Shown piece by piece: positions 1 through 64,000 of a stretch of DNA of 64,000 nt. Where the stretch lies: assembly GCA_017415485.1 (NCBI GenBank), contig JAFQGP010000115.1:8135-72134 (forward strand), given 5' to 3'. The first letter of the stretch is position 1; every line of letters starts with the position of its first letter. The position numbers were made by a program, and so were the translations under genes. Below the pieces are notes generated by a model that saw only the letters and a program-made list of their open reading frames with translations, was not told the DNA's origin and ran no database searches. This DNA comes from Clostridia bacterium (GTDB lineage: Bacteria > Bacillota > Clostridia > Oscillospirales > CAG-272).

Positions 1-1287
1 ATGCTCGCATACGCAAGCAAGGGTGCTTTCGTATTTGAAAACTGTGTAAACAAGGGCGAGATCGCTCCCACCATCGGTAAGGCTGCAGGTCTTATCGGTA
101 ACATCAACTGCAAAGACCCCGACGGTGCATCCGGCTACTACGTTACCGTTACAAACTGTGTAAACTACGGTAAGATCACCGCAGGCGGCGACGGCAACTA
201 TGCCGCAGGTATCGCTGCAACTGTTCAGAACAACCTGAACTTCACCATTACCAAGTGTCTCAACTACGGTGAGATCAACGGCACTCACGACTCCGGCGGT
301 ATCGTAGGCCACACCACTCAGGCTGTTATGAATATGTCCTTCTGTGAGAACCACGCAAAGGTCACCACCACCAGCGATCAGTACGCAGGCGGTATCTGCG
401 GATACGCATGGGGCACCAAGACCGCTTCCGTAAGCGCTGTTGACGGTCAGTATGCGAACAAGATCGAATACTGCATCAACCACGGCGAAGTTGTTGCTAA
501 CACCCGTGCAGGCGGTATCTGCGGTTCCACCGGTACCTCCAACGCTCGCGGTATCTCCCTTATCAACTACTGCCTTAACACCGCTAACGTAACCACCAAC
601 GGCACAAAGGATAACTTCTCCCTTAACACCGCAGGCGGTATCCTCGGATACGGCTACGGCACAGAGGACGTTGCATATCCCGCAGTTACAAACTGCCTCA
701 CCACCGGTAATGTAACCGCTAAGAACACCTCCGGCGCAGGCGCAAACGCAGCTTACTTCCTTGGCTACGTTAACTCCTCTCTCGCAGTTGTTACAGGCAA
801 CCAGGCACTCGGTACTCTTACCTCCGAGTCGGGCAACATCACCTCCCTTGCAAGAAACGAGGGCCACGAATTCAAGGCAGAGAACATGGCTAAGAACAGC
901 ATCCCCTCTGATGCAGCATACGCTTATACCTACGAGAACACCATCACCGACAAGAAGTACGAAGTAAGCACAACCAATGCTGCTGAGATCGCAAGCGGTA
1001 AGCTCGTATACGGCCTCAATCTTATGGCAAAGGCTATGGGTGCTCCCTCCGACGTGATCTTTATGACACTTGACGGTTCCTTCGCTCCCACTCTCGTTCC
1101 CGAGATCGGCGAGGGCGGCCTCGTTCTCAACGCGGTAGTTGCTAACGCTGACGGCACTTTCTCCAACCCCAAGCCCGCTGCACCCGTTGCTCCCACAGGT
1201 GACTCTGCTCTCATCTACATCGCAGTTGCAGTTATCTCCATCGCTACCCTTGGAGTTGCAGCTGTTGCAAAGAAGAGAGAGAACTGA
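1..1287 (+). CDS. Cell-surface beta-helix repeat protein (GLUG-like repeats), 5'-truncated by the window edge, with a C-terminal PTGDSAL/TM/KKREN sorting signal
   Basis: The ORF is open to position 1. It has about 8 repeats of CxNxGxI/V ... (A/S)GGIxG. It ends APTGDSALIYIAVAVISIATLGVAAVAKKREN and a terminator follows. Confidence 0.8.
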   Translation: MLAYASKGAFVFENCVNKGEIAPTIGKAAGLIGNINCKDPDGASGYYVTVTNCVNYGKITAGGDGNYAAGIAATVQNNLNFTITKCLNYGEINGTHDSGGIVGHTTQAVMNMSFCENHAKVTTTSDQYAGGICGYAWGTKTASVSAVDGQYANKIEYCINHGEVVANTRAGGICGSTGTSNARGISLINYCLNTANVTTNGTKDNFSLNTAGGILGYGYGTEDVAYPAVTNCLTTGNVTAKNTSGAGANAAYFLGYVNSSLAVVTGNQALGTLTSESGNITSLARNEGHEFKAENMAKNSIPSDAAYAYTYENTITDKKYEVSTTNAAEIASGKLVYGLNLMAKAMGAPSDVIFMTLDGSFAPTLVPEIGEGGLVLNAVVANADGTFSNPKPAAPVAPTGDSALIYIAVAVISIATLGVAAVAKKREN

Positions 1288-1298
1288 TTTATATATTG

Positions 1299-1326
1299 AA
1301 AAAAGACTGCTTCGGCAGTCTTTTTT
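1299..1326 (+). terminator. Rho-independent terminator (symmetric, potentially bidirectional)
   Basis: AAAAAAGACTGC-TTCG-GCAGTCTTTTTT: perfect stem with an A-tract and a T-tract. Confidence 0.8.
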
Positions 1327-1351
1327 CAATAAGAATTGATGAGGAATTTTA

Positions 1352-1380
1352 TTGACAATAAGATAATATTATGATATAAT
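1352..1380 (+). promoter_or_regulatory. Sigma-70-type promoter for the flavoprotein gene
   Basis: TTGACA (1352-1357), 17-nt spacer, TATAAT (1375-1380); about 30 nt upstream of an AAAGGAG RBS. Confidence 0.6.
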
Positions 1381-1412
1381 TAACTTAATTATATATAAAG
1401 GAGATTTTTCCG

Positions 1413-3479
1413 ATGAATAATCTTGATCCAAAATACGAAGCGTTATTTACCCCTTGGAAGGTCGGTAACGTTGAGATCAAAAACCGTATCGTAATGTGCC
1501 CGATGGGCGGAACCTCGCTTTTCGGCTGGTTCGAGCTTGGCGGATGCCATTTCGATAAGGAAGCCGCAAAGCTCTTCCTTGAGCGCGCACAGAACAACGT
1601 TGGTCTTATCATCCCCGGCATCGCACCCCTCCGCGATACTTTCTGGGGCAAGTGGCTCTGGCAGAACCCGAAGATGTTCGAGGACCTCAAGGTCTTTATG
1701 GACGAGATCCACAAGACGGGCGCAAAACTCTTCGTTCAGCTCACCGCAGGCATGGGCCGCTCCTGGGCGATCACCGAGCTTGTTGCTCCCCTTCACAAAA
1801 ACAAATTTACCCGCGCGATCCTCAAGCCCATTCTTGATACCTCGCATGAGCTTGCTTGTCCCTCTCCCCAGCCCTCGCGTTGGGCGCACGACATCATCTG
1901 CCCCGAGATTACGGTTGAGCAGATCCACGAGATCATCGAGGCTTTTGCAAAGACCGCAAAGCTCTGTATGGACGCGGGCGTTGACGGCGTCGAGGTTCAC
2001 GCTGTTCACGAGGGCTATCTCCTTGACCAGTTTGCGATCGAGTTCTTCAACAAGCGTACCGACAACTACGGCGGAAGCTTCGAGAACCGCTACCGCTTCG
2101 CAGTCGAGGTCGTTGATGCGATCAAGAAGGCTTGCGGCAAGGACTTCCCCGTTTCCCTCCGCTACTCAGTAGAGTCCAAGATGAAGGGCTTCTGCGAGGG
2201 CGCAATGCCCGGCGAGGATTACGTTGAGGTCGGACGTAATATGGAAGAATCCGAAAAGGCGGCAAAGTACCTGCAGGATGCGGGCTACGATATGCTCAAC
2301 GCCGACAACGGTACTTATGACTCCTGGTACTGGGCTCATCCGCCTATGTATATGCCCGAAAACTGCAACCTCGAGGACGTTGCACACATCAAGAAGTTCG
2401 TCGAGATTCCCGTTGTTTGTGCGGGACGTATGGATCCCGAGACGGGTGCCGCTGCCATTGCAGAGGGCAAGATCGACGGTATGGGCGTTGCGCGTCAGTT
2501 CCTGACCGACCCCGAATGGATCACCAAACTCATTGAAAACCGCATCGAGGACATCAAGCCCTGCATCTGCTGTCACGCGGGATGCTTTAACTTCTCTTCC
2601 TCGAAGGGTCACGCAAACACCCAGGATCTCACCGACACCATGGGACTTGCACGCTGCGCTCTCAACCCCGAGACTATGCAGTCAAAGAAATATAACATTC
2701 AGCCCGCAAAGAAGGCAAAGAAGGTCGCCGTCATCGGCGGCGGTATCGGCGGTATGGAAGCTGCTATCGTCTGCGCAAAGCGCGGCCACAGCGTAACTCT
2801 CTATGAAAAGTCGGGCGAGCTCGGCGGCGTATTCATCGCGGCAGCTTCTCCCTCCTTCAAGGAAAAGGATCGCGCGCTCATCGTGTGGTACAGAAGAGAG
2901 ATCTCGCGCTACCCCTCCATCACCGTTAAGCTTAACACCGAAGTCACCGACGTCAAGTCGCTCGGTGCGGACGAGGTGATCGTTGCTACCGGTGCCAAGG
3001 CAAAGAGGATCCCGATCCCCGGAGTTGAAAAGTCGATCGAAGCCGTCGATTTCCTCCTCGGCAAGAAGCAGGTTGGCGAAAGAATTGTTGTCATCGGCGG
3101 CGGTCTGACAGGATGCGAGATCGCATACGAGCTCTTCCTTCAGGGCAAGAAGCCCGCGATCGTTGAGATGATGGATGACCTCATCGTCACCCCCGGCATC
3201 TGTCTTGCAAACACCTCCTACCTCCGCGACTGCTTCAAGGCAAACAACCTGCCCGTATATCTCGAAACCGGCGTCAAGGAGATCAAGGACGGCGCGGTAG
3301 TCGTTGCCGACAAGGAAGGCAAGACTTTTGAGATCGAGGCTGATTCCGTCATCCTCTCGGTTGGATATAATCCCGCACCCATCGAAACCAAGGGCGTTCA
3401 CGTCATCGGCGACGCACAGAAAGTCGGCAACCTCCGCTCTGTAATTTGGGGAGCTTGGGACGTGGCAACAAAGATCTGA
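1413..3479 (+). CDS. NADH:flavin oxidoreductase of the 2-enoate reductase / 2,4-dienoyl-CoA reductase type (OYE barrel + Fe-S Cys motif + FAD/NAD(P) domain)
   Basis: 688 aa. OYE-like N-terminus (CPMGG, HEGYLLDQF), Cys cluster CICCHAGC, and two GxGxxG motifs (VAVIGGGIGG, VVIGGGLTG). Confidence 0.85.
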   Translation: MNNLDPKYEALFTPWKVGNVEIKNRIVMCPMGGTSLFGWFELGGCHFDKEAAKLFLERAQNNVGLIIPGIAPLRDTFWGKWLWQNPKMFEDLKVFMDEIHKTGAKLFVQLTAGMGRSWAITELVAPLHKNKFTRAILKPILDTSHELACPSPQPSRWAHDIICPEITVEQIHEIIEAFAKTAKLCMDAGVDGVEVHAVHEGYLLDQFAIEFFNKRTDNYGGSFENRYRFAVEVVDAIKKACGKDFPVSLRYSVESKMKGFCEGAMPGEDYVEVGRNMEESEKAAKYLQDAGYDMLNADNGTYDSWYWAHPPMYMPENCNLEDVAHIKKFVEIPVVCAGRMDPETGAAAIAEGKIDGMGVARQFLTDPEWITKLIENRIEDIKPCICCHAGCFNFSSSKGHANTQDLTDTMGLARCALNPETMQSKKYNIQPAKKAKKVAVIGGGIGGMEAAIVCAKRGHSVTLYEKSGELGGVFIAAASPSFKEKDRALIVWYRREISRYPSITVKLNTEVTDVKSLGADEVIVATGAKAKRIPIPGVEKSIEAVDFLLGKKQVGERIVVIGGGLTGCEIAYELFLQGKKPAIVEMMDDLIVTPGICLANTSYLRDCFKANNLPVYLETGVKEIKDGAVVVADKEGKTFEIEADSVILSVGYNPAPIETKGVHVIGDAQKVGNLRSVIWGAWDVATKI

Positions 3480-3611
3480 CGATCTTTGTTGCAATGAAAT
3501 CCGCCTTCGGCGGGTGAAATCGCGCGTTGCGCGATGAAATCGAGCTTCGCTCGGTGAAATCTTCGCCTTTGGCGAAGGTTTCGGAAGATTTTCTCGCGGG
3601 GCTCGAAAATC
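3465..3611. repeat. Hairpin-train element H1: 12-bp hairpin over the stop codon plus 4-5 GC hairpins separated by the word [AG]TGAAAT
   Basis: GCAACAAAGATC-TGAC-GATCTTTGTTGC, with the TGA stop in the loop. It is followed by aATGAAAT-ccgccttcggcgg, GTGAAAT-cgcgcgttgcgcg, ATGAAAT-cgagcttcgctcg and GTGAAAT-cttcgcctttggcgaag. Confidence 0.85.
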
Positions 3612-3632
3612 ATTTTTATTGAATGAAAGGAT

Positions 3633-4913
3633 ATGGATATGTATCTTAATGAAGAACAGCAGGCGATACTGAACGGCTCGCAGGGCGAGACTATGGCGAA
3701 GGTCATGAAGACCCTCGTTATGTTCGGTGACGCTTTCGGGGCCGAAAAGATGGTTCCCGTTACATCAAAGCACAATCACCTTGTAACCTCCTTTGGTCTC
3801 AAGGTCATGGCACCCGTTTATGACCTTATGCAGCAGCTTCTCGACGCGGGCGTAAAGTCGGGTCAGACCTTCTCGGTCGACCCCCGTCCCATCGACAAGA
3901 ACGTTCCCGCAAACTTCCTGCAGAATCTTGTTTTCAACAAGCTGATGTATACAAAGCAGGATTTCTATGAAGGACAGCTCAAGAAGCTCGGTCTTCTCTC
4001 GGATGATGCTTTCACCTGCGCTTGCTACCTCGATCAGGTCGGCAACAAGCCCGAAAAGGGCGACATCCTCTCGTGGGCAGAATCCTCCGCGGTCGTTTAC
4101 GCAAACTCCGTCCTCGGCGCGCGCTGCAACCGTAACTCGGGTATTATGGATATTATGGGCTCGATCGTCGGCTATGTTCCCTACTTCGGTCTTCTCACCG
4201 ATGAGGGCAGAAAGGCGACCTGGATCGTCAAGATCGAAACCACCAAGAAGCCCGAGGCGCAGCTTCTCGGCTCCGCTATCGGTATGAAGGTAATGGAGGA
4301 TGTTCCCTACGTTATCGGACTTGACAAGTGGATCGGCTCCGAGCTTGATGATTCGGCTTGCACCTATCTCAAGGATTTCGGTGCGGCAACCGCATCGAAC
4401 GGTGCTGTCGGACTTTACCACATCGACAACCTCACTCCCGAAGCAAAGGAGCTTGGAAAGGCACTTATTGCCGAGGGCGCAAAGGAATACGTCATCACCG
4501 ACGCCGAGCTTGAGAGAGTAAAGGCAAACTACCCCGTTATCTGGAAAGATCCCGATGCTACCCCGAAGCTCTGCTTTATGGGATGCCCCCATATGTCCCT
4601 CCAGCAGCTCAAGGATTGGACCGACAAGGTTGAAGCCGCTCTCAAAGCCGCAGGCAACAAGACCGTCCTCATTCCCACCGTCTTCACCGCACCTCCCAAG
4701 GTTCTTGAGGAGTTCAACAAGACCGATTACGCCGCTCGCCTCAAGGCAACGGGCGTTATCACCTCCTATATCTGTCCCCTTATGTATATGAACAACCCGC
4801 TCTGCAAGAAGATGCCCGTCATCACCTCGTCGAATAAGCTCCGCACCTACACCTCCGCGCGCTACTACACCGACGACGAAATTCTTGCAGCTATCACAAA
4901 GGGAGGTAAATGA
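3633..4913 (+). CDS. Aconitase X catalytic (large) subunit, DUF521 family
   Basis: 426 aa. The N-terminus MYLNEEQQAILNGSQGETMAKVMKTLVMFGDAFGAEKMVPV is typical of DUF521/AcnX. The stop overlaps the next gene's start (ATGA). Confidence 0.8.
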   Translation: MDMYLNEEQQAILNGSQGETMAKVMKTLVMFGDAFGAEKMVPVTSKHNHLVTSFGLKVMAPVYDLMQQLLDAGVKSGQTFSVDPRPIDKNVPANFLQNLVFNKLMYTKQDFYEGQLKKLGLLSDDAFTCACYLDQVGNKPEKGDILSWAESSAVVYANSVLGARCNRNSGIMDIMGSIVGYVPYFGLLTDEGRKATWIVKIETTKKPEAQLLGSAIGMKVMEDVPYVIGLDKWIGSELDDSACTYLKDFGAATASNGAVGLYHIDNLTPEAKELGKALIAEGAKEYVITDAELERVKANYPVIWKDPDATPKLCFMGCPHMSLQQLKDWTDKVEAALKAAGNKTVLIPTVFTAPPKVLEEFNKTDYAARLKATGVITSYICPLMYMNNPLCKKMPVITSSNKLRTYTSARYYTDDEILAAITKGGK

Positions 4914-5359
4914 AAATGAGAGAATTCAAAGGACGCGTTGTAACCCCCGGTACGACCAGCGCTGAAGCCGTTGTTACCACACAGGGCTTCAATACCCTCG
5001 CATCAATGCAGATGGCTCTGCAGTTCGGCGACAAACAGACCAAGTGCGGCGACCAGAACAATCCCGAGCTCAACGGCAAGCCCCTCTGCGGCAAGGCTCT
5101 CTGCCTGCCCCAGACCATCGGCTCGACCACGGGTGGTCTTGTTCTCTACTGTGCTTGCGCGATGAAGCGCCAGCCCGCTTGTATGCTCTTCTCCGAGCAT
5201 ATCGACTCTCTCGCAGCCGCAGGCGCAGTCCTTGCAAGCGTTTGGTGCGAGGACATCAATATGCCTGTTATCGACTGCCTCGGCGAGGAATTCATCAATT
5301 ACGTCAAGGACGGTATGACCGTCACCGTCAAGGAAGACGGCGTGGTAGTTGTTGACTAA
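4910..5359 (+). CDS. Aconitase X swivel (small) subunit, DUF126 family
   Basis: 149 aa. It is translationally coupled to the DUF521 gene. The pattern GRVVTPG...AVVTTQGF...GK.LCLPQTIGSTTG is typical of DUF126. Confidence 0.75.
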   Translation: MKMREFKGRVVTPGTTSAEAVVTTQGFNTLASMQMALQFGDKQTKCGDQNNPELNGKPLCGKALCLPQTIGSTTGGLVLYCACAMKRQPACMLFSEHIDSLAAAGAVLASVWCEDINMPVIDCLGEEFINYVKDGMTVTVKEDGVVVVD

Positions 5360-5375
5360 GCCACATATAACTATA

Positions 5376-5416
5376 TTGGAGGAGCCCGCAAGGGTTCCTC
5401 CAATAACATCTTTTTT
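5376..5416 (+). terminator. Rho-independent terminator after the acnX pair
   Basis: TTGGAGGAgcccgcaagggtTCCTCCAA followed by a TTTTTT run. Confidence 0.75.
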
Positions 5417-5428
5417 CGGAGGCACAAT

Positions 5429-6595
5429 TTGATAAGTATACTTTCCAAAATCTTCATCAAGGACAGCTCGGATACCTCGTCGCCCGCGGTGAGAAGTGCT
5501 TACGGCACTCTTTGCGGCATAATGGGAATCATTCTGAACGTCCTGCTTTTCGCCATCAAGCTTCTTGCGGGCGTCATCAGCGGCTCGATCTCGATCATGG
5601 CTGATGCCTTCAACAATCTCACCGACGCGGGCTCCTCGGTCATCACCCTGATCGGCTTCCGTATGTCGGGTCAGAAGCCCGACCGTGACCATCCCTTCGG
5701 TCACGGAAGAATTGAATACATCTCGGGTCTGATCGTTTCAATGCTCATAATCCTTGTCGGCTTTGAGCTTGGCAAGACTTCTGTGGGCAAGATCATCACC
5801 CCCGAACCCGTCGAATTCAGCATCGTTGCCGTCATCATCCTTGTCTGCTCGATCGCCGTCAAGGCTTATATGGCTCTTTACAACTTCCGCATCGGCAAGA
5901 AGATCTCCTCCGCAGCTATGCGCGCAACGGCGCAGGACAGCCTCAACGATACGATCGCCACCGCTGCGGTACTTCTCTGCCTCATCATCTCGCGCCTTAC
6001 CTCGTTTGATATCGACGCCTACTGCGGCCTTGCGGTTTCGGGCTTCATTCTTTTCTCGGGTCTGCGTGCGGTCAAGGAGACGATGGATCCCCTTCTCGGC
6101 ACTCCCCCGAGCGAGGAATTCATCAAACAGATCGAAAAGATCGTTTATTCCTATGAGGGCGTCGAGGGTATACACGACCTGATCGTTCACGATTACGGCC
6201 CCGCGCGCACGATGATCTCGCTCCACGCAGAGGTTTCCTGTGATTCCGACCTGCTTGAAACACACGATATGATCGACAACATAGAAAAGGAATTGCGGGA
6301 GCATCTGAATTGCGATGCCGTCATTCATATGGACCCGATAGCGACAAACGACGAGCTGACCAACTCCGTGCGCGAAAAGATCGCATCTCTCGTCACCTGC
6401 ATCGACGCAGCTCTCACCATCCACGATTTCCGTATGGTCACGGGTCCCACGCACACAAACGTCATATTCGACGTTGTCATCCCCTATGACTTCAAAAGAA
6501 GCGACGAGGAGATCCGCGCAAATATAGAAACCATTGTAAAGTCGATCGATCAGAGCTACTTTTCGGTTATAAACATCGACAGATCGTATGTTTAA
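5429..6595 (+). CDS. Cation diffusion facilitator (CDF) family metal efflux transporter
   Basis: 388 aa. TTG start after a GGAGG RBS. Six TM segments plus a C-terminal cytoplasmic domain (HDLIVHDYGP, AVIHMDP). Confidence 0.85.
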   Translation: MISILSKIFIKDSSDTSSPAVRSAYGTLCGIMGIILNVLLFAIKLLAGVISGSISIMADAFNNLTDAGSSVITLIGFRMSGQKPDRDHPFGHGRIEYISGLIVSMLIILVGFELGKTSVGKIITPEPVEFSIVAVIILVCSIAVKAYMALYNFRIGKKISSAAMRATAQDSLNDTIATAAVLLCLIISRLTSFDIDAYCGLAVSGFILFSGLRAVKETMDPLLGTPPSEEFIKQIEKIVYSYEGVEGIHDLIVHDYGPARTMISLHAEVSCDSDLLETHDMIDNIEKELREHLNCDAVIHMDPIATNDELTNSVREKIASLVTCIDAALTIHDFRMVTGPTHTNVIFDVVIPYDFKRSDEEIRANIETIVKSIDQSYFSVINIDRSYV

Positions 6596-6627
6596 GCTAT
6601 TGAATTTTATCAAATTCAATCACTTTT

Positions 6628-6668
6628 TTGACAAAAGTATTGACAAATATTATAATATAATGTATAAT
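6628..6668 (+). promoter_or_regulatory. Two overlapping consensus sigma-70 promoters upstream of the surface-protein gene
   Basis: TTGACA 6628-6633 / N17 / TATAAT 6651-6656, and TTGACA 6640-6645 / N17 / TATAAT 6663-6668. Confidence 0.55.
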
Positions 6669-6699
6669 AATTTTATCAATCTATAAAAGGAGATTAATT

Positions 6700-8097
6700 A
6701 TGAAGAAATTTTTAGCACTTGCAATCACCGCTGCTATGCTTCTTTCCTTCGCAGTAATCGGTACATCCGCTGCAGAAGTATATGACGGCACAAGCGTATC
6801 CGCTTCCCTTTCCGGCGCGGGAACAGAGGCTGATCCCTATCTTATCGCAAACGGCGCAGACCTTGCATTCTTTGCTGCAAACGCAGTAGCAGGCGCTTCC
6901 TACAAGCTCACCGCTGACATCGTCTGGGCTTCCGCTGCCGAGGCAACCAACTGGACTCCCGTTGAATTCAACGGCACCTTCGACGGAAACGGTCACTCGA
7001 TCTCCGGCCTCTGCGTCAAGGGCGAAAAGAATGCTGCATTCTTCGCAACCGCAGCCGGTGCCATCAAGAACCTTACCATTAAGGATTCCACATTTGAGGG
7101 ATCGAAGTACATCGCCGCTATTGTCGGTCAGGTAGTAGCTGCAGACGCAAAGGAATCCGCTCCTTCTCTCACGATCGAGAACTGTGTAAGCTACGCTACC
7201 CTCATCTCGACCAAGAACAGCTCACTCATCGGCTCTATGATCGGCGACGCTTTCGCTAACGCGAAGACCCCCAACTATCTCACAGTTACAGTTTCGGGTT
7301 GTGTTAACTACGGCACCATCAGCTCCACCACGGACGGCACCGTTTACGTTGGCGGTATCATCGGCCGTACCTACGGTATTCCCGCAATTGTTGAAAACTG
7401 CGCGAACTTCGGCGATCTCAACTCCATTTCCGCTATCACCGGCGGTATCGTCGGCCAGGGCGGTATCAGCGGCGATACCTACGAAGGCTTCTCTACCAAG
7501 ATCAGCAACTGCCTTAACACCGGCAACGCGACCGGCAAGCGTATCTGCGGCGGTATCATCGGCCGTGCATACCCCGGCGTATACGTTGACGGATGTGTAA
7601 ACACCGGCAGCATGACCATCACCGCTACCGATGCGGCTAAGGACGGCTACAACGATCAGCTCGGCCCCATCACCGGCCACGGCCCCGATGCAAGAGCAGA
7701 TGCAGCTACCTTCGTCAACTGCGGTGAGATCACAAACTGCTACAACTCCGCAGAAGCAGTTTTCACCAACTCGAACGATGCAGCAGCCAAGCCCTTCTAC
7801 GCTTCTCTTGCAACCAATAAAACCGCTGCAGAGCTTAACAGCGCCGCTACCGTTACCGCTCTCGGCGACGCTTGGGAGCTCAAGGACGGCGTTCTTACTC
7901 TCAAGATCGTTGCTACCGCAGGCCAGGTTGAATCCGCACAGCCCGAGGTAACAGAACCTGAGGTTACCGAGCCCGCTCCCGAAGACACCAAGCCCGCGGA
8001 TCCCGTTCCCACCGGCGACTCCGCTCTCGTTTTCGCAGTGATCGCAATCATCTCCGTCCTCGGAGTTGCTGCTGTTGCAAAGAGAAGAGAGAATTAA
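6700..8097 (+). CDS. Secreted GLUG-like beta-helix repeat surface protein with a C-terminal PTGDSAL/TM/KRREN sorting signal
   Basis: Signal peptide MKKFLALAITAAMLLSFAVIGTSAAE. Repeats of CxNxG...GGIIG/GGIVG. Ends DPVPTGDSALVFAVIAIISVLGVAAVAKRREN. Confidence 0.85.
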   Translation: MKKFLALAITAAMLLSFAVIGTSAAEVYDGTSVSASLSGAGTEADPYLIANGADLAFFAANAVAGASYKLTADIVWASAAEATNWTPVEFNGTFDGNGHSISGLCVKGEKNAAFFATAAGAIKNLTIKDSTFEGSKYIAAIVGQVVAADAKESAPSLTIENCVSYATLISTKNSSLIGSMIGDAFANAKTPNYLTVTVSGCVNYGTISSTTDGTVYVGGIIGRTYGIPAIVENCANFGDLNSISAITGGIVGQGGISGDTYEGFSTKISNCLNTGNATGKRICGGIIGRAYPGVYVDGCVNTGSMTITATDAAKDGYNDQLGPITGHGPDARADAATFVNCGEITNCYNSAEAVFTNSNDAAAKPFYASLATNKTAAELNSAATVTALGDAWELKDGVLTLKIVATAGQVESAQPEVTEPEVTEPAPEDTKPADPVPTGDSALVFAVIAIISVLGVAAVAKRREN

Positions 8098-8329
8098 GTG
8101 GACAGTGGTTAGTGGACAGTGGACAGAAAGATGCGAATGATAATTTAATTTGTATATTTGCTATCCATTGTACTAACTAATAATTTAATAGAAAAAACTC
8201 GGATATTATGACGCGTTTGCATCAAAATATCCGAGTTTTTCTATCGCTTATCCAAACGAAGTTAACAGTGCACAAAACAAAATTACTTGTCGCAACTTTC
8301 TGTTCACTGTCCACTAACCACTGTTCCCT
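8098..8329. repeat. Palindromic intergenic element E1 (GTGGACA-heptamer arms, AT-rich core with a bidirectional terminator)
   Basis: The left arm GTGGACAGTGGTTAGTGGACAGTGGACAGAAAG (8098-8130) is the reverse complement of 8296-8328 with 2-3 mismatches. The element fills essentially the whole gap between two converging stop codons (8097 and 8332). Confidence 0.9.
8192..8241. terminator. Bidirectional rho-independent terminator inside E1
   Basis: AAAAACTCGGATATT ... AATATCCGAGTTTTT, with an A-tract and a T-tract on the two sides. Confidence 0.75.
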
Positions 8330-8331
8330 TA

Positions 8332-9180
8332 CTAAGCCTTTCCCTCTTCAATAAGCTCAATAAGCTCCGCGGTGAGACCTTCGGTGTGGTGGCAAAGGCA
8401 GAGATCGGCAACCGCCTTGACACAATCAAGGGCGTTTGAAGGACAAACGGCGACGTCCGCAGCCGCGAGCATTGTCAGATCGTTCTCGTAGTCGCCGCAG
8501 GCATAGATCTTGACGGGCTTGCCAACCTTTTTCTCCACGTATTCGCGCAGAGCCGGGAGCATCGTCGCTTTTGTGGTATTGGGCGATTGGAATTCAAGAT
8601 ATGCCGCGCCGGATTTGCTTGTTTCGAATCTGCCGGGCCATTTTGCTTCGGCAGCTGAGCGGAATTCATCAATGCGCTCGTTTGATCCGCGAACGACGAG
8701 CTTGTACCAATCCGCGATCGAGACCCACTCCTCTTCGGGGAGTGTGAAGACCTTTGCGGGTGCAACTTTGTTCAGATCGCGGTCGACCTCCGGGCAACGT
8801 TCGCGCTGACCGGGTGAGGAAAGGAAGCCTTCCTCCACAGAGATCCTCGCGCCGAGGTCGGGGTATTCCTTGATCATATACTCAACAAGCTCCACTACGT
8901 GCTCGCGGTTCATCAGTCTGCCATCGATCATTTTGTCGGTGCGAAGGTCGCAAAGCATTGCGCCGTTACAACCGACAACGGGCGCGTTGACAAGGTCTGC
9001 CGCGTCGCGCCATTTGTGCTTGAGGTTGAGATTCGTTCTTCCCGTTGCGATAGTGAAATGACCTCCCTGAGCCTTGAGGCGCTCGACAGCTTCAAGATTG
9101 CGCTCGATTGGCGCGCCGTGATTGCCGAAAAAAGTGCCGTCAAGGTCGGTGACGATCAGAATATTACTTAAATCTGCCAT
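8332..9180 (-). CDS. Cof-type HAD-IIB family hydrolase (sugar-phosphatase-like)
   Basis: 282 aa. Motif I is VTDLDGTF. Cap-domain architecture and a C-terminal GDYENDLTM motif. Confidence 0.8.
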   Translation of the reverse strand: MADLSNILIVTDLDGTFFGNHGAPIERNLEAVERLKAQGGHFTIATGRTNLNLKHKWRDAADLVNAPVVGCNGAMLCDLRTDKMIDGRLMNREHVVELVEYMIKEYPDLGARISVEEGFLSSPGQRERCPEVDRDLNKVAPAKVFTLPEEEWVSIADWYKLVVRGSNERIDEFRSAAEAKWPGRFETSKSGAAYLEFQSPNTTKATMLPALREYVEKKVGKPVKIYACGDYENDLTMLAAADVAVCPSNALDCVKAVADLCLCHHTEGLTAELIELIEEGKA

Positions 9181-9181
9181 T

Positions 9182-10126
9182 TTACTGTTCCTGTCTGAAA
9201 ATTTCGATTAGATGCGACATTTCTGCGGGAAGCGGAGCCTCAAAACTCATTCTCTCCCCCGTGCGCGGATGGTCAAGTTCAAGTCTGTAAGCGTGCAGAC
9301 ATTGACCCGAAATGTATTTTGCGTGTTCCTTCGCCGCGCGGCATTTGTCGCCGCCGTAGACTTCATCGCCGAGAACGGGGTGCCCGAGGCTCGACATGTG
9401 CACGCGGATCTGATGCGTTCTGCCCGTTTCGAGCTTGCATTCGATCAAAGAAATGCCGTGAAAACGTTCTTTTACAGTCCAATGAGTAACCGCTTCACGC
9501 GCGCGACCGTCGCGGACGATCGCCATACGCTTGCGGTCAACGGGATGGCGACCTATGGGCGCGTCCACAGTTCCCGCATCCTCACGCGGTGAGCCGACGC
9601 AGATGGCAAGATAGCGCCTATATGCCGTGTGAAGCGCGATCTGCTCGGAAAGCGAGCGGTGCGCGGTGTCGTTCTTTGCAACCACAAGGAGCCCCGAGGT
9701 GTCCTTGTCGATCCTATGTACGATTCCCGGTCGCTGAACGCCGCCGATGCCCGAAAGCGAGTCACCGCAATGATAAAGCAGCGCGGAAACAAGCGTGCCC
9801 GTCATATTTCCGGGCGCGGGATGAACGACCATCCCCGTGGGCTTGTTGATGACGATGATATCGGAATCCTCATATATTATGTCAAGAGGAAGATTCTCGG
9901 GCAGAACCTCGTCGGGGAGCGGCTCGGGGCGCACGACAACAACGCTTTCGCCCTCGCGAAGAATATAATTCTTCTTGACAGCACGACCTCCGACGGTAAC
10001 TCGCCCGTCATCGCAGAGCTTCGCCGCCGCGGAACGGGAAAGCGGTTCTTCCTCCTCGGCACTCATTCGCGCAAGGAAGCTGTCAACTCGCTCGCCCGCC
10101 AAAGCGGTATAAACCGAGGTGCTCAT
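9182..10126 (-). CDS. rluD: 23S rRNA pseudouridine synthase, RluD/RluA family
   Basis: 314 aa. N-terminal S4 domain and the catalytic motif HRIDKDTSGLLVVAK. Confidence 0.9.
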   Translation of the reverse strand: MSTSVYTALAGERVDSFLARMSAEEEEPLSRSAAAKLCDDGRVTVGGRAVKKNYILREGESVVVVRPEPLPDEVLPENLPLDIIYEDSDIIVINKPTGMVVHPAPGNMTGTLVSALLYHCGDSLSGIGGVQRPGIVHRIDKDTSGLLVVAKNDTAHRSLSEQIALHTAYRRYLAICVGSPREDAGTVDAPIGRHPVDRKRMAIVRDGRAREAVTHWTVKERFHGISLIECKLETGRTHQIRVHMSSLGHPVLGDEVYGGDKCRAAKEHAKYISGQCLHAYRLELDHPRTGERMSFEAPLPAEMSHLIEIFRQEQ

Positions 10127-10614
10127 TCCGACTTCTCCTTCTCCGCCTTCTCATTCTTATATGCCTTCACGGTGTCGATGATAAGCCACAGAGAGAGCAT
10201 AAAAGTACCCACGCAAACACAGGAATCGGCAATGTTGAACACCCATTTCCAAAGGTTCGGGAAGGCGCAAAAGTCGATGAAATCTATAACGTAGCCGAGA
10301 AGCACGCGGTCGATCATATTTCCGATGCCGCCGCCGACAATGAGAATGAGCGAGGTCATCACCCATTTGCTTTTCGGCTTGTATTTGCAAATGTAATAGA
10401 TCAGCGCGATTATCATAACCGTTGAAAGCACAAGGAAGACCCAACGGTGATCGTCGAGCATTCCGAAAGCCGCGCCGTCGTTTTCAACGTAAGTGAAGCG
10501 AAGAACGCCGTCAATCAGGTAGTATGACGGCTTGCCCTGAAGCAGAGCAACGACCAGCCATTTTGAAAGCTGATCGGCAAATATTATCAAAACCAAAAGA
10601 ATAATCCAAAGCAT
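10123..10614 (-). CDS. lspA: Lipoprotein signal peptidase II
   Basis: Motifs ADQLSKW, NDGAAFG and FNIAD. I use the ATG at 10614 (MLWIILL...) because the longer ORF to 10671 runs into repeat E2. Confidence 0.85.
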   Translation of the reverse strand: MLWIILLVLIIFADQLSKWLVVALLQGKPSYYLIDGVLRFTYVENDGAAFGMLDDHRWVFLVLSTVMIIALIYYICKYKPKSKWVMTSLILIVGGGIGNMIDRVLLGYVIDFIDFCAFPNLWKWVFNIADSCVCVGTFMLSLWLIIDTVKAYKNEKAEKEKSE

Positions 10615-10657
10615 TTTGCTTTCCTTATTGTATACAAGAAGAATATTTTTCCAAAAA

Positions 10658-11016
10658 GCAAGTGCGAACAAAGCTTTCTGGGTGTCCCCTCATCACCCGC
10701 TGCGGCGGGAGCTTCTCCCAGGAGAAGCCTGGGGAACTGTGAGCTTCGTTTGATATTTCCAATTATTCATTTTTCATTATTCATTTGACCAATTTAGGTT
10801 TATAATGAATAATGAATAATTATTAATTGGCAAGAACACTTTTCTATACAATCGAAACCCAAGTAATATTAATTAACAAATTACATTCATTACTAATAAC
10901 GATAAGCTTCATTTAGATAATTCCAAATGAAGCTAACAGTGACCCCAAGGCTTCTCCTGGGAGAAGCTCCCGCCGCAGCGGGTGATGAGGGGACACCCAG
11001 AAGAATGTGTTAGCAC
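10658..11016. repeat. Long palindromic intergenic element E2 (arms about 95 bp, AT-rich core with a TTATTCA-word inner palindrome)
   Basis: The left arm GCAAGTGCGAACAAAGCTTTCTGGGTGTCCCCTCATCACCCGCTGCGGCGGGAGCTTCTCCCAGGAGAAGCC... recurs as its reverse complement at 10924-11016. The same arm family occurs at 32029 and 34919. Confidence 0.9.
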
Positions 11017-11048
11017 TATCTTTCAAAGAGCTCTAAAACAGATAAATT

Positions 11049-11082
11049 CGGGGTCGGCTCAGATCTTAATGAACCGACCCCA
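11049..11082 (-). terminator. Hairpin downstream of ileS (possible terminator)
   Basis: CGGGGTCGG ... CCGACCCC stem. The T-rich tail is better on the + strand, so its function on the minus strand is uncertain. Confidence 0.4.
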
Positions 11083-11103
11083 ATCTTTTATATTTTTTAA
11101 TGA

Positions 11104-13899
11104 TTAAAGAGTATCGATGATCTGCTTGCATCTTGCGCAGATGAAGCCTTCCTCGGTCTTTTCGCCCTCGGTGGAGTAGCACCAGCAGCGGTCGCAACGC
11201 TCGCCGTCTGCATTCTCAACGAGAACGGCGATCTTGCCTTCCTCGGGAACGTAAGCACCCTCGGGAGCAGTACCTTCAACGACGTGAGCACCGGAGGTGA
11301 TGAATACGGTCTTGAGCTCTTCCTCGGTGAACTTCGCAAGAAGCTCGAGAACGCCCTTGTCTGCGGTGTAAACAGTAACCTTGGCGTCAAGCGACTTACC
11401 AATCTTCTTCTCTGCACGGGCAATTTCAAGCGCCTTCATGACGTCATCGCGGAGAGTGAAGAGGTTTTCCCAACGCTCGGAACCGTCAAACGCGAACTTG
11501 CCTTCAGCCTTCGGCATTTCGGAAAGGTATACGCTTGTCTTGTCATCGCTCGATGCGTGAGGCATAGCCTGCCAGATCTCCTCGGCGGTGAAGGTGAGGA
11601 TGGGCGCGATCATCTTGACGAGTGCCGAGATGATGTAGTAAAGCGCGGTCTGAGCCGAGCGGCGAGCCTGAGACTTGGGATTCTCAACGTAAACTCTGTC
11701 CTTGGTGATGTCGATATAAAGCTTCGACATATCAACGGTGCAGAAGTTGTTGATCGCGTGGTAAACGAGGTGGAAGGAATAGCTGTCATAAGCCTTGCAA
11801 ACCTCTGCGATGAGAGCCTCAAGTCTTGCGAGAGCCCAACGGTCGATGTCGAGCATATCCTCAAGAGCTACACAGTCGGTATCGGGATCAAAGTCGCCGA
11901 GGTTAGCCATGATGATTCGAGCGGTGTTACGGATCTTACGGTAGGTCTCGGAGAGCTGCTTGAAGATGTTATCCGAAACGCGGACGTCAACCTGATAGTC
12001 GCTCGATGCAACCCAGAGGCGGACGAGGTCTGCGCCGTACTTCTTGACGATGTCGTCGGGGTTGATAACGTTGCCGAGGGACTTGTGCATTGCCTTGCCC
12101 TCGCCGTCAACTACCCAACCGTGGGTGAGAACGTTCTTGAAGGGAGCTTCCTTCTTACCGGAACCGATAGCGGTCAGGAGAGATGCCTGGAACCAACCGC
12201 GGTACTGGTCTGCGCCCTCAAGATATACGTCTGCGGGCCATTCTACGTCCGCGCAATCGTCAATTACCGAGAAATGAGTCGAACCCGAGTCGAACCAACC
12301 GTCGAGGGTGTTGGTCTCCTTCGAGAAATGCTTCTTGCCGCAAACGGGGCAAACGTAGTCCTCGCCGAGGATCTCGGAAGCCTCAAGGTCGAACCAAGCG
12401 TTCGAGCCCTTTTCTGCAAATACCTTTGCAACCTTGTCGATGGTCTCGTCGTTGCAGATAGCCTCGCCGCAGTCCTCGCAGTAGAATACGGGAATGGGAA
12501 GACCCCAATGACGCTGACGGGAGATGCACCAGTCTGCGCGTTCACGGATCATCTGAACCATTCTCTCGCCGCCCCAGGCAGGGAGCCAGGTTACGGGCTC
12601 GCAAGCCGCAACGGCATCATCCTTGAAGCCTGCAACAGAGCAGAACCACTGGGGAGTTGCGCGGAAGATGATGGGATTCTTGCATCTCCAGCAGTGAGGA
12701 TAGGAGTGAACTGTCTCCTCGGATGCGAAGAGAGCACCCGATTCCTTCATATCGGCAAGGATTACCTCGTTCGACTTTGCATAGTAAAGTCCCGCATATT
12801 TGCCCGCTTCCTCGGTCTGATAACCGCGGTCGTCAACGGGAACGATGATATCGATATTGTATCTCTTGCAGGTGTTATAGTCATCCGCACCAAAACCGGG
12901 AGCGGTGTGAACACATCCTGTACCGCTGTCCATGGTAACGTAGTCGGCGTTGACAACGATGGAATCGCGGTCAAGGAAGGGATGACGTGCGGTCATAAAC
13001 TCAAACTCGCGTCCGGGCATGGTGAGAACGGTCTCGTACTCCTCAATGCCGCCTGCAGCCATTGTCTTTGCCGCAAGAGCCTCTGCTACGATGTAGCAGC
13101 TACCGTCAGCCGCGCGGAGAACAACGTAGTTCTCGATGGGGTTAAGAGCGATCGCAAGGTTGCCGGGGAGAGTCCAGGTGGTAGTCGTCCAGATGATGAA
13201 GTAGGTCTTGTCGAGGTCGATGCCCGCAAGCTTGCCCTTGTCATCGTTTACCTTGAATTTAACGAAGATGGAGGTGCACTTGTCGTCTGCATACTCGATC
13301 TCAGCCTCTGCGAGAGCGGTCTCGTCGTGAGGGCACCAATAAACGGGCTTGAGACCCTTGTAGATGTATCCGCGCTTGAACATTTCGCCGAAAACGCGAA
13401 CCTCGCGAGCCTCGAACTCGGGAGCCATGGTGATGTAGGGATGCTCCCAATCCGCAACTACGCCGAGTCTCTGGAACTGAAGCGACTGCTTATCAACGAA
13501 GTCCTGCGCGAACTTGTGGCAAGCCGAGCGGAACTCCGAGATCGACATCTTCTTGCGGTCGAGCTTATTCTTCTTGATGATCGCGGACTCAATGGGCATA
13601 CCGTGGTTGTCCCATCCGGGAACGAAGGGAACGCGGTAGCCTTCCATGATCTTCGACTTATTGATAATATCCTTGAGGATCTTGTTGAGCGCGTGACCCA
13701 TGTGGATGTTTCCGTTCGAGAAGGGAGGGCCATCGTGGAGCGCAAACTGGGGCTTACCCTCTGCATTTTCGAGCAGACGGTTGTAAAGATCCTTTTCCTG
13801 CCAATACTTGAGCATATCGGGCTCGCGCTGAGGCAGATTTGCCCTCATCGCAAAGCTTGTCTGGGGCAGATTGAGTGTACTTGTGTAGTCCTTGGACAT
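11104..13899 (-). CDS. ileS: Isoleucyl-tRNA synthetase
   Basis: 931 aa. HIGH motif (NIHMGHALNK), KMSKS-like motif (AMHKSLGN), and a C-terminal Zn-finger (CDRCWCY...CARC). Confidence 0.97.
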   Translation of the reverse strand: MSKDYTSTLNLPQTSFAMRANLPQREPDMLKYWQEKDLYNRLLENAEGKPQFALHDGPPFSNGNIHMGHALNKILKDIINKSKIMEGYRVPFVPGWDNHGMPIESAIIKKNKLDRKKMSISEFRSACHKFAQDFVDKQSLQFQRLGVVADWEHPYITMAPEFEAREVRVFGEMFKRGYIYKGLKPVYWCPHDETALAEAEIEYADDKCTSIFVKFKVNDDKGKLAGIDLDKTYFIIWTTTTWTLPGNLAIALNPIENYVVLRAADGSCYIVAEALAAKTMAAGGIEEYETVLTMPGREFEFMTARHPFLDRDSIVVNADYVTMDSGTGCVHTAPGFGADDYNTCKRYNIDIIVPVDDRGYQTEEAGKYAGLYYAKSNEVILADMKESGALFASEETVHSYPHCWRCKNPIIFRATPQWFCSVAGFKDDAVAACEPVTWLPAWGGERMVQMIRERADWCISRQRHWGLPIPVFYCEDCGEAICNDETIDKVAKVFAEKGSNAWFDLEASEILGEDYVCPVCGKKHFSKETNTLDGWFDSGSTHFSVIDDCADVEWPADVYLEGADQYRGWFQASLLTAIGSGKKEAPFKNVLTHGWVVDGEGKAMHKSLGNVINPDDIVKKYGADLVRLWVASSDYQVDVRVSDNIFKQLSETYRKIRNTARIIMANLGDFDPDTDCVALEDMLDIDRWALARLEALIAEVCKAYDSYSFHLVYHAINNFCTVDMSKLYIDITKDRVYVENPKSQARRSAQTALYYIISALVKMIAPILTFTAEEIWQAMPHASSDDKTSVYLSEMPKAEGKFAFDGSERWENLFTLRDDVMKALEIARAEKKIGKSLDAKVTVYTADKGVLELLAKFTEEELKTVFITSGAHVVEGTAPEGAYVPEEGKIAVLVENADGERCDRCWCYSTEGEKTEEGFICARCKQIIDTL

Positions 13900-13936
13900 A
13901 ATGTGTATATCTCCTTAAAATTATGTAATTCAGATT

Positions 13937-15067
13937 TTATTTTTTGAGTCTTGCGCGGATGGCGTCAAGAGCACTCTTCATATCGTTAAAGGAAGTGGGA
14001 GCGGGCTTTTCTGCAGGCTTTTCTTCCTCGGCGGGAGCTTCGAGCTCTTCGGCTTTCTCTGCTTCCTCGGTTTCGGGCTCTGCTTCATCGCCGGCGAACA
14101 TTTCGTTCAGCTTTGCGGTGAGATCTTCATCCTTGACTTCTTCGGCGGGCTCGATCTCCTCGGTGGGGGCGTCAAGTCCGGCAAATCGGATGAGCTGATC
14201 TGCAATGCTTTCTTCTTCCTTGTTCTCTTCCTCGGGAGCTTCATCGGCTTCCTCTTCGATCTCGATCACCTCGGGCTCGGGGATAGCCTCGGGTTCTTCG
14301 ATCACTTCGGGTTCTTCGGTGATCTCGGGTTCGGGAGCGGACTCGGATTTTACGTCTTCCTCGGGCTCATCCTCAAATTCGGACATAAGAGCGACCTCGG
14401 CAAGAAGATCTTCTTCCTTTTCCTCGGTAGCTTCGGGGATCTGTTCGGGCTCTGCCTCTGCGGGCTCGTCCGCGAAGATCATGGGGATAACGTCGGTGGG
14501 CACGCCGTCGAGCTTGTCACCGAGCGCGTCGATGGCATCAAGAATATCCTGTGCTTTATTATTTGCAGACGTTGCAACAAGACAAGCCGATTCGCTTGCA
14601 GACTTTGATGCCTCTGCAACATCCTTTATCTGTCCGACAGCACTTGCGGCAGATTCGGCGGCATCAAGTGCATCCTCGGCGGCATCGCGCGCCTCTTCTG
14701 CGGCAGTCTTGGCAACAGAGGCAGATTCCTCAGCCTTCTTTGCCGAAATAGCCGCGTCGTTGACAACGCAAAGAGTATCGTTGACAGCATTCTTGATCGA
14801 ATCGATCTTCGCCTCAAGGGCGCCTATCATTAACTCAAGCCCCGCAACGGTGTGCTCGAGACCCGAAAGGTCTACGCTGACAGCTTCTGCGGGCGCAGCC
14901 TTCGCCTCCTCGCGAAGAGCCGCGATCTCTGCCTTGAGATCGGCATTTTCCTTGTAAAGACGTCCCGACACCGCAAAAAGCTCGGAGAGCGCGGCATCTA
15001 CGTTTTTCGAGGGATAGCTTTCACCCGAAAGAGAGTATTTTTGTTTGAAATTTTCCGGAATTTTCAT
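13937..15067 (-). CDS. DivIVA-domain protein with a long acidic E/P/A-rich C-terminal region
   Basis: Start at MKIPENF (GGAG RBS). N-terminal coiled coil LYKENADLKAEIAALREE. Position is sepF-yggT-X-ileS. The C-terminal region of about 200 aa is low complexity. Confidence 0.7.
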   Translation of the reverse strand: MKIPENFKQKYSLSGESYPSKNVDAALSELFAVSGRLYKENADLKAEIAALREEAKAAPAEAVSVDLSGLEHTVAGLELMIGALEAKIDSIKNAVNDTLCVVNDAAISAKKAEESASVAKTAAEEARDAAEDALDAAESAASAVGQIKDVAEASKSASESACLVATSANNKAQDILDAIDALGDKLDGVPTDVIPMIFADEPAEAEPEQIPEATEEKEEDLLAEVALMSEFEDEPEEDVKSESAPEPEITEEPEVIEEPEAIPEPEVIEIEEEADEAPEEENKEEESIADQLIRFAGLDAPTEEIEPAEEVKDEDLTAKLNEMFAGDEAEPETEEAEKAEELEAPAEEEKPAEKPAPTSFNDMKSALDAIRARLKK

Positions 15068-15093
15068 TATTTCTCCATTCTGCCGCGAGGGCA

Positions 15094-15381
15094 TCAAATT
15101 AGCATGGGAATACTGCCGAGCAGCGTTTGAAGCATTGCAAGAAGGATCGAGGCCAGGAAAAACGAAACGTCAAGCGGTGACCCTTGAAAGAGATTGAACT
15201 TTTCAAGCAACAAACGCACGGGCATTATGAAGGGCTCGGTAAAGAAATAAAGCACCATTGAAAGCTTGCTTTCCTCGCCCATAAAAAATATCGAAAGCAG
15301 AGCTCTTATGAGCATTGCAAAGAGCACCGCCGTAAGGATAAGGTCAACGAAATTGACCGTGAGTACCAAAAAGAGTTTCAA
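15094..15381 (-). CDS. YggT family membrane protein
   Basis: 95 aa with 2-3 TM segments. It lies directly downstream of sepF, as in Firmicutes division clusters. Confidence 0.8.
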   Translation of the reverse strand: MKLFLVLTVNFVDLILTAVLFAMLIRALLSIFFMGEESKLSMVLYFFTEPFIMPVRLLLEKFNLFQGSPLDVSFFLASILLAMLQTLLGSIPMLI

Positions 15382-15404
15382 AAACTATTCCGCCTTTCGG
15401 AATA

Positions 15405-15896
15405 TCAATAGTTGTATCCGCCAATGCCGCTAAAGCCTGCAAAGCCATATCCCTCATCCTCGGGAGCGGGCTCTTCGGATTCAATGACCTCCTCGGCAAT
15501 TTCCATGCTGTGGGGAGAAAGCATATAGGTGGTCTCGGAAACGGGCTGTATCTGTCCGCCGATGGCGTAAACAACACCGGTGAGGAAGCAAACGAGGTCG
15601 TGGGAGACCTCCTTGGTTGCGTTCTCAAGGTGAATAAGAACGGGGTGGTTCTCCATAAGTGCGTTGGCAATGATCTGTCCATCCGCAAAGGTGGTGGGAC
15701 GAATGAGCTTCATCTGCATAGGTGCGGACATAGCCGCTCCGAAGGAAGGTCTTGCGGGAGCCTGGGGCTTGGGAGCTGCGGGCTTTTCCTCCTGTGCGGG
15801 GGCTGCAAAATCCTCTTCCTGTCCGTAGTAAGCGGGATCGTAATCTTCTTCTTTAGCAGTCTTGATCTGCTTGTTGAAAATATTAAGAGATGCCAT
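15405..15896 (-). CDS. sepF: Cell division protein SepF
   Basis: 163 aa. The conserved C-terminal domain reads ...IRPTTFADGQIIANALMENHPVLIHLENA...FLTGVVYAIGG. Confidence 0.85.
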   Translation of the reverse strand: MASLNIFNKQIKTAKEEDYDPAYYGQEEDFAAPAQEEKPAAPKPQAPARPSFGAAMSAPMQMKLIRPTTFADGQIIANALMENHPVLIHLENATKEVSHDLVCFLTGVVYAIGGQIQPVSETTYMLSPHSMEIAEEVIESEEPAPEDEGYGFAGFSGIGGYNY

Positions 15897-15912
15897 TTTT
15901 TAATCCTCCGAT

Positions 15913-16644
15913 TTATTTATCATTTGTTTTATTTTTCAAGTTCATCATGTCCGCCGTCGTTCTTCCGAAAACGCTGCTTCCAAGGCGGACGATCGTTGCA
16001 CCCGCAGCGATAGCGGGGCGGTAGCTTTCGCTCATTCCCATTGAAAATATGGGCTCTCCCTCTCTTACGAGGGTGTTTTTCCAAACATCGCATCCGATGT
16101 CGTGTGTTTCTTTGAAATATCGGTAATAATCTTCGCTGCGCTCGCATTTCGGAGCCATTGTCATGAATCCGCAAAGCTCGAGGTGCGGGTATTTTGTAAG
16201 CTCGAGGCAGAAGCCGGACAGCTCCTCGGGCAAAAGCCCGCTTTTCGATTCTTCGCGCCCGATGTTGATCTCGGCAAGCACGCGGGTCGTGATCCCTCTC
16301 TTTGCCGATTGCTTTTCGATCTCCTCGGCAAGCCCGAGAGATTCAAGCGAGTGGATAAGCGCGACCTTGTCGATTATCGACTTCACCTTGTTTCTTTGCA
16401 GATGACCGATGAAGTGTATCTCGACGCGATTTTTCATCCCCTCGTAATGCTCAAGCAGGGTGTCGGTTCTGTTTTCGCCGATGACGTCAAGCCCGCGGTG
16501 CTCGCAAAGAGCATCAAGTTCCTCGGACGTGGCGTATTTTGCGGCAACAACGAGCCGCACGTTCTCGCCGCCCGCCTCGCGGATGCCCGCCATAGCGCAG
16601 TCATAACGCAAAAGCAACTCTTCAAATCTATTTTGTTCGCTCAT
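15913..16644 (-). CDS. YggS-family pyridoxal-phosphate homeostasis protein
   Basis: Motifs VVAAKYAT, HFIGHLQRNK and SMGMSESY. I prefer the ATG at 16644 (MSEQN), 1 nt after the upstream stop; the track start at 16653 is a TTG. Confidence 0.85.
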   Translation of the reverse strand: MSEQNRFEELLLRYDCAMAGIREAGGENVRLVVAAKYATSEELDALCEHRGLDVIGENRTDTLLEHYEGMKNRVEIHFIGHLQRNKVKSIIDKVALIHSLESLGLAEEIEKQSAKRGITTRVLAEINIGREESKSGLLPEELSGFCLELTKYPHLELCGFMTMAPKCERSEDYYRYFKETHDIGCDVWKNTLVREGEPIFSMGMSESYRPAIAAGATIVRLGSSVFGRTTADMMNLKNKTNDK

Positions 16645-16645
16645 A

Positions 16646-18163
16646 TCAGTCAAGTGCCTTTCCGTGATATAGATCCTTACCCGTCAGAATGATCTGCTCA
16701 AGATCGTTCAGGTGGTAGAAATAGCGCAGTGTCCTTCCCTTCGGCACGGGTATTCCGCCGTTGTCGTACACCGTTTTCTCAAGCCCCAGCCCCTCTGCAA
16801 AAGAGTGAAGCGAGGCATAATCGTCGATCTTTCCTTGATCCGGGAAGCCGAGAGAGGTATATGTCAGCGGCTTGCCGGGCTCGGCATCGGAATAATCTGC
16901 GGCAATGCAGTAGCCGTCGCCTTCAAAGATGACCTTGATCTGTCTGAAAAGGACGTATCCGCCGCCAAGCGTGTAAACGCCTGTCATTCCGTCATAGAAA
17001 CGCACCGAGGAAAGCGGAATGCGATAGCCGTGGTAGGATGCATATTCGATGCTGACGTCCTGCGTTCTGCGATAAACGAATCCATTAGGCATCTCGCTCG
17101 TCGAAAAGATCAGAAGCGCCTCGGCGCGGTCGCCATCGTCATCGTGATCGTCAAGGTCGAGCACAAGGCGTTCAAGATTCATCGTCAGCACCTTTCCGCC
17201 GTTGTCGTTGAAGGTGATGTCGTAATCCCTTCCCGACTCAAATCCCCTCGCCTTTTCCGAGTCAAAGGGCAGGCAGAGATACCATTTCGGATTGTCGAGC
17301 ATCTTTCCGACACAGCCCGCGGTATCTGCGGGTTCTTGTGCCGTCAGTTCGGCAAATTCGCCGAAGGTAATATTTTTCAGAAGCGCGGGGTCAAAGATCG
17401 CCTCGTAGCCGTCGCAGTCGCGGAAGAAATATCCCACGCTGTCGGCGTTCACGCTTCCCGTCTTCTTGCCGTAAGCGGCAACAAGTCCGCTTCTTTCGGC
17501 ATAGAGCATACTGATTTGGTTTTTTATATCCCCCGATCCGTTTTCAAGGGCATCTATACGCCCGATTGCGGAAAGGAAGGAATCCGAGATCGCGGCTGCA
17601 TCGGCATATTTGCCCTCGGAAAGCAGGAGCATGATCTCGGCATATCCCGCACTCGCATCGCGGAGTGCTTCGGGGAGACCCGTTTCGATAACACCCGTGT
17701 CCACGATCGATTCAAGCAGGGCGATCTCGCGGTCTATCTCGGCAATACGAACGCGCACGTCATCGGTGAGAGACGAATAAAGATGGCAGATCAATTCACC
17801 CACGCCGATCCTTTCGCCGTCTACAACCTGATAATCGGGCGTGCCCGATGATTTTGTGCGGACGGGACTTTCGCTTCTGACTATATAGCCAACCCCGCGG
17901 CGGTATTCCTTTTCGGTAACGTCATAGGCGGGAGTTGTCGTGACGTCGGAGGTGAAGGTCTTTACGGTATGATAACCGAAATAGAGCACCAGCCCCACCG
18001 ATGCGGCGGCAACCGCAATCGTCAGAAGCGCTGAAAAGAGGTAGGAAAAGTCAAAGCCAATCTTTCGCTCTTTCTTCTCATCGGTGCGTCCGCTATTCAC
18101 TTTTGTTATATCCGAACGCCGCGCGGTGGCAAGCGATACTTTATCTTTTCCTTGTTTTTTCAT
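16646..18163 (-). CDS. Membrane-anchored protein with an HlyD-like barrel-sandwich/coiled-coil region; function unknown
   Basis: 505 aa. Basic N-terminus, one TM segment (LFSALLTIAVAAASVGLVLYFGY), then the lipoyl-like motif GYIVRSE...VVDGERIGVGELICHL. Confidence 0.55.
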   Translation of the reverse strand: MKKQGKDKVSLATARRSDITKVNSGRTDEKKERKIGFDFSYLFSALLTIAVAAASVGLVLYFGYHTVKTFTSDVTTTPAYDVTEKEYRRGVGYIVRSESPVRTKSSGTPDYQVVDGERIGVGELICHLYSSLTDDVRVRIAEIDREIALLESIVDTGVIETGLPEALRDASAGYAEIMLLLSEGKYADAAAISDSFLSAIGRIDALENGSGDIKNQISMLYAERSGLVAAYGKKTGSVNADSVGYFFRDCDGYEAIFDPALLKNITFGEFAELTAQEPADTAGCVGKMLDNPKWYLCLPFDSEKARGFESGRDYDITFNDNGGKVLTMNLERLVLDLDDHDDDGDRAEALLIFSTSEMPNGFVYRRTQDVSIEYASYHGYRIPLSSVRFYDGMTGVYTLGGGYVLFRQIKVIFEGDGYCIAADYSDAEPGKPLTYTSLGFPDQGKIDDYASLHSFAEGLGLEKTVYDNGGIPVPKGRTLRYFYHLNDLEQIILTGKDLYHGKALD

Positions 18164-18186
18164 TAATATTTGCTGTTTTTCGTAAT

Positions 18187-19125
18187 TTATTTATCGATCC
18201 ATTCCCGAATTCGGCTGATAAGCGCCTCGGTCGGGTCGGGAAGATCGGGACGGAGCTCAACGGTTTCGATATAATTCTTCGCGCCGAACCATGTCACCTG
18301 TCTTTTTGCATACTGCCTTGTGGCAATTATAAGCCGTTCGCGAGCGTCGGCAAGCGACACCTCACCGCGAACGTAACCGAGCATTTCCTTGTATCCGATC
18401 GCCTGCGCGGCGGTGGGATTTTTCTCGAAAATGCCCATTTCGAGTAGCTTTTTCGTTTCCTCAAGCAGCCCCGTGGCAAGCATTTCGTCAACTCTCGCCT
18501 CAATTCGGGCATATCGCTCTGCCATATCGGTGCGGCGAAGCTCGAAGGCAAGGAAGTCATATTTCGCGGGCGAGGCAAGCGCATCGAGCTCGCTTTTTTT
18601 CTTGCCCGTGGTTTCAAATATTTCAAGCGCACGTATAACGCGGCGGACGTTGTTTTCGTGGATCTTTGCGGCACTTTCGGGATCGACTTCGGAGAGTCGC
18701 AGATGAAGCGCGTGCGCTCCAAGCTCTTGTGCTTCCCTCTCAAGACGCTCGCGGACGTCGCTTCTGCCGCCGCATTCGTCGAATGGACGCTCAAATAACA
18801 GGGTGTCAAGGTAAAGCCCCGTGCCTCCGCAAATGATGGGAAGTTTACCGCGCGAGAGGATGTCGTTTATAGCCTTTTCGGCATCTTCAGCATAATCTGC
18901 GCAGGAATATGGGCGCATCGGATCGACGAAATCTACCGTGTGATGCGGCGCACGGGCAAGCTCCTCGGGGGTGGGCTTTGCGGTGCCGATGTCCATTTCA
19001 CGATAGATCTGCATCGAGTCGCAGCATACTATCTCTCCGCCCAGCCTCTCGGCAAGCGCGATTGCAAGACCCGTTTTTCCCGAGGCGGTGTGTCCGACAA
19101 CGGCAACTATCTTTGGCTTGCTCAT
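18187..19125 (-). CDS. miaA: tRNA dimethylallyltransferase
   Basis: 312 aa. P-loop GHTASGKTGLAIALA, with MiaA-like sequence throughout. Confidence 0.9.
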   Translation of the reverse strand: MSKPKIVAVVGHTASGKTGLAIALAERLGGEIVCCDSMQIYREMDIGTAKPTPEELARAPHHTVDFVDPMRPYSCADYAEDAEKAINDILSRGKLPIICGGTGLYLDTLLFERPFDECGGRSDVRERLEREAQELGAHALHLRLSEVDPESAAKIHENNVRRVIRALEIFETTGKKKSELDALASPAKYDFLAFELRRTDMAERYARIEARVDEMLATGLLEETKKLLEMGIFEKNPTAAQAIGYKEMLGYVRGEVSLADARERLIIATRQYAKRQVTWFGAKNYIETVELRPDLPDPTEALISRIREWIDK

Positions 19126-20123
19126 ACCTTTATCGGATTATTCGCCGCGGCTGAAAAATCGTCGGGGTATCTTCTTTCCTTGCCGAAAAGCTTCTTCTTC
19201 GGCATCGAAACAAGCTCGGTGGGTACGTAGGGCCCATATGGCTCCTCAAAATAAACCACGCCATCCGCAATCTTTTCACCCTTTTCGGCGCAATCGGGGA
19301 TGAGCGAGTAATAAGGCTCGCCGAAGGTGCAGGCAACGCCAAGCTCAAGCGGCACACCCTGCCACCACCAGGAAATGACTCCGCTTTCCCCGCGGCAGAT
19401 CTGTCCGAAGAAGCCGCCGACGGTCAGAGTCAGCGATTTCAGCAGTCTGCGAAGTGCGAATTTCCACTCCTCGATCTCGTAAAGAGCATCGGGCATACGG
19501 ATCGAAATTCGGTTGGTGCGAAGTCCCGCGCGCTTTGCCTCGGCGCGGTTCGCATCGTTGATATGAACATGAGTTACGGGCTTCTGCGCATACCAGATCG
19601 GCGTCGGAGTATCCTTCAAAAACTCAACAAAAGCGTTCCTATCGCCATAAACCTGCTCGGGCGGCATTTCTTTTCCGTACTTCGACGGAAGCGCAAAGGG
19701 CAATTCTCTCTCGAGCAGAGAAACTATATCCTCATAAAGATCCTCGAAGCGTTTTTCACAGGAAAACCAAACCGAAAGCGTAAGCATCGGGGTGAATTCC
19801 GTGATCTGCGGGGGCAGAAGCTTTTCGGTACAAAAGGCTATCGGCTTGCCGGTTTCCTCAACCGCTCCGTCAAGCGAGCCCGCAAGTTTGAGCGCAAATT
19901 TGCGCGCGTACTGCTCCGAGCTTTCGAACTCATAGTCCGAAAGGCGCGCGTGCACGAGATGGCAGATGCCGTCGAGCGATAAAAGTATCTCGGCGGGAAT
20001 TTCATCAATTGCCGCCTCTCTGTTTTCGATCAGTTCAAAAGTGCAATCGCTGATCTTCGGTAATCTGAAATCCTCGTCCGGCGCAAGGCGCGTCCATATT
20101 TTGAAATCTATTACTCCGTTCAT
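19122..20123 (-). CDS. Hypothetical protein (333 aa), translationally coupled to miaA
   Basis: Long ORF with native GC content. Its stop overlaps the miaA start by 4 nt. I recognise no domain. Confidence 0.6.
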   Translation of the reverse strand: MNGVIDFKIWTRLAPDEDFRLPKISDCTFELIENREAAIDEIPAEILLSLDGICHLVHARLSDYEFESSEQYARKFALKLAGSLDGAVEETGKPIAFCTEKLLPPQITEFTPMLTLSVWFSCEKRFEDLYEDIVSLLERELPFALPSKYGKEMPPEQVYGDRNAFVEFLKDTPTPIWYAQKPVTHVHINDANRAEAKRAGLRTNRISIRMPDALYEIEEWKFALRRLLKSLTLTVGGFFGQICRGESGVISWWWQGVPLELGVACTFGEPYYSLIPDCAEKGEKIADGVVYFEEPYGPYVPTELVSMPKKKLFGKERRYPDDFSAAANNPIKV

Positions 20124-20130
20124 TTTTTCC

Positions 20131-20574
20131 TCATTGAATTGATTTTCTCGCGGTAGATCCGTATTCTCTTTTCATCGCATCCACAGAAACTACCCATTGT
20201 TTGCCAAATTTGCAAACATCCACTCCGTTGACAAGCTTTCCGTAAGATATAGCCTTTCGAAGTGTGCTTTCATTCAAGCCCCAAAGCTCCGTCGCATCAC
20301 CAAAGGACATCAAACCGTCAAACGGCGTATCAACTTGAACTCCATTCTCCCAAAGCTCATCGCAGGAAAGATCGAGATCGTCGTTCCAAACGATCCCATA
20401 TCCACCCACATCCACAGACACACACTCAAACTCGGCGTTATTGCGCAACTCCAAAAAATCCGGGATTTTTTCAAACAAGCTCTTTACGTCGTAAATTTTT
20501 GTAATTCCTTCTGAAAATTGCACGCTGAGCCTGTAATCGGGCAGAGGAAAGACGTTTTTTATCTTGTGAAACAT
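20131..20574 (-). CDS. DUF2442-domain protein fused to a C-terminal helix-turn-helix
   Basis: The N-terminus I..V.PLPDYRLSVQFSEG..KIYDV is DUF2442-like. The C-terminus ELWGLNESTLRKAISYGKL is HTH-like. The gene is AT-rich. Confidence 0.65.
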   Translation of the reverse strand: MFHKIKNVFPLPDYRLSVQFSEGITKIYDVKSLFEKIPDFLELRNNAEFECVSVDVGGYGIVWNDDLDLSCDELWENGVQVDTPFDGLMSFGDATELWGLNESTLRKAISYGKLVNGVDVCKFGKQWVVSVDAMKREYGSTARKSIQ

Positions 20575-20588
20575 AATTCAGCCTCCAA

Positions 20589-20843
20589 TCATTCAAGCGG
20601 CGGAATCTTCTTGAACTCCTGAGTTTTCCATATCTCCATCAAGGTATCTTTATGCAAAGAGATCCACTCACGAACCATTTCAAGCGCCTTATTTGGAAGG
20701 TAACCGTCAAGCACTTCTCCGGTCGTAAAATCTATCGCTGCAACATCTTCGTTGTATATCGCGTGAATATGCGGCGGATTGTGCTCGCTTTGAAGAAAAT
20801 ACATTCGGATTATTATTCCGTAAAATCTTGATAAAACAGGCAT
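20589..20843 (-). CDS. DUF4160-domain protein
   Basis: 84 aa. The N-terminus MPVLSRFYGIIIRMYFLQSEHNPPHIHAIY is the DUF4160 signature. It is paired with the DUF2442 gene 14 nt downstream. Confidence 0.75.
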   Translation of the reverse strand: MPVLSRFYGIIIRMYFLQSEHNPPHIHAIYNEDVAAIDFTTGEVLDGYLPNKALEMVREWISLHKDTLMEIWKTQEFKKIPPLE

Positions 20844-20907
20844 ATTGCTCTCCTTTCGGGTATAACCTGTCTACATTATATCACGATATCGTGATATTGT
20901 CAATATC

Positions 20908-21987
20908 TTATTCAATAAACATCGCATCGCCGAAGGAGAAGAATCTGTATTTCTCGCGGACGGCGGTATTGTAGACCTCGAGCATCTTTTCGCGCTCGTA
21001 GAAAGCCGAAACGAGCATCAGAAGCGTCGATTTGGGAAGGTGGAAGTTGGTTATCAGCGCGTCGGTCGCCTTGAAGCGATAGCCGGGGTAGATGAAAATG
21101 CCCGTGTCGCCGCTGATTGGATGAACGATGCCGTTTTCATCCGAAACGCTTTCAAGCGTTCTGCAGGATGTTGTGCCGACGCAGATGGTTCGTCCGCCTG
21201 CGGCACGGCGGCTGTTGATGATGTTTGCGCTTTCCTCGCTCACCGAGATATATTCGGTGTGCATAATGTGCTCGCCGATGTTCTCCTCCTTGACGGGACG
21301 GAAAGTTCCAAGCCCCACGTGGAGCATTACGGGAACGACGGCGACTCCCTTTGCTTTGATACGTTCAAGCAGCTCGGGAGTGAAGTGAAGACCCGCTGTC
21401 GGCGCGGCGGCAGAACCCTCACGCTTAGCATATACTGTCTGGTAGCGGGACTTATCGCGAAGCTTCTCCGTGATGTAGGGCGGCAGGGGCATAACACCGA
21501 CCTCGGAGAGCATATCGTAAACGTTCGCATAACAATTTTTGTCGTATTCGAGCTTGACGAGGCGGTTGCCCTCCTCGACAATATCCTCGACCGTTGCAGT
21601 GAGGACTCCGTTTCCGAAGACCATCTTCATTCCGATGCGAGCGCGTTTTCCGGGTTTCACGAGAGTTTCCCAAAGATCGTCGCCGCGCTGACGGAGAAGG
21701 AGAAGCTCGACCATCGCCTCTTCTCTGCCCTCGGCGTGTCCGTAAAGACGGGCGGGAATCACCTTTGAATCGTTGACAACAAGCGTGTCGCCCTCGCGCA
21801 GATGATCGATCAGATCGTAGAAATGCTTGTGCGAAAGCTCACCGCTTTTTCGGTCAACGCAGAGCAGACGCGAGGAATCGCGGGGCTCGGCGGGGTGCTG
21901 CGCTATCTGCTCCTCGGGGAGAAAATAGTCAAAATCGGACGTGCAAAGACTCGTTTCGGGCTTTGCATTTATAATAATATCGCTCAT
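20908..21987 (-). CDS. queA: S-adenosylmethionine:tRNA ribosyltransferase-isomerase
   Basis: Start at MSDIII... (ATG at 21987). FDYFLPEEQIAQHPAEPRDSSRLL is the QueA N-terminus. The 47-aa upstream extension in the track is AT-rich promoter DNA. Confidence 0.92.
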   Translation of the reverse strand: MSDIIINAKPETSLCTSDFDYFLPEEQIAQHPAEPRDSSRLLCVDRKSGELSHKHFYDLIDHLREGDTLVVNDSKVIPARLYGHAEGREEAMVELLLLRQRGDDLWETLVKPGKRARIGMKMVFGNGVLTATVEDIVEEGNRLVKLEYDKNCYANVYDMLSEVGVMPLPPYITEKLRDKSRYQTVYAKREGSAAAPTAGLHFTPELLERIKAKGVAVVPVMLHVGLGTFRPVKEENIGEHIMHTEYISVSEESANIINSRRAAGGRTICVGTTSCRTLESVSDENGIVHPISGDTGIFIYPGYRFKATDALITNFHLPKSTLLMLVSAFYEREKMLEVYNTAVREKYRFFSFGDAMFIE

Positions 21988-22081
21988 TTTTAATCTCTCA
22001 TTAAGTATAATTAGCCTATTATATATATTATATAATAAAACCGCGAAAAAAGCAATATTTATTTTGAGAAAGGAGCAAATT

Positions 22082-22954
22082 TTGAGTAAATTTTCTTTGT
22101 TTTTCGGTGCAGCGACGGCGCTCGTCACGCCGTTTGAGCAAAACGGCGCACTCGACCTCGATTCTTACCGAAAGCTCTTGCGTTTTCAGCTCGACGAGGG
22201 CATCGACGCGCTTCTCGTCTGCGGCACGACGGGAGAGACCCCGACCCTGTCCGACGATGAGTGCCTGACCCTGCTTTGCGAAGCAGTCAAAACGGTGCAA
22301 AAGAGCGTTCCCGTCATAATGGGAGTCGGCTCGAACTGCACCGAACACGCAGTTGAAAAAGCTCGCGCGGCAGAGCAAAACGGTGCCGACGCACTCCTCG
22401 CCGTCACCCCCTATTACAACAAATGTACCCCCTCGGGGCTCGTCCGACACTACCGCGAGATAGCCGCGGCGACCTCCCTGCCCATCATCGTCTACACCGT
22501 CCCCTCGCGCACGGGAATGACGATCCCGCCCTCAGTCTGGGGCGAGCTTTTCGCCATTCCGAACATAATCGGCATCAAGGATGCGACCGGTGACATCGCC
22601 TACGGAGCGCAATTTTTGTCTTATTTCGGGGAAGAATCCTGCCTCTGGTCAGGCAACGACAACGCCACTTTACCCCTGCTTTCACTCGGTTCCGAGGGGG
22701 TGATTTCGGTGCTTTCAAACGTCAAACCAAGGGAAACGTCCGCCCTCTGCCACACCTACGCCGAGGGCAAAATCCGAGAAGCAAAGGATCTCGCCGCCTC
22801 ACTTTTACCCCTCGCCGATGCCCTGTTCTGCGAGGTAAATCCCATCCCCGTAAAAGCCGCTCTGTCGATGATGGGAATATGTAAACCATATTGCAGACTG
22901 CCGCTGACGACGGCAGCAGAAACAACATTTAATCGATTAAAAAAACTATTATAA
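22082..22954 (+). CDS. dapA: 4-hydroxy-tetrahydrodipicolinate synthase
   Basis: TTG start at 22082, 6 nt after AAGGAG. Motifs TALVTPF, CGTTGE and the catalytic-Lys region IIGIKDATGD. Confidence 0.88.
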   Translation: MSKFSLFFGAATALVTPFEQNGALDLDSYRKLLRFQLDEGIDALLVCGTTGETPTLSDDECLTLLCEAVKTVQKSVPVIMGVGSNCTEHAVEKARAAEQNGADALLAVTPYYNKCTPSGLVRHYREIAAATSLPIIVYTVPSRTGMTIPPSVWGELFAIPNIIGIKDATGDIAYGAQFLSYFGEESCLWSGNDNATLPLLSLGSEGVISVLSNVKPRETSALCHTYAEGKIREAKDLAASLLPLADALFCEVNPIPVKAALSMMGICKPYCRLPLTTAAETTFNRLKKLL

Positions 22955-22995
22955 ATCAAAAAGCTGTTGCCTCGTTGCAACAGCTTTTTGATTTA
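22953..22995. terminator. Bidirectional terminator between dapA and the ATPase gene
   Basis: AAATCAAAAAGCTGTTGC...GCAACAGCTTTTTGATTT, a near-perfect palindrome between converging stops. Confidence 0.8.
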
Positions 22996-24222
22996 TATCA
23001 TCCAAATCGGAACGATCAGATTATCTCTGTCAAAAGCACCGAACTGCTCTGCCATACAAAGCACCGCGCCCGTACCGACTTGTAAGGGTGATTTATCTAT
23101 CACACCAAAAGTCTTGATGATTCGCTTATCTGGCGTTGCGGTCTTCTTGATCTCAAGCGGGCAAAGCTTGCCGTCACCCTCCATGATCACGTCTATCTCC
23201 TTTGCGTCGCGGTCGCGATAAAAGTAAAGGTATGGCTCGAGTCCTGCGTTCTGATAACCTTTCATGATCTCTGACACCGTAAAGTTTTCAAGAAGCGCAC
23301 CGCTCATTGCTCCGCTCTCGGCAACCTCGGGAGAAGACCATTTTGTAAGATAACAAACAAGACCGGTATCATAAAAATACACCTTCGGAGTCTTTATCGT
23401 TCTCTTAAGCAGATTGTTAGAATACGGATGAAGCAAGAAAATTATCCCAAGTGTTTCGAGAATATCAACCCACGCTTTTGCAGTATTTACATCAATATCC
23501 GCATCTTCTGCCAGAGCGTGATAATTGAGCAGTTGAGCGGTTCGCGCGGCAACTGCGGTAATGAATCTGTTGAATTTAAGAGCATCCACAGTTCCCGAAA
23601 TATCCCTCACGTCACGTTCCACATAAGTTGAAACGTAAGATGAATAATACATATTTCTATCCGCATACAGCCCGCTGACTATACCCGGCATCGAGCCCTT
23701 CCATATACGCTCAAAAATTTCGGGTGTGGTCATAGAATTGAACTTTTTGCTTTCGGAGAGTAGGATGTTAAAATCGGTTGTGAAGGGAACCAAGTCAGCA
23801 CCAATGATCTCGCGCTGTGACATCGGGGACATATGCAAAAGCGCAACTCGTCCCGCAAGCGACTCTTGCACACCGCGCATAAGCCGGAAGATCTGCGATC
23901 CCGTCATCCAGAAATCCCCCGGATTGTGATACTTGTCAATATGAATTTTTATATAGGTAAAGAGCTCGGGCGCGTACTGTACTTCATCTATCAGCACGGG
24001 AGGCTTGTGCAGTTGCAAAAACAATGCAGGATCGTTTTTTGCCATATCTCGCATCGTAAGATCATCAAGAGAAACATATTCACGCCCCTTGTTTTCTTTT
24101 TCCGCAAGCAAACGAAGCATAGTCGTCTTTCCCGCCTGGCGCGGTCCTGTCACCAAAATCGCGGAATAAGACTTTGAAAGCTCCAATATCCTGTTTTCCA
24201 TATGACGAATAATATAGCTCAT
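22993..24222 (-). CDS. AAA-family ATP-binding protein (AAA_14 + DUF4143 architecture)
   Basis: Start at MSYIIRHM (24222). Walker A is GPRQAGKTT and Walker B is VLIDEVQ. The C-terminal region is DUF4143-like. The gene is AT-rich. Confidence 0.8.
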   Translation of the reverse strand: MSYIIRHMENRILELSKSYSAILVTGPRQAGKTTMLRLLAEKENKGREYVSLDDLTMRDMAKNDPALFLQLHKPPVLIDEVQYAPELFTYIKIHIDKYHNPGDFWMTGSQIFRLMRGVQESLAGRVALLHMSPMSQREIIGADLVPFTTDFNILLSESKKFNSMTTPEIFERIWKGSMPGIVSGLYADRNMYYSSYVSTYVERDVRDISGTVDALKFNRFITAVAARTAQLLNYHALAEDADIDVNTAKAWVDILETLGIIFLLHPYSNNLLKRTIKTPKVYFYDTGLVCYLTKWSSPEVAESGAMSGALLENFTVSEIMKGYQNAGLEPYLYFYRDRDAKEIDVIMEGDGKLCPLEIKKTATPDKRIIKTFGVIDKSPLQVGTGAVLCMAEQFGAFDRDNLIVPIWMI

Positions 24223-24489
24223 AATTTTCACTCCATTAACAAAATTGCGGCAGATATTTATGCTAATACTATTATAGCCGAAAAACGGCGTTTTGTCAAG
24301 CATTTTTCGGCTAATATTTGTTTGCACCAAAGATTAGCCGAAGTTTTTTGTTCATTTACAACTCAAGCTCCACTTATTCAACCTGCGGTTAACACCATGT
24401 TTCCTGACAATACCTTTACAAATCGCGAAAATGTGTTATAATTATAGCAGAAGCAGACGTCGGCTTACTTTTATCAACGGAGGTTCACT

Positions 24490-25560
24490 ATGGAAATGAA
24501 CATCGGCGCTAACATCAAGCGCTTACGAAATGAAAAAAATATTACACAAGAACAGCTTGCAACGGCAATGAACGTAAGCTGCGCCGCCGTCAGCAAATGG
24601 GAACGCGGCGAGACCTATCCCGACATCACGCTCCTTCAACCCCTCGCCTACTTTTTCGAGGTTACACTTGACGATCTTATGGGGTACGATCAGGAAAAGA
24701 TCAAAGCGAAGATCAATGAAGTTATTAACCTCTATAAAAAGCATTGGTTCTCGAAAAAGGGCCGCGAGATCATCGTCAAGGCATATCACGACTATCCAAA
24801 TGATTATAACATTATGCACTACTATATGTGGAATATCGGCGGAGATATGGCGGACAACGATCCCGCCGTGCTGATTGCCCATAAGGATGAATTTCTGTCG
24901 ATCTGCAATAAAATACTTGATGGCTGTACCGATGAAAGGATTCGCCTCAGCGCATGGAATATGCGTGCAAAGATACTCCATGCAGAAGGCAAAACGGACA
25001 AAGCCTTGGAGATTTATAAGGCTAAGTTTACAGACTGGTATGGAACATGCACTCAGAAGACAGAACAGTTATTTGCCAAAGACACAGACGAATATTATTT
25101 CCACGTTCAAAAGAATATGTATGAGCTTGTTGACTTTGCGGCAGACAAACTCGGCAGGACTGTATTCTTCAATCCTACACTTTCGATGGCAGAAAAGTCA
25201 GAACATGCATTGCATTGCGGCGATGTGATATTGGCTGCATTTGAAGATACGGGAGAAACGTTCTTCCTGATGCTTGCTCAATCCTTCCTCGGAAGAATTG
25301 AAAACGATCTGTACTATCGTGGCGGAACGGATGAGCAGGTCATTGCCGTTATGGATAAGAATCTATATGCGAAAAAAATGCTCCACGAACTGAGAGCGAA
25401 TAACGAAGCTTTAGATCATTCCTTTGACCGCTTCCCCGAAGATTCACGGGATAATCGTTTCAAATTCAATCTTGATTACCGTAGCAACGCTACGAAAGGC
25501 AGACGCGCCGAGCTGTTGGATAATCCGGAATACGTCAAGGTGCTCGAAAAATACAAATAA
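24490..25560 (+). CDS. XRE-family HTH regulator with a long helical-repeat (TPR-like) C-terminal domain
   Basis: 356 aa. HTH is IKRLRNEKNITQEQLATAMNVSCAAVSKWERG, followed by about 290 aa of helical repeats. GGAGG RBS. Confidence 0.75.
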   Translation: MEMNIGANIKRLRNEKNITQEQLATAMNVSCAAVSKWERGETYPDITLLQPLAYFFEVTLDDLMGYDQEKIKAKINEVINLYKKHWFSKKGREIIVKAYHDYPNDYNIMHYYMWNIGGDMADNDPAVLIAHKDEFLSICNKILDGCTDERIRLSAWNMRAKILHAEGKTDKALEIYKAKFTDWYGTCTQKTEQLFAKDTDEYYFHVQKNMYELVDFAADKLGRTVFFNPTLSMAEKSEHALHCGDVILAAFEDTGETFFLMLAQSFLGRIENDLYYRGGTDEQVIAVMDKNLYAKKMLHELRANNEALDHSFDRFPEDSRDNRFKFNLDYRSNATKGRRAELLDNPEYVKVLEKYK

Positions 25561-25572
25561 CAACATAAAAAT

Positions 25573-25599
25573 CCGCGCTCGCCTTTTCGGCGGGCGCGG
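25573..25599. terminator. Hairpin terminator between the converging regulator genes
   Basis: CCGCGCTCGCC-TTTT-CGGCGGGCGCGG (one mismatch), placed between the stops at 25560 and 25609. Confidence 0.6.
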
Positions 25600-25608
25600 G
25601 TAAATTAT

Positions 25609-26694
25609 TTAGCATTCCTCAATCATCTTCTTAAAATCTTCACGCTCGCGGAGAGGATCGAAAACACTCATGGTTTTGATTCTTTCGAGCCAAAGATCTG
25701 CATGAGGCGTGTATGGCAGAGGATCGCTATAATCGTCAGCATACTTATCGAGCATAAGGCAAGTGTATTCGCCCTTGCCTTGAGCCTTTACTCTGTCGTA
25801 TTCAACACCGTGTTTTTTGGCTTCCCACAGTTTCTCAACAGCCTTTGCGTGATCCCCGTCATGGAGCGCGATCTCTGCCTGCTTGAAGCAGATCATATAC
25901 ATCATGGCGTTAAATCCGTTAAAATTATCATCGGTAATGATGGCACGGATAATCTTTTCCTCGGTTTCAAGTGCAACACGGGTGCGATCATCCTCGATAT
26001 CACCAAAAAGCCACAAGCCGAAAAGATTATTTGCCAGTCTACCCAGTGAGTTTCTTATCATCTTTTGCCGATGGCGCAGTAACTCATCCCCGTGCAGACA
26101 TTGCAGCAGAGCATCATCGCGCGTCATTCCGATAGATTCCGGCAGCATTTCAGCATACTTTTTCGCCTCGTCATACATTTTCAAGCATCGATAATCATTA
26201 ACGATATCATATATCGTCGATCTTCTGAGTTTTTCATCCTCGCAATCCTCGAGTATCATCATATAATGCTTCAAAGAGCTCTCCATGTACTCTCTGAAAA
26301 GCTCGGGGGATTCCTTTTTGTGATTATTTGCAACATAAAACTCGGTTCTCGCAAGCCAGGAGAGATACTTGAACTCACCCGGATATTCGGCAACCGCCTG
26401 TGATGCAGTCTTATATTCCTCTTTTGGATCATCCGTCAGCCAGAAATTTCGGTATTCCGCATCAAAATAAGCCTTGCGCTCGTCAACCCTTTCTTCATTC
26501 AACCCAAGCAACTCATCCGCAGAAACATGGAAGAGCCTCGTCAAGGGCACGAGCATTGCAAGATCCGGGCTTGTGATACCGCATTCCCACTTCGATATCG
26601 CCTGATATGATACATTCAGATATTCCGCCATCTTTTCCTGGGTTAGATTGTTTTTCTTTCTCAAATCCTTGATTTTTTCGCCCAATGTCATCAT
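25609..26694 (-). CDS. XRE-family HTH regulator with a helical-repeat (TPR-like) C-terminal domain, paralogous to 24490-25560
   Basis: HTH is IKDLRKKNNLTQEKMAEYLNVSYQAISKWECG. The track start at 26700 is a GTG; the ATGs at 26694 and 26691 sit better relative to the GAGGTG RBS. Confidence 0.75.
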   Translation of the reverse strand: MMTLGEKIKDLRKKNNLTQEKMAEYLNVSYQAISKWECGITSPDLAMLVPLTRLFHVSADELLGLNEERVDERKAYFDAEYRNFWLTDDPKEEYKTASQAVAEYPGEFKYLSWLARTEFYVANNHKKESPELFREYMESSLKHYMMILEDCEDEKLRRSTIYDIVNDYRCLKMYDEAKKYAEMLPESIGMTRDDALLQCLHGDELLRHRQKMIRNSLGRLANNLFGLWLFGDIEDDRTRVALETEEKIIRAIITDDNFNGFNAMMYMICFKQAEIALHDGDHAKAVEKLWEAKKHGVEYDRVKAQGKGEYTCLMLDKYADDYSDPLPYTPHADLWLERIKTMSVFDPLREREDFKKMIEEC

Positions 26695-26826
26695 TTTCAC
26701 CTCACAAAAAATTTCGAATCCGGATTACGGTTATATTATATCAAAGGCAATGAAAAAAAGCAATAACTTGTTTTTTGCACAGAACTCAACCCGGAAGTGA
26801 GTTGGCGAATGCATTTTAAACTAAAT

Positions 26827-26870
26827 CATTAGCGGTGACGATGCGCAAATACGCATTTTCACCGCTAATG
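26827..26870 (-). terminator. Nested hairpin downstream of the SGNH hydrolase gene
   Basis: CATTAGCGGTGA ... TCACCGCTAATG, enclosing the inner hairpin ATGCG-caaata-CGCAT. Confidence 0.55.
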
Positions 26871-26896
26871 TATCATAATTCAATTATGTTAAGCTA

Positions 26897-28132
26897 TCAA
26901 TTTGCGCCCTTGAACTTCGCGTATTCCGAAGCAATGAACTGCTCCATATAGGGCAGAACGTACTTCATGCCTTCGAGATTCAGATGGCTTACGTCGGTCG
27001 GCTCAATACAGTACTGCTTGCGGAAATTAGCGTCATTCATATTGACTCCGATGGTATTGGGATCAGCCGCGTAGAGGCAGACGATCCTCTTGTCATTGCG
27101 GTGCTCCGCGAGCTTGCGCATTGCGTTGGCGTAATCGACGTTCGAAAGTCCCGTAGCGGCGACCTTGCCCGTGTGATACCAAGGGGTCACAAGGATAATG
27201 AGCGCGTTCGGATAGGTCTTGAGCATACCGTCAAGCATAATATTGATGCTTCCCATAAAGGTCTTTGAATCGCGCGATTCGAGATCGCCGATCGGAACCT
27301 CCTTTGAGCGGTCGTTTCGTCCGCCCTCGAGGAGGATGACGTCGGCATCGCCCTTTGCCATTCTGGTATAACGCAGGACCATCGGGTTCTTGTCTGTTAC
27401 GTAATCCGACATCGTACTTCCGCCGATACCGTAATTTACGTAATCCATTCCGTACTTCTCGCCGAGCATATTTACCCAAGTTGCCTCTTTACCAAGAGAA
27501 GAACCGCCGAAATAGCTGTCACCCATAGCATACATGGTTATGCCCATAAGGATCTTGTTGAAATCATCCTGCGTTTTGAGAACAGTATAATCGTTTGCAA
27601 CCTCGAGAGACGCCGCATCGGTGCTTGCTTCTATGTATTTGACGAATTCTCTGACCGCAAGTGAGGTCAGATAATCGGTCGTACCGATAAGAACGAGCTT
27701 ATTTCCGCTGACGCAGACCTTGTACTCGCCGGGCTGAAGCGATGCGAGAACCTCGACGCTTTCGGGGCGGTTCGTCTCGCCGATAAGTATCTCGGGAGCC
27801 TCGGAAGTGTAAGTTTCGCCCTTTGCGAGTCCCTTGACCCAGTCATCCTGCGGCTTCAGGGTGACACCGTATTTGTCGGTGACAGCCTTACGCAGATCTG
27901 ACATAGCGTCGAGAATAAAACTCTGACACTCGGTGGGGCGGACGATAACGTAATCGCTGGCGCCATTCGATGCGAGAAGAAGTCCCGTGGGCACGGGCAC
28001 GGTGGTTTCTTCAACAGTTGTTTCTGCGGGGATCTCTGCCGCCGTTGTTTCTTCGCCCGAGCCTCCCGCGCAAGCCGCAAAGGAAGGAAGGATCATACAC
28101 AGAACCAAAAGTATAATCGTGATCTTTTTCAT
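26897..28132 (-). CDS. Lipoprotein: N-terminal domain of unknown function plus a C-terminal SGNH/GDSL hydrolase
   Basis: Lipobox LPSFAAC. SGNH blocks AMGDSYFGG, EGGRND and DVSHLN. Confidence 0.75.
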   Translation of the reverse strand: MKKITIILLVLCMILPSFAACAGGSGEETTAAEIPAETTVEETTVPVPTGLLLASNGASDYVIVRPTECQSFILDAMSDLRKAVTDKYGVTLKPQDDWVKGLAKGETYTSEAPEILIGETNRPESVEVLASLQPGEYKVCVSGNKLVLIGTTDYLTSLAVREFVKYIEASTDAASLEVANDYTVLKTQDDFNKILMGITMYAMGDSYFGGSSLGKEATWVNMLGEKYGMDYVNYGIGGSTMSDYVTDKNPMVLRYTRMAKGDADVILLEGGRNDRSKEVPIGDLESRDSKTFMGSINIMLDGMLKTYPNALIILVTPWYHTGKVAATGLSNVDYANAMRKLAEHRNDKRIVCLYAADPNTIGVNMNDANFRKQYCIEPTDVSHLNLEGMKYVLPYMEQFIASEYAKFKGAN

Positions 28133-28149
28133 AGTCTTTTATCCTTTCA

Positions 28150-28716
28150 TTAATTAATATCATCAAGGCGTTTTTTTATCGCCTTCATATCATTCAGCAT
28201 ATCTTCCTTGCGGCGCGGATCGCGGAGGAGTGCGGCGGGGTGGAAGACGGCGGTCATTGCGAAATCGCCCTTCTCGACCCAGGTTCCGTGCTCCTGCGTG
28301 ATCTTGTAATCGGGCTTGATGAGCCTCATAGCCGCGATCCTGCCGAGACAGACGATCACTTTCGGACGGATGAGCCTTACCTGCTCGCGGAGAAAATCTA
28401 TGCACGCGTCTTCCTCTGCGGGGAGAGGATCACGGTTCTTGGGCGGACGGCATTTGAGGATATTCGCGATATACACGTCCTCGCGCTTGATGTCAACGGC
28501 GTAAAGAAAACGGTCAAGGAGCTGTCCCGCGCGGCCGACAAAGGGAGTTCCCGAAAGATCCTCCTGCTCGCCGGGTGCTTCGCCGACGAACATCAGATCT
28601 GCATTCCTGTTACCCGTTCCGAAAACGCAATTTGTGCGCGTTTCGCAAAGGGAGCACTTCGTGCACTCGCAGCACTTCGCCTCAAGAGCTTCCCACCTTG
28701 CATCTATGTTATCCAT
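28150..28716 (-). CDS. Uracil-DNA glycosylase, family 4
   Basis: N-terminal Cys cluster ([10 protein letters not shown]), plus GEAPGEQED...PFVGRAG and FHPAALLR. Confidence 0.88.
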
Positions 28717-28778
28717 AAATCAAACCTCCGAATCGATATATAATTATTATATCAATGCTCGGAGCTTTTGTCAAGTAT

Positions 28779-29321
28779 TTATGCAAAATCCGCCAATCTC
28801 TGCACGGCATTCTCCGCAAAAATGGCACGGGCGTGCTCTTTTATGTATCCTTCGATCTTTTCGCAGTCGCGGCGGCAGCCGAATTCATTTATCACAGCCG
28901 CCTCGAGCGGCAACCGCTCGTCTCGGTCAACTTCGGGAAGGATCAAGGCAAACGCACCCTCGGGGAGCGCATAAGCAGAACTGCATTTGCCGAGACCGCG
29001 CGTGTGAAGGATGCGGCAAAGCGCGATCATCGACTGTATCGTGTCAAAAATGCAGACCGACGCGTCGGTTTCCTTTATTCCGCTCGTAAGCGCGACGCGC
29101 GTGACGAACATCTCGCAACCGCCGCCCCTCGAGGGAAAGACCTGAACGAGCAGCCGCCCGCTTTCGATATCGAATCCGCAATCATTGTGCGCCATCTCAA
29201 GCACGGGCTTGAACCCGCGCCTCAGCGCACTCTCACCGTCGCATTCGATATTGTATTTTTTCATATCTTCTGCGCTCAACATTATCTTGAGCTTCGAATT
29301 GCTTATAAGAATAAGTTCCAT
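28779..29321 (-). CDS. MecA-like adaptor protein (short form)
   Basis: 180 aa. The N-terminus [25 protein letters not shown] resembles the MecA N-terminal domain. Confidence 0.6.
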
Positions 29322-29412
29322 ATCAACCTCGCAAAAAATTTCGTTACACTATAATTATAATCTATTTTGCGACGAAATGTAACCCCTAAAAAGGTGGGAA
29401 ACTGGGAAATTA

Positions 29413-29713
29413 GTGGGCAGATCAGAGTGGACAGTGGACAGATCAGAGTGGACAGTGGACAGTGGACAGTGAACAGAAAGATGCGAATGATATTTTTATT
29501 TATCTTTTCTGTTAATTATTAAACAAATAATTTAATATATAAAACTCTCGGATATCTTGAATTCCTTCAAATATCCGAGAGTATTTTTTATTGCTTATTA
29601 CTCTTTAGTATAATACAAAAACTCTATGTTTTGCACAAAATTATTGCAGCAACCCGCATCTTTCTGTCCACTGTCCACTAACCACTGTCCACTCTTATCT
29701 GACCACTGTCCAC
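29413..29713. repeat. Palindromic intergenic element E3 (GTGGACA-heptamer arms, same family as E1)
   Basis: The left arm has (GTGGACA)n interspersed with GATCAGA and ends CAGAAAGATGCGAATGA as in E1. The right arm CTTTCTGTCCACTGTCCACTAACCACTGTCCAC is the exact reverse complement of the E1 left arm. Confidence 0.9.
29541..29589. terminator. Terminator hairpin in the E3 core
   Basis: ACTCTCGGATAT ... ATATCCGAGAGT followed by TTTTTT. It is homologous in position and sequence to the E1 core hairpin, with a TC/GA insertion pair in the stem. Confidence 0.7.
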
Positions 29714-29718
29714 TTTGC

Positions 29719-30936
29719 TTAAAACAGCTTATACTTCCCCTCCGCTCCCGCTCTCTTCTCGATTCCCGCGGTAAAATCGGGGAACGCCATGGGCGCGCCG
29801 CCTTGCTTGATCGACTGCTCGGAAAGGGGCGTTACTGCCATGAGGATAGCAGAGTCGTAAATATCTATCGGTACGGGTGTGCCGTCCTTGATCGCGGTGA
29901 TGAAGGAGTCGAGGACGAGGAAGTCCATTCCGCCGTGACCGGTCTTGATGCCCGCCTCGAGGTAGTCGCGCCAGAGCTTAGGCATATATTTTTCCTCATA
30001 CTGCGAGTAGTTGCCCCAGAAATTCTTCCACTTGAAGTGGTCGCTTTCCTGATGGTCGGCGTCGCTGTAGACCGACATATTATCCTGCATAAACCAAGCC
30101 TTTGTGCCGTGGATCTCAAGTCCGCGCGAATAGGGACGCGGCAGGGTGGTGTCGAGAGTCAGACGCACGGTCTGACCGAATTCGGTGGTAAGGATCGTTG
30201 TGATAATATCACCCTGCGCCCACTTGCCGTCGGCGTAAGTCTGGTCGCGGTCAGGGTGATTTTTGATATAAGTATCAAGTCCCGCGCTCTTGGAGGAGAA
30301 GGAGGAAACGCTTGTAAACTTATTTCCGTGACCGATGCCGAGAAGCACGTTGAGCGGACCAAGCTCGTGGGTGGGATAGTTTTCACCGCAGCGGCTGCGG
30401 TAGTTGCGGTGGCGGTAATGACGGTTTACAAGCCCCATCGAGATCTCCTCGCGAAGGTCGTGGCAATAGCCGCCGCAAAGGTGGACGATCTCGCCGAAGA
30501 AGTTGTCCGCGTTCATCGCGTAAAGAGTCTGCTCGAGTCTGCCGTAACAGCAGTTTTCAAGCATCATCGCGGGCGTGCCCGTCTCGCGGTGAGCCTCGCA
30601 AAGCTGAATGCACTCGTCGATGGAGTAAGCGCCTCCAACCTCAAAAGCAACCGGCTTGCCCGCCTTCATCGAAGCGACAGCCGCGGGAACGTGGTTTTCC
30701 CAAGCCGAGAAGACGAATACCATCTCGACTTCGGGCGAAGCGATAAGCTCCTCATAATTCAGATAGATCTTGGGATCGTGTCCGAGAGCCGCGATCTTTT
30801 CCTTCATATCGTCACATCTGTCCTGATATTCGTCGCAGATAGCGGTGACCGCGCAGTTTTCGTGCTCGGCAACAAGAGTTCCCATTGTCTTTCCGCGACA
30901 GCCGAGACCGATTATACCAACCTTGATCTTTTCCAT
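29719..30936 (-). CDS. Gfo/Idh/MocA-family NAD-dependent oxidoreductase (GH109-like)
   Basis: 405 aa. Rossmann N-terminus KVGIIGLGCRG, with a C-terminal alpha/beta domain. Confidence 0.8.
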   Translation of the reverse strand: MEKIKVGIIGLGCRGKTMGTLVAEHENCAVTAICDEYQDRCDDMKEKIAALGHDPKIYLNYEELIASPEVEMVFVFSAWENHVPAAVASMKAGKPVAFEVGGAYSIDECIQLCEAHRETGTPAMMLENCCYGRLEQTLYAMNADNFFGEIVHLCGGYCHDLREEISMGLVNRHYRHRNYRSRCGENYPTHELGPLNVLLGIGHGNKFTSVSSFSSKSAGLDTYIKNHPDRDQTYADGKWAQGDIITTILTTEFGQTVRLTLDTTLPRPYSRGLEIHGTKAWFMQDNMSVYSDADHQESDHFKWKNFWGNYSQYEEKYMPKLWRDYLEAGIKTGHGGMDFLVLDSFITAIKDGTPVPIDIYDSAILMAVTPLSEQSIKQGGAPMAFPDFTAGIEKRAGAEGKYKLF

Positions 30937-30940
30937 AGTC

Positions 30941-31984
30941 TTATACTCCCAGATACATTAAAATGAGCTCAACGGTTGCAACGAGCGCGTCGGCGTGGGT
31001 GCGCTCCATTCCGTGCGATGCGTGAACACCGGGGCCGATCAGCGCTCCGGGAACGTCGTGGCCCGCACGCCACATAGCTCCAACGTCGGAGCCGTAATAG
31101 GGGTAGAGGTCAACGCAATAAGGAAGCTCTGCCGCCTTCGCCATATCGATCAGCTTCGAGGTCAGCTCATAGTCATAAGGACCGCCCGCATCCTTTGCGC
31201 AGATCGAAAGAGTGTGCTCGTCGCACTTGAGATCCTTGCCTATGCAACCCATATCAACGGCAAGCATCGACTCGAGATTTTCGGGCACGAACGCCGCGCC
31301 GTGACCGACCTCCTCATACATCGAAACGAGGAATTTAATGTCCTTTTCGGGAACGATGCCCGCATCCTTCATAATTTTGAAGGCGGTGAGAATGCAAGCC
31401 ACGCTCGCCTTGTCGTCGATGAAGCGCGACTTGAGATAACCGCTTTCGGTAACGACGGTCTTGGGATCGAAGCATATGTAGTCGCCGTTTTCAATGCCGA
31501 GCGCGCGGGTGTCCGCCGCACTCTTTACGTTCTCGTCGAGGCGAACGTACATATTGTCTGCGTCACGCGAGCGGCTGCGCGCATCCGAATATACGTGAAC
31601 CGAGGGAGAACGCGAGAGGATAGTTCCCGTGTATCTCTTGCCCTCGCGGGTAATAACGAAGCAGTATTCACCGTCAAGCGAGTTGCAAAGAACTCCGCCG
31701 ACGGGAGCAAAATTGAGGTCACCGTTTCCGTCGATCGATCGAACCATCGCGCCGAGAGTGTCGCAATGCGCCGCAACACCGAGCGCGGAAGAATGATCCT
31801 TGCCCTCGTAAGTCATAAAGAAGCAGCTCTTCTTGGTAGCCTCAAGAGAGAGCCCCTGCTCCTCCGCAATATCCGCGAGCAGCGAAGCGATCTCGCGCGA
31901 ATATCCGCTCGGCGAAGGCACGTCCATCAGACGCTTCACGGTGTCAAAACAATATGATAAGTATTTTTCTCTGTCGAATTTCAT
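30941..31984 (-). CDS. M42-family metallopeptidase (glutamyl aminopeptidase / FrvX-like)
   Basis: 347 aa. Contains PSPSGYS and AAHCDTLG, with M42-like sequence throughout. Confidence 0.8.
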   Translation of the reverse strand: MKFDREKYLSYCFDTVKRLMDVPSPSGYSREIASLLADIAEEQGLSLEATKKSCFFMTYEGKDHSSALGVAAHCDTLGAMVRSIDGNGDLNFAPVGGVLCNSLDGEYCFVITREGKRYTGTILSRSPSVHVYSDARSRSRDADNMYVRLDENVKSAADTRALGIENGDYICFDPKTVVTESGYLKSRFIDDKASVACILTAFKIMKDAGIVPEKDIKFLVSMYEEVGHGAAFVPENLESMLAVDMGCIGKDLKCDEHTLSICAKDAGGPYDYELTSKLIDMAKAAELPYCVDLYPYYGSDVGAMWRAGHDVPGALIGPGVHASHGMERTHADALVATVELILMYLGV

Positions 31985-32028
31985 TTTATGTTCCTTTCTT
32001 TTGAGAAAAGTGTATTTTCTATAAAATC

Positions 32029-32423
32029 AGTGCGAACATAGACGCACTCGGTGTCCCCTCATCACCCGCTACGTCAGAACCCCAAAAACGCGCAAGCGCG
32101 TTTCCGGGAACCCGACGGCTGGAGCTTCTCCCAGGAGAAGCCTAAGGAAAGCTGTCGCTTTGAGCTAAATATTTCTCTGTTAGAGAAATGCTAAATTTTC
32201 GCTATGCAAAAGCTAAATACGCGCTTTGCGCGAGCTAAATATTCCGCCAAAGCGGAATGCAAAGGTAGAAATTTGCCAAGGCAAATTTCAATTTCATTTA
32301 ATTAATGATACGAATATTAGACAATACCAAACGAAGCTCACAGTAACCCCAGGCTTCTCCTGGAAGAAGCTCCCTCCGCAGAGGGTGATGAGGGGACACC
32401 CAGAAAGCTTTGTTCGCACTTGC
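32029..32423. repeat. Long palindromic intergenic element E4 (E2 arm family) with a central GCTAAAT hairpin train
   Basis: The arms GGTGTCCCCTCATCACCCGC...GGAGCTTCTCCCAGGAGAAGCC pair with their reverse complement at 32345-32423. The core at 32162-32292 has 5 hairpins separated by GCTAAAT. It is about 90% identical to E6. Confidence 0.9.
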
Positions 32424-32488
32424 TATTCTACTAAAATCGAAAATTTTCGCCTCGGCGAAAATTCACCTTAACTCTGCACTCTGAACTC

Positions 32489-33193
32489 TTAACTCTGCAC
32501 TATCTTTCGGATAATATGTCCCGCCATAATCAACCCTACCGCTCCCGGCACAAACGACAGGCTTCCCGGCGTATTTCTGCCGTTTTCGCTCTCAAGCCCT
32601 TGCGCCTTGATCGGCTCTTCGTCCGACCAGACGACGTCAAGCTTCTTGATACCTTTTTCCTTCATCTTCTTCCGCATAATTTTCGCAAGCGGGCAGACGC
32701 TCGTTTTGCTGATGTCGGATATGCGGAAACGCTCGGGATAAAGCTTGTTCCCCGCGCCCATCGAGGCAATAACGGGAACTCCCGCCGCATCTGCGCGGCA
32801 GATTAGCTCGACCTTTGCCGCGACGGTATCGACCGCGTCGGCAATGAAATCGAACTGCGAGAGGTCGATCTCGTCGGCATTTTCGGGCAGATAAAAGAGA
32901 TTGACGGGATGCACCTTACATTCGGGATTGATCGAAAGAATGCGCTCCGCCATAACCTCGGATTTTGGTCTGCCGACGGTATCCTGTGTCGCAATGATCT
33001 GGCGGTTTACGTTCGAGGTCGAAACCGTGTCGCCGTCAATGACTGTCAGCTCGCCGACCCCCGCGCGTGCCAAAGCCTCGCAAAGATGTCCGCCGACACC
33101 GCCAAGCCCGAAGACCGCAACGTGCGCCGATCTCAATCTGTTCACGCCCTCCTCGCCAAGCAAAGCCCGCGTGCGTGTATCGTCAAGTTGCAT
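32489..33193 (-). CDS. tcdA: tRNA threonylcarbamoyladenosine dehydratase (ThiF/HesA fold)
   Basis: 234 aa. Nucleotide-binding loop VFGLGGVGG, with TcdA/CsdL-like sequence. Confidence 0.85.
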   Translation of the reverse strand: MQLDDTRTRALLGEEGVNRLRSAHVAVFGLGGVGGHLCEALARAGVGELTVIDGDTVSTSNVNRQIIATQDTVGRPKSEVMAERILSINPECKVHPVNLFYLPENADEIDLSQFDFIADAVDTVAAKVELICRADAAGVPVIASMGAGNKLYPERFRISDISKTSVCPLAKIMRKKMKEKGIKKLDVVWSDEEPIKAQGLESENGRNTPGSLSFVPGAVGLIMAGHIIRKIVQS

Positions 33194-33215
33194 TTTGTCA
33201 CCTCATTTTGCCAAT

Positions 33216-33905
33216 TTATAACTCTGTCAAAACATCACCATTGAAATAATATATATTCTCTTTCTTATAACCGTAAAGCGAATCTTTTATACCGATGTGC
33301 GGCTCAAATGTAAAGAAACCGGTCTCGCTCAACTTGCGCTGATTACCTTTTTCGATATAAATTCGATCCGATTTCTTTCGTACTATGGAATGACCGAGAT
33401 TACCCAAGAAATCCAAATTGATAAAACCGTTGGAAGTTATATATTCATTCATATGATAATACAGTCCCTCAAAAGTGGTATTTCGATCAGCAAATCTCAG
33501 CAGTTCTTTATGAAGTTTTTCTTCCATAAGGAGTCCGTTTTTCCATTCAGAGTTTTGAATTACATCAATATTTTCAACAACCGCGCCATTTTCGATAATT
33601 ATTGTTCGTGCATAATCGCCCCATACAGATTCTTTTGAAGGACTCAAATCAATAGTAATAATATCACTATCTCCGATAGATTTATCGGCAGTTTTGTATT
33701 TCTTTCCCGAAACGGAAAGCGCTGTTTCATCCGATGAAAAGACAAAAGCGCCTACATCCCAATACCAAAATGAATCTGCTCCGAGCTCAAGCATTTTATT
33801 TTCGCATAAACTGCGAATATCAATAAGAGTCATTCCGGGCTTTATTTCTCCCTTTATATACTCCATCGTGAATTTCGCTATCTGTTGTACTTCTAAATTG
33901 GTCAT
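33216..33905 (-). CDS. M24-family metallopeptidase-fold protein (small, AT-rich gene)
   Basis: Start at MTNLEVQQ (33905); the upstream ORF extension reads through repeat E5. Motifs DLSP....WGDYARTI and GHSI... / FTFEPH resemble the pita-bread fold. Confidence 0.6.
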   Translation of the reverse strand: MTNLEVQQIAKFTMEYIKGEIKPGMTLIDIRSLCENKMLELGADSFWYWDVGAFVFSSDETALSVSGKKYKTADKSIGDSDIITIDLSPSKESVWGDYARTIIIENGAVVENIDVIQNSEWKNGLLMEEKLHKELLRFADRNTTFEGLYYHMNEYITSNGFINLDFLGNLGHSIVRKKSDRIYIEKGNQRKLSETGFFTFEPHIGIKDSLYGYKKENIYYFNGDVLTEL

Positions 33906-33934
33906 TTCTGTCCTTTCCGCAAATACAGACTTTG

Positions 33935-34154
33935 TCCTCCTCATCCACCACTGCCGTGGTCCCCCTTCCCCGCTGGGGAAGGCTTGTTGAGCGAGTGCTG
34001 ACATTGACTGTATGGGGTGATTTTGCAGTGCTTTTAGAAACGCTGGTAAATGCTCAATACTATTGCACTATACGATGTTCATAAGATCAAGTGAGACTAT
34101 AATTTAGCCTTCCCCAGCGGGGAAGGGGGACCACGGCAGTGGTGGATGAGGAGG
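33935..34154. repeat. Palindromic intergenic element E5 (same arm architecture as E2/E4/E6, different hairpin sequences)
   Basis: TCCTCCTCATCCACCACTGCCGTGGTCCCCCTTCCCCGCTGGGGAAGGC (33935-33983) pairs with its reverse complement at 34107-34154. Confidence 0.85.
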
Positions 34155-34347
34155 ACATTATCGCAGCAAATTGTATTCAGAAATCAAGTTGTAATGTAAT
34201 ATCGTTATAATTCTATCACAATTCCCCGAAATATGCAATAGAAATTTCAAAAGAGGTGCGTAAGTATGCAAAAAAATCTTTACAAGAGGGAAAAAATGGT
34301 GTATAATTATTCTGTATAAATATAAAATAATATTTTGAGGTGATAAT

Positions 34348-34899
34348 ATGCAAAGTATTGATATGACCGAGCGGCGCATTGACGGGCGCGAGGTCTATTC
34401 GGGCAAGATACTTCACGTTATGGTCGACCGTGTAACGCTTCCCGACGGCAAGGAGGCGACGCGCGAGTACGTCGGTCATCCCGGTGCGGTTTGCGTCGTT
34501 CCGATAAACGAAAAAGGCGAGGTGCTCTGCGTTCGTCAGTTCCGTTACACACACGGGCGCGTCTTCCTTGAAATTCCCGCGGGCAAGCTTGAGCCCGGCG
34601 AGACCGACCGACCCGCGGCGGCTCTGCGCGAGCTGCGTGAGGAAACGGGAGCCGTTTGCGAGACCTTGACTCACATCGGCGACTTCGTCCCCTCCCCCGC
34701 GATCCTCGGTGAGGTCATCTCGATGTATATTGCAGAGGGGCTTTCGATCGGCGAGACCGACCCCGATGACGACGAATTCATCGACGTTGAGGCAATTCCG
34801 CTCGACAAACTCGCCGAAATGTGCGTCTCGGGTGAGATAACCGATGGAAAAACTATCGCTGCGGTTCTTAAAGCGAAGTACATTTTTGATAAGAGATGA
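34348..34899 (+). CDS. NUDIX hydrolase, ADP-ribose pyrophosphatase type
   Basis: 183 aa. Nudix box GKLEPGETDRPAAALRELREETG. Confidence 0.85.
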   Translation: MQSIDMTERRIDGREVYSGKILHVMVDRVTLPDGKEATREYVGHPGAVCVVPINEKGEVLCVRQFRYTHGRVFLEIPAGKLEPGETDRPAAALRELREETGAVCETLTHIGDFVPSPAILGEVISMYIAEGLSIGETDPDDDEFIDVEAIPLDKLAEMCVSGEITDGKTIAAVLKAKYIFDKR

Positions 34900-34918
34900 T
34901 AATTGACTTTATCATTTA

Positions 34919-35285
34919 GCAAGTGCGAACAAAGCTTTCTGGGTGTCCCCTCATCACCCGCTACGTCAGAACCCCAAAAACGCGCAAGCGCGTTTCCGGG
35001 AACCCGACGGCGGGAGCTTCTCCCAGGAGAAGCCTAGGGAGTCTAACGCCTTGAGCTAAATATTTCTCTCTTAGAGAAATGCTAAATTTTTGCTATGCAA
35101 AAGCTAAATTCGCGCTTTGCGCGAGCTAAATATTCCGCTAAAGCGGAATGCAAAGGTAGAAATTTGCCAATGCAAATTTCAATTTAATAAATAATTCGAA
35201 GATTCGAGAATTCCAAACGAAGCTCACAGTAACCCCAGGCTTCTCCTGGGAGAAGCTCCCGCCGCAGCGGGTGATGAGGGGACAC
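34919..35285. repeat. Long palindromic intergenic element E6 (near-copy of E4, same orientation)
   Basis: Same arms as E4, and the same GCTAAAT hairpin train at 35053-35183. Confidence 0.9.
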
Positions 35286-35352
35286 CGTTTGTGCCCAATG
35301 AACACAAGTGAATATTCACTTTAACGATAAAAATTAATCAAGGAGTCCCAAA

Positions 35353-36867
35353 ATGAAACTCAATTACAAACGCACTTTATTTGTCGGATTCGCATTTTTC
35401 CTCATTTGCGCCTTCTGGCAGGCTTATGACACCATCGTTCCCAAGATCCTGACCGACCGCTTCGGTATGTCGCAGTTCTGGTCGGGCGCAATTATGGCTA
35501 TCGACAACATTCTCGCGCTCTTCCTTCTTCCCCTCTTCGGCATCCTTTCGGATAAGACAAAATCCAAGCTCGGACGCCGCACACCCTTCATCATCTTCGG
35601 CACTCTGATCGCGGCGACTGCGCTCATTTCGCTTTCCTTCGTCGATTCAATGCAGCTTGACCGCCTCGGTAACATTGCCGACATCAACTCCGAGGAAGCA
35701 CGCGCAGTCCTTTATGATTATGACTACGGCTCGCCCCTCGCGACTCCCGACGGCGTTGAATACACCCTCTCGGACGAATTCTCCCGCGAGGAGTTCCTCA
35801 CTCTCTCGCCCACGCTTGAAAACGGCAAGGCAAACCCCGATTACACCAATTTCGTCGTTCCCGCGCGCTCGGCTTATATCGCACGCGAGATCGTCGGCAA
35901 GGATCCTTCCGCGCTGATAACCTTCATCGCCGTGCTCTTTGTGTTGCTCCTTTCAATGGCGACCTTCCGCACTCCCGCCGTCGCGCTGATGCCCGACGTT
36001 ACGCCGCGCCCCTTGCGTTCCAAGGCTAACGCCGTCATCAATCTGATGGGCACCATTGGCGGAAGCCTTATCCTCGGACTCGGTATGATTCTTGCCACGG
36101 GCTCGACCAAGAACACGTATATGCCCTACACAGGCTATTTCTGCATCGTTGCGGGAATTATGCTTGTCAGCCTTGTGATCTTCCTTTCAACCGTCCGCGA
36201 GCGCAAATTCGTTGCGGAAATGGAAGAGATCAGCCGTAAAAACGCTATCCAAGAGGGCAACGACGAGGACGATGCATCCGGCAGCCGCAAGCTTTCGGGC
36301 GCGGAAAGGCTCTCGCTCATCCTCCTGCTTGCATCCGTTGTGCTTTGGTTCTTCGGCTACAACGCCGTAACGAGCAAATACTCGGTCTATGCGGGACGCG
36401 TTCTTCAGCTTGACTACAACTCCACCCTCCTCGTTGCAAACATTGCCGCCCTCATCGCATATCTCCCCGTCGGCTTCATTGCCACCAAGTTCGGCAGAAA
36501 GAAGACGATCCTCGCGGGCGTTATTATGCTCTCGGGCGCGTTCCTCACCGCATCCTTCCTTGACGCGGGAACTCCCCTGCCCGTTATGATGATCCTCTTC
36601 GCCATCGCGGGTATCGGATGGGCAACCATCAACGTCAACTCCTTCCCCATGGTCGTCGAGCTTGCACGCGGCGGTAACGTCGGCAAGTACACCGGCTTCT
36701 ACTACACCGCAAGTATGGCGGCACAGACCCTCACCCCCGTCGTTTCGGGTTATCTTATGGACTCCTTCGGACTCAAGATTCTCTTCCCCTACGCCGCTAT
36801 CTTCGCAGCAGGCGCGTTCATCACAATGCTCTTCGTCCGTCACGGCGACTCCAAACCCACGAAATGA
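35353..36867 (+). CDS. MFS transporter (glycoside/cation-symporter-like)
   Basis: 504 aa, about 12 TM segments, with a long extracytoplasmic or central loop. Confidence 0.75.
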   Translation: MKLNYKRTLFVGFAFFLICAFWQAYDTIVPKILTDRFGMSQFWSGAIMAIDNILALFLLPLFGILSDKTKSKLGRRTPFIIFGTLIAATALISLSFVDSMQLDRLGNIADINSEEARAVLYDYDYGSPLATPDGVEYTLSDEFSREEFLTLSPTLENGKANPDYTNFVVPARSAYIAREIVGKDPSALITFIAVLFVLLLSMATFRTPAVALMPDVTPRPLRSKANAVINLMGTIGGSLILGLGMILATGSTKNTYMPYTGYFCIVAGIMLVSLVIFLSTVRERKFVAEMEEISRKNAIQEGNDEDDASGSRKLSGAERLSLILLLASVVLWFFGYNAVTSKYSVYAGRVLQLDYNSTLLVANIAALIAYLPVGFIATKFGRKKTILAGVIMLSGAFLTASFLDAGTPLPVMMILFAIAGIGWATINVNSFPMVVELARGGNVGKYTGFYYTASMAAQTLTPVVSGYLMDSFGLKILFPYAAIFAAGAFITMLFVRHGDSKPTK

Positions 36868-36878
36868 GGTAAATTCAA

Positions 36879-37691
36879 ATGACGATCGTTTATATCCTTC
36901 TCGCTCTCATCGCGCTTTCCGCGCTCTACGTTTTCCTTCTCCGTCCCCGTCCCCAGCCCAAGACCTCGGTTGAGCCCCTCAAGGTGGACTATGCCCACCG
37001 CGGACTCCACGGCGACTTTGCCGTTGAAAACACCATGCAGGCTTTCTACGCCGCCGAGCGCGAGGGCTACGGCATCGAGCTTGATGTTCGACTCTCCAAG
37101 GACAACCAAGTTGTCGTTTTCCACGATGACACTCTCCAGCGTATGTGCGACCGCACCGAGCGCGTTGATTCAAAGACAGCTTCCGAGCTTTCTTGGATGG
37201 AGATCAAGGGTACCTACGAGAGAATTCCCCTTTTCGAGGACGTCCTTGCGGGAATCGACCCCACAACACCCCTCTGCATCGAGCTTAAAGGCAACGATCC
37301 CCGCCTTTGCGTTGAGCTTTCAAAGCTCCTTGACAAGGAAGACAGATTCTATTCGGTCAAATCCTTCAACCCGATGCTCATCTCCTGGTATCGCAAAAAC
37401 CGCCCGAGAGTTGTGCGCGGCGTGCTCGTTTCGAACTTCCTCGCGAAGGGACACAAGGGCAACATTTTCACCCGCTTCATCGCAACCACAATGGTACTCA
37501 ACTGCATCGCACAGCCCGACTACATCTCCTATGACTGCCGCCACCCGAAGCTCTTGCCCCTTGTGATCTGCAAGAAGCTTTATAACGTCCTGACATTCAC
37601 CTGGACAGTAAACACCCCCGAGCTTTACGGCGAGGCAAAGGCAAAGGGCGACATCCCGGTTTTTGAAGGCTTCGAGCCCAAGAGATATTGA
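36879..37691 (+). CDS. Membrane-anchored glycerophosphodiester phosphodiesterase
   Basis: N-terminal TM segment. GDPD motifs HRGLHG..ENT, GIELDVRLSKDNQVVVFHD. Confidence 0.8.
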   Translation: MTIVYILLALIALSALYVFLLRPRPQPKTSVEPLKVDYAHRGLHGDFAVENTMQAFYAAEREGYGIELDVRLSKDNQVVVFHDDTLQRMCDRTERVDSKTASELSWMEIKGTYERIPLFEDVLAGIDPTTPLCIELKGNDPRLCVELSKLLDKEDRFYSVKSFNPMLISWYRKNRPRVVRGVLVSNFLAKGHKGNIFTRFIATTMVLNCIAQPDYISYDCRHPKLLPLVICKKLYNVLTFTWTVNTPELYGEAKAKGDIPVFEGFEPKRY

Positions 37692-37692
37692 T

Positions 37693-38532
37693 ATGAGAGA
37701 TAATTACGACATTTTGAAGACCGAGGGCAGAAACCCTCGCACAATGGACATTGATAAGCTTTCCTCACTCGAAATGGTGCGCCTGATAAATCAGGAGAAC
37801 CGAGCCGTTGAGGACGGCATCGATGAGGCACTCCCCGAGATTGCGGCGGCTATTGATATGATAAGCGAAGCCATCGAGGCGGGGGGCCACGTCATTTATA
37901 TCGGCTGCGGCACTTCGGGCAGACTCGGCATCGTCGATGCCTCCGAATGCCCGCCCACCTTTGGCGTTGATTATGATCTTTTCCGCGGCGTTATCGCGGG
38001 CGGCAAGGAAGCCGTTTTCCGCGCGACCGAGAACGCCGAGGACAGCGAGGAAAAGGGTATGGCCGCCATCGAAGCCGACGGCGCGGCCAGAGGCGACGTT
38101 GTAGTCGGACTTTCCGCGTCGGGACGCGCGCCCTTCGTCATCGGCGCACTCAAAAAGGCAAAAGAACTCGGCTGCAAGACGATCTCCGTAACCTGCAACC
38201 CCGGCTCGCTTATGGAAAACTGCGCTGATATTGCCGTTTCGGTTTACGTCGGCCCCGAGGTAATTTCGGGCTCCACAAGACTCAAAGCCGGCACGGCACA
38301 GAAACTGATACTTAATATGTTCTCCACCTGCGCGATGATAAAGACGGGCAAAGTGCGCTCGAACCTCATGGTAAACGTCCGCCCGACCAACGAAAAGCTC
38401 GTTGAACGCGCGACACGCATCATTATGCAACTTTCCGACGCCGACAGAGAGACCGCCGAAAGACTGCTTGCGGAGTACGGCGAGGTGCCCGCGGCGCTGG
38501 ATGCGTATGAAAGTGCAAAAGGCAAAATGTAA
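37693..38532 (+). CDS. murQ: N-acetylmuramic acid 6-phosphate etherase
   Basis: Start at MRDNYDILKTEGRNPRTMDID. SIS domain GCGTSGRLG. The ATG lies 2 nt after the upstream stop. Confidence 0.9.
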   Translation: MRDNYDILKTEGRNPRTMDIDKLSSLEMVRLINQENRAVEDGIDEALPEIAAAIDMISEAIEAGGHVIYIGCGTSGRLGIVDASECPPTFGVDYDLFRGVIAGGKEAVFRATENAEDSEEKGMAAIEADGAARGDVVVGLSASGRAPFVIGALKKAKELGCKTISVTCNPGSLMENCADIAVSVYVGPEVISGSTRLKAGTAQKLILNMFSTCAMIKTGKVRSNLMVNVRPTNEKLVERATRIIMQLSDADRETAERLLAEYGEVPAALDAYESAKGKM

Positions 38533-38844
38533 AATGCAAAATGTAGGTGAATTTTCTCGCTTCGCTCAAAAATTTTCATTTGAATACAAGCAGCTTAAAG
38601 TTTTGATCGAACTTTTTCAAAAGTTCGCAGAGCTCGAGACAGCGTCTCGATTCAATGCAAAAGCTTCAGCTTTTGCCTCCGTGCTTCAAAATGGCGAAGC
38701 TTCGCTTCGACATTTTGGACAGAGTCAATACTTCCCGATTGTAGGGAAGTGCAGCTCTTGCGGTTTTCCGAAGGAAAATGGAGGCGTAAGCCGAGAAGCA
38801 AGAGTTGCAACTTGCCGTAGGCAAGTATTTGCGCTCTGTCACCC
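38521..38844. repeat. Structured repeat H2 (left module, copy A)
   Basis: It begins with (C/T)AAAATG x3 across the murQ stop. Positions 38549-38844 are homologous to 42879-43101, and the module ends GCGCTCTGTCACCC. It carries extra hairpins inserted at 38755-38830. Confidence 0.85.
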
Positions 38845-38904
38845 TTTGCTGAATAAAATTATTTAGCAAATTGGCTTTACATCTCTCTATTTTGGAGAAT
38901 CCCT

Positions 38905-39114
38905 ATGAAAAAGAACCTTATCTGGAACATTATCTTAATAATCGGCATCATCCCTTTCATACTTCCGTTCGCTTTCGGCATATACAAAATTTCGATCGAA
39001 AGCTGGACGATGTTCGATTGGCTCGTTATGTACTCGTACATTTTTTGGCCCACTTATATCGTCGGCGCGGTAGTTATCGCGATTTCGATCATTGGAAGAT
39101 TCATAAAAAAGTGA
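38905..39114 (+). CDS. Small hydrophobic membrane protein (69 aa), the AT-rich cargo of element copy A
   Basis: MKKNLIWNIILIIGIIPFILPFAF..., with 2-3 TM segments. AT-rich codon usage unlike its neighbours. The stop lies inside the first hairpin of H3. Confidence 0.5.
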   Translation: MKKNLIWNIILIIGIIPFILPFAFGIYKISIESWTMFDWLVMYSYIFWPTYIVGAVVIAISIIGRFIKK

Positions 39115-39275
39115 AGGAGCAAAACCTCCCCGCGGGGAGGTTTTACTCCTTCCAAACAGCCTGCGGGGCGCAGTCTGTTTGAAGCGCAAGGGAATTTCGC
39201 CCTCTGCGGAGGGCGACTTAAGGCTCTGCCTTAAGAAACCGCAACCTTTTGAAAAAGGTTGACCAAAACTTTGAT
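39111..39275. repeat. Structured repeat H3 (right module, copy A)
   Basis: GTGAAGGAGCAAAACCTCCCCGCGGGGAGGTTTTACTCCTTC... contains five hairpins and is homologous to 44837-45001 with compensatory stem changes. Confidence 0.9.
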
Positions 39276-39295
39276 CTTTTTTGTTAGTTGGTAAA

Positions 39296-40630
39296 ATGAA
39301 AACACAATTTCAAGCTAAAATTGAAGAGATAACCGCCTCCGCGATCCCGATGCATATGCCGGGGCATAAGCGCAACACAGCGCTGCTCGGCGACGATCTT
39401 CCCTACTCCGTTGACCTCACCGAGATCGACGGCGCGGACGATCTGCACGATCCCGAGGAAGGCGGCATTATCGGCTCGCTCTGCGAAAGATTTGCCTCGC
39501 TTTACGGCGCAAGATCGGCGCATCCCCTCGTGAACGGCTCGACCTGCGGCATCCTTGCGGGCATCCGAACGCTGACCAAGCCGAACGATTCCGTCATCGT
39601 CGCGCGCAACTGCCACAAATCGGTCTGGCACGCGATCGAGATCTGTCGCCTCAATCCCACCTGCATCCTCCCGCCCATCACCCCGGAGCACGGCATCTGC
39701 GGCGCGATCACGGCTGAGGCAGTCGAAGACGCATTTGTGCTCTCGGGCGGCGCGACTTGCGTGATCCTCACCTCGCCTACATACGAGGGCGTGATCTCGG
39801 ATATCGACGCGATTGCGGAAGTATGCAAAAAGTACAATGCCGCGCTCTTCGTCGATGCCGCTCACGGCGCACACCTCGGATTTTCGAAACACTTCCCCGA
39901 CTTCCCGCGAGGCGCAGATATCGCCGTGACAAGTCTGCACAAGACCCTCCCCGCGCTGACGCAGACCGCGCTCGGACTCGTTTTCAACGATAAATATTCC
40001 TCCGCCTACGCGCGCAATCTCGGCATCTTCGAAACGAGCAGTCCTTCCTATATATTAATGAACTCGATCGCAAAATGCGCCGATATCCTTTCGGACTGCC
40101 GCGAGATGTTCGATAATTACCGCGCGATGCTCGATGACTTTTACGCCTCGACAAAACCGCAAATGCTCTCGCTCATCAAAACCGATGACATCGGCAAGAT
40201 TTCGATCTCAACGAGAAATACGACCTTCACCGGCAGCTCTATCGCAGATGCTTTGCGTAACAGATTCCGCATCGAGCCTGAAATGGTGCATTCGGATTAT
40301 CTCCTCTGCATGACCTCGATCTGCGACACCTCGGAGAATCTTTTCGCCCTCTCTCGCGCGATCATGGAGCTTGACGGGGAGGCTGAATGTTCGGAAGGCA
40401 GAACTTATCCCTCCTTCATCACCGAGCTGCCGCCCGTAGAGATCCCGCTTACCGACGCGGTCTGGCTCGATCTTCCCGACGGCGGCGAGGTCTCAAACGC
40501 CTACGTTTGGGTCTATCCCCCCGGCGTTCCCCTGCTTCTGCCCGGCGAAAGAGTCACCGAGGAAATAAAAAATCACCTCGAAATGCTGAAAAATTCGGGG
40601 ATTTCGCCAAAAATCATCAAAACCTCTTGA
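39296..40630 (+). CDS. PLP-dependent Orn/Lys/Arg decarboxylase-family protein
   Basis: Start at MKTQFQ (ATG 39296). IPMHMPGHKR is the family hallmark, and SLHKTLP provides the PLP lysine. Confidence 0.8.
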   Translation: MKTQFQAKIEEITASAIPMHMPGHKRNTALLGDDLPYSVDLTEIDGADDLHDPEEGGIIGSLCERFASLYGARSAHPLVNGSTCGILAGIRTLTKPNDSVIVARNCHKSVWHAIEICRLNPTCILPPITPEHGICGAITAEAVEDAFVLSGGATCVILTSPTYEGVISDIDAIAEVCKKYNAALFVDAAHGAHLGFSKHFPDFPRGADIAVTSLHKTLPALTQTALGLVFNDKYSSAYARNLGIFETSSPSYILMNSIAKCADILSDCREMFDNYRAMLDDFYASTKPQMLSLIKTDDIGKISISTRNTTFTGSSIADALRNRFRIEPEMVHSDYLLCMTSICDTSENLFALSRAIMELDGEAECSEGRTYPSFITELPPVEIPLTDAVWLDLPDGGEVSNAYVWVYPPGVPLLLPGERVTEEIKNHLEMLKNSGISPKIIKTS

Positions 40631-40695
40631 CAAATGCGCCAAAATCATTTATACTATATAGTGCATATTTAATAATCGAAAGGTGGAATTTTATT

Positions 40696-40842
40696 ATGAA
40701 GAGAATTCGTACTATCAATACTCGTGACCTCAAGGCTTCCGTTAAGAACGGCGGATGCGGCGAGTGCCAGACCTCCTGCCAGTCCGCTTGCAAGACCTCT
40801 TGCGGTGTTGCTAACCAGGCTTGCGAGAAAAAGGCAAAGTAA
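40696..40842 (+). CDS. scfA: SCIFF (six-cysteines-in-forty-five) ranthipeptide precursor
   Basis: 48 aa: MKRIRTINTRDLKASVKNGGCGECQTSCQSACKTSCGVANQACEKKAK. AGGTGG RBS. It was embedded in a longer track ORF. Confidence 0.92.
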   Translation: MKRIRTINTRDLKASVKNGGCGECQTSCQSACKTSCGVANQACEKKAK

Positions 40843-40844
40843 GT

Positions 40845-40879
40845 AAAATAAGCCGCCGCAAATAGCGGCGGCTTATTTT
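40845..40879 (+). terminator. Terminator/attenuator hairpin immediately after scfA
   Basis: AAAATAAGCCGCCG-caaata-GCGGCGGCTTATTTT. Confidence 0.75.
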
Positions 40880-40880
40880 G

Positions 40881-41090
40881 CGATATAGATCCTTGCGGAT
40901 CTGTGATATACGCAGAGCGTGCGATATACCTTCGGCACGATATGCCCCTTCGGGGCGTGATTTCACGTTCGCCTTCGGCGAACATATCGTATCGCGCTTT
41001 GCACGATATATCGTACTGTTTGCCAAAGGCAAACAGTATATCGTATGAGCATAGCGAATATATCGTGTTTACTAAATAAACGAGGTTAAC
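40881..41090. repeat. Hairpin-train element H4 (word CGATAT / ATATCG, overall palindromic)
   Basis: About 9 GC hairpins (gatccttgcggatc, gccccttcggggc, gttcgccttcggcgaac, actgtttgccaaaggcaaacagt ...). The spacer is (G)CGATAT(A) in the left half and ATATCGT in the right half. The centre is cgtgatttcacg. Confidence 0.85.
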
Positions 41091-41092
41091 CG

Positions 41093-41464
41093 ATGAATAA
41101 TATCACTATACGCGAATTAGCAGTAGAATTGACCGTTGAAATTACGCAAATATGCGATAATATCAAAGGAAGAAGCGTTTTCATAAATCAAATTTTGAGA
41201 TCCTGTTCTTCCATCGGAGCAAATTCCGCAGAAGCCAAATATGCACAAAGTTCCGCAGACTTCATTCACAAATTGGAAATCTCACTCAAAGAATGCTATG
41301 AAACCGATTATTGGCTTGAAATCCTTTATAAAACCAATTCAATGGATAAAGAAACATATATAAGATTGTTAAATAAATGCGGTTCTATTCGCAGAAAGCT
41401 TATTGCCTCCATAACAACGGCAAAAGCAAATTCAGAACAGCAATCCGGAGGTACAACAAAATGA
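41093..41464 (+). CDS. Four-helix-bundle protein (23S rRNA intervening-sequence protein family, PF05635/TIGR02436)
   Basis: 123 aa. Contains ...QILRSCSSIGANSAEAKYAQSSADFIHKLEISLKECYETDYWLEIL. AT-rich. Its stop overlaps the scfB ATG (ATGA). Confidence 0.85.
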   Translation: MNNITIRELAVELTVEITQICDNIKGRSVFINQILRSCSSIGANSAEAKYAQSSADFIHKLEISLKECYETDYWLEILYKTNSMDKETYIRLLNKCGSIRRKLIASITTAKANSEQQSGGTTK

Positions 41465-42843
41465 TCCATTCCTATAAACTTGGCGGTTACAATATCGTCC
41501 TTGACGTCGGCTCGGGCGCGGTGCACGCGGTTGATGATCTTGCCTATGACGTCATAAATCTCTACGAAACCAAGTCGGCAGACGAGATCGTCTCGGTCTG
41601 CCTTGAAAAATTCGCCTCCGAAGGTATCACCGAAGAGGACATCCGCGACACGATCTCCGACGTTGAAGAGCTCAAACAGAGCGGCAAACTTTACGCCGAG
41701 GATATCTATGCGCCCCTCGTCGGCAAGCTCAAGAACAATTCCAACATCGTCAAGGCACTCTGCCTGCACGTCGCGCACACCTGCAACCTCAACTGCGAAT
41801 ACTGCTTCGCGGCACAGGGTCGATTCCACGGCGAACGCGCCCTGATGTCATTTGAGGTCGGCAAGCGCGCGCTTGATTTCCTTGTTGAAAACTCGGGAAC
41901 CCGCCACAATCTTGAAGTCGACTTCTTCGGCGGCGAGCCGCTGATGAACTGGCAGGTCGTCAAGGATCTCGTTGCCTACGCGCGCTCGATCGAGGAAGCC
42001 GCAGGCAAGCATTTCCGCTTCACGCTGACGACAAACGGCGTGCTGATCGACGACGACGTCATTGATTTTGCCAACAAAGAGATGGACAACGTCGTTCTCT
42101 CGCTCGACGGCAGACGCCACGTGCACGACAACCTCCGCAAAACTGTGAACGGTCAGGGCAGCTATGACCTGATCCTTCCGAAGTTCAAGGAATTCGTCAC
42201 CCGCCGCGGCGACAAGGGCTACTATATGCGCGGTACATACACCAAGTTCAACACCGATTTCTGCTCCGACATCATCCACATGGCTGACGAAGGCTTTACC
42301 GAGCTTTCGATGGAGCCCGTAGTCTGCCCTCCCGGCGACCCCTACGCACTCGGCGACGAGGATCTGCCCGTGCTTTACGATCAGTATGAAAAGCTCGCCT
42401 TTGAGATGATGGACCGCAAGAAGCGCGGCAAGCCGATCACCTTCTATCACTATATGCTCGACCTTGAGGGCGGCCCCTGCATCTACAAGAGAATTTCCGG
42501 CTGCGGCTCGGGCACCGAGTATATGGCTGTCACCCCTTGGGGCGACCTTTACCCCTGCCATCAGTTCGTCGGCGACGAAAAATACCTCCTCGGCGACATC
42601 TGGAAGGGCGTAACGAACGACGCCATCCGCGACGAATTCCGCTCCTGCTCGGCATATTCGAGAGAGGAATGCCGCGACTGCTGGGCCAGACTCTACTGCT
42701 CCGGCGGCTGCGCCGCGAACTCCTACCACGCAACCGGAAGCGTAAACGGCGTTTATGAGTACGGATGTAAGCTGTTCAAGAAACGAATCGAGTGCGCGAT
42801 CATGCTGAAGGTCGCGGAATCCCTCGAAAACGAAGAAGAATAA
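41461..42843 (+). CDS. scfB: SCIFF radical SAM/SPASM maturase
   Basis: Start at MIHSYKLGGYNIVLDVGSGAVHAVDD. CNLNCEYC radical-SAM motif and a Cys-rich SPASM C-terminus (CRDCWARLYCSGGCAANS). Confidence 0.92.
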   Translation: MIHSYKLGGYNIVLDVGSGAVHAVDDLAYDVINLYETKSADEIVSVCLEKFASEGITEEDIRDTISDVEELKQSGKLYAEDIYAPLVGKLKNNSNIVKALCLHVAHTCNLNCEYCFAAQGRFHGERALMSFEVGKRALDFLVENSGTRHNLEVDFFGGEPLMNWQVVKDLVAYARSIEEAAGKHFRFTLTTNGVLIDDDVIDFANKEMDNVVLSLDGRRHVHDNLRKTVNGQGSYDLILPKFKEFVTRRGDKGYYMRGTYTKFNTDFCSDIIHMADEGFTELSMEPVVCPPGDPYALGDEDLPVLYDQYEKLAFEMMDRKKRGKPITFYHYMLDLEGGPCIYKRISGCGSGTEYMAVTPWGDLYPCHQFVGDEKYLLGDIWKGVTNDAIRDEFRSCSAYSREECRDCWARLYCSGGCAANSYHATGSVNGVYEYGCKLFKKRIECAIMLKVAESLENEEE

Positions 42844-43101
42844 GTTGCTAGTTGCTAGACGCTAGTTGCTAGTTGAAGGTTAATTTCCGCCCTGATCGGG
42901 CGGAAATTTTCATTCTAATTAAAGAGCAGGAAAGTTTTCGTCCACCTTTTTCAAAAGGTGGCGGAGCACGAGGCAGAGCCTCGGACTAATGCGAAAGCTT
43001 CAGCTTTCGCTTCTGCGCTTCAAAATGACGAAGCTCTGCTTCGGCATTTTGGACAGAGTCAACACTTCCCGAATGTAGGGAAGTGTTGCGCTCTGTCACC
43101 C
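42844..43101. repeat. Structured repeat H5 (left module, copy B)
   Basis: It begins with GTTGCTA-type heptamers x5 directly after the scfB stop, continues with sequence homologous to 38549-38844, and ends GCGCTCTGTCACCC. Confidence 0.9.
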
Positions 43102-43121
43102 CTTATTATTTAATATTCAAA

Positions 43122-43164
43122 GGCACACTTTTCGGTAAAAGCCGATTGGTGTGCCAACTTTTTT
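43122..43164 (+). terminator. Rho-independent terminator (plus-strand T-tail)
   Basis: GGCACAC...GTGTGCC followed by TTTTTT. Confidence 0.65.
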
Positions 43165-43489
43165 ATTCAAGTGAATTCAGATATACTTCAAGCAGTTGCT
43201 TAGCAGTTTCGCGATTCTTCTCAGGGAGTAAATCAACTCGTTCGGCAAGTGTTGCGCCGATTGGCACAATTATCTGATCTTCAACAAAAATATCGTTCGG
43301 AGTAATGCCCAACGCCTCGCATATTCTAAGCACACTCTCGATGCGCATATTAACGCTTCCTCTTTCGATATCAGCGTAAGTGCGATCAGAAAGTCCCGCC
43401 TCCTCCGCAACCTGTGCCTGCGTAAGCCCTTTTTGTTTTCTTATGGCATACAATTTATTTCCTATTTCCATCAAATCAAAAACAAGCAT
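43163..43489 (-). CDS. Small XRE-family HTH repressor-like protein
   Basis: 108 aa. HTH is LYAIRKQKGLTQAQVAEEAGLSDRTYADIERG. AT-rich. It is divergent from a consensus promoter. Confidence 0.8.
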   Translation of the reverse strand: MLVFDLMEIGNKLYAIRKQKGLTQAQVAEEAGLSDRTYADIERGSVNMRIESVLRICEALGITPNDIFVEDQIIVPIGATLAERVDLLPEKNRETAKQLLEVYLNSLE

Positions 43490-43537
43490 CTTAATTCCCC
43501 TTTTTATTATATATAGGAATTATAGCACCATTTTATC

Positions 43538-43566
43538 TTGACAAAAAGGAGTTTCAGTGCTATAAT
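43538..43566 (+). promoter_or_regulatory. Perfect consensus sigma-70 promoter with a flanking inverted repeat (candidate operator)
   Basis: TTGACA (43538-43543), N17, TATAAT (43561-43566). The inverted repeat TTATAGCAC (43519-43527) / GTGCTATAA (43556-43564) overlaps the -10 element. Confidence 0.7.
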
Positions 43567-43608
43567 ATAGGAAGTAAGATTCTTATTTGTTTTCAAGGAG
43601 GTATTACA

Positions 43609-43803
43609 ATGAAAAAATATGTTCTTAATGAATCTACAGGTACGCTACACATTCTCGGTTATTGTACACATTCGACACATAAGTTTGACAATGCAATTAC
43701 ATTCGAAACAGAACAAGAAGCATACAAATTTGCTGGCAAGCATATTAAGCTTTGCAAGCTATGTGAAAGAAAAAAAGAAGCAATCTTAAAAGAACAAAAC
43801 TAA
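43609..43803 (+). CDS. Small Cys/His-containing protein (64 aa), possible zinc-binding
   Basis: AGGAGG RBS. Contains LHILGYCTHSTH ... CKLCERKK. AT-rich. I recognise no family. Confidence 0.5.
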   Translation: MKKYVLNESTGTLHILGYCTHSTHKFDNAITFETEQEAYKFAGKHIKLCKLCERKKEAILKEQN

Positions 43804-43831
43804 TTATGCATTAAAGAAAGGAATATAATCC

Positions 43832-44563
43832 ATGAAAAAATTTATTGCAATATTATTAGCGGTAATTATGTGTTTTTCCCTAGTTTCATGCGGAAAGAAA
43901 GTGGCTTTTGAATTAACACAAAATGCATTTTTTGAGATAAGCAAGTCTGTAGATATTTTGAAGCAGATCAGCAATGACATTATTAGCGCGTGGACGATAG
44001 GTATTTATGATGAATCAACATTAAAACACTATGGTGATGGATTTGATTGGTTATGTGAAAACGTTTCATTATCAAGAGATGATATGCTTGATGGATTAGC
44101 ATATTATAAAAGTCTTGGTATTCAACCCGAATACGTAGAAATTTTATGTGATCCGGAATTAGGATTATATAATGATTATTATGAATACCATAAAGAAGCA
44201 GTACGAAAACTTTATGATATGTATTTCTATACCAGTTATGAGGAAACAGGTATATTAAATGTTTACGATAAAGTGTTCACAGGTTGTGTAATGTTGGTCG
44301 TATACTCTTACGAGGCGAACGGAAAGCTCAGCGAAATCGAACAATCTCTTACATCCGCTGAAACAAAAATCAAAGAATTGAGCAATAAGCATTCAAACTA
44401 TGAGCATTACGAAAACATAAAAGAATATTATTCTACTGCTAGGACTATGTATAATTTCTGCAAATTGCCCACTGGAACATTAGAGCAAGCTAAGAGCAAC
44501 ATAAACGATTATAAAAACACAGCAGATTCGTGTTATAACAGTATGTATTACTTTTTCCAGTAG
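43832..44563 (+). CDS. Lipoprotein of unknown function (243 aa)
   Basis: Lipobox FSLVSCG. AT-rich, helical, Tyr/Glu-rich. Confidence 0.6.
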   Translation: MKKFIAILLAVIMCFSLVSCGKKVAFELTQNAFFEISKSVDILKQISNDIISAWTIGIYDESTLKHYGDGFDWLCENVSLSRDDMLDGLAYYKSLGIQPEYVEILCDPELGLYNDYYEYHKEAVRKLYDMYFYTSYEETGILNVYDKVFTGCVMLVVYSYEANGKLSEIEQSLTSAETKIKELSNKHSNYEHYENIKEYYSTARTMYNFCKLPTGTLEQAKSNINDYKNTADSCYNSMYYFFQ

Positions 44564-44599
44564 ACACTGCAACAAAATTTTCATTCTATGCAGTAAAGT

Positions 44600-44836
44600 T
44601 GACGATATATCAAGAGCCCTCCCGCTTGCGGGAGGGTTGGGAGGGGAGTCAGCGGCGCGCGAAATTTGAGCACCAAAACCAAACTCAAAGCGAAATATAA
44701 TAAAAATGTGAAAATCCGCCGCGGCGGATTTTTCCTTTACGTTCCGCGGTGCGGAACATATCGCATCGCGAAGCGATATATCGTATCCGCAGGATATATC
44801 GCGCCGAAGGCATATCGTGCGCCCTGCGGGCGCAGG
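44600..44836. repeat. Hairpin-train element H6a (ATATCG word)
   Basis: ccctcccgcttgcgggaggg and aaatccgccgcggcggattt, followed by gttccgcggtgcggaac-ATATCGC-atcgcgaagcgat-ATATCGT-atccgcaggat-ATATCGC-gccgaaggc-ATATCGT-gcgccctgcgggcgc. Confidence 0.85.
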
Positions 44837-45001
44837 GTGAAGGAGCAAAAATCTCCCGCAAGGGGAGATTTTACTCCTTCCGAACCGTCGACGGGGCGTC
44901 GCCGGTTCGAAGCACAAGGAAATTTCGCGCTCTGCGGAGCGCGACTTAAGGCTCTGCCTTAAGAAACCGCAAACTTTTGAAAAAGTTTGATCAAAACTTT
45001 T
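44837..45001. repeat. Structured repeat H6b (right module, copy B)
   Basis: Collinear with 39111-39275. Linkers are identical (TTACTCCTTCC, CTTAAGGCTCTGCCTTAAGAAACCGCAA) and the stems differ by paired substitutions. Confidence 0.9.
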
Positions 45002-45024
45002 CCGCTGATATAGTTAAATTGTTC

Positions 45025-45053
45025 TTGACATCCCCGCGCGGGCGTGGTACAAT
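45025..45053 (+). promoter_or_regulatory. Sigma-70-type promoter for the glycan cluster
   Basis: TTGACA (45025-45030), N17, TACAAT (45048-45053). Confidence 0.55.
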
Positions 45054-45091
45054 TATCTTAGAGAAAAACTTCATCGATCGGAGGAAGACTT

Positions 45092-46117
45092 ATGGAAAAT
45101 AAAATTCGTTTTGCCGTCATCGGCACCGAGGGCATCGGACGCAGTCACATTGAGGGCATCCTCAGAAATGAAAACGCCGTCCTCGCCGCGCTTTGCGATG
45201 TTGACGAAGCGGGTGTTAAGGCTCGTGCCGAAAAGCACGGGCTCCCGACATATTACACCGACTACAAGGACATGCTCCGCGCGGGAGGCTTTGACTGCGT
45301 TGTCGTCTGCTCCCCCGACTCCTTCCACAAGGATCAGTGTGTCGATTCGCTTGAAGCGGGCTATCACGTGCTCTGTGAAAAGCCGCTTGCAATGCGACTT
45401 GATGAATGCGAGGCTATCATTGCCGCCGCACGCGCATCGGGCAAGAAATTCATGGTCGGTCAGGTCTGCCGCAAGACTCCCGCCTTCGCGCTGATGAAGG
45501 AAATGGTCGACCGCGGCGACATCGGCGAGCTTTTCTACGTTGAATCCGAATACGCGCATGATTACTCGATCCTTGGCAGAGGCGAATGGCGCAAGGATCC
45601 CTCCTACATCCGCCATCCCGTTGTCGGCGGCGGCTGTCACGCGATGGACCTCCTCCGCTGGATCGCGGGCGACCCCACCGAGGTCTTTGCCTACGCAAAC
45701 CACAAGGTGCTCACCGATTGGCCCGTTGACGACTGCACGATCTCGATCCTCAAATATCCCAACGAAGTCATCGGCAAGGTGCTGACCTCGATCGGCTGCA
45801 AGCGCCCCTACACGATGCGCACCCAGCTTTTCGGCTCAAAAGGCACCATCCTCGGCGACAACAAATCGCCATATATCACCCTCTTCACGCCCTGCATTGA
45901 TGAAAAGGGCAAGCACTCCTTCAAGGAGGAGCAGATCCCGATCGACATCAACCACCACAATATGACCGCCGAGATCGGCGATATGTGCGACATCATCCTT
46001 GGCAAAAAGGAGCTTGAGATCGACGTCATCGAGGGCTCGAACACGGTTGCCGTCTGCCTCGCCGCAGTTGAATCGGCAAAGACAGGACTCCCCGTAAATC
46101 CCAAATACTTCAATTAA
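45092..46117 (+). CDS. Gfo/Idh/MocA-family oxidoreductase
   Basis: 341 aa. Rossmann N-terminus RFAVIGTEGIGRSH and the EKP motif (LCEKPLA). Confidence 0.85.
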   Translation: MENKIRFAVIGTEGIGRSHIEGILRNENAVLAALCDVDEAGVKARAEKHGLPTYYTDYKDMLRAGGFDCVVVCSPDSFHKDQCVDSLEAGYHVLCEKPLAMRLDECEAIIAAARASGKKFMVGQVCRKTPAFALMKEMVDRGDIGELFYVESEYAHDYSILGRGEWRKDPSYIRHPVVGGGCHAMDLLRWIAGDPTEVFAYANHKVLTDWPVDDCTISILKYPNEVIGKVLTSIGCKRPYTMRTQLFGSKGTILGDNKSPYITLFTPCIDEKGKHSFKEEQIPIDINHHNMTAEIGDMCDIILGKKELEIDVIEGSNTVAVCLAAVESAKTGLPVNPKYFN

Positions 46118-46133
46118 AGGTAGGTTAAAGACC

Positions 46134-47459
46134 ATGTTAAGAGTTGGATTTTCCGAATTTGATATAACCCCGCCCGTGGGCAAGCTCATCCCCGGCGGTT
46201 TCACACCGTGTCTGACAAGCGAACCCGCGCGCGGCAAGCTCCTTGCAACCGCCGCAGCTTTCGACGTTGACGGGGGCGGCCTTATTCTCGTGTCCGTCGA
46301 CACCCTCTCCTTCCACGTAAACACCGCCGACCGCATCCGTCAGACCATTTCGGATGACACGGGCGTTCCCTTTGACCGCATCCTCGTCGGCGCGACTCAC
46401 ACCCACACGGGCGGCGCCTGCGACTATCAGCTTTGGCTCTGTCCCCCCGACCCCGAGGTTGCTTCCGTGACCGAAAAGGGCGCGATCACCGCCGCTATTG
46501 AGGCATATAAGAACCTTTCCGATGCCGCGATCGGCACGGGCAAGGGCGCGGAGGACCGTTACAGCTTCTGCCGCGACATCCGCCTTACCGACGGCTCGAT
46601 CAAGATGAATCCCAACCGCGCGCACCGCGAGCTTATGGTTGCGCCGATCAGCACCCCCGACTACGCCGTCAACGTGATGCGTATCGACTCCGCAGAGGGC
46701 GACGTGCGCGGCTTCATCGTCAACTATGCAAACCACCCCGACTGTCACCAGAAAAACAAGAGTAGCTTCAGCGCCGACTTCCCCGGTGCGCTCCGCCGAG
46801 GTCTGAAGCGCGTTTACGGCGAGGACATCTTCGTTCTCTTCTTCAACGGCACAGCGGGCGACATCAACTGCATCGACTGGCTCGGCACCACCTCGGATTC
46901 CTACTACGGCGGCACGAAAAACGCGCCCGAGGCTATCGGCGCGGGTCTGACATCCACCGTCGTTGAGATCAACGCCGACATTAAGGCTGATAATTCCGCT
47001 CCCGAGATCGCTTCGATCTCGAAGAACCTCATCCTCGCGCGCCGCTATAAATCGGACGCCGACTACGCGTGGGCACAGGAGATCGCCAAGGATATGGCTT
47101 CGCACGACGCGATGTCGAGAGCCTTTGCGACCGAGTATCTTGAGTCCGACGATGACGTCAGCCCCGAGATCCCCTTCGAGATCCACACCATCCGCCTTGG
47201 CGACTGGGCGATCGTCGGTCTGCCCTCCGAGATCTTCACCGAGGTCGGCAAGCGGATCAAGACGGCTTCTCCCTTTGAAAACACCGTTATTTTCGAGCTT
47301 GCAAACGGCACGCACGGATATATCGCGACCAAGATCATCCACGAAAGCACGGCTTATGAATCGAGAGTCAGCAAGGTCAACGCCTGCACCGCCTCCGACA
47401 GCGCAGATCGCATCGTCGAAGCGGCTCTCCGTCAGCTTGAGGAACTGAAAAATGTATAA
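46134..47459 (+). CDS. Neutral/alkaline ceramidase-N-like hydrolase-fold protein (function uncertain)
   Basis: 441 aa. The N-terminus LRVGFSEFDITPPVGKLIPGG ... GATHTHTGG resembles the ceramidase_alk N-terminal domain. Confidence 0.55.
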   Translation: MLRVGFSEFDITPPVGKLIPGGFTPCLTSEPARGKLLATAAAFDVDGGGLILVSVDTLSFHVNTADRIRQTISDDTGVPFDRILVGATHTHTGGACDYQLWLCPPDPEVASVTEKGAITAAIEAYKNLSDAAIGTGKGAEDRYSFCRDIRLTDGSIKMNPNRAHRELMVAPISTPDYAVNVMRIDSAEGDVRGFIVNYANHPDCHQKNKSSFSADFPGALRRGLKRVYGEDIFVLFFNGTAGDINCIDWLGTTSDSYYGGTKNAPEAIGAGLTSTVVEINADIKADNSAPEIASISKNLILARRYKSDADYAWAQEIAKDMASHDAMSRAFATEYLESDDDVSPEIPFEIHTIRLGDWAIVGLPSEIFTEVGKRIKTASPFENTVIFELANGTHGYIATKIIHESTAYESRVSKVNACTASDSADRIVEAALRQLEELKNV

Positions 47460-49410
47460 GATATTCAAATATTCCGATCATCCCACCGTTGATTTCGCCG
47501 CCGAGGAGCTGAAAAAGTATCTCAGGATGATGATGCCCCGCTGCGGCGAGATCGAGATCACGACCGACGAGCGCGACGGCGACGGCTTCGTTCTCGCACT
47601 CTCTGCCGACATCGGCATCGATCTGCCCGAAACAGATGAACCCGAGCTTGACGACGTCATCGTCATCAACACAAACGAGCACGGCGGCATCATCGCGGGC
47701 AGTAATCCGCGCGCGCTTCTGATCGCGGTCTACGAATATCTGCGTCAGAACGGCTGCCGTTGGCTCTATCCCGGCGTTGACGGCGAGTTTATCCCCGTTA
47801 CAGACCTCAAAGCGGTCAATTACCGCAAAATGGCTGACCTTCGTGTCCGCGCACAATGCAACGAGGGCGCGGAGTATCAGGCCTCTATGATCGAAACCAT
47901 CGATTTCTCTCCCAAGATCGGGCTCAACTCCTATATGATCGAGTTCGACAACCCGAAAACCTACTATAATTCCTATTACAACCACAAAAACAATCTCGCC
48001 AACCGCTTGCCCGAGCCGATCACCTCTGAGCAGGTGCTTCAATGGAAGCGCGCCTGCGAAGCGGAGATCGCGAAGCGTTCACTCATCTTTCAGGATATGG
48101 GACACGGCTGGACGGCTGAGCCCTTCGGGATCGACACCACCGAGGGCTGGACGAAGGACGCGGGCAATCCGATCCCCGAGGAAAGCCGCGATTTCGTCGC
48201 GTTCACCGAGGGTTCGCGCTCGCTTTATCACGGCGTTGCGCTGAACACGAATTTCTGCATGTCAAACCCGAAGGCGCGCGAGATCGTTGCAAAGGCGATC
48301 GCCGATTATGCCGAGATCAGCCCGCAAGTAAACTACCTCCACGTTTGGCTCGCCGACAACAGGAATAACCATTGCGAGTGCGAGGAGTGCAAAAAGCAAA
48401 CCGTTTCGGATTGGTACGTTATGCTTCTCAACGCCATCGACGAGGAGCTGACGGCACGCGGACTTGCCACCCGAATTGCATATATCGCGTATTACGACAC
48501 CGCCTTCCCGCCCGTGACCGAAAAGATCAAGAACCCCGACCGCTTTGTGCTTCTGCTTGCGGCGATCACGCGCGACTACACCGAAACGCCCGATATGTCC
48601 GCCACGGGCAAGGAACTGCCGAAGTTCACGTTGAACAAAAACGTCTTCCCGAGCGACCTTGGGGACTACATCCGCTATTCCGAGGGGTGGCAGGAGACCG
48701 CCTTCACACCGAAATTCTGCTACGAATACCATTTTTGGGTACATCAGTACTATGACATCGGCGGCATTCGCCTTGCCGAGCGGCTTTACGAGGACGTCCG
48801 TGCCTACCGCGAGGCGGGCTTCTTCGGCATCATTCAGGACGGCTCACAGCGCTCCTTCTTCCCCAACGGCTTCCCCTTCTACGTCTACTCGCGCGCGATG
48901 TACGACAAGGAGGTAAGCTTTGAGGAGCTTCGCGAGGACTATTTCAGCCACGCTTACGGCGAAAATTGGCGCGAGATCTCCGAATATCTCGAGAAGATCT
49001 CGGATATCTTCGACGTCAATTACCTCGAAGTTCCGCACAGATCGGCAACGGCAAGGAAACTCGTCTCTCCCGAACGCGCAGAAGCGCTCAAAGAGATCGC
49101 TCCCCTTTGCGCGGAAATGGCAAAGAAGCTCCGCGCGTGGAGAAAGATGCCGCAAAGAAGGATCTCCGGCCTCTCGCTGCGACTTCTCGAGCTCCACGCC
49201 GAGTATTGCACGGGGCTTGCAGAGTCTATGATCCTCACCGCCGAGGGCAAGGCGGACGAGGCTTTCGATGCCTTCAACGCCCTCTTTGACTCCTTTGGCA
49301 GCCACGAATTTGAGATAGAACGCTATTTTGACCATTACCTTGCATACTCCGCGCTGAGGCGCAGCCTGCACGCGGGCAAAAACAGAGTTGAAAGAGAGGA
49401 GATCGGATAA
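47452..49410 (+). CDS. DUF4838-like putative glycoside-hydrolase-related protein
   Basis: 652 aa. It overlaps the upstream gene by 8 nt. The N-terminal domain resembles GH20b/GH67N-type modules. The family assignment is tentative. Confidence 0.5.
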   Translation: MYKIFKYSDHPTVDFAAEELKKYLRMMMPRCGEIEITTDERDGDGFVLALSADIGIDLPETDEPELDDVIVINTNEHGGIIAGSNPRALLIAVYEYLRQNGCRWLYPGVDGEFIPVTDLKAVNYRKMADLRVRAQCNEGAEYQASMIETIDFSPKIGLNSYMIEFDNPKTYYNSYYNHKNNLANRLPEPITSEQVLQWKRACEAEIAKRSLIFQDMGHGWTAEPFGIDTTEGWTKDAGNPIPEESRDFVAFTEGSRSLYHGVALNTNFCMSNPKAREIVAKAIADYAEISPQVNYLHVWLADNRNNHCECEECKKQTVSDWYVMLLNAIDEELTARGLATRIAYIAYYDTAFPPVTEKIKNPDRFVLLLAAITRDYTETPDMSATGKELPKFTLNKNVFPSDLGDYIRYSEGWQETAFTPKFCYEYHFWVHQYYDIGGIRLAERLYEDVRAYREAGFFGIIQDGSQRSFFPNGFPFYVYSRAMYDKEVSFEELREDYFSHAYGENWREISEYLEKISDIFDVNYLEVPHRSATARKLVSPERAEALKEIAPLCAEMAKKLRAWRKMPQRRISGLSLRLLELHAEYCTGLAESMILTAEGKADEAFDAFNALFDSFGSHEFEIERYFDHYLAYSALRRSLHAGKNRVEREEIG

Positions 49411-50498
49411 TGAAACACATCATCATCGGACGCACCGAAAACGGATTTTACCGCTATCAGGGTTGGCCGACCGTTTGCATTGACGAAAACGGCGTGCTTT
49501 ACACCGTTTGCTCGGGAAACAGACTCGGACACCTTTGCGTTTTCGGCAAGAACTTCCTTTACAAAAGCTTTGACGGCGGCGAGAGCTGGACTCCGCCCAT
49601 CGTCATCAACGACACCTACCTTGACGACCGCGACGCGGGAATAACCTACCTCGGTGACGGCAAGATGCTTCTGACCTATTTCTGCCACCCCTGGCAGTTT
49701 TACGCCGAAAGACGCGGTTGGATCGACAGCTACGCAACCGAAGTCACCCGCCCGATGGCAGAGGGTATACTGAACGGATATGCCAATATGCCCGAAGAGC
49801 ACAATAAATACGGCTCCTTCGTCCGTCTCTCGCAGGATTACGGAAACACTTGGGGCGAGGCTGTCAAGGTGCCCGTCACCGCACCTCACGGACCGATCAA
49901 GCTAAAAAACGGCAAGCTTTTCTTCCTCGGCAAGGAATTCCACTCCGGTGACGAATCGCTCGAACAGGGCGCTATCTACGCCTTTGAGAGTGCCGATGAC
50001 GGAAAGACCTGGCAGAAGCTTTGCAAGATCGACTTCCCCGAGGGACTTGACAAGAACAATATGCACGAGCCCCACGCAGTTGAACTGCCCGACGGCACGA
50101 TCGTCGGCTCCATCCGCGCACAGGGCGAGGGTGTGCCGCACAAATTTTCGATCTTCAACTGCACATCGACCGACGGCGGCAAGAGCTTTTCGCATCCCGA
50201 ATGCCTCGGCATCAGCGGCTCGCCCCCTCACCTTTTGCTTCACTCCTCGGGCGCGCTCATTCTCACATACGGCCGCCGCGAAGCTACCTTCGGCGAGCGC
50301 GTTATGATAAGCCGCGACGGCGGCAAGACCTGGGGCGAGGAGCACGCCCTCACCGAAGCCTACTGCAACGATCTCGGCTACCCCGCAACCACCGAACTCC
50401 CCGACGGCTCGCTCGTCACCGTTTACTACGAAAGATACAAGGACGATAAATTCACTTCGATACTATGCGTAAAGTGGAGAATTGAGGAGTTTGAATAA
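49410..50498 (+). CDS. BNR/Asp-box repeat protein (sialidase-like six-bladed propeller)
   Basis: 362 aa. Five Asp-boxes: SFDGGESW, SQDYGNTW, SADDGKTW, STDGGKSF, SRDGGKTW. No signal peptide is apparent. Confidence 0.8.
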   Translation: MKHIIIGRTENGFYRYQGWPTVCIDENGVLYTVCSGNRLGHLCVFGKNFLYKSFDGGESWTPPIVINDTYLDDRDAGITYLGDGKMLLTYFCHPWQFYAERRGWIDSYATEVTRPMAEGILNGYANMPEEHNKYGSFVRLSQDYGNTWGEAVKVPVTAPHGPIKLKNGKLFFLGKEFHSGDESLEQGAIYAFESADDGKTWQKLCKIDFPEGLDKNNMHEPHAVELPDGTIVGSIRAQGEGVPHKFSIFNCTSTDGGKSFSHPECLGISGSPPHLLLHSSGALILTYGRREATFGERVMISRDGGKTWGEEHALTEAYCNDLGYPATTELPDGSLVTVYYERYKDDKFTSILCVKWRIEEFE

Positions 50499-50538
50499 AA
50501 CAAAACGGATACAGCCGCGGCTGTATCCGTTTTGTTTG
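50499..50538. terminator. Bidirectional terminator
   Basis: AAACAAAACGGATACAGCCGCGGCTGTATCCGTTTTGTTT, a perfect palindrome between converging stops. Confidence 0.85.
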
Positions 50539-52860
50539 TTATTTTTTGATCTTGACCGAGATCACCCAATCTCCCGCGTCAGGTTTAGCGGGGAGTGTAT
50601 ATGTTCCGTCGGTAACCGTCACGGTGAATGCATCACCGTATTCGCCGGTGATGCAACTGAACCATTGAACCTCGTATTCGCCGTTTGCCATTGCCGTAAG
50701 CTTGCCAAGCTTACCGTTGGTGTTATTGCCATAGAAGTAGCCGAGATAAAGCTCGTTACCGATATGGCAGACCGAATACTTGCAGGAGCCGGGCTGATAG
50801 AAATAGGATTTATTGAAGCAGGGCACAAGGCGCCACCATTCATATTTCTGAAGATAATCTTTGATATAAGTTATCTGCTCACCGGACTCCAGATACAGTC
50901 CCTCTATCCAGTTCAGTCCTTTATCAAAGGTCTCGCCGTATGAGTCGATTATCGTTCTGGTTTCGTAGTCGGGATATCCGTTTTGCGCCCAGAAAATGCT
51001 CCATATGGGCTGTGCTCCGTAGCCGTATCCGAACTGACCGTTCATATACGCACCCCACGCTTGGATACGGACACCATATCCGCTTCCGCCGCTTTCGTCC
51101 CAATGGTCATACGGACCCTCGTAGTTTACAACGGGCTTACAGCCGTAATTATTGTAAAACTCCTTTGCCCACTCCCAATTTATTCCGTTGAAAGCATAGT
51201 TATACTGTGCCGCGTACCAAGAGTGATTTTCCGAATCATCAAAGCGTGAATTTTCAACACGGGTATAAATCGAATTTTCCTGATGACATGTGGACGGATG
51301 ATCGTACGGATCATATTTTGCGACCCAGTCCATTACGTAGAACCACGGATTCGTCTCGGGAGTTGCCGCGCAGTCGCCGCGGTCAACGCCGTAATAATCG
51401 TTGTCGCCCTCCTGCGTGGTCGCCCACATAACGGGATACGCACTATACCTTGCAACCCAATAGCGAGATAGCTTTTCAAGCTGCTCGTCAGTAATCTTTC
51501 CGCCGAAATATGCGCTCATTAAGGTCGTTGGATATCCAAACTGAGTATTTGAATGAACAAGTCCGTAATCAGCTATTATTTTAAAATAGCGATCATATTG
51601 CTCGAACTTTTCCAGCATAAAGTCATTTACGCCAAGGGTGAAGATATTTTCGGCTCCATCCTGAAACCATATCTGATCGTTGACATCCCACCAATAAAGG
51701 GGTTGCGACTGAATAACGGTATAGCCTTGCTCGGCACGGTAGTTAATAATATAATCAAACTGCGAGGTGATGCCGTACTGATCTGCGATCTCCTTGGTGA
51801 TACCCGCGACCTTTTGGGTCTCGACTGAGCCGTATCCGTCGATCTCCTCTATCGCAAGAGTCCAATGAGTATCGCCAAGATAGAAGAAGGGCGTGCCGTC
51901 ATCATACATAAAATAGTTTTTTCCCGGCTCGGTCTTGACAAATCCGTGCTTGTAGATATCGAGATTACCCGAGTATTCCTTACAGAGCACGCTGCCGCCG
52001 CGATGATGCAGACCGCTGTTTGCGGTATCGGTGCATACGGTATAAAAGCTCCACTCACCAACCTCTGTGGGTGCGAAACGAACCTTCCAGCTCGTTCCGC
52101 CGTCCCAAAATGCAGGAACTTTGAGCGCAGTACCGCTTGACTTATTATAAAAAATAACGTCGGTGTCAACAGTATAAACCGGATTTTCGTATTCCTTTGA
52201 GCTTTCAAATTCGATCTCGCAGGCTACCCATTTTTCGGTCTCTGCCTTGAATAATTCGCCAACGGGTGTAATATTTTCCACTATAGCTTCGTCCTTTTTA
52301 CCATTTTCGGATGAATACGCCGAGTCAATAATATTGAGACTTTCGGGAATGAGAGGCTCGCCTCCCTCGGCAGCGGCTATATAATCGTTTATAAATCTCT
52401 CTGTGGCAACAACCGTGAGATTATCGTTGTAACCAATGATAACGATCTTGTTTCCAACAGCGCGGATGGCATACTCACCCACAGAAAGAGTGAGATAGAC
52501 CTCGCGGCTCTCACGGCGGTTTGTCTCGCCAACGAGTATTTCAGCACCTTCGCTGATATATTCACCAGCCATGGGCTTGCCCTGCACCCAGTCATCCGTA
52601 TCCTTGACAGAGATACCGAGCTTCTCCTCAATTGTGGATTTTATGCTTTTGATTGCCGAAAAAAGGGTTGTAGAGCATTTTTCGGGACGAACGAGAGTAT
52701 ACAAAAGCTCTCCGTTTTCAATTAATTTAAGATAAGTCTCTTCTTTTTCGGTTTCGAGAGAGGTCGTTTCCTGAGGAAGAGTCTCCTCGGGAACGTCCGT
52801 ACATCCAAAAATCGGAATCATCATAAGAAGAGCGAGAATAAAGCTTATGAATTTTTTCAT
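50539..52860 (-). CDS. Lipoprotein: N-terminal domain shared with 26897-28132, plus DUF5060 and DUF4038 (GH140-like glycoside hydrolase)
   Basis: Lipobox PIFGCT. DUF5060-like segment VPAFWDGGTSWKVRFAPTEVGEWSF. DUF4038 hallmark DGTPFFYLGDTHW. Confidence 0.7.
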   Translation of the reverse strand: MKKFISFILALLMMIPIFGCTDVPEETLPQETTSLETEKEETYLKLIENGELLYTLVRPEKCSTTLFSAIKSIKSTIEEKLGISVKDTDDWVQGKPMAGEYISEGAEILVGETNRRESREVYLTLSVGEYAIRAVGNKIVIIGYNDNLTVVATERFINDYIAAAEGGEPLIPESLNIIDSAYSSENGKKDEAIVENITPVGELFKAETEKWVACEIEFESSKEYENPVYTVDTDVIFYNKSSGTALKVPAFWDGGTSWKVRFAPTEVGEWSFYTVCTDTANSGLHHRGGSVLCKEYSGNLDIYKHGFVKTEPGKNYFMYDDGTPFFYLGDTHWTLAIEEIDGYGSVETQKVAGITKEIADQYGITSQFDYIINYRAEQGYTVIQSQPLYWWDVNDQIWFQDGAENIFTLGVNDFMLEKFEQYDRYFKIIADYGLVHSNTQFGYPTTLMSAYFGGKITDEQLEKLSRYWVARYSAYPVMWATTQEGDNDYYGVDRGDCAATPETNPWFYVMDWVAKYDPYDHPSTCHQENSIYTRVENSRFDDSENHSWYAAQYNYAFNGINWEWAKEFYNNYGCKPVVNYEGPYDHWDESGGSGYGVRIQAWGAYMNGQFGYGYGAQPIWSIFWAQNGYPDYETRTIIDSYGETFDKGLNWIEGLYLESGEQITYIKDYLQKYEWWRLVPCFNKSYFYQPGSCKYSVCHIGNELYLGYFYGNNTNGKLGKLTAMANGEYEVQWFSCITGEYGDAFTVTVTDGTYTLPAKPDAGDWVISVKIKK

Positions 52861-54317
52861 GATAACACCTTTCTGATCGTCTCAACAACACCGACATTCG
52901 TCCATATCGAAATTACTGAAAGAGCAGCGGTCAAAACGCCGAATATCGGCTTTTCGTAACCCTCGCTCTTCTCGGTCAGATTCATAAGAACAGCCGCCGA
53001 GATCATTGCGAGTATCACGGAAATATCGTAAACGTATCTCATATTGACTCCGCCGAGGCAGAAATCCGAGAAGGCTATGCCAAGGGCGAGAACGGCGGTC
53101 ACGCAGACCATTGCTGTCTTCCACACATCCCTCTCGCCGCGATGCTTTTCGATAAGCGCGAGGCGGGGATAGAGAAGAATACCGAGGGGCAGACCGTAAG
53201 CAAAGACTCCGCAGGCGCGGTCGGCGTAGAAATACCTTGCTTCTTTGGGCAATACCATAATTCTCTGCATCTCAATGAAGGGCTTCGCCTCACTTTGCCA
53301 CATCGGGCAGAGGAAATAGGAGAAGAAGGACGAGAAAAGGTACTTGAGATCGATCGTATTCAGCGAAACGTCGCTGACGGTGAGCTGATAATTCGCGCCG
53401 AAATCAAGCGGCGAGCCGAAACGCGCGTTGTTATACCACATTACGGCAAGCGCGCCCGCGATCAGGGGGAGTGCGAAGGATGCGACTGTCAAAAGCCCGT
53501 CCTTCAAGGTATCCTTGCGGATCTTGAAAATGAATTCGATAAAGAGCGGGAAAACGGCGACGCACATCAGCGCGACAGTCGGGCGCGACCATACGGTCAG
53601 CGTCAGCGCAAGCGCGGCAAGGACGAGCATTATCATTCTCGCCCACAGCTTCTCTTCCCTCATCGAGCGAACCGCGAGGGCGACGAAAGCCATCGAGAAG
53701 GTCTGCGCCGAGAGCACGGCGACGTAATACATATCCGAGCAAAGCACGCCGAGGTAAACTCCGCTTGCGCAAACGGTTCCCGCAAGTCCGATCAGAAAGA
53801 GCCAAAGATTCGGCTTTTTGATAAATCGGATCACGACCTCGCGATAGGCAAGCGCAGTCGCGATCACCGCTGCGATGGCGAGGATCAGGCAAGTGAGCGA
53901 TATATTCGGCAGCTTGCCCGTCAGCGCGTATATCGGCGAGTGGACGGTGATGATCGGCGCGATGCCGAAATAGGAATAGTATTTTCCCTCGAAAAATGCG
54001 TAATCCCAATTATATCTCGCTCCGGAATTTTTTCTTTCGGTTGGGTCATACGGATTTTCAAGCGCGGCAAGTCTGTGGTCTACTTCGAGATCAAGCTCGA
54101 TCTGTCCCTTTTGCCATGCATCGAACTGCCTGATATAAATATCCGTCGGCACACGACCGCCAACCTCGTATTCGATCAGCTCGGGCTCCTTGCCCATCGT
54201 GGGGAAGCACGTGGCGGCGAGTATCAGCACGACAAGAAAAAAGAGAATATTGTTATATATATTTTTCGGGCTGAAATGCGCGCCCGCGATTCTTTTTATA
54301 GTCTTCATTGGTTTCAC
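52857..54317 (-). CDS. Polytopic membrane protein (GT-C-like glycosyltransferase fold suspected)
   Basis: 486 aa, about 11 TM segments, with an extracytoplasmic first loop. Its stop overlaps the start of the downstream glycosidase lipoprotein gene. Confidence 0.5.
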   Translation of the reverse strand: MKPMKTIKRIAGAHFSPKNIYNNILFFLVVLILAATCFPTMGKEPELIEYEVGGRVPTDIYIRQFDAWQKGQIELDLEVDHRLAALENPYDPTERKNSGARYNWDYAFFEGKYYSYFGIAPIITVHSPIYALTGKLPNISLTCLILAIAAVIATALAYREVVIRFIKKPNLWLFLIGLAGTVCASGVYLGVLCSDMYYVAVLSAQTFSMAFVALAVRSMREEKLWARMIMLVLAALALTLTVWSRPTVALMCVAVFPLFIEFIFKIRKDTLKDGLLTVASFALPLIAGALAVMWYNNARFGSPLDFGANYQLTVSDVSLNTIDLKYLFSSFFSYFLCPMWQSEAKPFIEMQRIMVLPKEARYFYADRACGVFAYGLPLGILLYPRLALIEKHRGERDVWKTAMVCVTAVLALGIAFSDFCLGGVNMRYVYDISVILAMISAAVLMNLTEKSEGYEKPIFGVLTAALSVISIWTNVGVVETIRKVLS

Positions 54318-54434
54318 CTCGGTAATATTATACCATCAGCAGGCAATAAAGTCAAGAATCGGACTGATTTTATTCTTGACAAGAAATAGATTTTATGATA
54401 TAATGTTCTGTCAAATCATCGAAAGGACAATAAT

Positions 54435-55307
54435 ATGATAATACATTCTTTTTTGCACGCGATCGAGCACACCCTGCCGATCATACCTTTTTTATACTTG
54501 ACTTATCTGCTGATGGAGCTACTTGAGCGAAAAGCGGGAGGCAAAATGCAAAGGATAATTTCGGACGCAGGAAAATTCGGACCTATCCTCGGTGCCCTGC
54601 TCGGTGTAGTGCCTCAATGCGGCTTTTCCGCCGTCGGATCGGGTCTTTATGCGGGCAGGGTGATCACGACGGGAACACTTCTTGCAATCTTCCTTTCGAC
54701 ATCCGACGAAATGCTGCCTTTGCTCATTTCATCGGGCGCACCGATCGGACTGATACTAAAAATTCTCGCATCAAAGTTGATAATCGCCGCGATTGCGGGC
54801 ATTGCAGTTGACGGTATCACAAGGATCATCGCCAAGGATAAAAACGAAAAACACAAGATCGGCGAGATCTGCTCGGCAGAACATTGCCATTGCGACAGCC
54901 AATCGATATGGCTTGCCTCTCTCGTGCACACACTCAAGATCACGGCAAGCGTCTTTACCGTCAGCTTCGCGCTTGAGATCGCACTTGAACTGCTCGGCGA
55001 GAATTTTCTTTCGGGTATCCTTACGGGAACGCCCGTTATCGGCTGTCTTTTTGCAGCAATAGTCGGACTCATCCCCAACTGCGCGTCATCGGTCGCGATC
55101 ACACAGCTTTATCTTGAAGGCGTCATATCGTCGGGCGCAATGCTCTCGGGACTCCTCGTCGGCGCGGGGATCGGAATCCTTGTCCTCCTCCGTGCTAACC
55201 GACCGCTCAAAGACTCCATTCGCGTCATTGCTATCCTATTCGGTATCGGACTCGCCGCAGGACTTGTCTTTGATCTGATCTCTATAGGAACAATAATCAA
55301 TATATAG
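54435..55307 (+). CDS. 10-TM putative metal exporter (ArsP_2-like)
   Basis: 290 aa. Contains GVVPQCGFSAVGSGLYAGRVITTGTLLAIFLSTSDEMLPLLIS, and a second half-repeat with PNCASSV. Confidence 0.55.
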   Translation: MIIHSFLHAIEHTLPIIPFLYLTYLLMELLERKAGGKMQRIISDAGKFGPILGALLGVVPQCGFSAVGSGLYAGRVITTGTLLAIFLSTSDEMLPLLISSGAPIGLILKILASKLIIAAIAGIAVDGITRIIAKDKNEKHKIGEICSAEHCHCDSQSIWLASLVHTLKITASVFTVSFALEIALELLGENFLSGILTGTPVIGCLFAAIVGLIPNCASSVAITQLYLEGVISSGAMLSGLLVGAGIGILVLLRANRPLKDSIRVIAILFGIGLAAGLVFDLISIGTIINI

Positions 55308-55338
55308 AAAACACCCGCACAGCGGGTGTTTTCTATAT
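55303..55338. terminator. Bidirectional terminator
   Basis: ATATAGAAAACACCCGC-acag-CGGGTGTTTTCTATAT. Confidence 0.85.
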
Positions 55339-55341
55339 AGA

Positions 55342-57057
55342 TCAGTTCGTCTTCTCTCCGTAAACGAGGATCTCGCGGGTATTGATGGTGTTGTATTTGT
55401 TTTCTTCGTCATTTCTGCCGACAATGACGCCAACACGGATATACTGTCCCTCGACACCGCCCATATCAAACAGGCAGGTGACCTTCGAGGTATTGCCGTT
55501 CCAGGGGTCCTTCGGCGAGGTTCCGCAGTTGACAAGATCGGTTCCTGTCACCTGATTCCAGCAAGCCGTAGGCACCTGGGTCCAATTCACTCCGTCATCG
55601 CTGACATAGACAGCAGCAACTCCGGGGAATCCCTCAAGGCTTCCCGAAGCGAATCCCATTGCATCAAACTTGTGCTTCGAGCCGAAATTGAGGGTGATAA
55701 GGCAGGTATAGGGAGAATTTGCATCGACCTCGCCCTTGATGTTATAGGTCTTATCGTCAAAGACGAAGTTTGCCATAAAGGAGTTGCCCCAGTGGCCGTT
55801 GACAAGGTTTTCGACAGCTGTGGTGTAGCCCTTTGCGGAGGAATCCATTTTTTCGATACCTATTACCGAAACACCGTAGCCGATATCGGCAATGTCAGCC
55901 TTCTGCGCGTCGGTAAGTCCCGTGGTCGAATACTCGGTCGATGCGATCGCATTCTTGGTGCCGAGAATACCCGAGAAGCTCTTGCCGTTCGGGTATGTTC
56001 CGCCCTCGAGGACGGAGATGAGCTTCGACTTCGGGAAAGCGGTCAGGTTCTTCATAGCCGAAGCATCGACCGCATAGGTCTTCTCAACGAATTCAACGCC
56101 GACAGACGAGGTCTTGTACTTTTCGGGGATCGCGGGAGTCTCCCAAACAGCCTTGCGAGCCGCTTCTTTGAGAACAGCCGCCGCTTCATCGGTAAGATTT
56201 GCATTGTAATCGACCGTGGTGGGATCGATACCCGTGATCTTTGCAAAGATCGTCATCGCCGCGAGATAGCTTCCCGTAGCGTTGGGGTGGGTCAGGTCGG
56301 AATCATAGAGGTTGATGTTCTTGTTATTGTTATAAACGTCAAAGAAAGCAAGACCCGCATATGCAATGTCGATACCGAGCTCGGCGCCGATAGCCTCGTA
56401 TGCCGCGCTGATCATCCAGGTCATACTCTCGTTGGTCCAGCCGTTTTCCTTGAGAACGCTGTGTCCCTCTTTTCTGCCCCAGGTGCCGTAGAGAATGGGG
56501 GTCGCGCCGTCTGCAATCACCTTTGCGGCAAGGTTGCGCACGCCGGTGTAGAACTTATCGGGGTACAGCGCGGGGCAGGTGCTCTGCTCCTGCAGAACGA
56601 TGTAATCGTAATCGCGGAGCTTAAGCGCGGAGTCAACCTTCGCGCCGACCTCGTCGGTCGACTTTGCGGAATCGATCAGATACCATCCGCCCTTGGTGAT
56701 ACGGGTGACGGTGGCATCATAGCCCGCCGCCTTCAGTATCTTCGCAAAGATCTGCTCGGGCATATCGTTATAATGAGTATAGCTGTTTCCGATAAAGAGG
56801 AAATTGTATTTCTTGCTCTTGTCGAGGACCGTGGTTTCGGGCTCGGCGGTGGTCTCGGGAGCGGGCTCGGTCGCCTCGGTCTCGGGAGCGGGCTCGGTCG
56901 CCTCGGTCTCGGGAGCGGCAGTGGTTACTTCAATTTCGGGTGCTTTGGTGGTTTCCTCGGGGGCTGTGGTGACTTCACCTTCGCCCGTGCAGGCAACACC
57001 CGCAAAAAGCATTGAGAAAAGCAAAAGCATTGCGATCAATCTCTTTTTCATTGTCAT
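55342..57057 (-). CDS. Lipoprotein with a DUF4886 (SGNH-like) domain and a C-terminal discoidin-like domain
   Basis: Lipobox FAGVACT. T/E/P-rich linker with the EATEPAPET repeat. FLFIGNSYTHYNDMP is DUF4886-like. Confidence 0.6.
   Translation of the reverse strand: MTMKKRLIAMLLLFSMLFAGVACTGEGEVTTAPEETTKAPEIEVTTAAPETEATEPAPETEATEPAPETTAEPETTVLDKSKKYNFLFIGNSYTHYNDMPEQIFAKILKAAGYDATVTRITKGGWYLIDSAKSTDEVGAKVDSALKLRDYDYIVLQEQSTCPALYPDKFYTGVRNLAAKVIADGATPILYGTWGRKEGHSVLKENGWTNESMTWMISAAYEAIGAELGIDIAYAGLAFFDVYNNNKNINLYDSDLTHPNATGSYLAAMTIFAKITGIDPTTVDYNANLTDEAAAVLKEAARKAVWETPAIPEKYKTSSVGVEFVEKTYAVDASAMKNLTAFPKSKLISVLEGGTYPNGKSFSGILGTKNAIASTEYSTTGLTDAQKADIADIGYGVSVIGIEKMDSSAKGYTTAVENLVNGHWGNSFMANFVFDDKTYNIKGEVDANSPYTCLITLNFGSKHKFDAMGFASGSLEGFPGVAAVYVSDDGVNWTQVPTACWNQVTGTDLVNCGTSPKDPWNGNTSKVTCLFDMGGVEGQYIRVGVIVGRNDEENKYNTINTREILVYGEKTN
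56851..56918. repeat. 27-nt tandem repeat (2.5 copies) encoding the linker of the lipoprotein
   Basis: GGTCTCGGGAGCGGGCTCGGTCGCCTC x2 plus a partial copy; on the minus strand it encodes (EATEPAPET)n. Confidence 0.9.
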
Positions 57058-57113
57058 TGATCCTTTCGGGTAATTATAAGATAATATAATAATATATTAT
57101 TTTACCCGATTTG

Positions 57114-57779
57114 TCAAGTGTTTTTTGCGATTTTCATCAATTCCTGCCAAGTGACAACGCCCGCGACCGAGTCTGCCGTGATTCCGCGGCTCCTTTGAAA
57201 CGCTGCCAGCGCCTTCGCAGTTGCGGGACCGAAGCTTGAGTCACATTCAATCTTTGCGCCGTGAAAGTTGAGAAGCGTCTGCAAAAGCTTGACCTCTTCG
57301 CCCTTGGCGCCTCGCTTGAGCAGTTTTCTTTCTTGTATTACAGTCAATTTGTTCACCTCACTTAAATCCTTATCAAAATATTTTTCCGGATCGACCCACT
57401 CGCCGAAAAGCGAGATCCCGAAGTGCAAATGTGCCCCCGTGCTTCTTCCCGTGCTGCCCATATAGCCAAGGATCTCCCCTTTTACCACCTTATCGCCCTT
57501 TTTCACCCGAAGCGTGCCTTTTTTGAAGTGGCAATAGAGCGTGACGAGCGTTTCATCGTGCCTGATCTTGCAATAATAACCCGAGCGCGAATTATATCCC
57601 GCCTCGATGACTTCACCCGAGTCGAACGCAACCACATAATCCGACACCGCACCGCCGTTTTCGGCAACGGCGACAAGATCGACTCCTGTGTGATGCTCTT
57701 TTTTGCCAAATATCACGCGCGAGCCGAATGGATACGTGATCTTATATCTGTCATAATTCTTAAAAAATCTCGAAGCCAT
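57114..57779 (-). CDS. M23 peptidase fused to a PG_binding_1 domain (endolysin-like)
   Basis: Contains HTGVDL and GSTGRSTGAHLHF. C-terminal LLKRGAKGEEVKLLQTLL...FGPATAKALAAFQ. Confidence 0.85.
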   Translation of the reverse strand: MASRFFKNYDRYKITYPFGSRVIFGKKEHHTGVDLVAVAENGGAVSDYVVAFDSGEVIEAGYNSRSGYYCKIRHDETLVTLYCHFKKGTLRVKKGDKVVKGEILGYMGSTGRSTGAHLHFGISLFGEWVDPEKYFDKDLSEVNKLTVIQERKLLKRGAKGEEVKLLQTLLNFHGAKIECDSSFGPATAKALAAFQRSRGITADSVAGVVTWQELMKIAKNT

Positions 57780-57780
57780 C

Positions 57781-58212
57781 TTATGCCGCTCCCCTTTTCA
57801 GCGCTTTGATCTCTCCGCGAAGCGATTCGATCTCGGCGCGGAGCTGATCGAGCTCGCTCGGCGCATACTCCTTCGGCTCACGCCCGCCGGGGTAAGCGGT
57901 ATCAATGACCCGAAGCTCGCCGCGCGCGCTGACGAGTCTGTTTCCGCCCGAGTCGATTCCATCAAGCACAAACACCGCAGTTCCCGCATTCGCCATGACC
58001 TCATCGGGCACTCTGACAGCATTTTCGCTTAACAGCAAAGCCACTCCATCGCCCCCGCCCGCGGGAAAAAAGGTTACCCGCTTATTCATCCCCTGCCAAT
58101 CGGGCGAAAGATCGAACACGATCCGGCAGCTCCCGAAACTCCCGCGCGTGCCCGCCACCGCCCAATCGGGCGTCAATTTCCAAAGATCTGCTTTAATATT
58201 GATTTCCTTCAT
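57781..58212 (-). CDS. Hypothetical protein (143 aa) coupled to the M23 peptidase gene
   Basis: There is a 1-nt gap to the downstream gene. C-terminal coiled coil ELDQLRAEIESLRGEIKALK. Possibly phage-derived. Confidence 0.5.
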   Translation of the reverse strand: MKEINIKADLWKLTPDWAVAGTRGSFGSCRIVFDLSPDWQGMNKRVTFFPAGGGDGVALLLSENAVRVPDEVMANAGTAVFVLDGIDSGGNRLVSARGELRVIDTAYPGGREPKEYAPSELDQLRAEIESLRGEIKALKRGAA

Positions 58213-58292
58213 CAGTTTCTCCTTTCATTTTGCCATCCAAAATAGATTTTAGCATATAAACAAACAGAGTGACTGACAGAAAACTGTCGCAA

Positions 58293-58326
58293 CAAAAAAG
58301 CTGCCGGCTCATTAAGAGCCGACAGC
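58293..58326 (-). terminator. Rho-independent terminator after the surface-protein gene
   Basis: On the minus strand: GCTGTCGGCTC-ttaat-GAGCCGGCAGC followed by TTTTTT. Confidence 0.75.
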
Positions 58327-58352
58327 AATGTTAGTCGATTATTAATTTATAA

Positions 58353-59987
58353 TCAGTTTTCTCTTCTCTTTGCAACAACTGCAACTCCGCAAAGGGAGAT
58401 AACAGCAACAACAGCGAAGATGAGAGCGGAGTCGCCGGTGGGAACGGGATCTGCAGGAACTTCGGGCTCGGTGATAACGGGATCAAGCTTGCCCTCGGGA
58501 TCCGAGATAATGAGTCCCTTGTAGATGTTGATATCCTTGTACTCTGCAACAAGGCTCTTGTTGTGGAGGTAGAAGCCTACACAAACCTGGAAACCGGACT
58601 CGTGAGGATAAGGAGTGCCATCGGTAGCCTTGGTGGTGTTGGTCATATCGATAACGTTGTAGGAGATCCACTTGCCTTCGGTGTTGAGGTAGTAAATGGT
58701 AGCCTGGTAACCGTGCATCTCAACGCGGAAGGTTGCGTAACCGTCTGCATCGTGGCCGAGGTCTTCAACAGGAACATACTCCTTGCCGGGAGTGTTGATG
58801 TTTGTGATCTTGGTGGAACCGTGCTCGGTTGCGAAGGAACCGGTCTGGAAGTTACCGTAGATATTGAAGGAGTTGTTGAAGGGATGGAGGGTAGGAACTG
58901 CGAAGCAGAAACCGGTGTTCTTTGCGCCGGTCTTTACCTTCCACTCAGTGGTGTATCTGGTCTCGGAGTTGATCTCAAGGCCTTCAACGATAGAACCGTA
59001 GTATGTACCCTTTTCTGCGGAGCCGTCCTGCTCGATCTTGATGTAGTCCTTATCAGCGGGATCAAGAGTGATGTTGAACTTTTCGCCGTTAGCAGCAAGG
59101 AAACGTGCGGAGAAGCCGGTATCCTTTCTCGAGAAATCGGGGGTAAAGAGAATGTCGCCGGTCTTAGCCTTATCGTAACCGGTTACGGAAGCACCCTCAA
59201 CGTAGTAGTCGGGGTAAGTGGGGTTCTTAACGGTGTTGCCTTCGTAAACAACAGCATCCTTGATGGTGATAGCTGCGCCCGGGTTGTAGAGGTATGCGGA
59301 GAGACCGAAGTTGGGAGCAACCTCAAGAAGACCGGTGTTGAATGCATCATACTCGTCGATGTATACGTTGTTGATGAATACCTTAACGTTTGCACCGGTA
59401 ACTACGAAATCGATGTCAACGAAGCCCTCAGCGTCAACTGCGGAGAGGTACTTTGCGTCGGTAACGTAAGCATCGCCATAGAAAATGGAACCGATGGACT
59501 TACCGCCTGCACCGTAGCTCATTACGTGACGGATGTTGGGACAACCGTAGTAGCCAACAAGAGATTTGTAACCAAGGTCAAGAAGATACTGAGCCTCGGT
59601 GTTGGTGGGCATGTTGATGAACACACCTGCGTTGCCGGAAGCGAGCTTACCGTCGGTATCGGTGTAAGCAACTGCCATCTTCATAGAGAAGGTGTAGTTC
59701 TTGCCCTCGCCGTAGGTGAGACCCTTGATTGCGCCGCCCCAGAATGCACGGCCTGCAGCAGTACCTGCATAGGTAACGGTTGCGGACTTGCCGTCATCGG
59801 AAACGGTTGTTGCGAGAGTTCCGTCGCCCTTGAGGAGACAGAAATCTGCGGGAGCGTACTTGTCGTCGCCCTTGAAGTTGACTTCATAGAGAACGTCGCC
59901 TTCCTTAGCGGAAGCGGTGATTCCCATAGCAGCAACAAGCGCGAGGATCATTGTGAGAGAAAGAATTGCGCTGAGGATCTTTTTCAT
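58353..59987 (-). CDS. Secreted surface protein (beta-sandwich/lectin-like, function unknown) with a PTGDSAL/TM/KRREN sorting signal
   Basis: Signal peptide MKKILSAILSLTMILALVAAMGITASA. Ends DPVPTGDSALIFAVVAVISLCGVAVVAKRREN. It is a paralogue of the next gene. Confidence 0.8.
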   Translation of the reverse strand: MKKILSAILSLTMILALVAAMGITASAKEGDVLYEVNFKGDDKYAPADFCLLKGDGTLATTVSDDGKSATVTYAGTAAGRAFWGGAIKGLTYGEGKNYTFSMKMAVAYTDTDGKLASGNAGVFINMPTNTEAQYLLDLGYKSLVGYYGCPNIRHVMSYGAGGKSIGSIFYGDAYVTDAKYLSAVDAEGFVDIDFVVTGANVKVFINNVYIDEYDAFNTGLLEVAPNFGLSAYLYNPGAAITIKDAVVYEGNTVKNPTYPDYYVEGASVTGYDKAKTGDILFTPDFSRKDTGFSARFLAANGEKFNITLDPADKDYIKIEQDGSAEKGTYYGSIVEGLEINSETRYTTEWKVKTGAKNTGFCFAVPTLHPFNNSFNIYGNFQTGSFATEHGSTKITNINTPGKEYVPVEDLGHDADGYATFRVEMHGYQATIYYLNTEGKWISYNVIDMTNTTKATDGTPYPHESGFQVCVGFYLHNKSLVAEYKDINIYKGLIISDPEGKLDPVITEPEVPADPVPTGDSALIFAVVAVISLCGVAVVAKRREN

Positions 59988-60037
59988 AATCAGATTCCTT
60001 TCTTTATTTTTCGGTCATACCGAATTGATACAATATA

Positions 60038-60066
60038 ATAATATCATTTTTATTCTTATTTGTCAA
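60038..60066 (-). promoter_or_regulatory. Promoter of 58353-59987 (followed by a conserved leader hairpin at 60010-60024)
   Basis: On the minus strand: TTGACA, N17, TATTAT. The leader is TGTATCAATTCGGtatgaCCGAAA. Confidence 0.55.
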
Positions 60067-60086
60067 TAGTAAATTACATTTTTCTA

Positions 60087-60116
60087 TAAAAAGACCGCCT
60101 CACGAGGAGGCAGTCT
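60087..60116 (-). terminator. Terminator after 60137-61855
   Basis: On the minus strand: AGACTGCCTC-ctcg-tGAGGCGGTCT followed by TTTT. Confidence 0.65.
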
Positions 60117-60136
60117 TGATTATGTTGATGAATTTA

Positions 60137-61855
60137 TCAGTTTTCTCTTCTCTTTGCGATGGTTGCAACGCCGAGAACGGAGATGATAGCAACAACTGCG
60201 AAGATGAGAGCGGAGTCACCGGTGGGAACGGGATCAGCGGGCTCTGTTACTTCGGGCTCGGTCTCAACGGGAGGAACATAGTTCGCGATATCGGTGAGAG
60301 TACCCTTGTAAAGAGCAACGTCCTTCATACCGAATGTAGCCATATCGTGGTAGATGTAAAGGCCGCATGCAACCTGAGGAGCAGCTGCAAATTCAGCAGC
60401 GGTGCCGTGGTAGGACTCGAAGAGTACCCACGCGCCGGTAGCATCCTTGTAGTATACGTTCCAAGTGTAACCGTCAACGGTTACAGCCATATCAGCATAG
60501 CCCTCAGCGTCGAACGCGATGTTCTTCTCGAGGTTAGCAAACTTGGTGTAGGAGGTGGTCTTTACGGTCTCGTGACCCTTGATCTTGGTGCCGCTGATAG
60601 CGATAACCATATCGGAATCTGCGCTGCCGTTGAAGTTGCCGTAGAAGTTGTAGAGCTGTGCCCAGTTGTACTTCATATTGGTCTCATCAAGATTGAAGAG
60701 AATGCCGCCGCGGAGCTCGTTGGACTTAACCTTGTAGGTGAAGGTGTAAACGGTGTCAGCGGTGTACTCAAGAGAACCGATAGCGCCGCCCCACCAGGTA
60801 GCACCCTGGCCTGCATCCTTCATAGCTGCATCGGTGGGCTTTTCAAAGTCGATCTTGGAGCCGTCATCGGAAACGGTGATGTTAAGGTCGGTACCTGCAA
60901 GATAGAGCATCTTGGGGTCGAAATCGGTGCCGTTCTTGAAGTTTACGTCGGTAAGCTTTGCGCCAAGGCCTGCCTTAGCATAAGCATCCATAGTGAGCGA
61001 CTTTGCGTTGAGAGCCATTGCGCCGGACCAGTCTTCCTTTACTGCGCCTTCGCGGAGTGCGGGATAGGTGAAGCCCTTAGCGGTGTAGATGTTGCCCTCG
61101 TATACAACAGCATCCTTGAAGGTTACGGAACCTGCGTTGTAAACGTAGAAAATGAGAGCGAGATCATCGTAGTTGTTTGCGAAGGGGATATAGTCCTCGT
61201 CAAAGAACTCGCCGTTGATGAATACACGGTAAACGAAGCCGTCAACTTCGATGGAAACCTTGCAGAAACCGTCTGCGTCGGGAGTGTAAAGACCGCCAAC
61301 ATAGTTGGAGCCGTCACTTACGTAAAGACCGTAGTCCTTGCTGCCCGCGCCACGAGAAAGGGTGTTCTTGGGAGTACCGTTCCAGCCCTCGGGAGTGCCG
61401 TAGTAGCCTCTGAGAGCGTTCATGGTATCGGTGTACTTGCTGTTGTTGGGAGTAATTGCTGCCCAATCGCCTTCAACGACGTCCTTGTTGCCATTGATGT
61501 ATACACCGAAGTTCTGCATTGCGTCCTTGCCTTCGATGGAGTTGTCAGCGAGAACTTCAACAGTGTACTTCTTGCCTTCGCCGATCTTGAGACCGTCGAG
61601 GATGTCGCCGTAGAAGTATCTCTTGGACTTGGTGACAACGGTGATGGTTGCTGCAGAGCCGTCTTCGGAAACTTCTGCTGTAACACCGTCTGCCTTGCCG
61701 TTTGTAGCAAACATATTGAACGAATACTTGTCGTCGTTCTTGAAGTTGATCTTACGAAGAACGTCGCCTTCCTTAGCGGAAGCGGAGATTCCCATAGCCG
61801 CAACGAGCGAGAGAATCATAACAAGCGAGAGAAGTGCGCTGAAAATTCTTTTCAT
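60137..61855 (-). CDS. Secreted surface protein, paralogue of 58353-59987, with a PTGDSAL/TM/KRREN sorting signal
   Basis: Start at MKRIFSALLSLVMILSLVAAMGISASA (61855). Ends DPVPTGDSALIFAVVAIISVLGVATIAKRREN. Confidence 0.8.
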   Translation of the reverse strand: MKRIFSALLSLVMILSLVAAMGISASAKEGDVLRKINFKNDDKYSFNMFATNGKADGVTAEVSEDGSAATITVVTKSKRYFYGDILDGLKIGEGKKYTVEVLADNSIEGKDAMQNFGVYINGNKDVVEGDWAAITPNNSKYTDTMNALRGYYGTPEGWNGTPKNTLSRGAGSKDYGLYVSDGSNYVGGLYTPDADGFCKVSIEVDGFVYRVFINGEFFDEDYIPFANNYDDLALIFYVYNAGSVTFKDAVVYEGNIYTAKGFTYPALREGAVKEDWSGAMALNAKSLTMDAYAKAGLGAKLTDVNFKNGTDFDPKMLYLAGTDLNITVSDDGSKIDFEKPTDAAMKDAGQGATWWGGAIGSLEYTADTVYTFTYKVKSNELRGGILFNLDETNMKYNWAQLYNFYGNFNGSADSDMVIAISGTKIKGHETVKTTSYTKFANLEKNIAFDAEGYADMAVTVDGYTWNVYYKDATGAWVLFESYHGTAAEFAAAPQVACGLYIYHDMATFGMKDVALYKGTLTDIANYVPPVETEPEVTEPADPVPTGDSALIFAVVAIISVLGVATIAKRREN

Positions 61856-61905
61856 AATTTTCTTTCCTTTCAAAAATTTCGGCTTTGCCGAATTGATACA
61901 TAATA

Positions 61906-61934
61906 ATGATACCACTTTTGTGCGAATTTGTCAA
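61906..61934 (-). promoter_or_regulatory. Promoter of 60137-61855 (followed by a conserved leader hairpin at 61878-61892)
   Basis: On the minus strand: TTGACA, N17, TATCAT. The leader is TGTATCAATTCGGcaaagCCGAAA. Confidence 0.55.
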
Positions 61935-62058
61935 GCAAAATCGAAATTTTCTTGACAAATTAAAAAATTATATAATAAATGCGAAAACAAAAACAGCCCA
62001 AAAACGGCGGTTTTGTGATCGCATTTTATTTTTTTATTCAAAAAGGAAGGTTGCGCGG

Positions 62059-62334
62059 ATGAAGGTGCTTGAAAAAGGCGTGATGCCGAACAAAACGAAA
62101 ATTCAAATTGAGGATTGGAGCGGTGACTATACATTTCTCGCACACGCCGACACGATTGCCGCGTATCCGACAAACAGACACGGTGAGCGATTCAGAGCAG
62201 AAAAGAGATTTGAAAGCGGCGATGCGGCGGCGTGTGCATTCAAAGAACTGTTGAGCGGGAAGGCAACGCTTGACGATTACGGATTCACGACAATGCACGC
62301 GGGGCGGTCAATCCCCTATCAAGAAAAAATGTAA
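62059..62334 (+). CDS. Hypothetical protein (91 aa)
   Basis: ATG at 62059 after GGAAGG. MKVLEKGVMPNKTKIQIEDWSGDY... I recognise no family. Confidence 0.45.
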   Translation: MKVLEKGVMPNKTKIQIEDWSGDYTFLAHADTIAAYPTNRHGERFRAEKRFESGDAAACAFKELLSGKATLDDYGFTTMHAGRSIPYQEKM

Positions 62335-62350
62335 AGGAGGCGGCAGCGGG

Positions 62351-62599
62351 ATGACATATCACTATTTATCATATGAAGATCGGCAGGAGATCGAACAGCG
62401 TTATTCGCAGGGGGAACGCCCCGAAGATATTGCGGCGGTGGTTGGCGTACATACCGCCACGATATACAGAGAACTTGAACGCGGGTACACAGGCGAAAAG
62501 GACGAAAGCGGAAAGCCGAAGTACAGCGCGGACATCGGACAAAGTAAGCAGAAAAACAGTTTTCGCCGGAGAGGGCGGACACCAAACGCCGCGTGTTGA
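62351..62599 (+). CDS. Helix-turn-helix protein (IS30-type N-terminal HTH-like)
   Basis: MTYHYLSYEDRQEIEQRYSQGERPEDIAAVVGVHTATIYRELERG. Confidence 0.6.
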   Translation: MTYHYLSYEDRQEIEQRYSQGERPEDIAAVVGVHTATIYRELERGYTGEKDESGKPKYSADIGQSKQKNSFRRRGRTPNAAC

Positions 62600-62611
62600 G
62601 GAGGATGGGAT

Positions 62612-62788
62612 ATGCAACTGTGTGAGATCAAGCGATTTGATGGCAAATGCCGCATCAGCATTCCGAAGGAATATGTGGCGGGCGCGGGCGGCAAACCGAA
62701 TCAACGTGCGTATGTTTCTTTCGATGAAGAAACCAAAGAAATCAAAATCACTTTGAAGCAGGAGAACGAAGCCGATGGGAACGTGTGA
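62612..62788 (+). CDS. AbrB/SpoVT-like small DNA-binding protein (58 aa; not in the ORF track)
   Basis: GAGGAGG RBS. MQLCEIKRFDGKCRISIPKEYVAGAG... has a looped-hinge-helix-like R-I-S-I-P-K pattern. Confidence 0.4.
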   Translation: MQLCEIKRFDGKCRISIPKEYVAGAGGKPNQRAYVSFDEETKEIKITLKQENEADGNV

Positions 62789-63020
62789 CATCATCCGTGG
62801 CGGGCGCGAATATCACATATCGCCACATTTTATTTATAAATACAATCTGACAAAAGATGCGTTACGCCGCGCACGAAAAAACGGATTGCCGTACATAAAG
62901 GAATCGGGCGTGTACTTTTACAACGAAAACGATTTCCACGATTATTATGCGGGGCGCATCGGAAATGATGTTAAAAGAAAACAGGAGGTTAAACATGGCA
63001 ACACACATCAAAACAATTAA
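62775..63020 (+). CDS. Hypothetical protein (81 aa)
   Basis: It overlaps the previous gene by 14 nt. MGTCDIIRGGREYHISPHFIYKYNLTKDALRRARKNGLPY... Confidence 0.4.
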   Translation: MGTCDIIRGGREYHISPHFIYKYNLTKDALRRARKNGLPYIKESGVYFYNENDFHDYYAGRIGNDVKRKQEVKHGNTHQNN

Positions 63021-63357
63021 AAACGACAATGGCGATACCATTGACATCGTTGTGGATATTTCCACGATGCACGGGTACACAGGATCAACACCGTGCCATT
63101 TCATCAAGATCGTTGATTTGCGAATCAAGCGTTGCAGAAAACGCACATGGGAGGACATCGGACAAGCCATTTCGGATGATTACAATTTCCGCAAACAACC
63201 GATTGGCAAAGAGCGCGACACATACAAGATGCAAATTTTCCTTCAGTATATCACGCCCGAACAGGCGAAAGCGGCGATCATGGAAGCGTATGAAGCCATC
63301 AAGCCGGATACAAGCATCATCGACATCGCGGCGCAGAACGTGAAACGGGAGGTGTGA
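62995..63357 (+). CDS. Hypothetical protein (120 aa)
   Basis: ATG at 62995 after an AGGAGG RBS. MATHIKTIKNDNGDTIDIVVD... Confidence 0.5.
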   Translation: MATHIKTIKNDNGDTIDIVVDISTMHGYTGSTPCHFIKIVDLRIKRCRKRTWEDIGQAISDDYNFRKQPIGKERDTYKMQIFLQYITPEQAKAAIMEAYEAIKPDTSIIDIAAQNVKREV

Positions 63358-63360
63358 ATC

Positions 63361-63447
63361 ATGGAATCTGTTTTGATAACGGCGATCATTTGCATCACGG
63401 TCATCATCGTGTTTGCGATCATGTCAAAGAACAGCGGAAGGAAGTGA
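63361..63447 (+). CDS. 28-aa single-TM peptide (not in the ORF track)
   Basis: GGGAGG RBS. MESVLITAIICITVIIVFAIMSKNSGRK. Confidence 0.35.
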   Translation: MESVLITAIICITVIIVFAIMSKNSGRK

Positions 63448-63452
63448 ACGGC

Positions 63453-64000
63453 ATGACGGTCAATATTTTTGATACGGCGAATCGGTACAATCTCATATAT
63501 GCCGATCCGCCGTGGAAACAAAGCCGCGGCGGGAAAAAGAGTGTCCGCGCGAATTCAAGCGGAAAGCCACTTGAATATCCCGTTTGTTCCCTATCTGAAA
63601 TCAAAGAGCATTTGAAACAGGCGGATTCCCTTGCGGAAGGTGACACCATTCTGTTCCTATGGACGATTGACAAATATCTGTTTGAAGCGCAGCAGATGGC
63701 GGAGGAAATGGGATACAAATTGCACGCCCGCATGATTTGGGATAAGGTCACAGGCATTCCCGCGGCGTTCACGGTGCGTTACGGTCACGAATATCTGCTG
63801 TATATGTACAAAGGAAAATTGATGCCCGTGGCAAAGGATGAACGCGGGAAAATACATACAGTATTCCGCGAAAAGGTGCAGCGGCACAGCCAAAAGCCGG
63901 AAATTGCATACAACATCATCGAGCGGTTATATCCCGACACAAACAAAATCGAACTATACGCCCGCAAACATCGCGCCGGGTGGGATTGTTGGGGGAACGA
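63453..64000 (+). CDS. MT-A70-family N6-adenine DNA methyltransferase, 3'-truncated by the window edge
   Basis: My own translation gives MTVNIFDTANRYNLIYADPPWK...FLWTIDKYL...HSQKPEIAY...ELYARKHRAGWDCWGN. It contains the DPPW catalytic motif. The ORF is open to the window end. Confidence 0.85.
   Translation, partial: MTVNIFDTANRYNLIYADPPWKQSRGGKKSVRANSSGKPLEYPVCSLSEIKEHLKQADSLAEGDTILFLWTIDKYLFEAQQMAEEMGYKLHARMIWDKVTGIPAAFTVRYGHEYLLYMYKGKLMPVAKDERGKIHTVFREKVQRHSQKPEIAYNIIERLYPDTNKIELYARKHRAGWDCWGN

Follow-up and report, generated by a model that had tools for sequence, protein, structure and literature searches.

The Gut-1 motif as one type within a dispersed family of intergenic hairpin arrays in gut Clostridia

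The train of hairpins that follows a flavoprotein gene in a 64-kb stretch of clostridial DNA, hereafter the window, is a full-length copy of the known Gut-1 motif. Positions 3492–3565 of the plus strand match the Rfam family RF01706 (Gut-1 RNA) over model positions 1–77 of 77 with a score of 75.6 bits, against a gathering score of 50, and with E-values of 2.4e-13 over the window and 1.8e-15 locally; the matching region holds four UGAAAU words around three hairpins. Gut-1 was catalogued in 2010 by Weinberg et al. as a 77-nt ‘sRNA’ seen in human-gut reads only, with covariation support and with the Rfam type ‘Gene; sRNA’ rather than a cis-regulatory one, and the publication gives neither a genomic context nor a function (PMC2864571). 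The same model also detects trains at orthologous and unrelated loci, TGATAT variants included, with scores elsewhere of 72.4 bits (L204) and 58.7 bits (L165). Gut-1 is best explained as one word-type of a larger family of hairpin arrays that is dispersed through the intergenic regions of gut Clostridia.

The likeness of the train to the published motif lies in the full-model match above the gathering score, the four UGAAAU words, the three covarying hairpins and the origin in gut-metagenome Clostridia. Beyond the published motif are a large 5′ hairpin (LH), a fourth unit, a tail and a terminal hairpin, all of them conserved, as well as the position in the 3′ trailer of a gene, the existence of sister arrays with other words, and the occurrence of trains in MAGs from the ruminant gut and in others that carry the label Akkermansia or Bacteroidaceae.

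Anatomy of the train

Table 1 Features of the flavoprotein locus and other trains in the window
Feature	Position	Strand	Remarks
Flavoprotein gene	1413..3479	+	688-aa FMN/FAD oxidoreductase (Oxidored_FMN, Pyr_redox_2); C-terminus conserved in orthologues
LH	3465..3492	+	12/12 Watson–Crick pairs
Unit 1	3495..3514	+	TGAAAT + CCGCC-TTC-GGCGG + G; outer T3500·G3514; from sequence and fold
Unit 2	3515..3534	+	TGAAAT + CGCGC-GTT-GCGCG + A; outer T3520-A3534; from sequence and fold
Unit 3	3535..3554	+	TGAAAT + CGAGC-TTC-GCTCG + G; absent from orthologue L205
Unit 4	3555..3578	+	TGAAAT + CTTCGCC-TTT-GGCGAAG + G; 3′ of the Rfam model end
Tail	3578..3587	+	GGTTTCGGAAG; Shine-Dalgarno-like
Terminal hairpin	3587..3620	+	GATTTTC...GAAAATC (3587–3611) + ATTTTTATT; in train-bearing orthologues
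Aconitase X (AcnX) gene	3625..4913	+	RBS GAAAGGA; start 3633 or 3639
CTAAAT train	32165..32240	+	word G-CTAAAT, four times; in a module of ~270 nt; between two minus-strand ORFs
Second copy of the CTAAAT train module	35056..35131	+	related train
Head-to-head composite	40881..41065		just 3′ of the SCIFF peptide gene and its terminator-like hairpin
Forward train of the composite	40881–40943	+	CGATAT/TGATAT; adjoins the reverse train (40960–41065, minus strand)
R-CGATAT train	44736..44830	-	word four times; loops TTC/TGC/TTC; between two terminator-like hairpins

The reading frame of the flavoprotein ends GCA ACA AAG ATC TGA, encoding A-T-K-I and the stop, and its last four codons are the 5′ arm of LH. 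The left arm GCAACAAAGATC (3465–3476) pairs throughout with the right arm GATCTTTGTTGC (3481–3492) across the loop TGAC (3477–3480), and the stop codon lies within this loop at 3477–3479, just as a preliminary description of the DNA had read it. The C-G closing pair and the T-N-N-C loop of LH are usual for the family. Four GC hairpins follow, each preceded by RTGAAAT as that description had also stated; the words start at 3495, 3515, 3535 and 3555, in an exact 20-nt period, and the bases before them are A, G, A and G in order. Its loop sizes of 3–4 nt have to be corrected, all four being 3 nt. The tail is found elsewhere as GTGAAGG, GTTAAGG, GCAAAGG or GTTGAGG, and the terminal hairpin, which is kept in all train-bearing orthologues including the distant L132 and is missing at empty sites, is possibly a weak forward terminator; a simple terminator scan did not pick it up.

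LH of the window is not an intrinsic terminator: the stem is followed by AAUGAAAUCC in place of a U-tract, and a scan of positions 3300–3800 gave no sense-strand call, its sole match lying on the minus strand (CCGCCGAAGGCGG with ATTTCATTGC). No promoter-like sites were found in the same interval. Because LH lacks a U-tract and no promoter intervenes, the element is probably transcribed with the flavoprotein mRNA, as its 3′ trailer or as a part between cistrons. Folding of the train gives z-scores of −6.4 (plus strand) and −6.8 (minus strand) as RNA and of −8.3 and −8.7 as DNA.

Three words with N13 spacers did not occur in 100 shuffles of the window, against two overlapping matches here; across the whole window RTGAAAT is not enriched (14 found, 25 expected). 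Chance or artefact is ruled out by the shuffle tests and by the identical sequence in three independent assemblies. The words also open mini-ORFs (ATGAAAT...TGA, encoding MKSAFGG and MKSSFAR before the stop), which we take to result incidentally from the word and its 20/21-nt spacing, since they lack a Shine-Dalgarno sequence and an A precedes the word only in a minority of units.

Coding arm and block allele at orthologous loci

Homologues of the flavoprotein (80 metagenomic orthologues and 120 database sequences) end in ...WDVA/C-M/T-K-I/L followed by the stop, at the identical position with or without a train. The coding arm of LH is ancestral gene sequence (…A-M/T-K-I/L-stop), and the conservation of C-terminus and stop position in train-less orthologues rules out the element as donor of the C-terminus of the gene. 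Train-less orthologues form no hairpin at the stop codon. Where a train is present, the non-coding arm follows the coding arm, with ATC/GAT in one lineage (...AAAGATC-T[GA]AC-GATCTTT... in the window and L336) and C/G in another (...AAAGC-TGTAA-GCTTT... in L204, L205, L206 and L332); the distant L165 carries GCAATGAAGC-TTTAA-GCTTCATTGC, and in L132 the non-coding arm has not yet followed an A-to-V change in the coding arm. The preliminary description had argued that the complementary arm must have been generated or selected against the 3′ end of the gene, and had proposed a comparison of orthologues to see whether it tracks coding substitutions. It does track them, L132 apart, and to this extent the argument is supported. 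The matched arm can be explained by template-switch copying and also by stepwise compensatory selection.

The orthologous loci are either filled or empty, the empty ones having a 12-nt spacer; in empty alleles the acnX RBS lies 10–21 nt after the flavoprotein stop. In one filled/empty pair the flanks are 97.6% identical, and the train segregates as a block allele, filled versus empty, inside one species-level lineage. The empty junction reads ...ATT TAA/GGAGAAATAGAT ATG and the filled one ...ATC TAA/CGATC...TTTTGAAA/GGATATAGAT ATG, with no clear TSD or TIR visible in the comparison. Synonymous sites beside the junction go with the allele, which suggests exchange by homologous recombination.

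Between orthologues with flanks 87–92% identical, the words are unchanged while loops vary and units are gained or lost, and the words appear to be under purifying selection. Compensatory stem changes are also seen between orthologues. The intergenic region is 66–82% identical between lineages, against 86–90% for the flanks, which amounts to ordinary non-coding divergence; a hypermutable array was rejected because the region is 100% identical in same-strain contigs. Non-canonical word–word pairing as the cause of the concerted change from TGAAAT to TGATAT is speculation and fits only some word types.

The family: architecture, stems and placement

Across the family, the order of elements is a large 5′ hairpin, often the upstream gene’s own terminator, then 3–5 units, the tail and the terminal hairpin. 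Each unit consists of a 6-nt A-rich single-stranded word (TGAAAT, TGATAT, CGATAT, CGAGAT or CTAAAT) and a perfect 5–9-bp GC-rich hairpin. This architecture recurs at many unrelated loci and genomes: the words, the unit design, the tail and the terminal hairpin are common to hundreds of unrelated loci, and the hairpin sequences are unique to each locus. The window itself holds about six trains, that is, about five besides the one at the flavoprotein gene, and these use other words. Their stems differ in every unit and locus and the constant part is the linker word, homogeneous within one array and different between arrays of one genome (TGAAAT, CTAAAT and CGATAT in the window), so that a single sequence-specific binding factor is not an easy explanation. 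The Gut-1 model scores the head-to-head composite at 40.7 bits, under the gathering score, and the 44736..44830 train at 24.1 bits on the minus strand. GC skew is uniformly negative in the window and the train orientations are mixed. Two other identities were discarded: a phage-borne element, since of 120 pattern hits in viral contigs only 1 proved to be a real train, versus 42 of 120 in genomes, and a type III toxin–antitoxin RNA array, since the units are non-identical and no toxin gene is adjacent.

The stems are nearly perfect. Among 120 distinct units from 58 trains, whose stem sequences all differ, 641 inner pairs are Watson–Crick and 9 are not; with variant words included (193 units), 1,025 Watson–Crick pairs stand against 51 mismatches, which on the Rfam strand are GT (9), AC (16) and other (26). 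These 193 units thus show no excess of G·U pairs on the Rfam strand; a structure under selection as RNA would ordinarily be expected to have one. At the outer position, 62% of units have a T·G pair. Loops are strongly asymmetric between strands: in the 120-unit set, TNC accounts for 49 of 79 triloops, whereas GNA accounts for 2 when the same strand is read, TNNC accounts for about 19 of 35 tetraloops, and the closing pair is C-G in 107 units. As RNA, these C-UNC-G and C-UNNC-G loops are not the stable UUCG or GNRA types; they are mostly the complement of the stable GNA or GNNA mini-hairpins of DNA. The stability of GCGNAGC and GCGNNAGC is exceptional in DNA and far lower in RNA; both are found at ssDNA priming sites and are bound poorly by SSB (PMC13037366, PMC3201870). 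C-G-closed GNA or GNNA loops are formed by most units on the anti-Rfam strand (GCGAAGC in unit 3, CCGAAGG in unit 1). The known mini-hairpins are, however, single hairpins at phage or plasmid ssDNA origins (PMC13037366, PMC3201870), whereas the trains are chromosomal, dispersed and polar relative to genes.

Trains usually lie 3′ of a gene end or a terminator; in the window, they come after the flavoprotein gene and after that of the SCIFF precursor. As ORF-based context is crude and noisy, tRNA genes were preferred as dependable markers of orientation: a tRNA gene within 350 nt upstream of a train shares its strand in 11 cases and lies on the opposite one in 1, at a typical distance of 27–44 nt, which leaves room for just a terminator. 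The large hairpin resembles a terminator in 13 of 23 clear cases, and in many copies it is a canonical bidirectional one. In the ORF-context table, ORFs of at least 250 aa that end within 100 nt upstream are co-oriented in 10 cases and opposite in 3. Flanking genes do not fix the orientation strictly: the train at 32.2 kb lies between opposite-strand ORFs, and in head-to-head composites, which occur between convergent tRNA genes (for example L014), the partner halves face the wrong way. Inversion is seen only between whole trains in such composites, the units within a train being direct repeats.

REP and BIME elements are thought to stabilise upstream mRNA. In Enterobacteria and Pseudomonas they are high-copy intergenic palindromes, arrayed and mostly at the 3′ ends of transcription units, with stems that are conserved in sequence within a genome, an alternating orientation and a GTAG foot recognised by RAYT transposases (PMC2817692, PMC3116915). 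The trains resemble them in their many intergenic copies (about six per 64 kb), their location mostly at gene 3′ ends and their presence or absence between strains, and differ in that no two stems are alike, the units run as direct repeats and it is the linker word that is conserved. Intrinsic terminators and the stem-loops that follow RiPP precursor genes are similar in having GC hairpins directly after stop codons, and one train lies 3′ of the SCIFF precursor gene, but the unit hairpins, like LH of the window, lack sense-strand U-tracts, and terminators do not take the form of arrays of 4–5 hairpins joined by constant linkers. The layout had also been called the inverse of a CRISPR array. 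The regular alternation of constant and variable segments allows this as a formal analogy only: the constant part of a train is 6–7 nt rather than a constant repeat of 25–40 nt, the variable parts are self-complementary and not foreign-derived unique spacers, 3–5 units occur at each of many loci, and a Pfam scan of the six ORFs nearest the train found no cas genes.

Candidate explanations

We put at about even probability that the train is a structured repeat akin to REP/BIME that is transcribed within the 3′ trailer and acts as a 3′-end or intercistronic stabiliser, a function that we infer by analogy with REP/BIME and with the terminator-proximal stem-loops after peptide-precursor genes. The array occupies the interval from the flavoprotein stop codon to the acnX RBS and would form in cis a stack of RNA barriers against 3′→5′ exonucleases, and may also be an insulator or partial terminator. 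The single-stranded words would probably be recognition sites for an endonuclease or another protein; cleavage within them would yield an upstream message that ends in a capping hairpin and a downstream one that begins with a hairpin and a Shine-Dalgarno-like stabiliser. LH would have been recruited from the last codons of the gene, its non-coding arm being kept complementary by compensatory selection or by quasipalindrome template-switch correction. The 11:1 tRNA polarity, the 13 of 23 terminator-like large hairpins, the 10:3 co-orientation of ORFs and the unchanged words speak for such an RNA element. The loose orientation of the 32.2-kb train and of the partner halves in head-to-head composites speaks against it, as do the lack of G·U enrichment and the placement of the stable GNA and GNNA loop types on the opposite strand; moreover, where the large hairpin is a strong terminator, the train beyond it would be transcribed only by read-through.

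Palindrome arrays that act as, or arise from, ssDNA hairpins or cruciforms rather than RNA are a possibility that we rate as rather unlikely. Their functional or generative form would be the ssDNA opposite the Rfam strand, with units as C-GNA-G or C-GNNA-G mini-hairpins; stems would be kept perfect by quasipalindrome template switching, an established mutational mechanism (PMC7202029), arrays would resize by slippage or flap-hairpin duplication, and the elements would have a host role in replication, priming or topology or be selfish or neutral. The missing wobble signature, the asymmetry of loops and closing pairs, the stability of GCGNAGC and GCGNNAGC as DNA and their use at priming sites, the loose orientation relative to transcription and the variation of unit number between orthologues all fit. 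Yet the 11:1 polarity relative to upstream tRNA genes follows transcription units, and the mini-hairpins belong to the strand from which the upstream gene is transcribed; for co-directional genes this is the leading-strand template, which is less exposed as ssDNA. With the DNA folding parameters used, the two strands come out equal in energy (−40.7 and −39.4 kcal/mol), words under purifying selection argue against a purely neutral by-product, and a T·G outer pair in most units is not that of a DNA palindrome. In its fullest form, which is likewise rather unlikely, ‘Gut-1 RNA’ would not be primarily an RNA but a word-type of a new RAYT-independent class of DNA palindrome arrays, seeded beside the terminators of highly transcribed genes, with the LH arm copied from coding sequence by intrastrand template switching. 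How the train arose is also at issue in the strict reading of the preliminary description, by which the whole train was made in place by fold-back or hairpin-primed synthesis from the gene 3′ end, with no pre-existing element. The non-coding arm of LH does repeat the final 12 nt of the gene exactly, in inverted form, and varies between lineages in step with it, empty alleles lack it, and hairpin sequences are locus-unique. Only LH is related to local sequence, however; the words, unit design, tail and terminal hairpin match the family model and are shared with the other loci, and the insert behaves as a block allele exchanged with its flanking sequence and to that extent looks like a pre-formed element. 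A templated origin may apply to the first arm, the remainder is no local invention, and synthesis of the whole in place is distinctly improbable.

Small RNAs derived from 3′ UTRs are a known class, and the array might be processed out of the 3′ UTR as a trans-acting small RNA or a protein sponge whose UGAAAU words between hairpins titrate an oligomeric RNA-binding protein. The words are conserved, evenly spaced and single-stranded, and Gut-1 is curated as an sRNA with covariation support (PMC2864571). We nevertheless consider this unlikely, given the many dispersed copies, each at the 3′ end of a different gene, the variation of words between arrays of one genome, the lack of a promoter between stop codon and train, and an empty allele within one species-level lineage, which makes the locus dispensable. 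Less probable still, indeed very unlikely, is that the functional RNA is read from the opposite strand, where a GC hairpin, its loop of the stable GNA or GNRA type, and the AUUUCA behind it would make each unit a weak intrinsic terminator that halts converging or antisense transcription before the upstream gene. The sole scan match on the minus strand, the stable loop types of that strand and the head-to-head composites between convergent tRNA genes are in keeping with this, and since A·C exceeds G·T on the Rfam strand (16 versus 9) the opposite strand has slightly more G·U, a difference that is not significant. Against it, a three-U tract is very weak, both flanking genes in the window are co-directional so that no antisense source is evident, LH of the window is not a terminator in either direction, and on that strand the outer position is a C·A mismatch in the 62% of units noted above.

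For the window, the gain in annotation is modest, a known motif placed in a 3′ trailer. For Gut-1, an orphan ‘structured RNA’ since 2010, the picture is new in several respects: it is an abundant modular intergenic repeat behind gene ends, strikingly often behind tRNA genes, its linker word has several versions, close relatives have gained or lost it as one block, and the last codons of a gene can be recruited as one of its hairpin arms. Its stems and loops carry signatures closer to DNA palindromes than to RNA helices, in the absence of wobble pairs and the complement of GNA mini-hairpins, a caution that not every covarying set of hairpins is an RNA gene. These findings make direct experiments on Gut-1 possible.

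Anatomy and identity of the train

The feature at 3465-3611 of the window is a train of tandem hairpins, the four small ones each preceded by a constant 6-nt word, and its core is a member of a known motif, Gut-1 RNA (RF01706), for which no function has been published. RF01706 is the single match of the window at Rfam gathering thresholds, scoring 75.6 bits where the gathering score is 50 and spanning model positions 1-77 of 77, which establishes the train as a Gut-1 member; the model consensus is CAaUGAAAU-hairpin-GUGAAAU-hairpin-GUGAAAU-hairpin-GUGAAAU. The Rfam model does not extend to the first hairpin, the fourth small hairpin, the tail or the terminal hairpin. Weinberg et al. described Gut-1 in 2010 as one among 104 candidate RNAs, with 43 representatives from human-gut reads only and a rating of 'RNA: Y, cis-regulatory: n'; their commentary says nothing beyond its detection in environmental sequence from the human gut and its absence from sequenced organisms (PMC2864571). 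Our literature search found Gut-1 mentioned in no other paper.

The sequence bears out the preliminary description of a perfect hairpin that carries the stop codon in its loop and the last codons of the flavoprotein gene in its left arm, followed by further GC hairpins, four in number, each behind [AG]TGAAAT. The open reading frame ends GCA ACA AAG ATC TGA, and the stop codon supplies the first three bases of the loop. This arrangement is far beyond chance: three words with N13 spacing occurred in 0 of 100 shuffles, and the fold z-scores of the region are -6.4 and -6.8 with RNA parameters and -8.3 and -8.7 with DNA parameters. Over this region, three independent metagenome assemblies with the same encoded protein do not differ. 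No promoter-like site was found between the flavoprotein gene and the train, and the first hairpin has no U-tract, from which we infer that the train at this locus is transcribed together with the flavoprotein gene. The likening of the train to an inverted CRISPR array was rejected, the object being a Gut-1 family member; the instance is ordinary for that family and not a new kind of system.

Features of the window, with trains and other repeats
Feature	Position	Description
Tandem AGTGGAC heptamers, with inverted CTGTCCA set at 29.4-29.7 kb	8097-8126, 29412-29476, 29664-29714	4-7 copies
Flavoprotein gene	1413-3479	688-aa FMN/FAD oxidoreductase; Oxidored_FMN + Pyr_redox_2
First hairpin	3465-3492	arms GCAACAAAGATC (3465-3476) and GATCTTTGTTGC (3481-3492), perfect pairing; loop TGAC
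Gut-1 match	3492-3565	+ strand
TGAAAT words	3495, 3515, 3535, 3555	preceding base A, G, A, G respectively
Small hairpins 1-4 (stem/loop)		CCGCC/TTC, CGCGC/GTT, CGAGC/TTC, CTTCGCC/TTT; perfect, GC-rich, 3-nt loops, each after a word
Tail		GGTTTCGGAAG, between fourth small hairpin and terminal hairpin
Terminal hairpin	3587-3611	GATTTTC...GAAAATC, then ATTTTTATT
Aconitase-X gene (acnX)	start 3633/3639, end 4913	RBS and start directly 3' of terminal hairpin region
~270-nt module, two copies	32040-32360, 34980-35260	bracketed by palindrome GCTTCTCC-cag-GGAGAAGC
Trains inside the module copies	32165-32240, 35056-35131	word G-CTAAAT ×4
Palindromic stretch	39088-39154	weak sub-threshold Rfam psbA 3'UTR (plastid) matches, both strands
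SCIFF six-cysteine ranthipeptide precursor gene	40696-40842	TIGR03973, 85.6 bits
Forward/reverse composite train	40881-41065	words CGATAT/TGATAT
SCIFF radical-SAM maturase gene	41377-42843	TIGR03974, 758 bits
Train	44736-44830	minus strand; word R-CGATAT ×4
Tandem repeat	56851-56918	perfect 27-nt unit, 2.5 copies, in GC-rich stretch

Filled and empty junctions

Orthologues were compared at 80 metagenomic loci (50-78% identical) and in 120 database homologues (84-100% identity). All of these flavoproteins end ...WD[VI][AC][MT][KR][IL]* with the stop at the same position, so the coding arm is ancestral. Most orthologues are empty, with a 10-30-nt spacer to acnX and neither hairpin nor train, while several lineages carry trains at exactly this site.

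First hairpin and array in train-bearing loci at the flavoprotein-acnX junction
Locus	First hairpin	Array
Window, L336	GCAACAAAGATC-T[GA]AC-GATCTTTGTTGC	AA/TA + TGAAAT ×4
L205	GCAACAAAGC-TGTAA-GCTTTGTTGC	TGAAAT ×3, equal to window units 1, 2 and 4 with loops changed
L204, L206, L332	ATKL-type, as in L205	TGATAT ×4, ×3, ×4 respectively; stems different
L165 (distant)	GCAATGAAGC-TTTAA-GCTTCATTGC	TGATAT ×3 + TGAAAT
L132 (distant)	right arm as in L165	TGAAAT ×4
L122 (distant)	none; train begins directly after TAA	TGATGT + TGATAT ×3

The two arms of the first hairpin co-vary: as the preliminary description had anticipated, the non-coding arm changes in step with the coding arm across filled lineages, the exception being L132, where the coding arm carries an A->V change that the other arm does not match. 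The further claim of that description, that no pre-formed element was inserted, fails for the train as a whole. The first hairpin follows family rules, with a C-G closing pair and a loop beginning with T, of which the first three bases come from the stop codon in the window and L336 (TGAC, TAAC). The last codon is ATC in filled alleles of the window lineage, which yields the C-G closing pair, and ATT in the empty alleles L335 and L334.

Empty L335 reads ATT TAA GGAGAAATAGAT ATG, a 12-nt spacer, as opposed to ~300 nt in filled L336. The two encode an identical 688-aa protein (gene end at 3067) and share 97.6% identity across ~2.1 kb of coding DNA on the flanks; no sign of a target-site duplication or of terminal inverted repeats was seen at the filled/empty junction between them. 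Synonymous sites up to ~20 nt from the junction go with the allele type, which suggests that the polymorphism has been passed around by homologous recombination.

Among train-bearing lineages the flanks are 86-92% identical and the intergenic regions 66-82%, which rules out hypermutable arrays. Words are intact or changed in concert, loops and stems show compensated drift, and the arrays gain and lose units. Purifying selection on the pairing and on the words is established. At this one orthologous locus all array words are TGAAAT (window, L205, L336) or TGATAT (L204, L206, L332), a concerted change without homogenisation of the hairpins in between, and a second clade, L165 versus L132, shows a concerted TGAAAT/TGATAT difference. 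In a further orthologous spacer (L209, 3573-3620; protein 90% identical) there are no hairpins, and a pair of bare TGAAAT words close to the 5' side of the acnX RBS could be a train remnant or seed.

The wider family

A word-pattern scan of species-representative genomes returned at least 120 loci, with real trains in 42 of 120 among the matches listed; on viral contigs, only 1 of the 120 matches listed was real. The hosts are almost all gut MAGs, human and ruminant, assigned to Clostridia, Eubacteriales, Acutalibacteraceae, Ruminococcaceae or Oscillospiraceae; a few carry the label Akkermansia(ceae) or Bacteroidaceae, possibly through mis-binning. From 5' to 3', the family plan comprises a large hairpin, 3-4 units of a word and its hairpin, a last hairpin, a tail resembling a Shine-Dalgarno sequence (GTGAAGG, GTTAAGG, GCAAAGG) and often a terminal hairpin, and head-to-head composites are frequent. 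The large 5' hairpin reaches at least 7 bp in 23 of 56 trains, 13 of these 23 being terminator-like (A-run/T-run), and typically joins the train as TTTTCA[AG]|TGAAAT. The T closing each word is opposed by the R in front of the following one (T·G in 74 units, T-A in 46), which accounts for the [AG] before each word.

Searches for word-independent chains of constant-gap hairpins and for relaxed words brought the window to roughly one array per 10-12 kb, and words CGAGAT and TGATAT occur in trains elsewhere. Some TGATAT arrays exceed the Rfam threshold (L204, an acnX-junction locus, 72.4 bits); with the other-word trains, this makes Gut-1 one word-type within a broader family. The word is homogeneous in 55 of 76 arrays, a figure inflated because the pattern used to retrieve most of these loci demanded three TGAAAT words, and in 9 of 12 listed trains from loci not selected by word (11 distinct, L201 being the window's own train again); words vary between arrays of one genome. 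The trains are established as a modular, dispersed and polymorphic element.

Other repeats were noted as well. At L013 (2200-3400, a MAG labelled Akkermansia sp.), a ~470-nt module stands in three tandem copies, each a TGAAAT train (Rfam Gut-1, 60-67 bits) followed directly by a CGAGAT-word train, with no long ORF nearby. A palindrome similar to the one bracketing the ~270-nt modules, CCTTCTCCC...GGGAGAAGG, adjoins the train in orthologous loci L336 and L332, and together they appear to form another family of palindromic intergenic repeats in the lineage. At 29.4-29.7 kb an inverted heptamer set, CTGTCCA, lies ~200 nt from the AGTGGAC set. The palindrome at 39 kb is probably a long terminator-type hairpin.

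Polarity and possible function

With tRNA genes as unambiguous orientation markers, a tRNA gene up to 350 nt 5' of a train lies on the same strand in 11 cases and on the opposite strand in 1, usually 27-44 nt away, just the length of a terminator; eight 'downstream, opposite' cases are far halves of composites. A tRNA gene directly precedes 10 of 66 trains, and we read the trains as strongly enriched behind tRNA genes. The 534-nt SCIFF spacer holds a terminator-like hairpin and the composite, directly 3' of the precursor gene and 5' of the maturase gene; peptide-precursor operons commonly carry partial terminators or stabilising stem-loops at this position. The train at 32.2 kb is flanked by ORFs on the opposite strand, so polarity behind gene ends is strong, not absolute.

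Such placement, after tRNA genes, after a peptide-precursor gene and in the gaps between cistrons, is consistent with an element that behaves as REP/BIME elements do, as a cis-acting RNA module in 3' trailers or intercistronic spacers, a reading to which we give about an even chance. The stacked hairpins would block 3' exonucleases and insulate neighbouring units, the single-stranded A-rich words would be probable endonuclease or protein sites, and the last hairpin with its Shine-Dalgarno-like tail may protect the downstream message.

The stems and loops fit this reading less well. Inner pairs of 120 distinct units comprise 641 Watson-Crick, 1 G·T, 4 A·C and 4 other, and mismatches in 193 units (G·T 9, A·C 16, other 26) resemble the spectrum of unselected new mutations, a scarcity of G·U that is odd for an RNA-selected structure. 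The closing pair is C-G in 107 of the 120 units and loops are of 3 nt in 79 and 4 nt in 35, with T-N-C in 49 of 79 triloops, T-N-N-C in ~19 of 35 tetraloops and same-strand GNA only twice. Such loops do not belong to the stable RNA classes. On the complementary strand they read C-GNA-G and C-GNNA-G, the 'mini-hairpin DNA' motifs GCGNAGC and GCGNNAGC; these motifs include non-GNRA forms such as GTTA, are far more stable in DNA than in RNA and mark sites of ssDNA priming (PMC13037366, PMC3201870). The main rival is a DNA-level reading, in which quasipalindrome template switching (PMC7202029) would keep the palindromes perfect and copy the first arm from the gene. We consider it unlikely. Against it, train polarity follows the genes, the strand with the mini-hairpins serves as template for transcription, the available DNA folding parameters do not tell the strands apart, and the words are clearly selected. 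Lesser alternatives are a trans-acting sRNA or sponge, as Rfam labels it, and a series of weak antisense terminators, each a hairpin plus AUUUCA, the type of the terminator scan's only match.

Through the variant words, the gene-end and tRNA polarity, the filled and empty alleles and the DNA-like stem and loop signatures, Gut-1, a 15-year-old orphan motif, gains concrete, testable hypotheses.

Follow-up and report, generated by a model that had tools for sequence, protein, structure and literature searches.

Four secreted proteins encoded in a 64,000-nucleotide stretch of DNA from a Clostridia bacterium (GCA_017415485.1 JAFQGP010000115.1:8135-72134; hereafter, the window) end in a common C-terminal tail. 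This tail is probably a sortase-type signal that descends from the clostridial/ruminococcal class-B-type (S/P/N)-P-x-T-G-D signal, has degenerated in this lineage, and is used as a general display module. It is carried by unrelated cargo proteins and its T-G pair is nearly fixed, whereas the residues preceding this pair vary.

The shared tail and its carriers

A six-frame regular-expression scan of the whole window for PTGD located at most 31 residues from a stop codon, combined with the described tail, returned four open reading frames, A, B, C, and D. The only other match near a stop codon was PRTGE in RluD, which is unrelated. The proteins and their relevant segments are listed below.

1..1287, plus strand: protein A, the C-terminal 428 residues of a 685-residue secreted GLUG-like beta-helix protein, ending in APVAPTGDSALIYIAVAVISIATLGVAAVAKKREN
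1186..1284, plus strand: putative sorting signal of A, comprising VAPTG-DSAL, a 22-residue hydrophobic segment, and KKREN (T at 1195-1197, G at 1198-1200)
6700..8097, plus strand: protein B, a 465-residue secreted GLUG-type beta-helix protein, ending in ADPVPTGDSALVFAVIAIISVLGVAAVAKRREN
6700..6774, plus strand: Sec signal peptide of B as read from the sequence, MKKFLALAITAAMLLSFAVIGTSA, with predicted cleavage before AE; helical at residues 2-19 in the AlphaFold2 model
7930..8001, plus strand: linker of B (residues ~411-434), rich in Pro, Glu, and Thr, disordered, and presumed to span the wall
8002..8094, plus strand: putative sorting signal of B, comprising PVPTG (T at 8011-8013, G at 8014-8016), D-S, a hydrophobic helix (8020-8079), and the basic tail KRREN (8080-8094)
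58353..59987, minus strand: protein C, 544 residues, secreted, weakly similar to the 3-keto-disaccharide hydrolase/DUF1080 family; paralog of D
58356..58448, minus strand: putative sorting signal of C, PVPTGDSALIFAVVAVISLCGVAVVAKRREN
60137..61855, minus strand: protein D, 572 residues counted from MKRIF, with the likely start at 61855 in a reading frame open to a GTG at 61915
60140..60232, minus strand: putative sorting signal of D, PVPTGDSALIFAVVAIISVLGVATIAKRREN

Sec-type signal peptides, consisting of MKK or MKR, a hydrophobic core, and an A-x-A site, can be read at the N-termini of B, C, and D. The N-terminus of A lies upstream, beyond the window edge; a publicly available contig of the window's species (L045, 2468..4588) encodes a full-length copy with a signal peptide. 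Protein D, the paralog of C, was not assigned to any Pfam or NCBIfam family.

The cargo of A and B is a GLUG-repeat right-handed beta-helix. The AlphaFold2 model of B (pLDDT 85.7) has a beta-helix body, followed by a disordered linker (residues 411-440, pLDDT <50) and a helix (residues 441-464) that begins directly after T438-G439-D440. Protein B matched the GLUG-type structure PDB 3n6z both in a sequence search (E 2.3e-6) and in a Foldseek search with the model (E 1.3e-9), which also returned beta-helix domains of IgA1 proteases. Pfam Glug (PF07581) scored 16 bits on B, below its cut-off of 20.5, and PF07581 is among the precomputed annotations of homologs. The PAPETTEP-type linker is conserved in relatives.

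The shared tail comprises 35 residues in all four proteins: (P/V)(V/A)PTGDSAL, a helix of approximately 20 residues, and AK(K/R)REN. The pentapeptide reads PVPTG in three tails and VAPTG in one, and TGD is found in all four. Motif, helix, and basic tail are thus present, as stated in the earlier note on this DNA, which had recognized here the tripartite layout of a sortase cell-wall sorting signal. Alignment of the last 45 residues of the four proteins gave 23 invariant columns and 67-77% identity. After removal of the tails, A and B were 25% identical (E 3e-9) and C and D 34% identical; between A/B and C/D there was no similarity (E>0.05). The proteins at 58-62 kb had been described in the earlier note as unrelated, which is correct with respect to A and B but not to each other, C and D being paralogs. 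Since the bodies are 25-34% identical or unrelated, the tail is conserved far better than the cargo, and the likeness of the four tails is far beyond chance.

At the DNA level, the window tails are 82-86% identical, and 14-31% of the codons for identical tail residues differ synonymously. Conservation of the tail therefore reflects more than recent copying, which indicates that its amino-acid sequence is under selection.

Distribution in the lineage and conserved motif positions

When one genome per species was scanned for the pattern, the tail was found at 44 loci in 13 metagenome-assembled genomes (MAGs), all labeled Eubacteriales or Clostridia bacterium and originating from goat, yak, or cattle hindgut. 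The IleS protein encoded in the window shares 99% identity with its counterpart in MAG GCA_017516195.1 (JAFXDS01), which belongs to the same species, and its nearest named relatives (~72%) are found in Ruminococcaceae/Oscillospiraceae. In Ruminococcaceae, ScaE provides an established example of sortase anchoring. Within the sampled loci, each genome carries 3-10 tails, often in tandem arrays. Two further tails are encoded directly upstream of the window; more paralogs lie to its left and a strain-variable mobile element to its right.

A tail profile searched exhaustively against 1.84e9 representative proteins yielded 106 hits at E<=1e-3 (clusters at 50% identity), all with the tail at the C-terminus or at most ~10 residues from it. 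A homology search with the tail-only profile returned short fragments only, and a metagenome scan for tail neighborhoods returned 19 contigs, all shorter than 6 kb. The cargo includes GLUG beta-helices, DUF1080-like proteins, GDSL lipases, a metallophosphoesterase, and many proteins of unknown type. The tail is therefore a portable module found on unrelated cargo, as had been proposed from the window proteins, and on the best reading of these data it serves as the general surface-display module of the lineage.

Paralogs of the same cargo, encoded in the same arrays, carry another C-terminal module composed of (E/K)K-G-C-G-(G/S), approximately 20 hydrophobic residues, and KKK(D/EN); a gene with this module is located ~2.3 kb upstream. 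None of the sorting-signal models of Pfam or NCBIfam matched this Gly-Cys tail. With Gly-Cys, a helix, and a basic tail, its arrangement recalls that of MYXO-CTERM, here in a Firmicute, and it may be the more novel item of the two.

Motif statistics were obtained from 252 unique homologous tails, collected from the lineage loci and the protein hits. T was present in 96% and G in 98% of them; T was replaced by G, A, S, or Q in ~4% of the tails and G by S in ~2%. The Asp following T-G was set by the regular expression in this count and is not an independent result there; inspection by eye of ~220 listed tails found it absent in only ~3. The T-G-D sequence is followed by S (80%) and a small or hydrophobic run ending in F or Y, then by the helix with its near-invariant S and G, and finally by K(R/K)(R/K)EN.

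Upstream of T-G, the family has no fixed residue. Counted by LPXTG positions, Pro occupies position 3 in 46% of the 252 tails (PVPTG, STPTG), position 2 in 28% (PPTTG, GPATG, NPxTG), and neither in 28% (SSDTG, SGETG). The shifted proline of x-x-P-T-G, which the earlier note had described, and the DSAL that it had called invariant thus describe the genome of the window and not the family, since both vary among the 252 tails; DSAL is invariant in this window only. Single genomes contain mixed motifs, such as PVPTG, PPTTG, GPETG, and SGETG; one genome has SEPTG, GPATG, SGETG, and GPTTG, all of which a single enzyme would need to accept. Taken together with the synonymous divergence, the near-fixed T and G beside variable positions 1-3 argue for selection on the scissile pair. 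Weaker profile hits carry NPxTGD, SPKTGD, and PPKTGD, and distant orthologs of B carry NPNTGD and PPATGD, so that the tail grades into recognized class-B-type motifs.

Comparison with sorting-signal models and known systems

The tails and proteins were compared with 18,950 NCBIfam models, including other C-terminal sorting-signal families, and with Pfam. The domain models that matched isolated tails were sortase-signal models, TIGR01167 (LPXTG_anchor) and NF033846 (Rumino_NPXTG), and the tails also matched the C-termini of sortase substrates, namely SclA/B, M protein, EF0750_LPXTG, and IsdC. As the earlier note had implied, standard models do not call the window tails at threshold. TIGR01167 scored 14.0 (B) and 13.3 (A) bits against a cut-off of 15.9, with the match beginning at T-G, and gave no hit on the full-length window proteins; PF00746 scored 12.9 against 20. 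Several isolated sibling tails exceeded the TIGR01167 cut-off (PPTTGD 18.3, GPATGD 18.0, GPETGD and SGETGD 16.1), but full-length relatives never pass the cut-offs (TIGR01167 11-15.8 vs 15.9). NF033846 gave 13-21 bits against 23.5 on sibling tails and relatives and did not report the window tails. One fragment (P0014) is named an LPXTG-motif protein by JGI.

With respect to an LPXTG-type signal, the Sec signal peptide and the tripartite C-terminal layout are present; the pentapeptide retains T-G but lacks L-P, and the curated cut-off is not reached. With respect to a class B signal (NPQTN/NPKTG, clostridial (S/P)PxTG-D, or GAS xVPTG), whose scissile pair is T-G or T-N, T-G followed by Asp at P2' is found in 4/4 window tails, whereas Asn, Ser, or Pro at position 1 with Pro at position 2 occurs in weaker relatives only, and the NF033846 score stays below 23.5. 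Adjacency of substrate genes to srtB, a trait of Isd and pilus loci but not of C. difficile, was not observed around the ~100 tail-carrying genes. In the models scoring best (NF033846, TIGR01167, and PF00746), the match starts at T-G and extends across the helix into the basic tail; the window tails differ from them in lacking the N-P or L-P half and in falling below the cut-offs, the full NPxTG being found in the weaker relatives. Models of streptococcal M protein and Scl tails (NF033777, NF038329/30) match over the tail end GVAAVAKRREN. The corresponding end of M protein reads GVAAVVKRKEEN. Unlike the window tails, the streptococcal proteins carry a full LPSTGE, belong to another phylum-level lineage, and depend on a class A sortase.

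The closest known counterparts are the substrates of C. difficile SrtB. Seven of its eight predicted substrates read xxxTG-D, as (S/P)PxTG-D or NVQTG-D, and the enzyme cuts the T-G bond of the peptide PVPPKTGDS, two native downstream residues raising cleavage at least 2-fold (PMC4155245). Asp at P2' is required by B. anthracis SrtB (PMC11987632). The C. difficile substrates and the window tails, both from Clostridia, share T-G-D(S/N), a hydrophobic segment, and a basic tail, and PVPTGDS of the window equals PVPPKTGDS of CD2831 minus two residues. C. difficile displays diverse surface enzymes and adhesins by means of one class B sortase, whose gene is unlinked to those of its substrates. In contrast, the window motif has no Pro at position 2, the lineage shows no constraint on positions 1-3, the helix and the KRREN tail are much more uniform, and the cognate sortase is a predicted one. 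By analogy with the C. difficile substrates (PMC4155245), we propose that B would be cleaved between T (8011-8013) and G (8014-8016). NVQTG was not cleaved by C. difficile SrtB in vitro (PMC4155245), which indicates that loss of the position-2 Pro is not automatically tolerated.

Pro at position 3 has a precedent. The pilins of group A streptococci (GAS) carry (E/Q/V)(V/P)PTG and are substrates of Spy0129, a class B sortase of S. pyogenes (PMC3019223); a position-3 Pro is therefore compatible with a sortase. Like PVPTG, these signals can have Val-Pro (positions 2 and 3) directly before T-G. The pilin signals differ in that they are polymerization signals, are encoded in an operon with the sortase, and have Val after T-G, whereas the window tails have Asp, non-pilin cargo, and no sortase nearby.

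The processing enzyme and alternative explanations

No sortase was found in the window by Pfam analysis of 28 window open reading frames, by a TLxTC regular expression, or by phmmer with S. aureus SrtA and SrtB, in agreement with the earlier note. The regular expression and phmmer searches were likewise negative in 78 related loci (~0.97 Mb in total); the S. aureus SrtB query was validated on PDB, where it retrieves C. difficile SrtB at 1e-29. There was no class B sortase within 10 kb on either side of ~100 tail-carrying genes, and Pfam listings for the neighborhoods of four relatives with canonical motifs (P0096, P0168, P0112, P0098) contained no sortase. Because the sampled loci represent a few percent of each genome, these results show that any sortase gene is unlinked to the substrate genes, as in C. 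difficile, and do not imply its absence. All-vs-all clustering of 614 neighboring genes revealed no conserved processing enzyme or protease family near the tails, only syntenic housekeeping or carbohydrate-active genes.

Among 1946 open reading frames in 818 kb of lineage DNA, there was no canonical LPXTG, LAXTG, NPXTG, or NPQTN tail. The TGD tail thus looks like the general sorting signal of the lineage, not a specialized one operating beside a standard system, and a processing enzyme of its own, as presumed in the earlier note, is not indicated. If a lineage sortase exists, the TGD tails would be its substrates.

On the sortase reading, the proteins would be exported by the Sec pathway by means of the N-terminal signal peptide, and the C-terminal helix and stop-transfer tail, K(R/K)REN, would then keep them in the membrane; these elements are all visible in the sequence. 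The disordered Pro/Glu/Thr linker would span the wall, and a membrane sortase encoded elsewhere would cut between T and G and join the Thr carboxyl to peptidoglycan. Recognition in this lineage would rest on T-G-D(S) beside the helix, with positions 1-3 of the pentapeptide free to vary; KPADPVPTGDSAL and TEPGSSSDTGDSFV are candidate substrate peptides of the putative lineage sortase. From the sequence features and known systems we infer the cut at the T-G bond, the linkage to the wall, and the class of the enzyme. The kinking Pro of classical substrates, missing at both positions 2 and 3 in 28% of the tails, counts against a sortase, as do the lack of a linked sortase gene, the missed cut-offs, the T/G substitutions, the motif mixture per genome, and the uncut NVQTG.

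A sortase signal that has become an uncleaved C-terminal transmembrane anchor (type I), with T-G-D-S serving as a helix cap or juxtamembrane element, is an unlikely alternative, with points in its favor. The S, the G, and AK(R/K)REN are near-invariant, beyond the needs of a sortase, none of the ~100 tail-carrying genes has a sortase nearby, and positions 1-3 are unconstrained; one report (PMC5569036) also describes some C. difficile candidates with good motifs that behave unlike classical substrates. Anchoring by itself, however, would not explain why T and G stay at 96-98% next to three drifting upstream residues; every one of the top-scoring models describes a sortase signal; and class B sortases depend on precisely this P2' Asp. 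We also regard it as rather doubtful that the enzyme reads essentially only T-G-D(S) by the helix, either as a sortase shifted to the P1/primed side that tolerates any residue at positions 1-3 or, if there is no sortase, as another enzyme, with the Gly-Cys signal operating beside it.

Processing of T-G-D as a new motif by a non-sortase enzyme, comparable to exosortase, archaeosortase, rhombosortase, or CPBP-type systems, in a sortase-less lineage, appears quite improbable. The loci yielded no sortase, the second, Cys-containing C-terminal module without a known model suggests unconventional sorting, and there were weak sub-threshold matches to PGF-CTERM (13.7 vs 18.8), GPS-CTERM (15.6 vs 28), and the C-termini of ArtA-dependent S-layer glycoproteins. 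Those matches, however, cover the hydrophobic segment (the part matched by PGF-CTERM and GPS-CTERM) or the Pro/Thr linker only and lie far below the cut-offs, the 614 clustered neighboring genes contain no conserved protease-like member, and the tail is connected with sortase signals by its gradation into NPxTGD, SPKTGD, and PPKTGD. The model signatures of PEP-CTERM, GlyGly-CTERM, PGF-CTERM, MYXO-CTERM, GPS-CTERM, and other families of this kind were not found. A Firmicu-CTERM/exosortase-type signal was dropped as a candidate, the NCBIfam scan having returned no such match, and GVDTG_CTERM (NF058571), a different family, matched only the helix of one relative (11.9 bits vs a cut-off of 29).

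Recent duplication or gene conversion of the 3' gene segment without functional meaning is scarcely credible, since the DNA identity of the window tails (82-86%) and the tandem arrays that would suit it are outweighed by synonymous differences in 14-31% of the codons for identical residues, the presence of the tail in no fewer than 13 species-level MAGs and in 106 clusters defined at 50% identity, and its cross-species conservation on unrelated cargo.

The mechanism proposed on the sortase reading is a familiar one, and the finding is an incremental extension of it unless the genomes prove to lack a sortase; the new part is that these tails have escaped both thresholds and regular-expression screens. 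The family constitutes a natural experiment in which the Leu/Asn-Pro half of the signal was released from selection while T-G-D was kept. Retention of T-G-D points to recognition of the primed side and P1, in line with recent biochemistry of class B sortases, and the cognate enzyme could be useful for minimal-tag ligation. LPXTG, NPXTG, and (S/P)PXTG screens, whether based on regular expressions or HMMs, overlook this tail class, which comprises 106 or more protein clusters (50% identity) with 5-10 or more copies per genome in the sampled loci, and the surface proteomes of abundant uncultured Clostridia of the ruminant hindgut are consequently labeled 'hypothetical', with no localization.

Genomic surroundings of the surface-protein genes

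A conserved gene string lies downstream of the paralogue pair C and D, which carry the TGD tail (the 35-residue C-terminal sortase-type signal), and its order is common to 8-9 related loci (e.g., L001 12239..18863). Its members 1 to 5 are a 143-aa protein of unknown function, an M23 peptidase with a PG_binding_1 domain, a DUF4886/F5_F8 protein, a multi-pass membrane protein of 486 aa without an assigned family, and an apiosidase-like lipoprotein; in the window, the string is interrupted by an ArsP_2 gene. The string could serve as a unit for processing glycans at the cell surface. Beyond the pair, a strain-variable region begins at the right end of the window. Comparison of loci L079 (1..9900) and L080 (1..8000) showed that protein D is shortened in one strain, which carries a mobile element or prophage encoding an MT-A70 methyltransferase, a REP_ORF2-G2P replication protein, and an SLT lytic transglycosylase, whereas D is intact in another strain, where a sigma-70/Big_14 block is present. 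Elsewhere in the window, a SCIFF precursor adjoins its maturase, a system already known and common in clostridia.

50539..58212, minus strand, gene string downstream of C and D
~61906..64000 and beyond, strain-variable region
40696..40842, plus strand, SCIFF six-cysteine ranthipeptide precursor (TIGR03973, 85.6 bits)
41377..42843, plus strand, radical SAM/SPASM maturase (TIGR03974, 758.6 bits)

On the strand opposite the surface-protein genes run very long overlapping ORFs of 443-595 aa. Nothing marks these antisense ORFs as real genes, and a longest-ORF gene caller would go wrong on them.

60116..61903, plus strand, antisense ORF
58563..60038, plus strand, antisense ORF
1..1329, minus strand, antisense ORF
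55672..57015, plus strand, antisense ORF

Linker and minimal carriers of the TGD tail

The TGD motif is preceded by a PAPETTEP linker, kept across species in the tails from loci L001-L044 (e.g., L016 8429..10138) and in the protein-search hits, frequently doubled (PAPETTEPAPETTEP) and followed by G/S-rich residues. This regularity exceeds the needs of a spacer, and the linker may carry glycosylation or act as a repeat that spans the wall. The metagenome mini-proteins P0006 (79 aa), P0009 (71 aa), and P0057 (68 aa) lack a cargo domain and are built solely from a signal peptide or lipoprotein signal peptide joined to the TGD tail by a short (TKPAD)n-type linker. They could act as decoys or wall "fillers", or could have arisen as artefacts of assembly.

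A second C-terminal module

Paralogues of the TGD-tail proteins bear another portable C-terminal module, the Gly-Cys tail, composed of ..(E/K)K-G-C-G-(G/S), approximately 20 hydrophobic residues, and KKK(D/EN) (e.g., SGCGAAISGGAIVAILCMGVAMIAKKKEN). Related loci hold about 25 copies, whose cargo is of the GLUG, GDSL-lipase, and phosphoesterase types, and proteins P0170, P0172, P0177, and P0212 also carry it.

L045 472..2334 (same species as the window) = L069 5759..7621, Gly-Cys tail gene ~2.3 kb upstream of the window start
L042 11395..13257 and 15711..17570, Gly-Cys tail genes
L038 6887..9112, Gly-Cys tail gene
L036 5837..7450, Gly-Cys tail gene

The tail had no match among known sorting-signal models, its sole match, of just 11.9 bits, being the C-terminus of a MYXO-CTERM-anchored family. 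The Gly-Cys tail may represent an undescribed Cys-type C-terminal sorting signal in Firmicutes.

Follow-up and report, generated by a model that had tools for sequence, protein, structure and literature searches.

Palindromic heptamer-armed elements with a terminator-type hairpin at gene ends in gut Clostridia, and their probable relation to intervening-sequence-type cassettes

Introduction

Correia elements of Neisseria, the pneumococcal SPRITE, RUP and BOX elements and the enterobacterial ERIC elements are short, non-coding, multi-copy and intergenic repeats whose inverted ends form hairpins in mRNA. Some of them, such as SPRITE, carry or mimic terminators, some, such as the Correia elements, are cut by RNase III, and such small repeats with known parents are associated with DDE transposases and with TA or other target duplications. 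To our knowledge, none of these families has arms built of heptamer arrays or a full form that carries a four-helix-bundle gene. Heptamer repeats also include the STRRs of Nostoc.

The intervening sequence (IVS) in the 23S rRNA of Coxiella, a selfish element of 428 nt, has an S23p ORF and a stem of inverted repeats, 28 bp long, which is cut by RNase III (Warrier et al. 2016, PMC4990558). Its ATG is preceded by AGAAGA and then by two or three copies of GACAGAT plus GACAGAA, the number depending on the strain, and an old conjecture that the IVS ORF may encode a mobility factor is recorded in the same paper (PMC4990558). Intergenic heptanucleotide arrays have been reported in marine Beggiatoaceae, where the unit is TAACTGA (PMC4679880), and as heptamer repeats in Nostoc (bioRxiv 10.1101/2022.06.06.494920).

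In a 64,000-nt stretch of DNA from a Clostridia bacterium (GCA_017415485.1 JAFQGP010000115.1:8135-72134), hereafter the window, two intergenic palindromes, E1 and E3, had been described in an earlier note. Both are real, ordered features, and they are probably ORF-less, MITE-like derivatives of an IVS-type selfish cassette, now working as two-way terminators.

Results

Anatomy of E1 and E3

The claim that both elements open with tandem heptamers and close with their reverse complement was borne out, since matches to GTGGACAGTGGACAG with up to two mismatches numbered 13 in the window, all of them in E1 or E3, against 0.05 expected. Period-7 arrays were returned by TRF at 8097-8126, 29412-29476 and 29664-29714. 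The left arm of E1 (8097-8135) is the exact reverse complement of 29655-29693 in the right arm of E3 over 39 nt, longer than the 33 nt previously claimed, and this common inverted terminal arm consists of AGTGGAC/AGTGGTT heptamers plus CAGAAAGATGCG. The shared segment CAGAAAGATGCGAATGAT lies at 8124-8141 and 29474-29491. The central hairpins are homologous, as had been proposed (TCGGATAT...ATATCCGA, bordered on either side by A- and T-runs), and an extra TC in one arm is matched by GA in the other.

By inverted-repeat search, the arms were 75% complementary in E1 (8075-8151 versus 8275-8351) and 90% complementary in E3 (29423-29485 versus 29655-29717). The predicted fold of the E1 hairpin, CTCGGATAT..ATATCCGAG (8198-8235), has a free energy of -26.8 kcal/mol (z -8.6), and that of the E3 hairpin, CTCTCGGATAT..ATATCCGAGAG (29545-29581), -21.4 kcal/mol (z -6.7). 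For the whole of E1, the predicted value is -100.6 kcal/mol (z -12.8), with the arms paired over about 31 bp. The A-half of E1 contains CCATTGTACTAAC, a degenerate complement of the arm that pairs with it through G-U pairs in the predicted 3' UTR fold. The parts of both elements and their neighbours are listed in Table 1.

Table 1. Coordinates of E1, E3, their parts and the adjoining genes, counted from the first nucleotide of the window
Feature	Coordinates	Strand	Description
Upstream gene of E1	6700..8097	+	465-aa cell-surface protein; tail PTGD-hydrophobic-KRREN-stop
E1, whole element	8097-8329		Heptamer arms, AT-rich interior, central hairpin
E1 left arm	8097..8135	.	AGTGGACA GTGGTTA GTGGACA GTGGACA GAAAGAT GCG; canonical 39-nt inverted terminal arm of the family
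E1 A-half	8136..8191	.	AATGATAATTTAATT..CCATTGT..AATAATTTAAT
E1 central hairpin	8192..8240	.	A-run 8192-8197, stem-loop 8198-8235, T-run 8236-8240
E1 B-half	8241..8290	.	Interior, less conserved; holds CCAAACGAAGTTAACAGT (8252-8269), motif common to E2/E4/E6
E1 right arm	8291..8329	.	CGCAACTTTCTGTTCACTGTCCACTAACCACTGTTCCCT; outermost heptamer degenerate
Converging gene beyond E1	8332..9180	-	HAD/Cof-type hydrolase, PF08282; stop 2 nt from E1
Downstream gene past E3	28779..29321	-	Weak MecA match; promoter and RBS at about 29322-29411, between gene and E3
E3, whole element	29412-29714		Heptamer arms, AT-rich interior, central hairpin
E3 left arm	29412..29485	.	Expanded array AGTGGGCA GATCAGA GTGGACA GTGGACA GATCAGA GTGGACA x3 GTGAACA, then GAAAGATGCG
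E3 A-half	29486..29540	.	AATGATATTTTTATTT...AATAATTTAAT
E3 central hairpin	29541..29589	.	A-run, CTCTCGGATATC..ATATCCGAGAG (29545-29581), T-run
E3 B-half	29590..29654	.	Subfamily common to L004, L006, L033, L073
E3 right arm	29655..29714	.	CGCATCTTTCTG TCCACTG TCCACTA ACCACTG TCCACTC TTATCTG ACCACTG TCCACT
Gene with 3' end toward E3	29719..30936	-	GFO_IDH_MocA / Glyco_hydro_109_C; stop 4 nt from E3

The left arm of E1 abuts the TAA at 8095-8097, and the converging stop codon (8332-8334) lies 2 nt past 8329; the element had been said to start at the nucleotide after the stop, but the last A of the TAA is itself the first base of the arm. Two paralogues of the upstream gene in the window end in the same KRREN and stop; some 25 nt and an ordinary terminator of their own come next. 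The gene before E1 is therefore not truncated, and the element lies past its natural stop. Filling of the whole intergenic gap, which had been attributed to both elements, applies to E1, which runs from one stop to within 2 nt of the converging stop, but not to E3, because a stretch of about 90 nt with the promoter and RBS of 28779-29321 (minus strand) adjoins it. A near-core motif had also been taken to tie E1 to other repeats of the window. This motif, CCAAAYGAAGYTMACAGT, has five matches in the window (in E1 at 8252-8269 and in E2/E4/E6) against 0 expected; a common origin is a tentative reading, the likeness being real but confined to this short 18-nt motif and the arms being unrelated. 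An E2-type element is nested within one heptamer element elsewhere (L055).

Copies and conservation of the family

Species-representative genomes were scanned with the pattern GTGGACAGTGRACAGAAAG, giving at least 96 stretches (designated here by L numbers). Nearly all of the stretches listed came from eight related MAGs classified as Eubacteriales, Clostridia or Acutalibacteraceae, from ruminant or yak gut. At least 23 loci were in one MAG and at least 19 in another, so that copies number in the dozens for a genome. The ends of many contigs fall within an arm, which is expected because repeats break assemblies. Among the loci listed, 49 paired elements were delimited.

The elements are palindromes of about 230 to 300 bp (E1, E3), and the family is ordered, from the outside in, as a terminal A, a heptamer array, CAGAAAGATGCG, the A-half, an A-run, the hairpin, a T-run, a looser B-half and the inverted arm. 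The terminal A is present in 98% of 112 distinct arms. Array units are GTGGACA, GTGGTTA and GTGAACA, with GATAAGA, GATCAGA or GAAATGA sometimes between them, and the A-half follows the same AATGATAATTTAATT..CCATTGT..AATAATTTAAT pattern as in E1. Match to the consensus was 90 to 100% in the arms (35 copies), a value raised in part by ascertainment, since the arm pattern was the means of finding the loci; it was about 99% in the hairpin core, 70 to 99% in the A-half and 40 to 60% over most of the B-half. In a multi-locus alignment, about 230 nt of ordered, non-repetitive sequence between the arms was common to dozens of unrelated loci, and two copies in one MAG (L006 and L033) had near-identical interiors and unrelated flanks. 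DNA flanking an arm is often similar to the spacer unit of the element itself, G(A/G)AAATTA.

The central hairpin

The core had been read as a terminator, and its anatomy agrees: at least five T residues occur within 8 nt past the stem on both strands in 36/36 hairpin-bearing copies. The consensus hairpin has 16 pairs, only 4 to 5 of them G-C, and 8 of the 16 show compensatory changes among 28 distinct copies. The basal pairs of the stem are A-U/C-G in some copies and U-A/A-U in others, and in L089 GGATAT/ATATCC is replaced by GGAAAT/ATTTCC, while the core UCGGAUAU/AUAUCCGA was invariant in the 28 distinct copies. The hairpin was not among the matches of a simple terminator scan of the window, because its loop and stem exceed the limits of that scan. 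The hairpin is built like a bidirectional intrinsic terminator; from this anatomy, and from the position of the elements, we infer termination itself, and the E1 hairpin appears to be the only candidate terminator for either flanking gene.

Position relative to genes

The siting at gene ends suggested earlier was seen across the family. The 43 copies with both neighbours comprised 21 convergent, 20 tandem and 2 divergent arrangements, approximate counts because neighbours were called by a crude longest-ORF heuristic that mis-called at least those of E3. A gene 3' end faced the element in 41/43, its stop codon usually a few nucleotides away, and one of the two divergent cases (L087) is a mis-call. 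The gap to the upstream stop was mostly -15 to +21 nt in tandem copies, leaving 60 to 150 nt before the next start; convergent copies had small gaps at both ends. The stop codon lay within the arm in about a quarter of cases (TAG in GTGGTTAGTGG, TGA in GTGAACA), and where the host gene has its own terminator, the arm begins directly past the T-run (L013, L014, L036, L037, L052, L065, L081). Insertion into the loop of a pre-existing hairpin was considered and rejected, since both flanks are purine-rich when read inward and thus not complementary. Targeting or deletion-driven compaction may lie behind the close fit to stop codons, and part of it may come from how little intergenic DNA these genomes have, as in the 33-nt gap of L198.

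Gain, loss and heptamer number

Related genomes differ at both sites. At the E1 site, the convergent gene pair is also present in L200 (HAD hydrolase identity 87%), with an ordinary bidirectional terminator in its 69-nt gap. In L198 and L199, the surface-protein gene is absent, and the gaps of 33 and 64 nt hold little beyond a terminator. No remnant of an ordinary terminator was found beside E1; given the ordinary terminator of the relatives at this site, E1 occupies the place of the normal terminator. At the E3 site, L033 has a copy near-identical to E3, and L195 (76% orthologue) a decayed copy with barely recognisable arms (GTGATCA GCGGTTA GTGAATG), in which the hairpin CTCCGGAT..ATCCGGAG and its T-run are kept. 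Only an ordinary terminator, 4 nt past the stop, was found at this site in L196 (73%), and neither element nor terminator in L197 (58%). The arm decay with the hairpin kept in L195 suggests that the host needs the terminator and not the arms. Full and internally deleted forms also occupied orthologous sites (L008 versus L020 and L030). Gene ends have gained, exchanged and lost copies.

Slippage-prone heptamer number, another expectation of the earlier note, was matched by length differences. One E1 arm in GCA_017408385.1 is 14 nt longer, equal to two heptamers, and the T-run has one additional T; this strain-level 14-nt difference could be an assembly artefact. Between orthologous copies, L049 is 14 nt shorter than L048 and L007. 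Arrays of the family have 0 to 13 extra units beyond the inner GTGGACAGTGGACAG pair. E1 was identical in the window and five metagenome contigs, and E3 was invariant among the strains retrieved. Taken together, the sequence claims of the earlier note all hold, and its reading of the family, with slippage-prone heptamer ends, a terminator core and location at gene ends, was supported.

No target-site duplication was detected among 47 elements examined for 2 to 9 bp under two boundary definitions, observed counts equalling those expected. Nor was a transposase seen between or beside the arms among the matches listed for the at least 96 loci. The ORF cargo between arms consisted of PF05635 genes, an enolase gene (L013, a solo-arm pair 1.8 kb apart) and nested repeats with a small ORF (L055, a 1.2-kb pair).

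Cassettes with a PF05635 four-helix-bundle gene

The same arms, 430 to 480 nt apart, enclose a 121-aa ORF at two sites represented by four loci (L087/L052 and L008/L020), with its ATG 13 nt inside the arm, after GAGGAA. The encoded protein matched PF05635 (23S_rRNA_IVP, E 6e-40), TIGR02436 ("four helix bundle protein", E 9e-40) and PDB entry 2gsc (XCC0516, E 5e-23), and weakly, below the cut-off, the bAvd models PF22296 (E 1e-6) and NF033474 (E 2.6e-6). The ORF-bearing copies retain about 22 nt of the B-half beside one arm, and the predicted fold of the full form in L087 has a free energy of -150 kcal/mol, with the arms paired. In a third species (L081), the L052/L087 site has the hairpin-core form, flanked by the same pair of host terminators; therefore, one site can hold either the ORF or the hairpin core, a swap of content that is compatible with recombination between arms. 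Because only four ORF-bearing copies (two loci) carry arms of the E1/E3 type, the ORF could be cargo and not the ancestral content. No PF05635 gene was found in E1, in E3 or elsewhere in the window, and we know of no mobility mechanism for PF05635 proteins.

Homologues of the 121-aa protein number more than 7,900, are typically 60 to 70% identical across phyla and often lie on very short contigs. Eighty metagenome loci were retrieved with an alignment of 12 diverse PF05635 members. Where 150 nt or more of flank was available on each side of the gene, the lag-7 self-match of the best 28-nt window was 19.5 to 20 positions on both sides. The other lags between 3 and 12 each gave about 12, and DNA 300 nt distant gave 11.6. 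The flanking arrays were inverted in 46/67 unrelated loci (score of at least 30), against 2% of mismatched pairs and 6/67 same-orientation controls; the two arms of one element therefore resemble each other, whereas different elements have different arms. Units begin with AG in 70/83 arrays, and their consensus, AGTGGTT, is the unit type of E1 and E3.

The upstream neighbour was co-oriented with the PF05635 locus in 45/51 cases, and the median start of the left array was 4 nt short of the upstream ORF's end (within 15 nt in 15/21). In some loci, L129 for one, the right array reaches into the ATG of the next gene. None of the 40 heptamer-flanked PF05635 loci checked was located in rRNA. Outside the Clostridia, the matches of the family scan were solo (AGTGGAC)n-AGAAAG arrays directly past stop codons, for example at nusG/rplK in Thermoguttaceae, and no PF05635 gene was found near them. 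The period-7 units contained stop codons at 64% on the inward strand versus 46 to 55% expected, and at 51% on the outward strand versus 25 to 27%; an "all-frame stop" role for period 7 was set aside, the inward value being near expectation and the outward enrichment only modest.

Other candidates rejected

An Rfam search of the window found no rRNA, and at gathering level returned only Gut-1, elsewhere in the window, which rejects a known RNA family. A phage origin was dismissed, the arm pattern in viral contigs giving one chance match in coding sequence. As a promoter, the arm has only a weak match, TGGACA-17-AATGAT. For a hammerhead-like UGAUGAG (E2-type arms) and CsrA-type GGA repeats, the defining features are absent. 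Integron attC sites were likewise rejected: the R''-L''/L'-R' core sites (RYYYAAC..GTTRRRY) are missing, and the neighbours are housekeeping genes in mixed orientation.

Discussion

E1 and E3 are best filed as a terminator-bearing, ORF-less variant of IVS-type heptamer-armed cassettes with MITE-like behaviour. The family has the terminal inverted repeats, small non-coding body and many copies of MITEs. With REP, BIME and REPIN sequences, it shares extragenic gene-end palindromes, mosaic modules, conservation in place and, putatively, effects at mRNA 3' ends, but unit anatomy differs, a REP being a 20- to 40-nt palindrome with a GTAG-type head and a Y1 transposase (RAYT). The avd gene of diversity-generating retroelements also lies just past the 3' end of its target gene; unlike it, the full-form copies have no reverse transcriptase, template repeat or variable repeat nearby. 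The arrays of Beggiatoaceae (PMC4679880) and Nostoc (bioRxiv 10.1101/2022.06.06.494920) are likewise tandem with period 7, abundant, intergenic and adjacent to coding-region boundaries, but published descriptions make them direct repeats, in most cases immediately 5' of start codons, and not inverted pairs around a gene or terminator. IS607-family elements likewise make no target-site duplication, and their ends, bound cooperatively, are composed of several short repeated motifs, but they have no terminal inverted repeats and encode a serine recombinase (PMC6188088), an enzyme not seen at loci of the E1/E3 family.

The rRNA IVSs of Coxiella burnetii, Leptospira and Brucella, regarded as selfish, resemble E1 and E3 in the long stem formed from inverted ends and in the variation of heptamer number (PMC4990558). 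When set in the frame of the Coxiella IVS (PMC4990558), the arm reads GACAGTG GACAGTG GACAGAA AGATGCG, the likeness residing in GACAG-type heptamers. A PF05635 ORF a few nucleotides inside the arm is a likeness of L087, L052, L008 and L020 only. In contrast to the rRNA IVSs, E1 and E3 lie past protein-coding genes, have a terminator hairpin in place of an ORF and belong to a family with dozens of copies per genome. With neither a target duplication nor, among the loci listed, a transposase parent to make them MITEs, and with a different location and no ORF to make them IVSs, membership in neither class is claimed. A search of the literature, which was not exhaustive, found no report of the arm sequence, of ORF-less derivatives or of PF05635 genes with flanking heptamer arrays outside rRNA.

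In the reading that we consider probable, the full form would be a cassette in which the same arms surround a PF05635 four-helix-bundle gene (23S rRNA intervening-sequence, Avd-like), an origin suggested by the shared arms. In E1 and E3, the hairpin would terminate in both directions, as the sole terminator of the genes flanking E1 or as insulation of two co-directional genes (E3). The 3' UTR of the terminated mRNA would then comprise an arm, a half and the hairpin, and ACAGUGG of the arm may pair with CCAUUGU of the A-half, with G-U pairs, into a second hairpin. In read-through RNA, the arms would pair into a 30- to 60-bp duplex of the kind that RNase III cuts in rRNA IVSs. Heptamers would be gained and lost by slippage, in keeping with the length variation observed, and the arms would persist because the element and not the host needs them, the host in L195 having kept only the hairpin. 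Spread would proceed without target duplication, and either recombination between arms or action of the four-helix-bundle protein on the period-7 arms would be a candidate route.

An ordinary MITE has to be weighed against this origin, namely a deleted DDE-type IS whose transposase, encoded elsewhere, binds the heptamer arms, with the terminator incidental and the four-helix-bundle gene a passenger. The inverted ends, small size and copy number would fit, as would presence or absence in relatives, nested insertions and internally deleted forms. Such a parent is nevertheless improbable: no duplication of 2 to 9 bp accompanies either definition of the boundaries, the matches listed include no transposase at the arms, and the array-ORF-array layout recurs across phyla with differing unit sequences. 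We also think it quite improbable that these are host-maintained, REP/BIME-like elements in which the arrays bind a host DNA- or RNA-binding protein, for nucleoid organisation or mRNA stability, and gene conversion homogenises the copies. Several species keep orthologous copies in which arms and hairpin are better conserved than the interior, the make-up is mosaic and modular with other repeat modules, as in BIMEs, and solo arrays lie past stop codons in other phyla, all of which would suit host maintenance. Against it stand the decayed arms beside a retained hairpin in L195, the sharing of arms with a selfish-looking ORF cassette, and the lack of a REP-type GTAG palindrome in the elements or of a known RAYT gene.

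A small-RNA or cis-regulatory RNA family, transcribed from within the element and ending at the hairpin, would explain why the A-half is conserved (70 to 99%) between a weak promoter-like sequence and the terminator, and the predicted folds are strong. It is very unlikely, because the promoter match is poor, no Rfam family rose above threshold (the sub-threshold matches being only to long-hairpin miRNA precursors), the element is two-fold symmetric, and the orientation of A- and B-halves relative to neighbouring genes is unbiased (8 versus 4). In bacteria, slippage commonly produces heptanucleotide arrays (discussed in PMC4679880), and local simple-heptamer expansions beside ordinary terminators might imitate an element. 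That there is no element at all is scarcely credible, being refuted by the ordered sequence of about 230 nt shared between arms at dozens of unrelated loci; the terminator of the relatives at the E1 site, moreover, is a different, ordinary one.

If E1 and E3 derive from IVS-type cassettes, a selfish element would stand in place of the ordinary bidirectional terminator of convergent genes and would now be a gene-end signal. More tentatively, heptamer-armed cassettes may form a selfish class that crosses phyla, with PF05635 as its only gene, settling directly past stop codons with no target duplication and giving rise to 23S IVSs, ORF-less derivatives and solo arrays; its protein may recognise the arms, as RNA or single-stranded DNA, and mediate spread or maintenance. 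Such a class would link the rRNA IVSs and the S23p protein, an orphan for about 30 years, with intergenic heptanucleotide arrays and with terminator-supplying MITE-like repeats. If true, solo arrays as relics of cassettes could explain the heptanucleotide repeats of cyanobacteria and Beggiatoaceae. The PF05635 family would gain a testable hypothesis, the putative binding of period-7 AGTGGTT-type arrays, and the arms would provide a marker for a census of such elements in any genome.

Repeat modules associated with the heptamer arms

A module some 200-260 nt long, made up of five or six hairpins, recurs in the window, and further copies were found in L014, L015, L037, L045, L065, L074, L083 and L086, loci retrieved from other genomes. 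The stems co-vary from copy to copy, as in GAACTTTT..AAGTTC, CCACCTTTT..AAAGGTGG and CAAACTTTT..AAGTTTG, and the predicted fold has an energy of -125 kcal/mol (z -9.9). No Rfam family matched the module. In other genomes, this multi-hairpin module comes directly or shortly after a solo GTGGACA arm (a heptamer array without its inverted partner).

The palindromes of the E2/E4/E6 family, a second one besides the heptamer elements, have arms made of two adjoining hairpins with co-varying stems, located 3' of TGTCCYCCTCATC. The only sequence that this family has in common with E1, one of the two heptamer-armed elements of the window, is the 18-nt motif CCAAACGAAGYTMACAGT. One copy of the E2/E4/E6 type sits within the heptamer element of L055 (about 7150-7530). 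Separately, the inverted repeat ACGCTGTCATCCTGAGCG(G/A)AGCGAAGCGGAGTCGAAGGA was observed as an inserted module in or beside heptamer elements.

The window also contains further period-7 arrays with units that differ from the GTGGACA type. In two of them the first unit coincides with the stop codon of the upstream gene or lies within it, and each is followed by a GGTGAATTTYC..GRAAATT hairpin. The two ends of one gap in L059 carry different arrays, a GTGGACA arm and a GCATTTT array.

Features of the window and of two retrieved loci
Feature	Position	Strand	Remarks
Gut-1 RNA (RF01706)	3492-3565	+	75.6 bits; gathering score 50
Cell-surface protein gene	6700-8097	+	
Cell-surface protein paralogues	ending near 58357 and 60141	-	
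E2/E4/E6 palindromes	10654-11023, 32026-32427, 34917-35286		
Additional palindrome of this family	33933-34157		
Multi-hairpin module	38546-38850, 42866-43105	+	
Multi-hairpin module	39115-39275, 44840-45000	inverted	
Period-7 array, ATTATTC and its inverse	10762-10785 with 10802-10820		
Period-7 array, AACTCTG	32470-32501		
Period-7 array, AAAATGC	38510-38543		
Period-7 array, AGTTGCT	42843-42875		
ACGCTGTCATCCTGAGCG(G/A)AGCGAAGCGGAGTCGAAGGA inverted repeat	L055 6500-6720; L045 about 900-1000		

Gene context of the arms

The cell-surface proteins form a paralogous family and have repeats and a PTGD-hydrophobic-KRREN tail; two relatives (L198 and L199) lack the copy adjoining E1 in the interval from the HAD hydrolase gene to the cation-efflux gene. 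In distant phyla, solo (AGTGGAC)n-AGAAAG arrays lie directly 3' of stop codons, for example in the nusG-rplK gap; they were found in Thermoguttaceae (L016 and L062), in Acidobacteriota (L022, L032 and L050) and in L001, where 8-nt and 7-nt units are intermixed. In L013 (1934-3790), an enolase gene is flanked by a solo left arm of the family, directly 3' of a host terminator, and a solo right arm, preceded by part of the multi-hairpin module. The only clear copy of the heptamer element between divergent genes was L072 4398-4633, with 35 nt between it and the start codon of a flanking gene; the promoter of that gene must therefore lie within or beyond the element.
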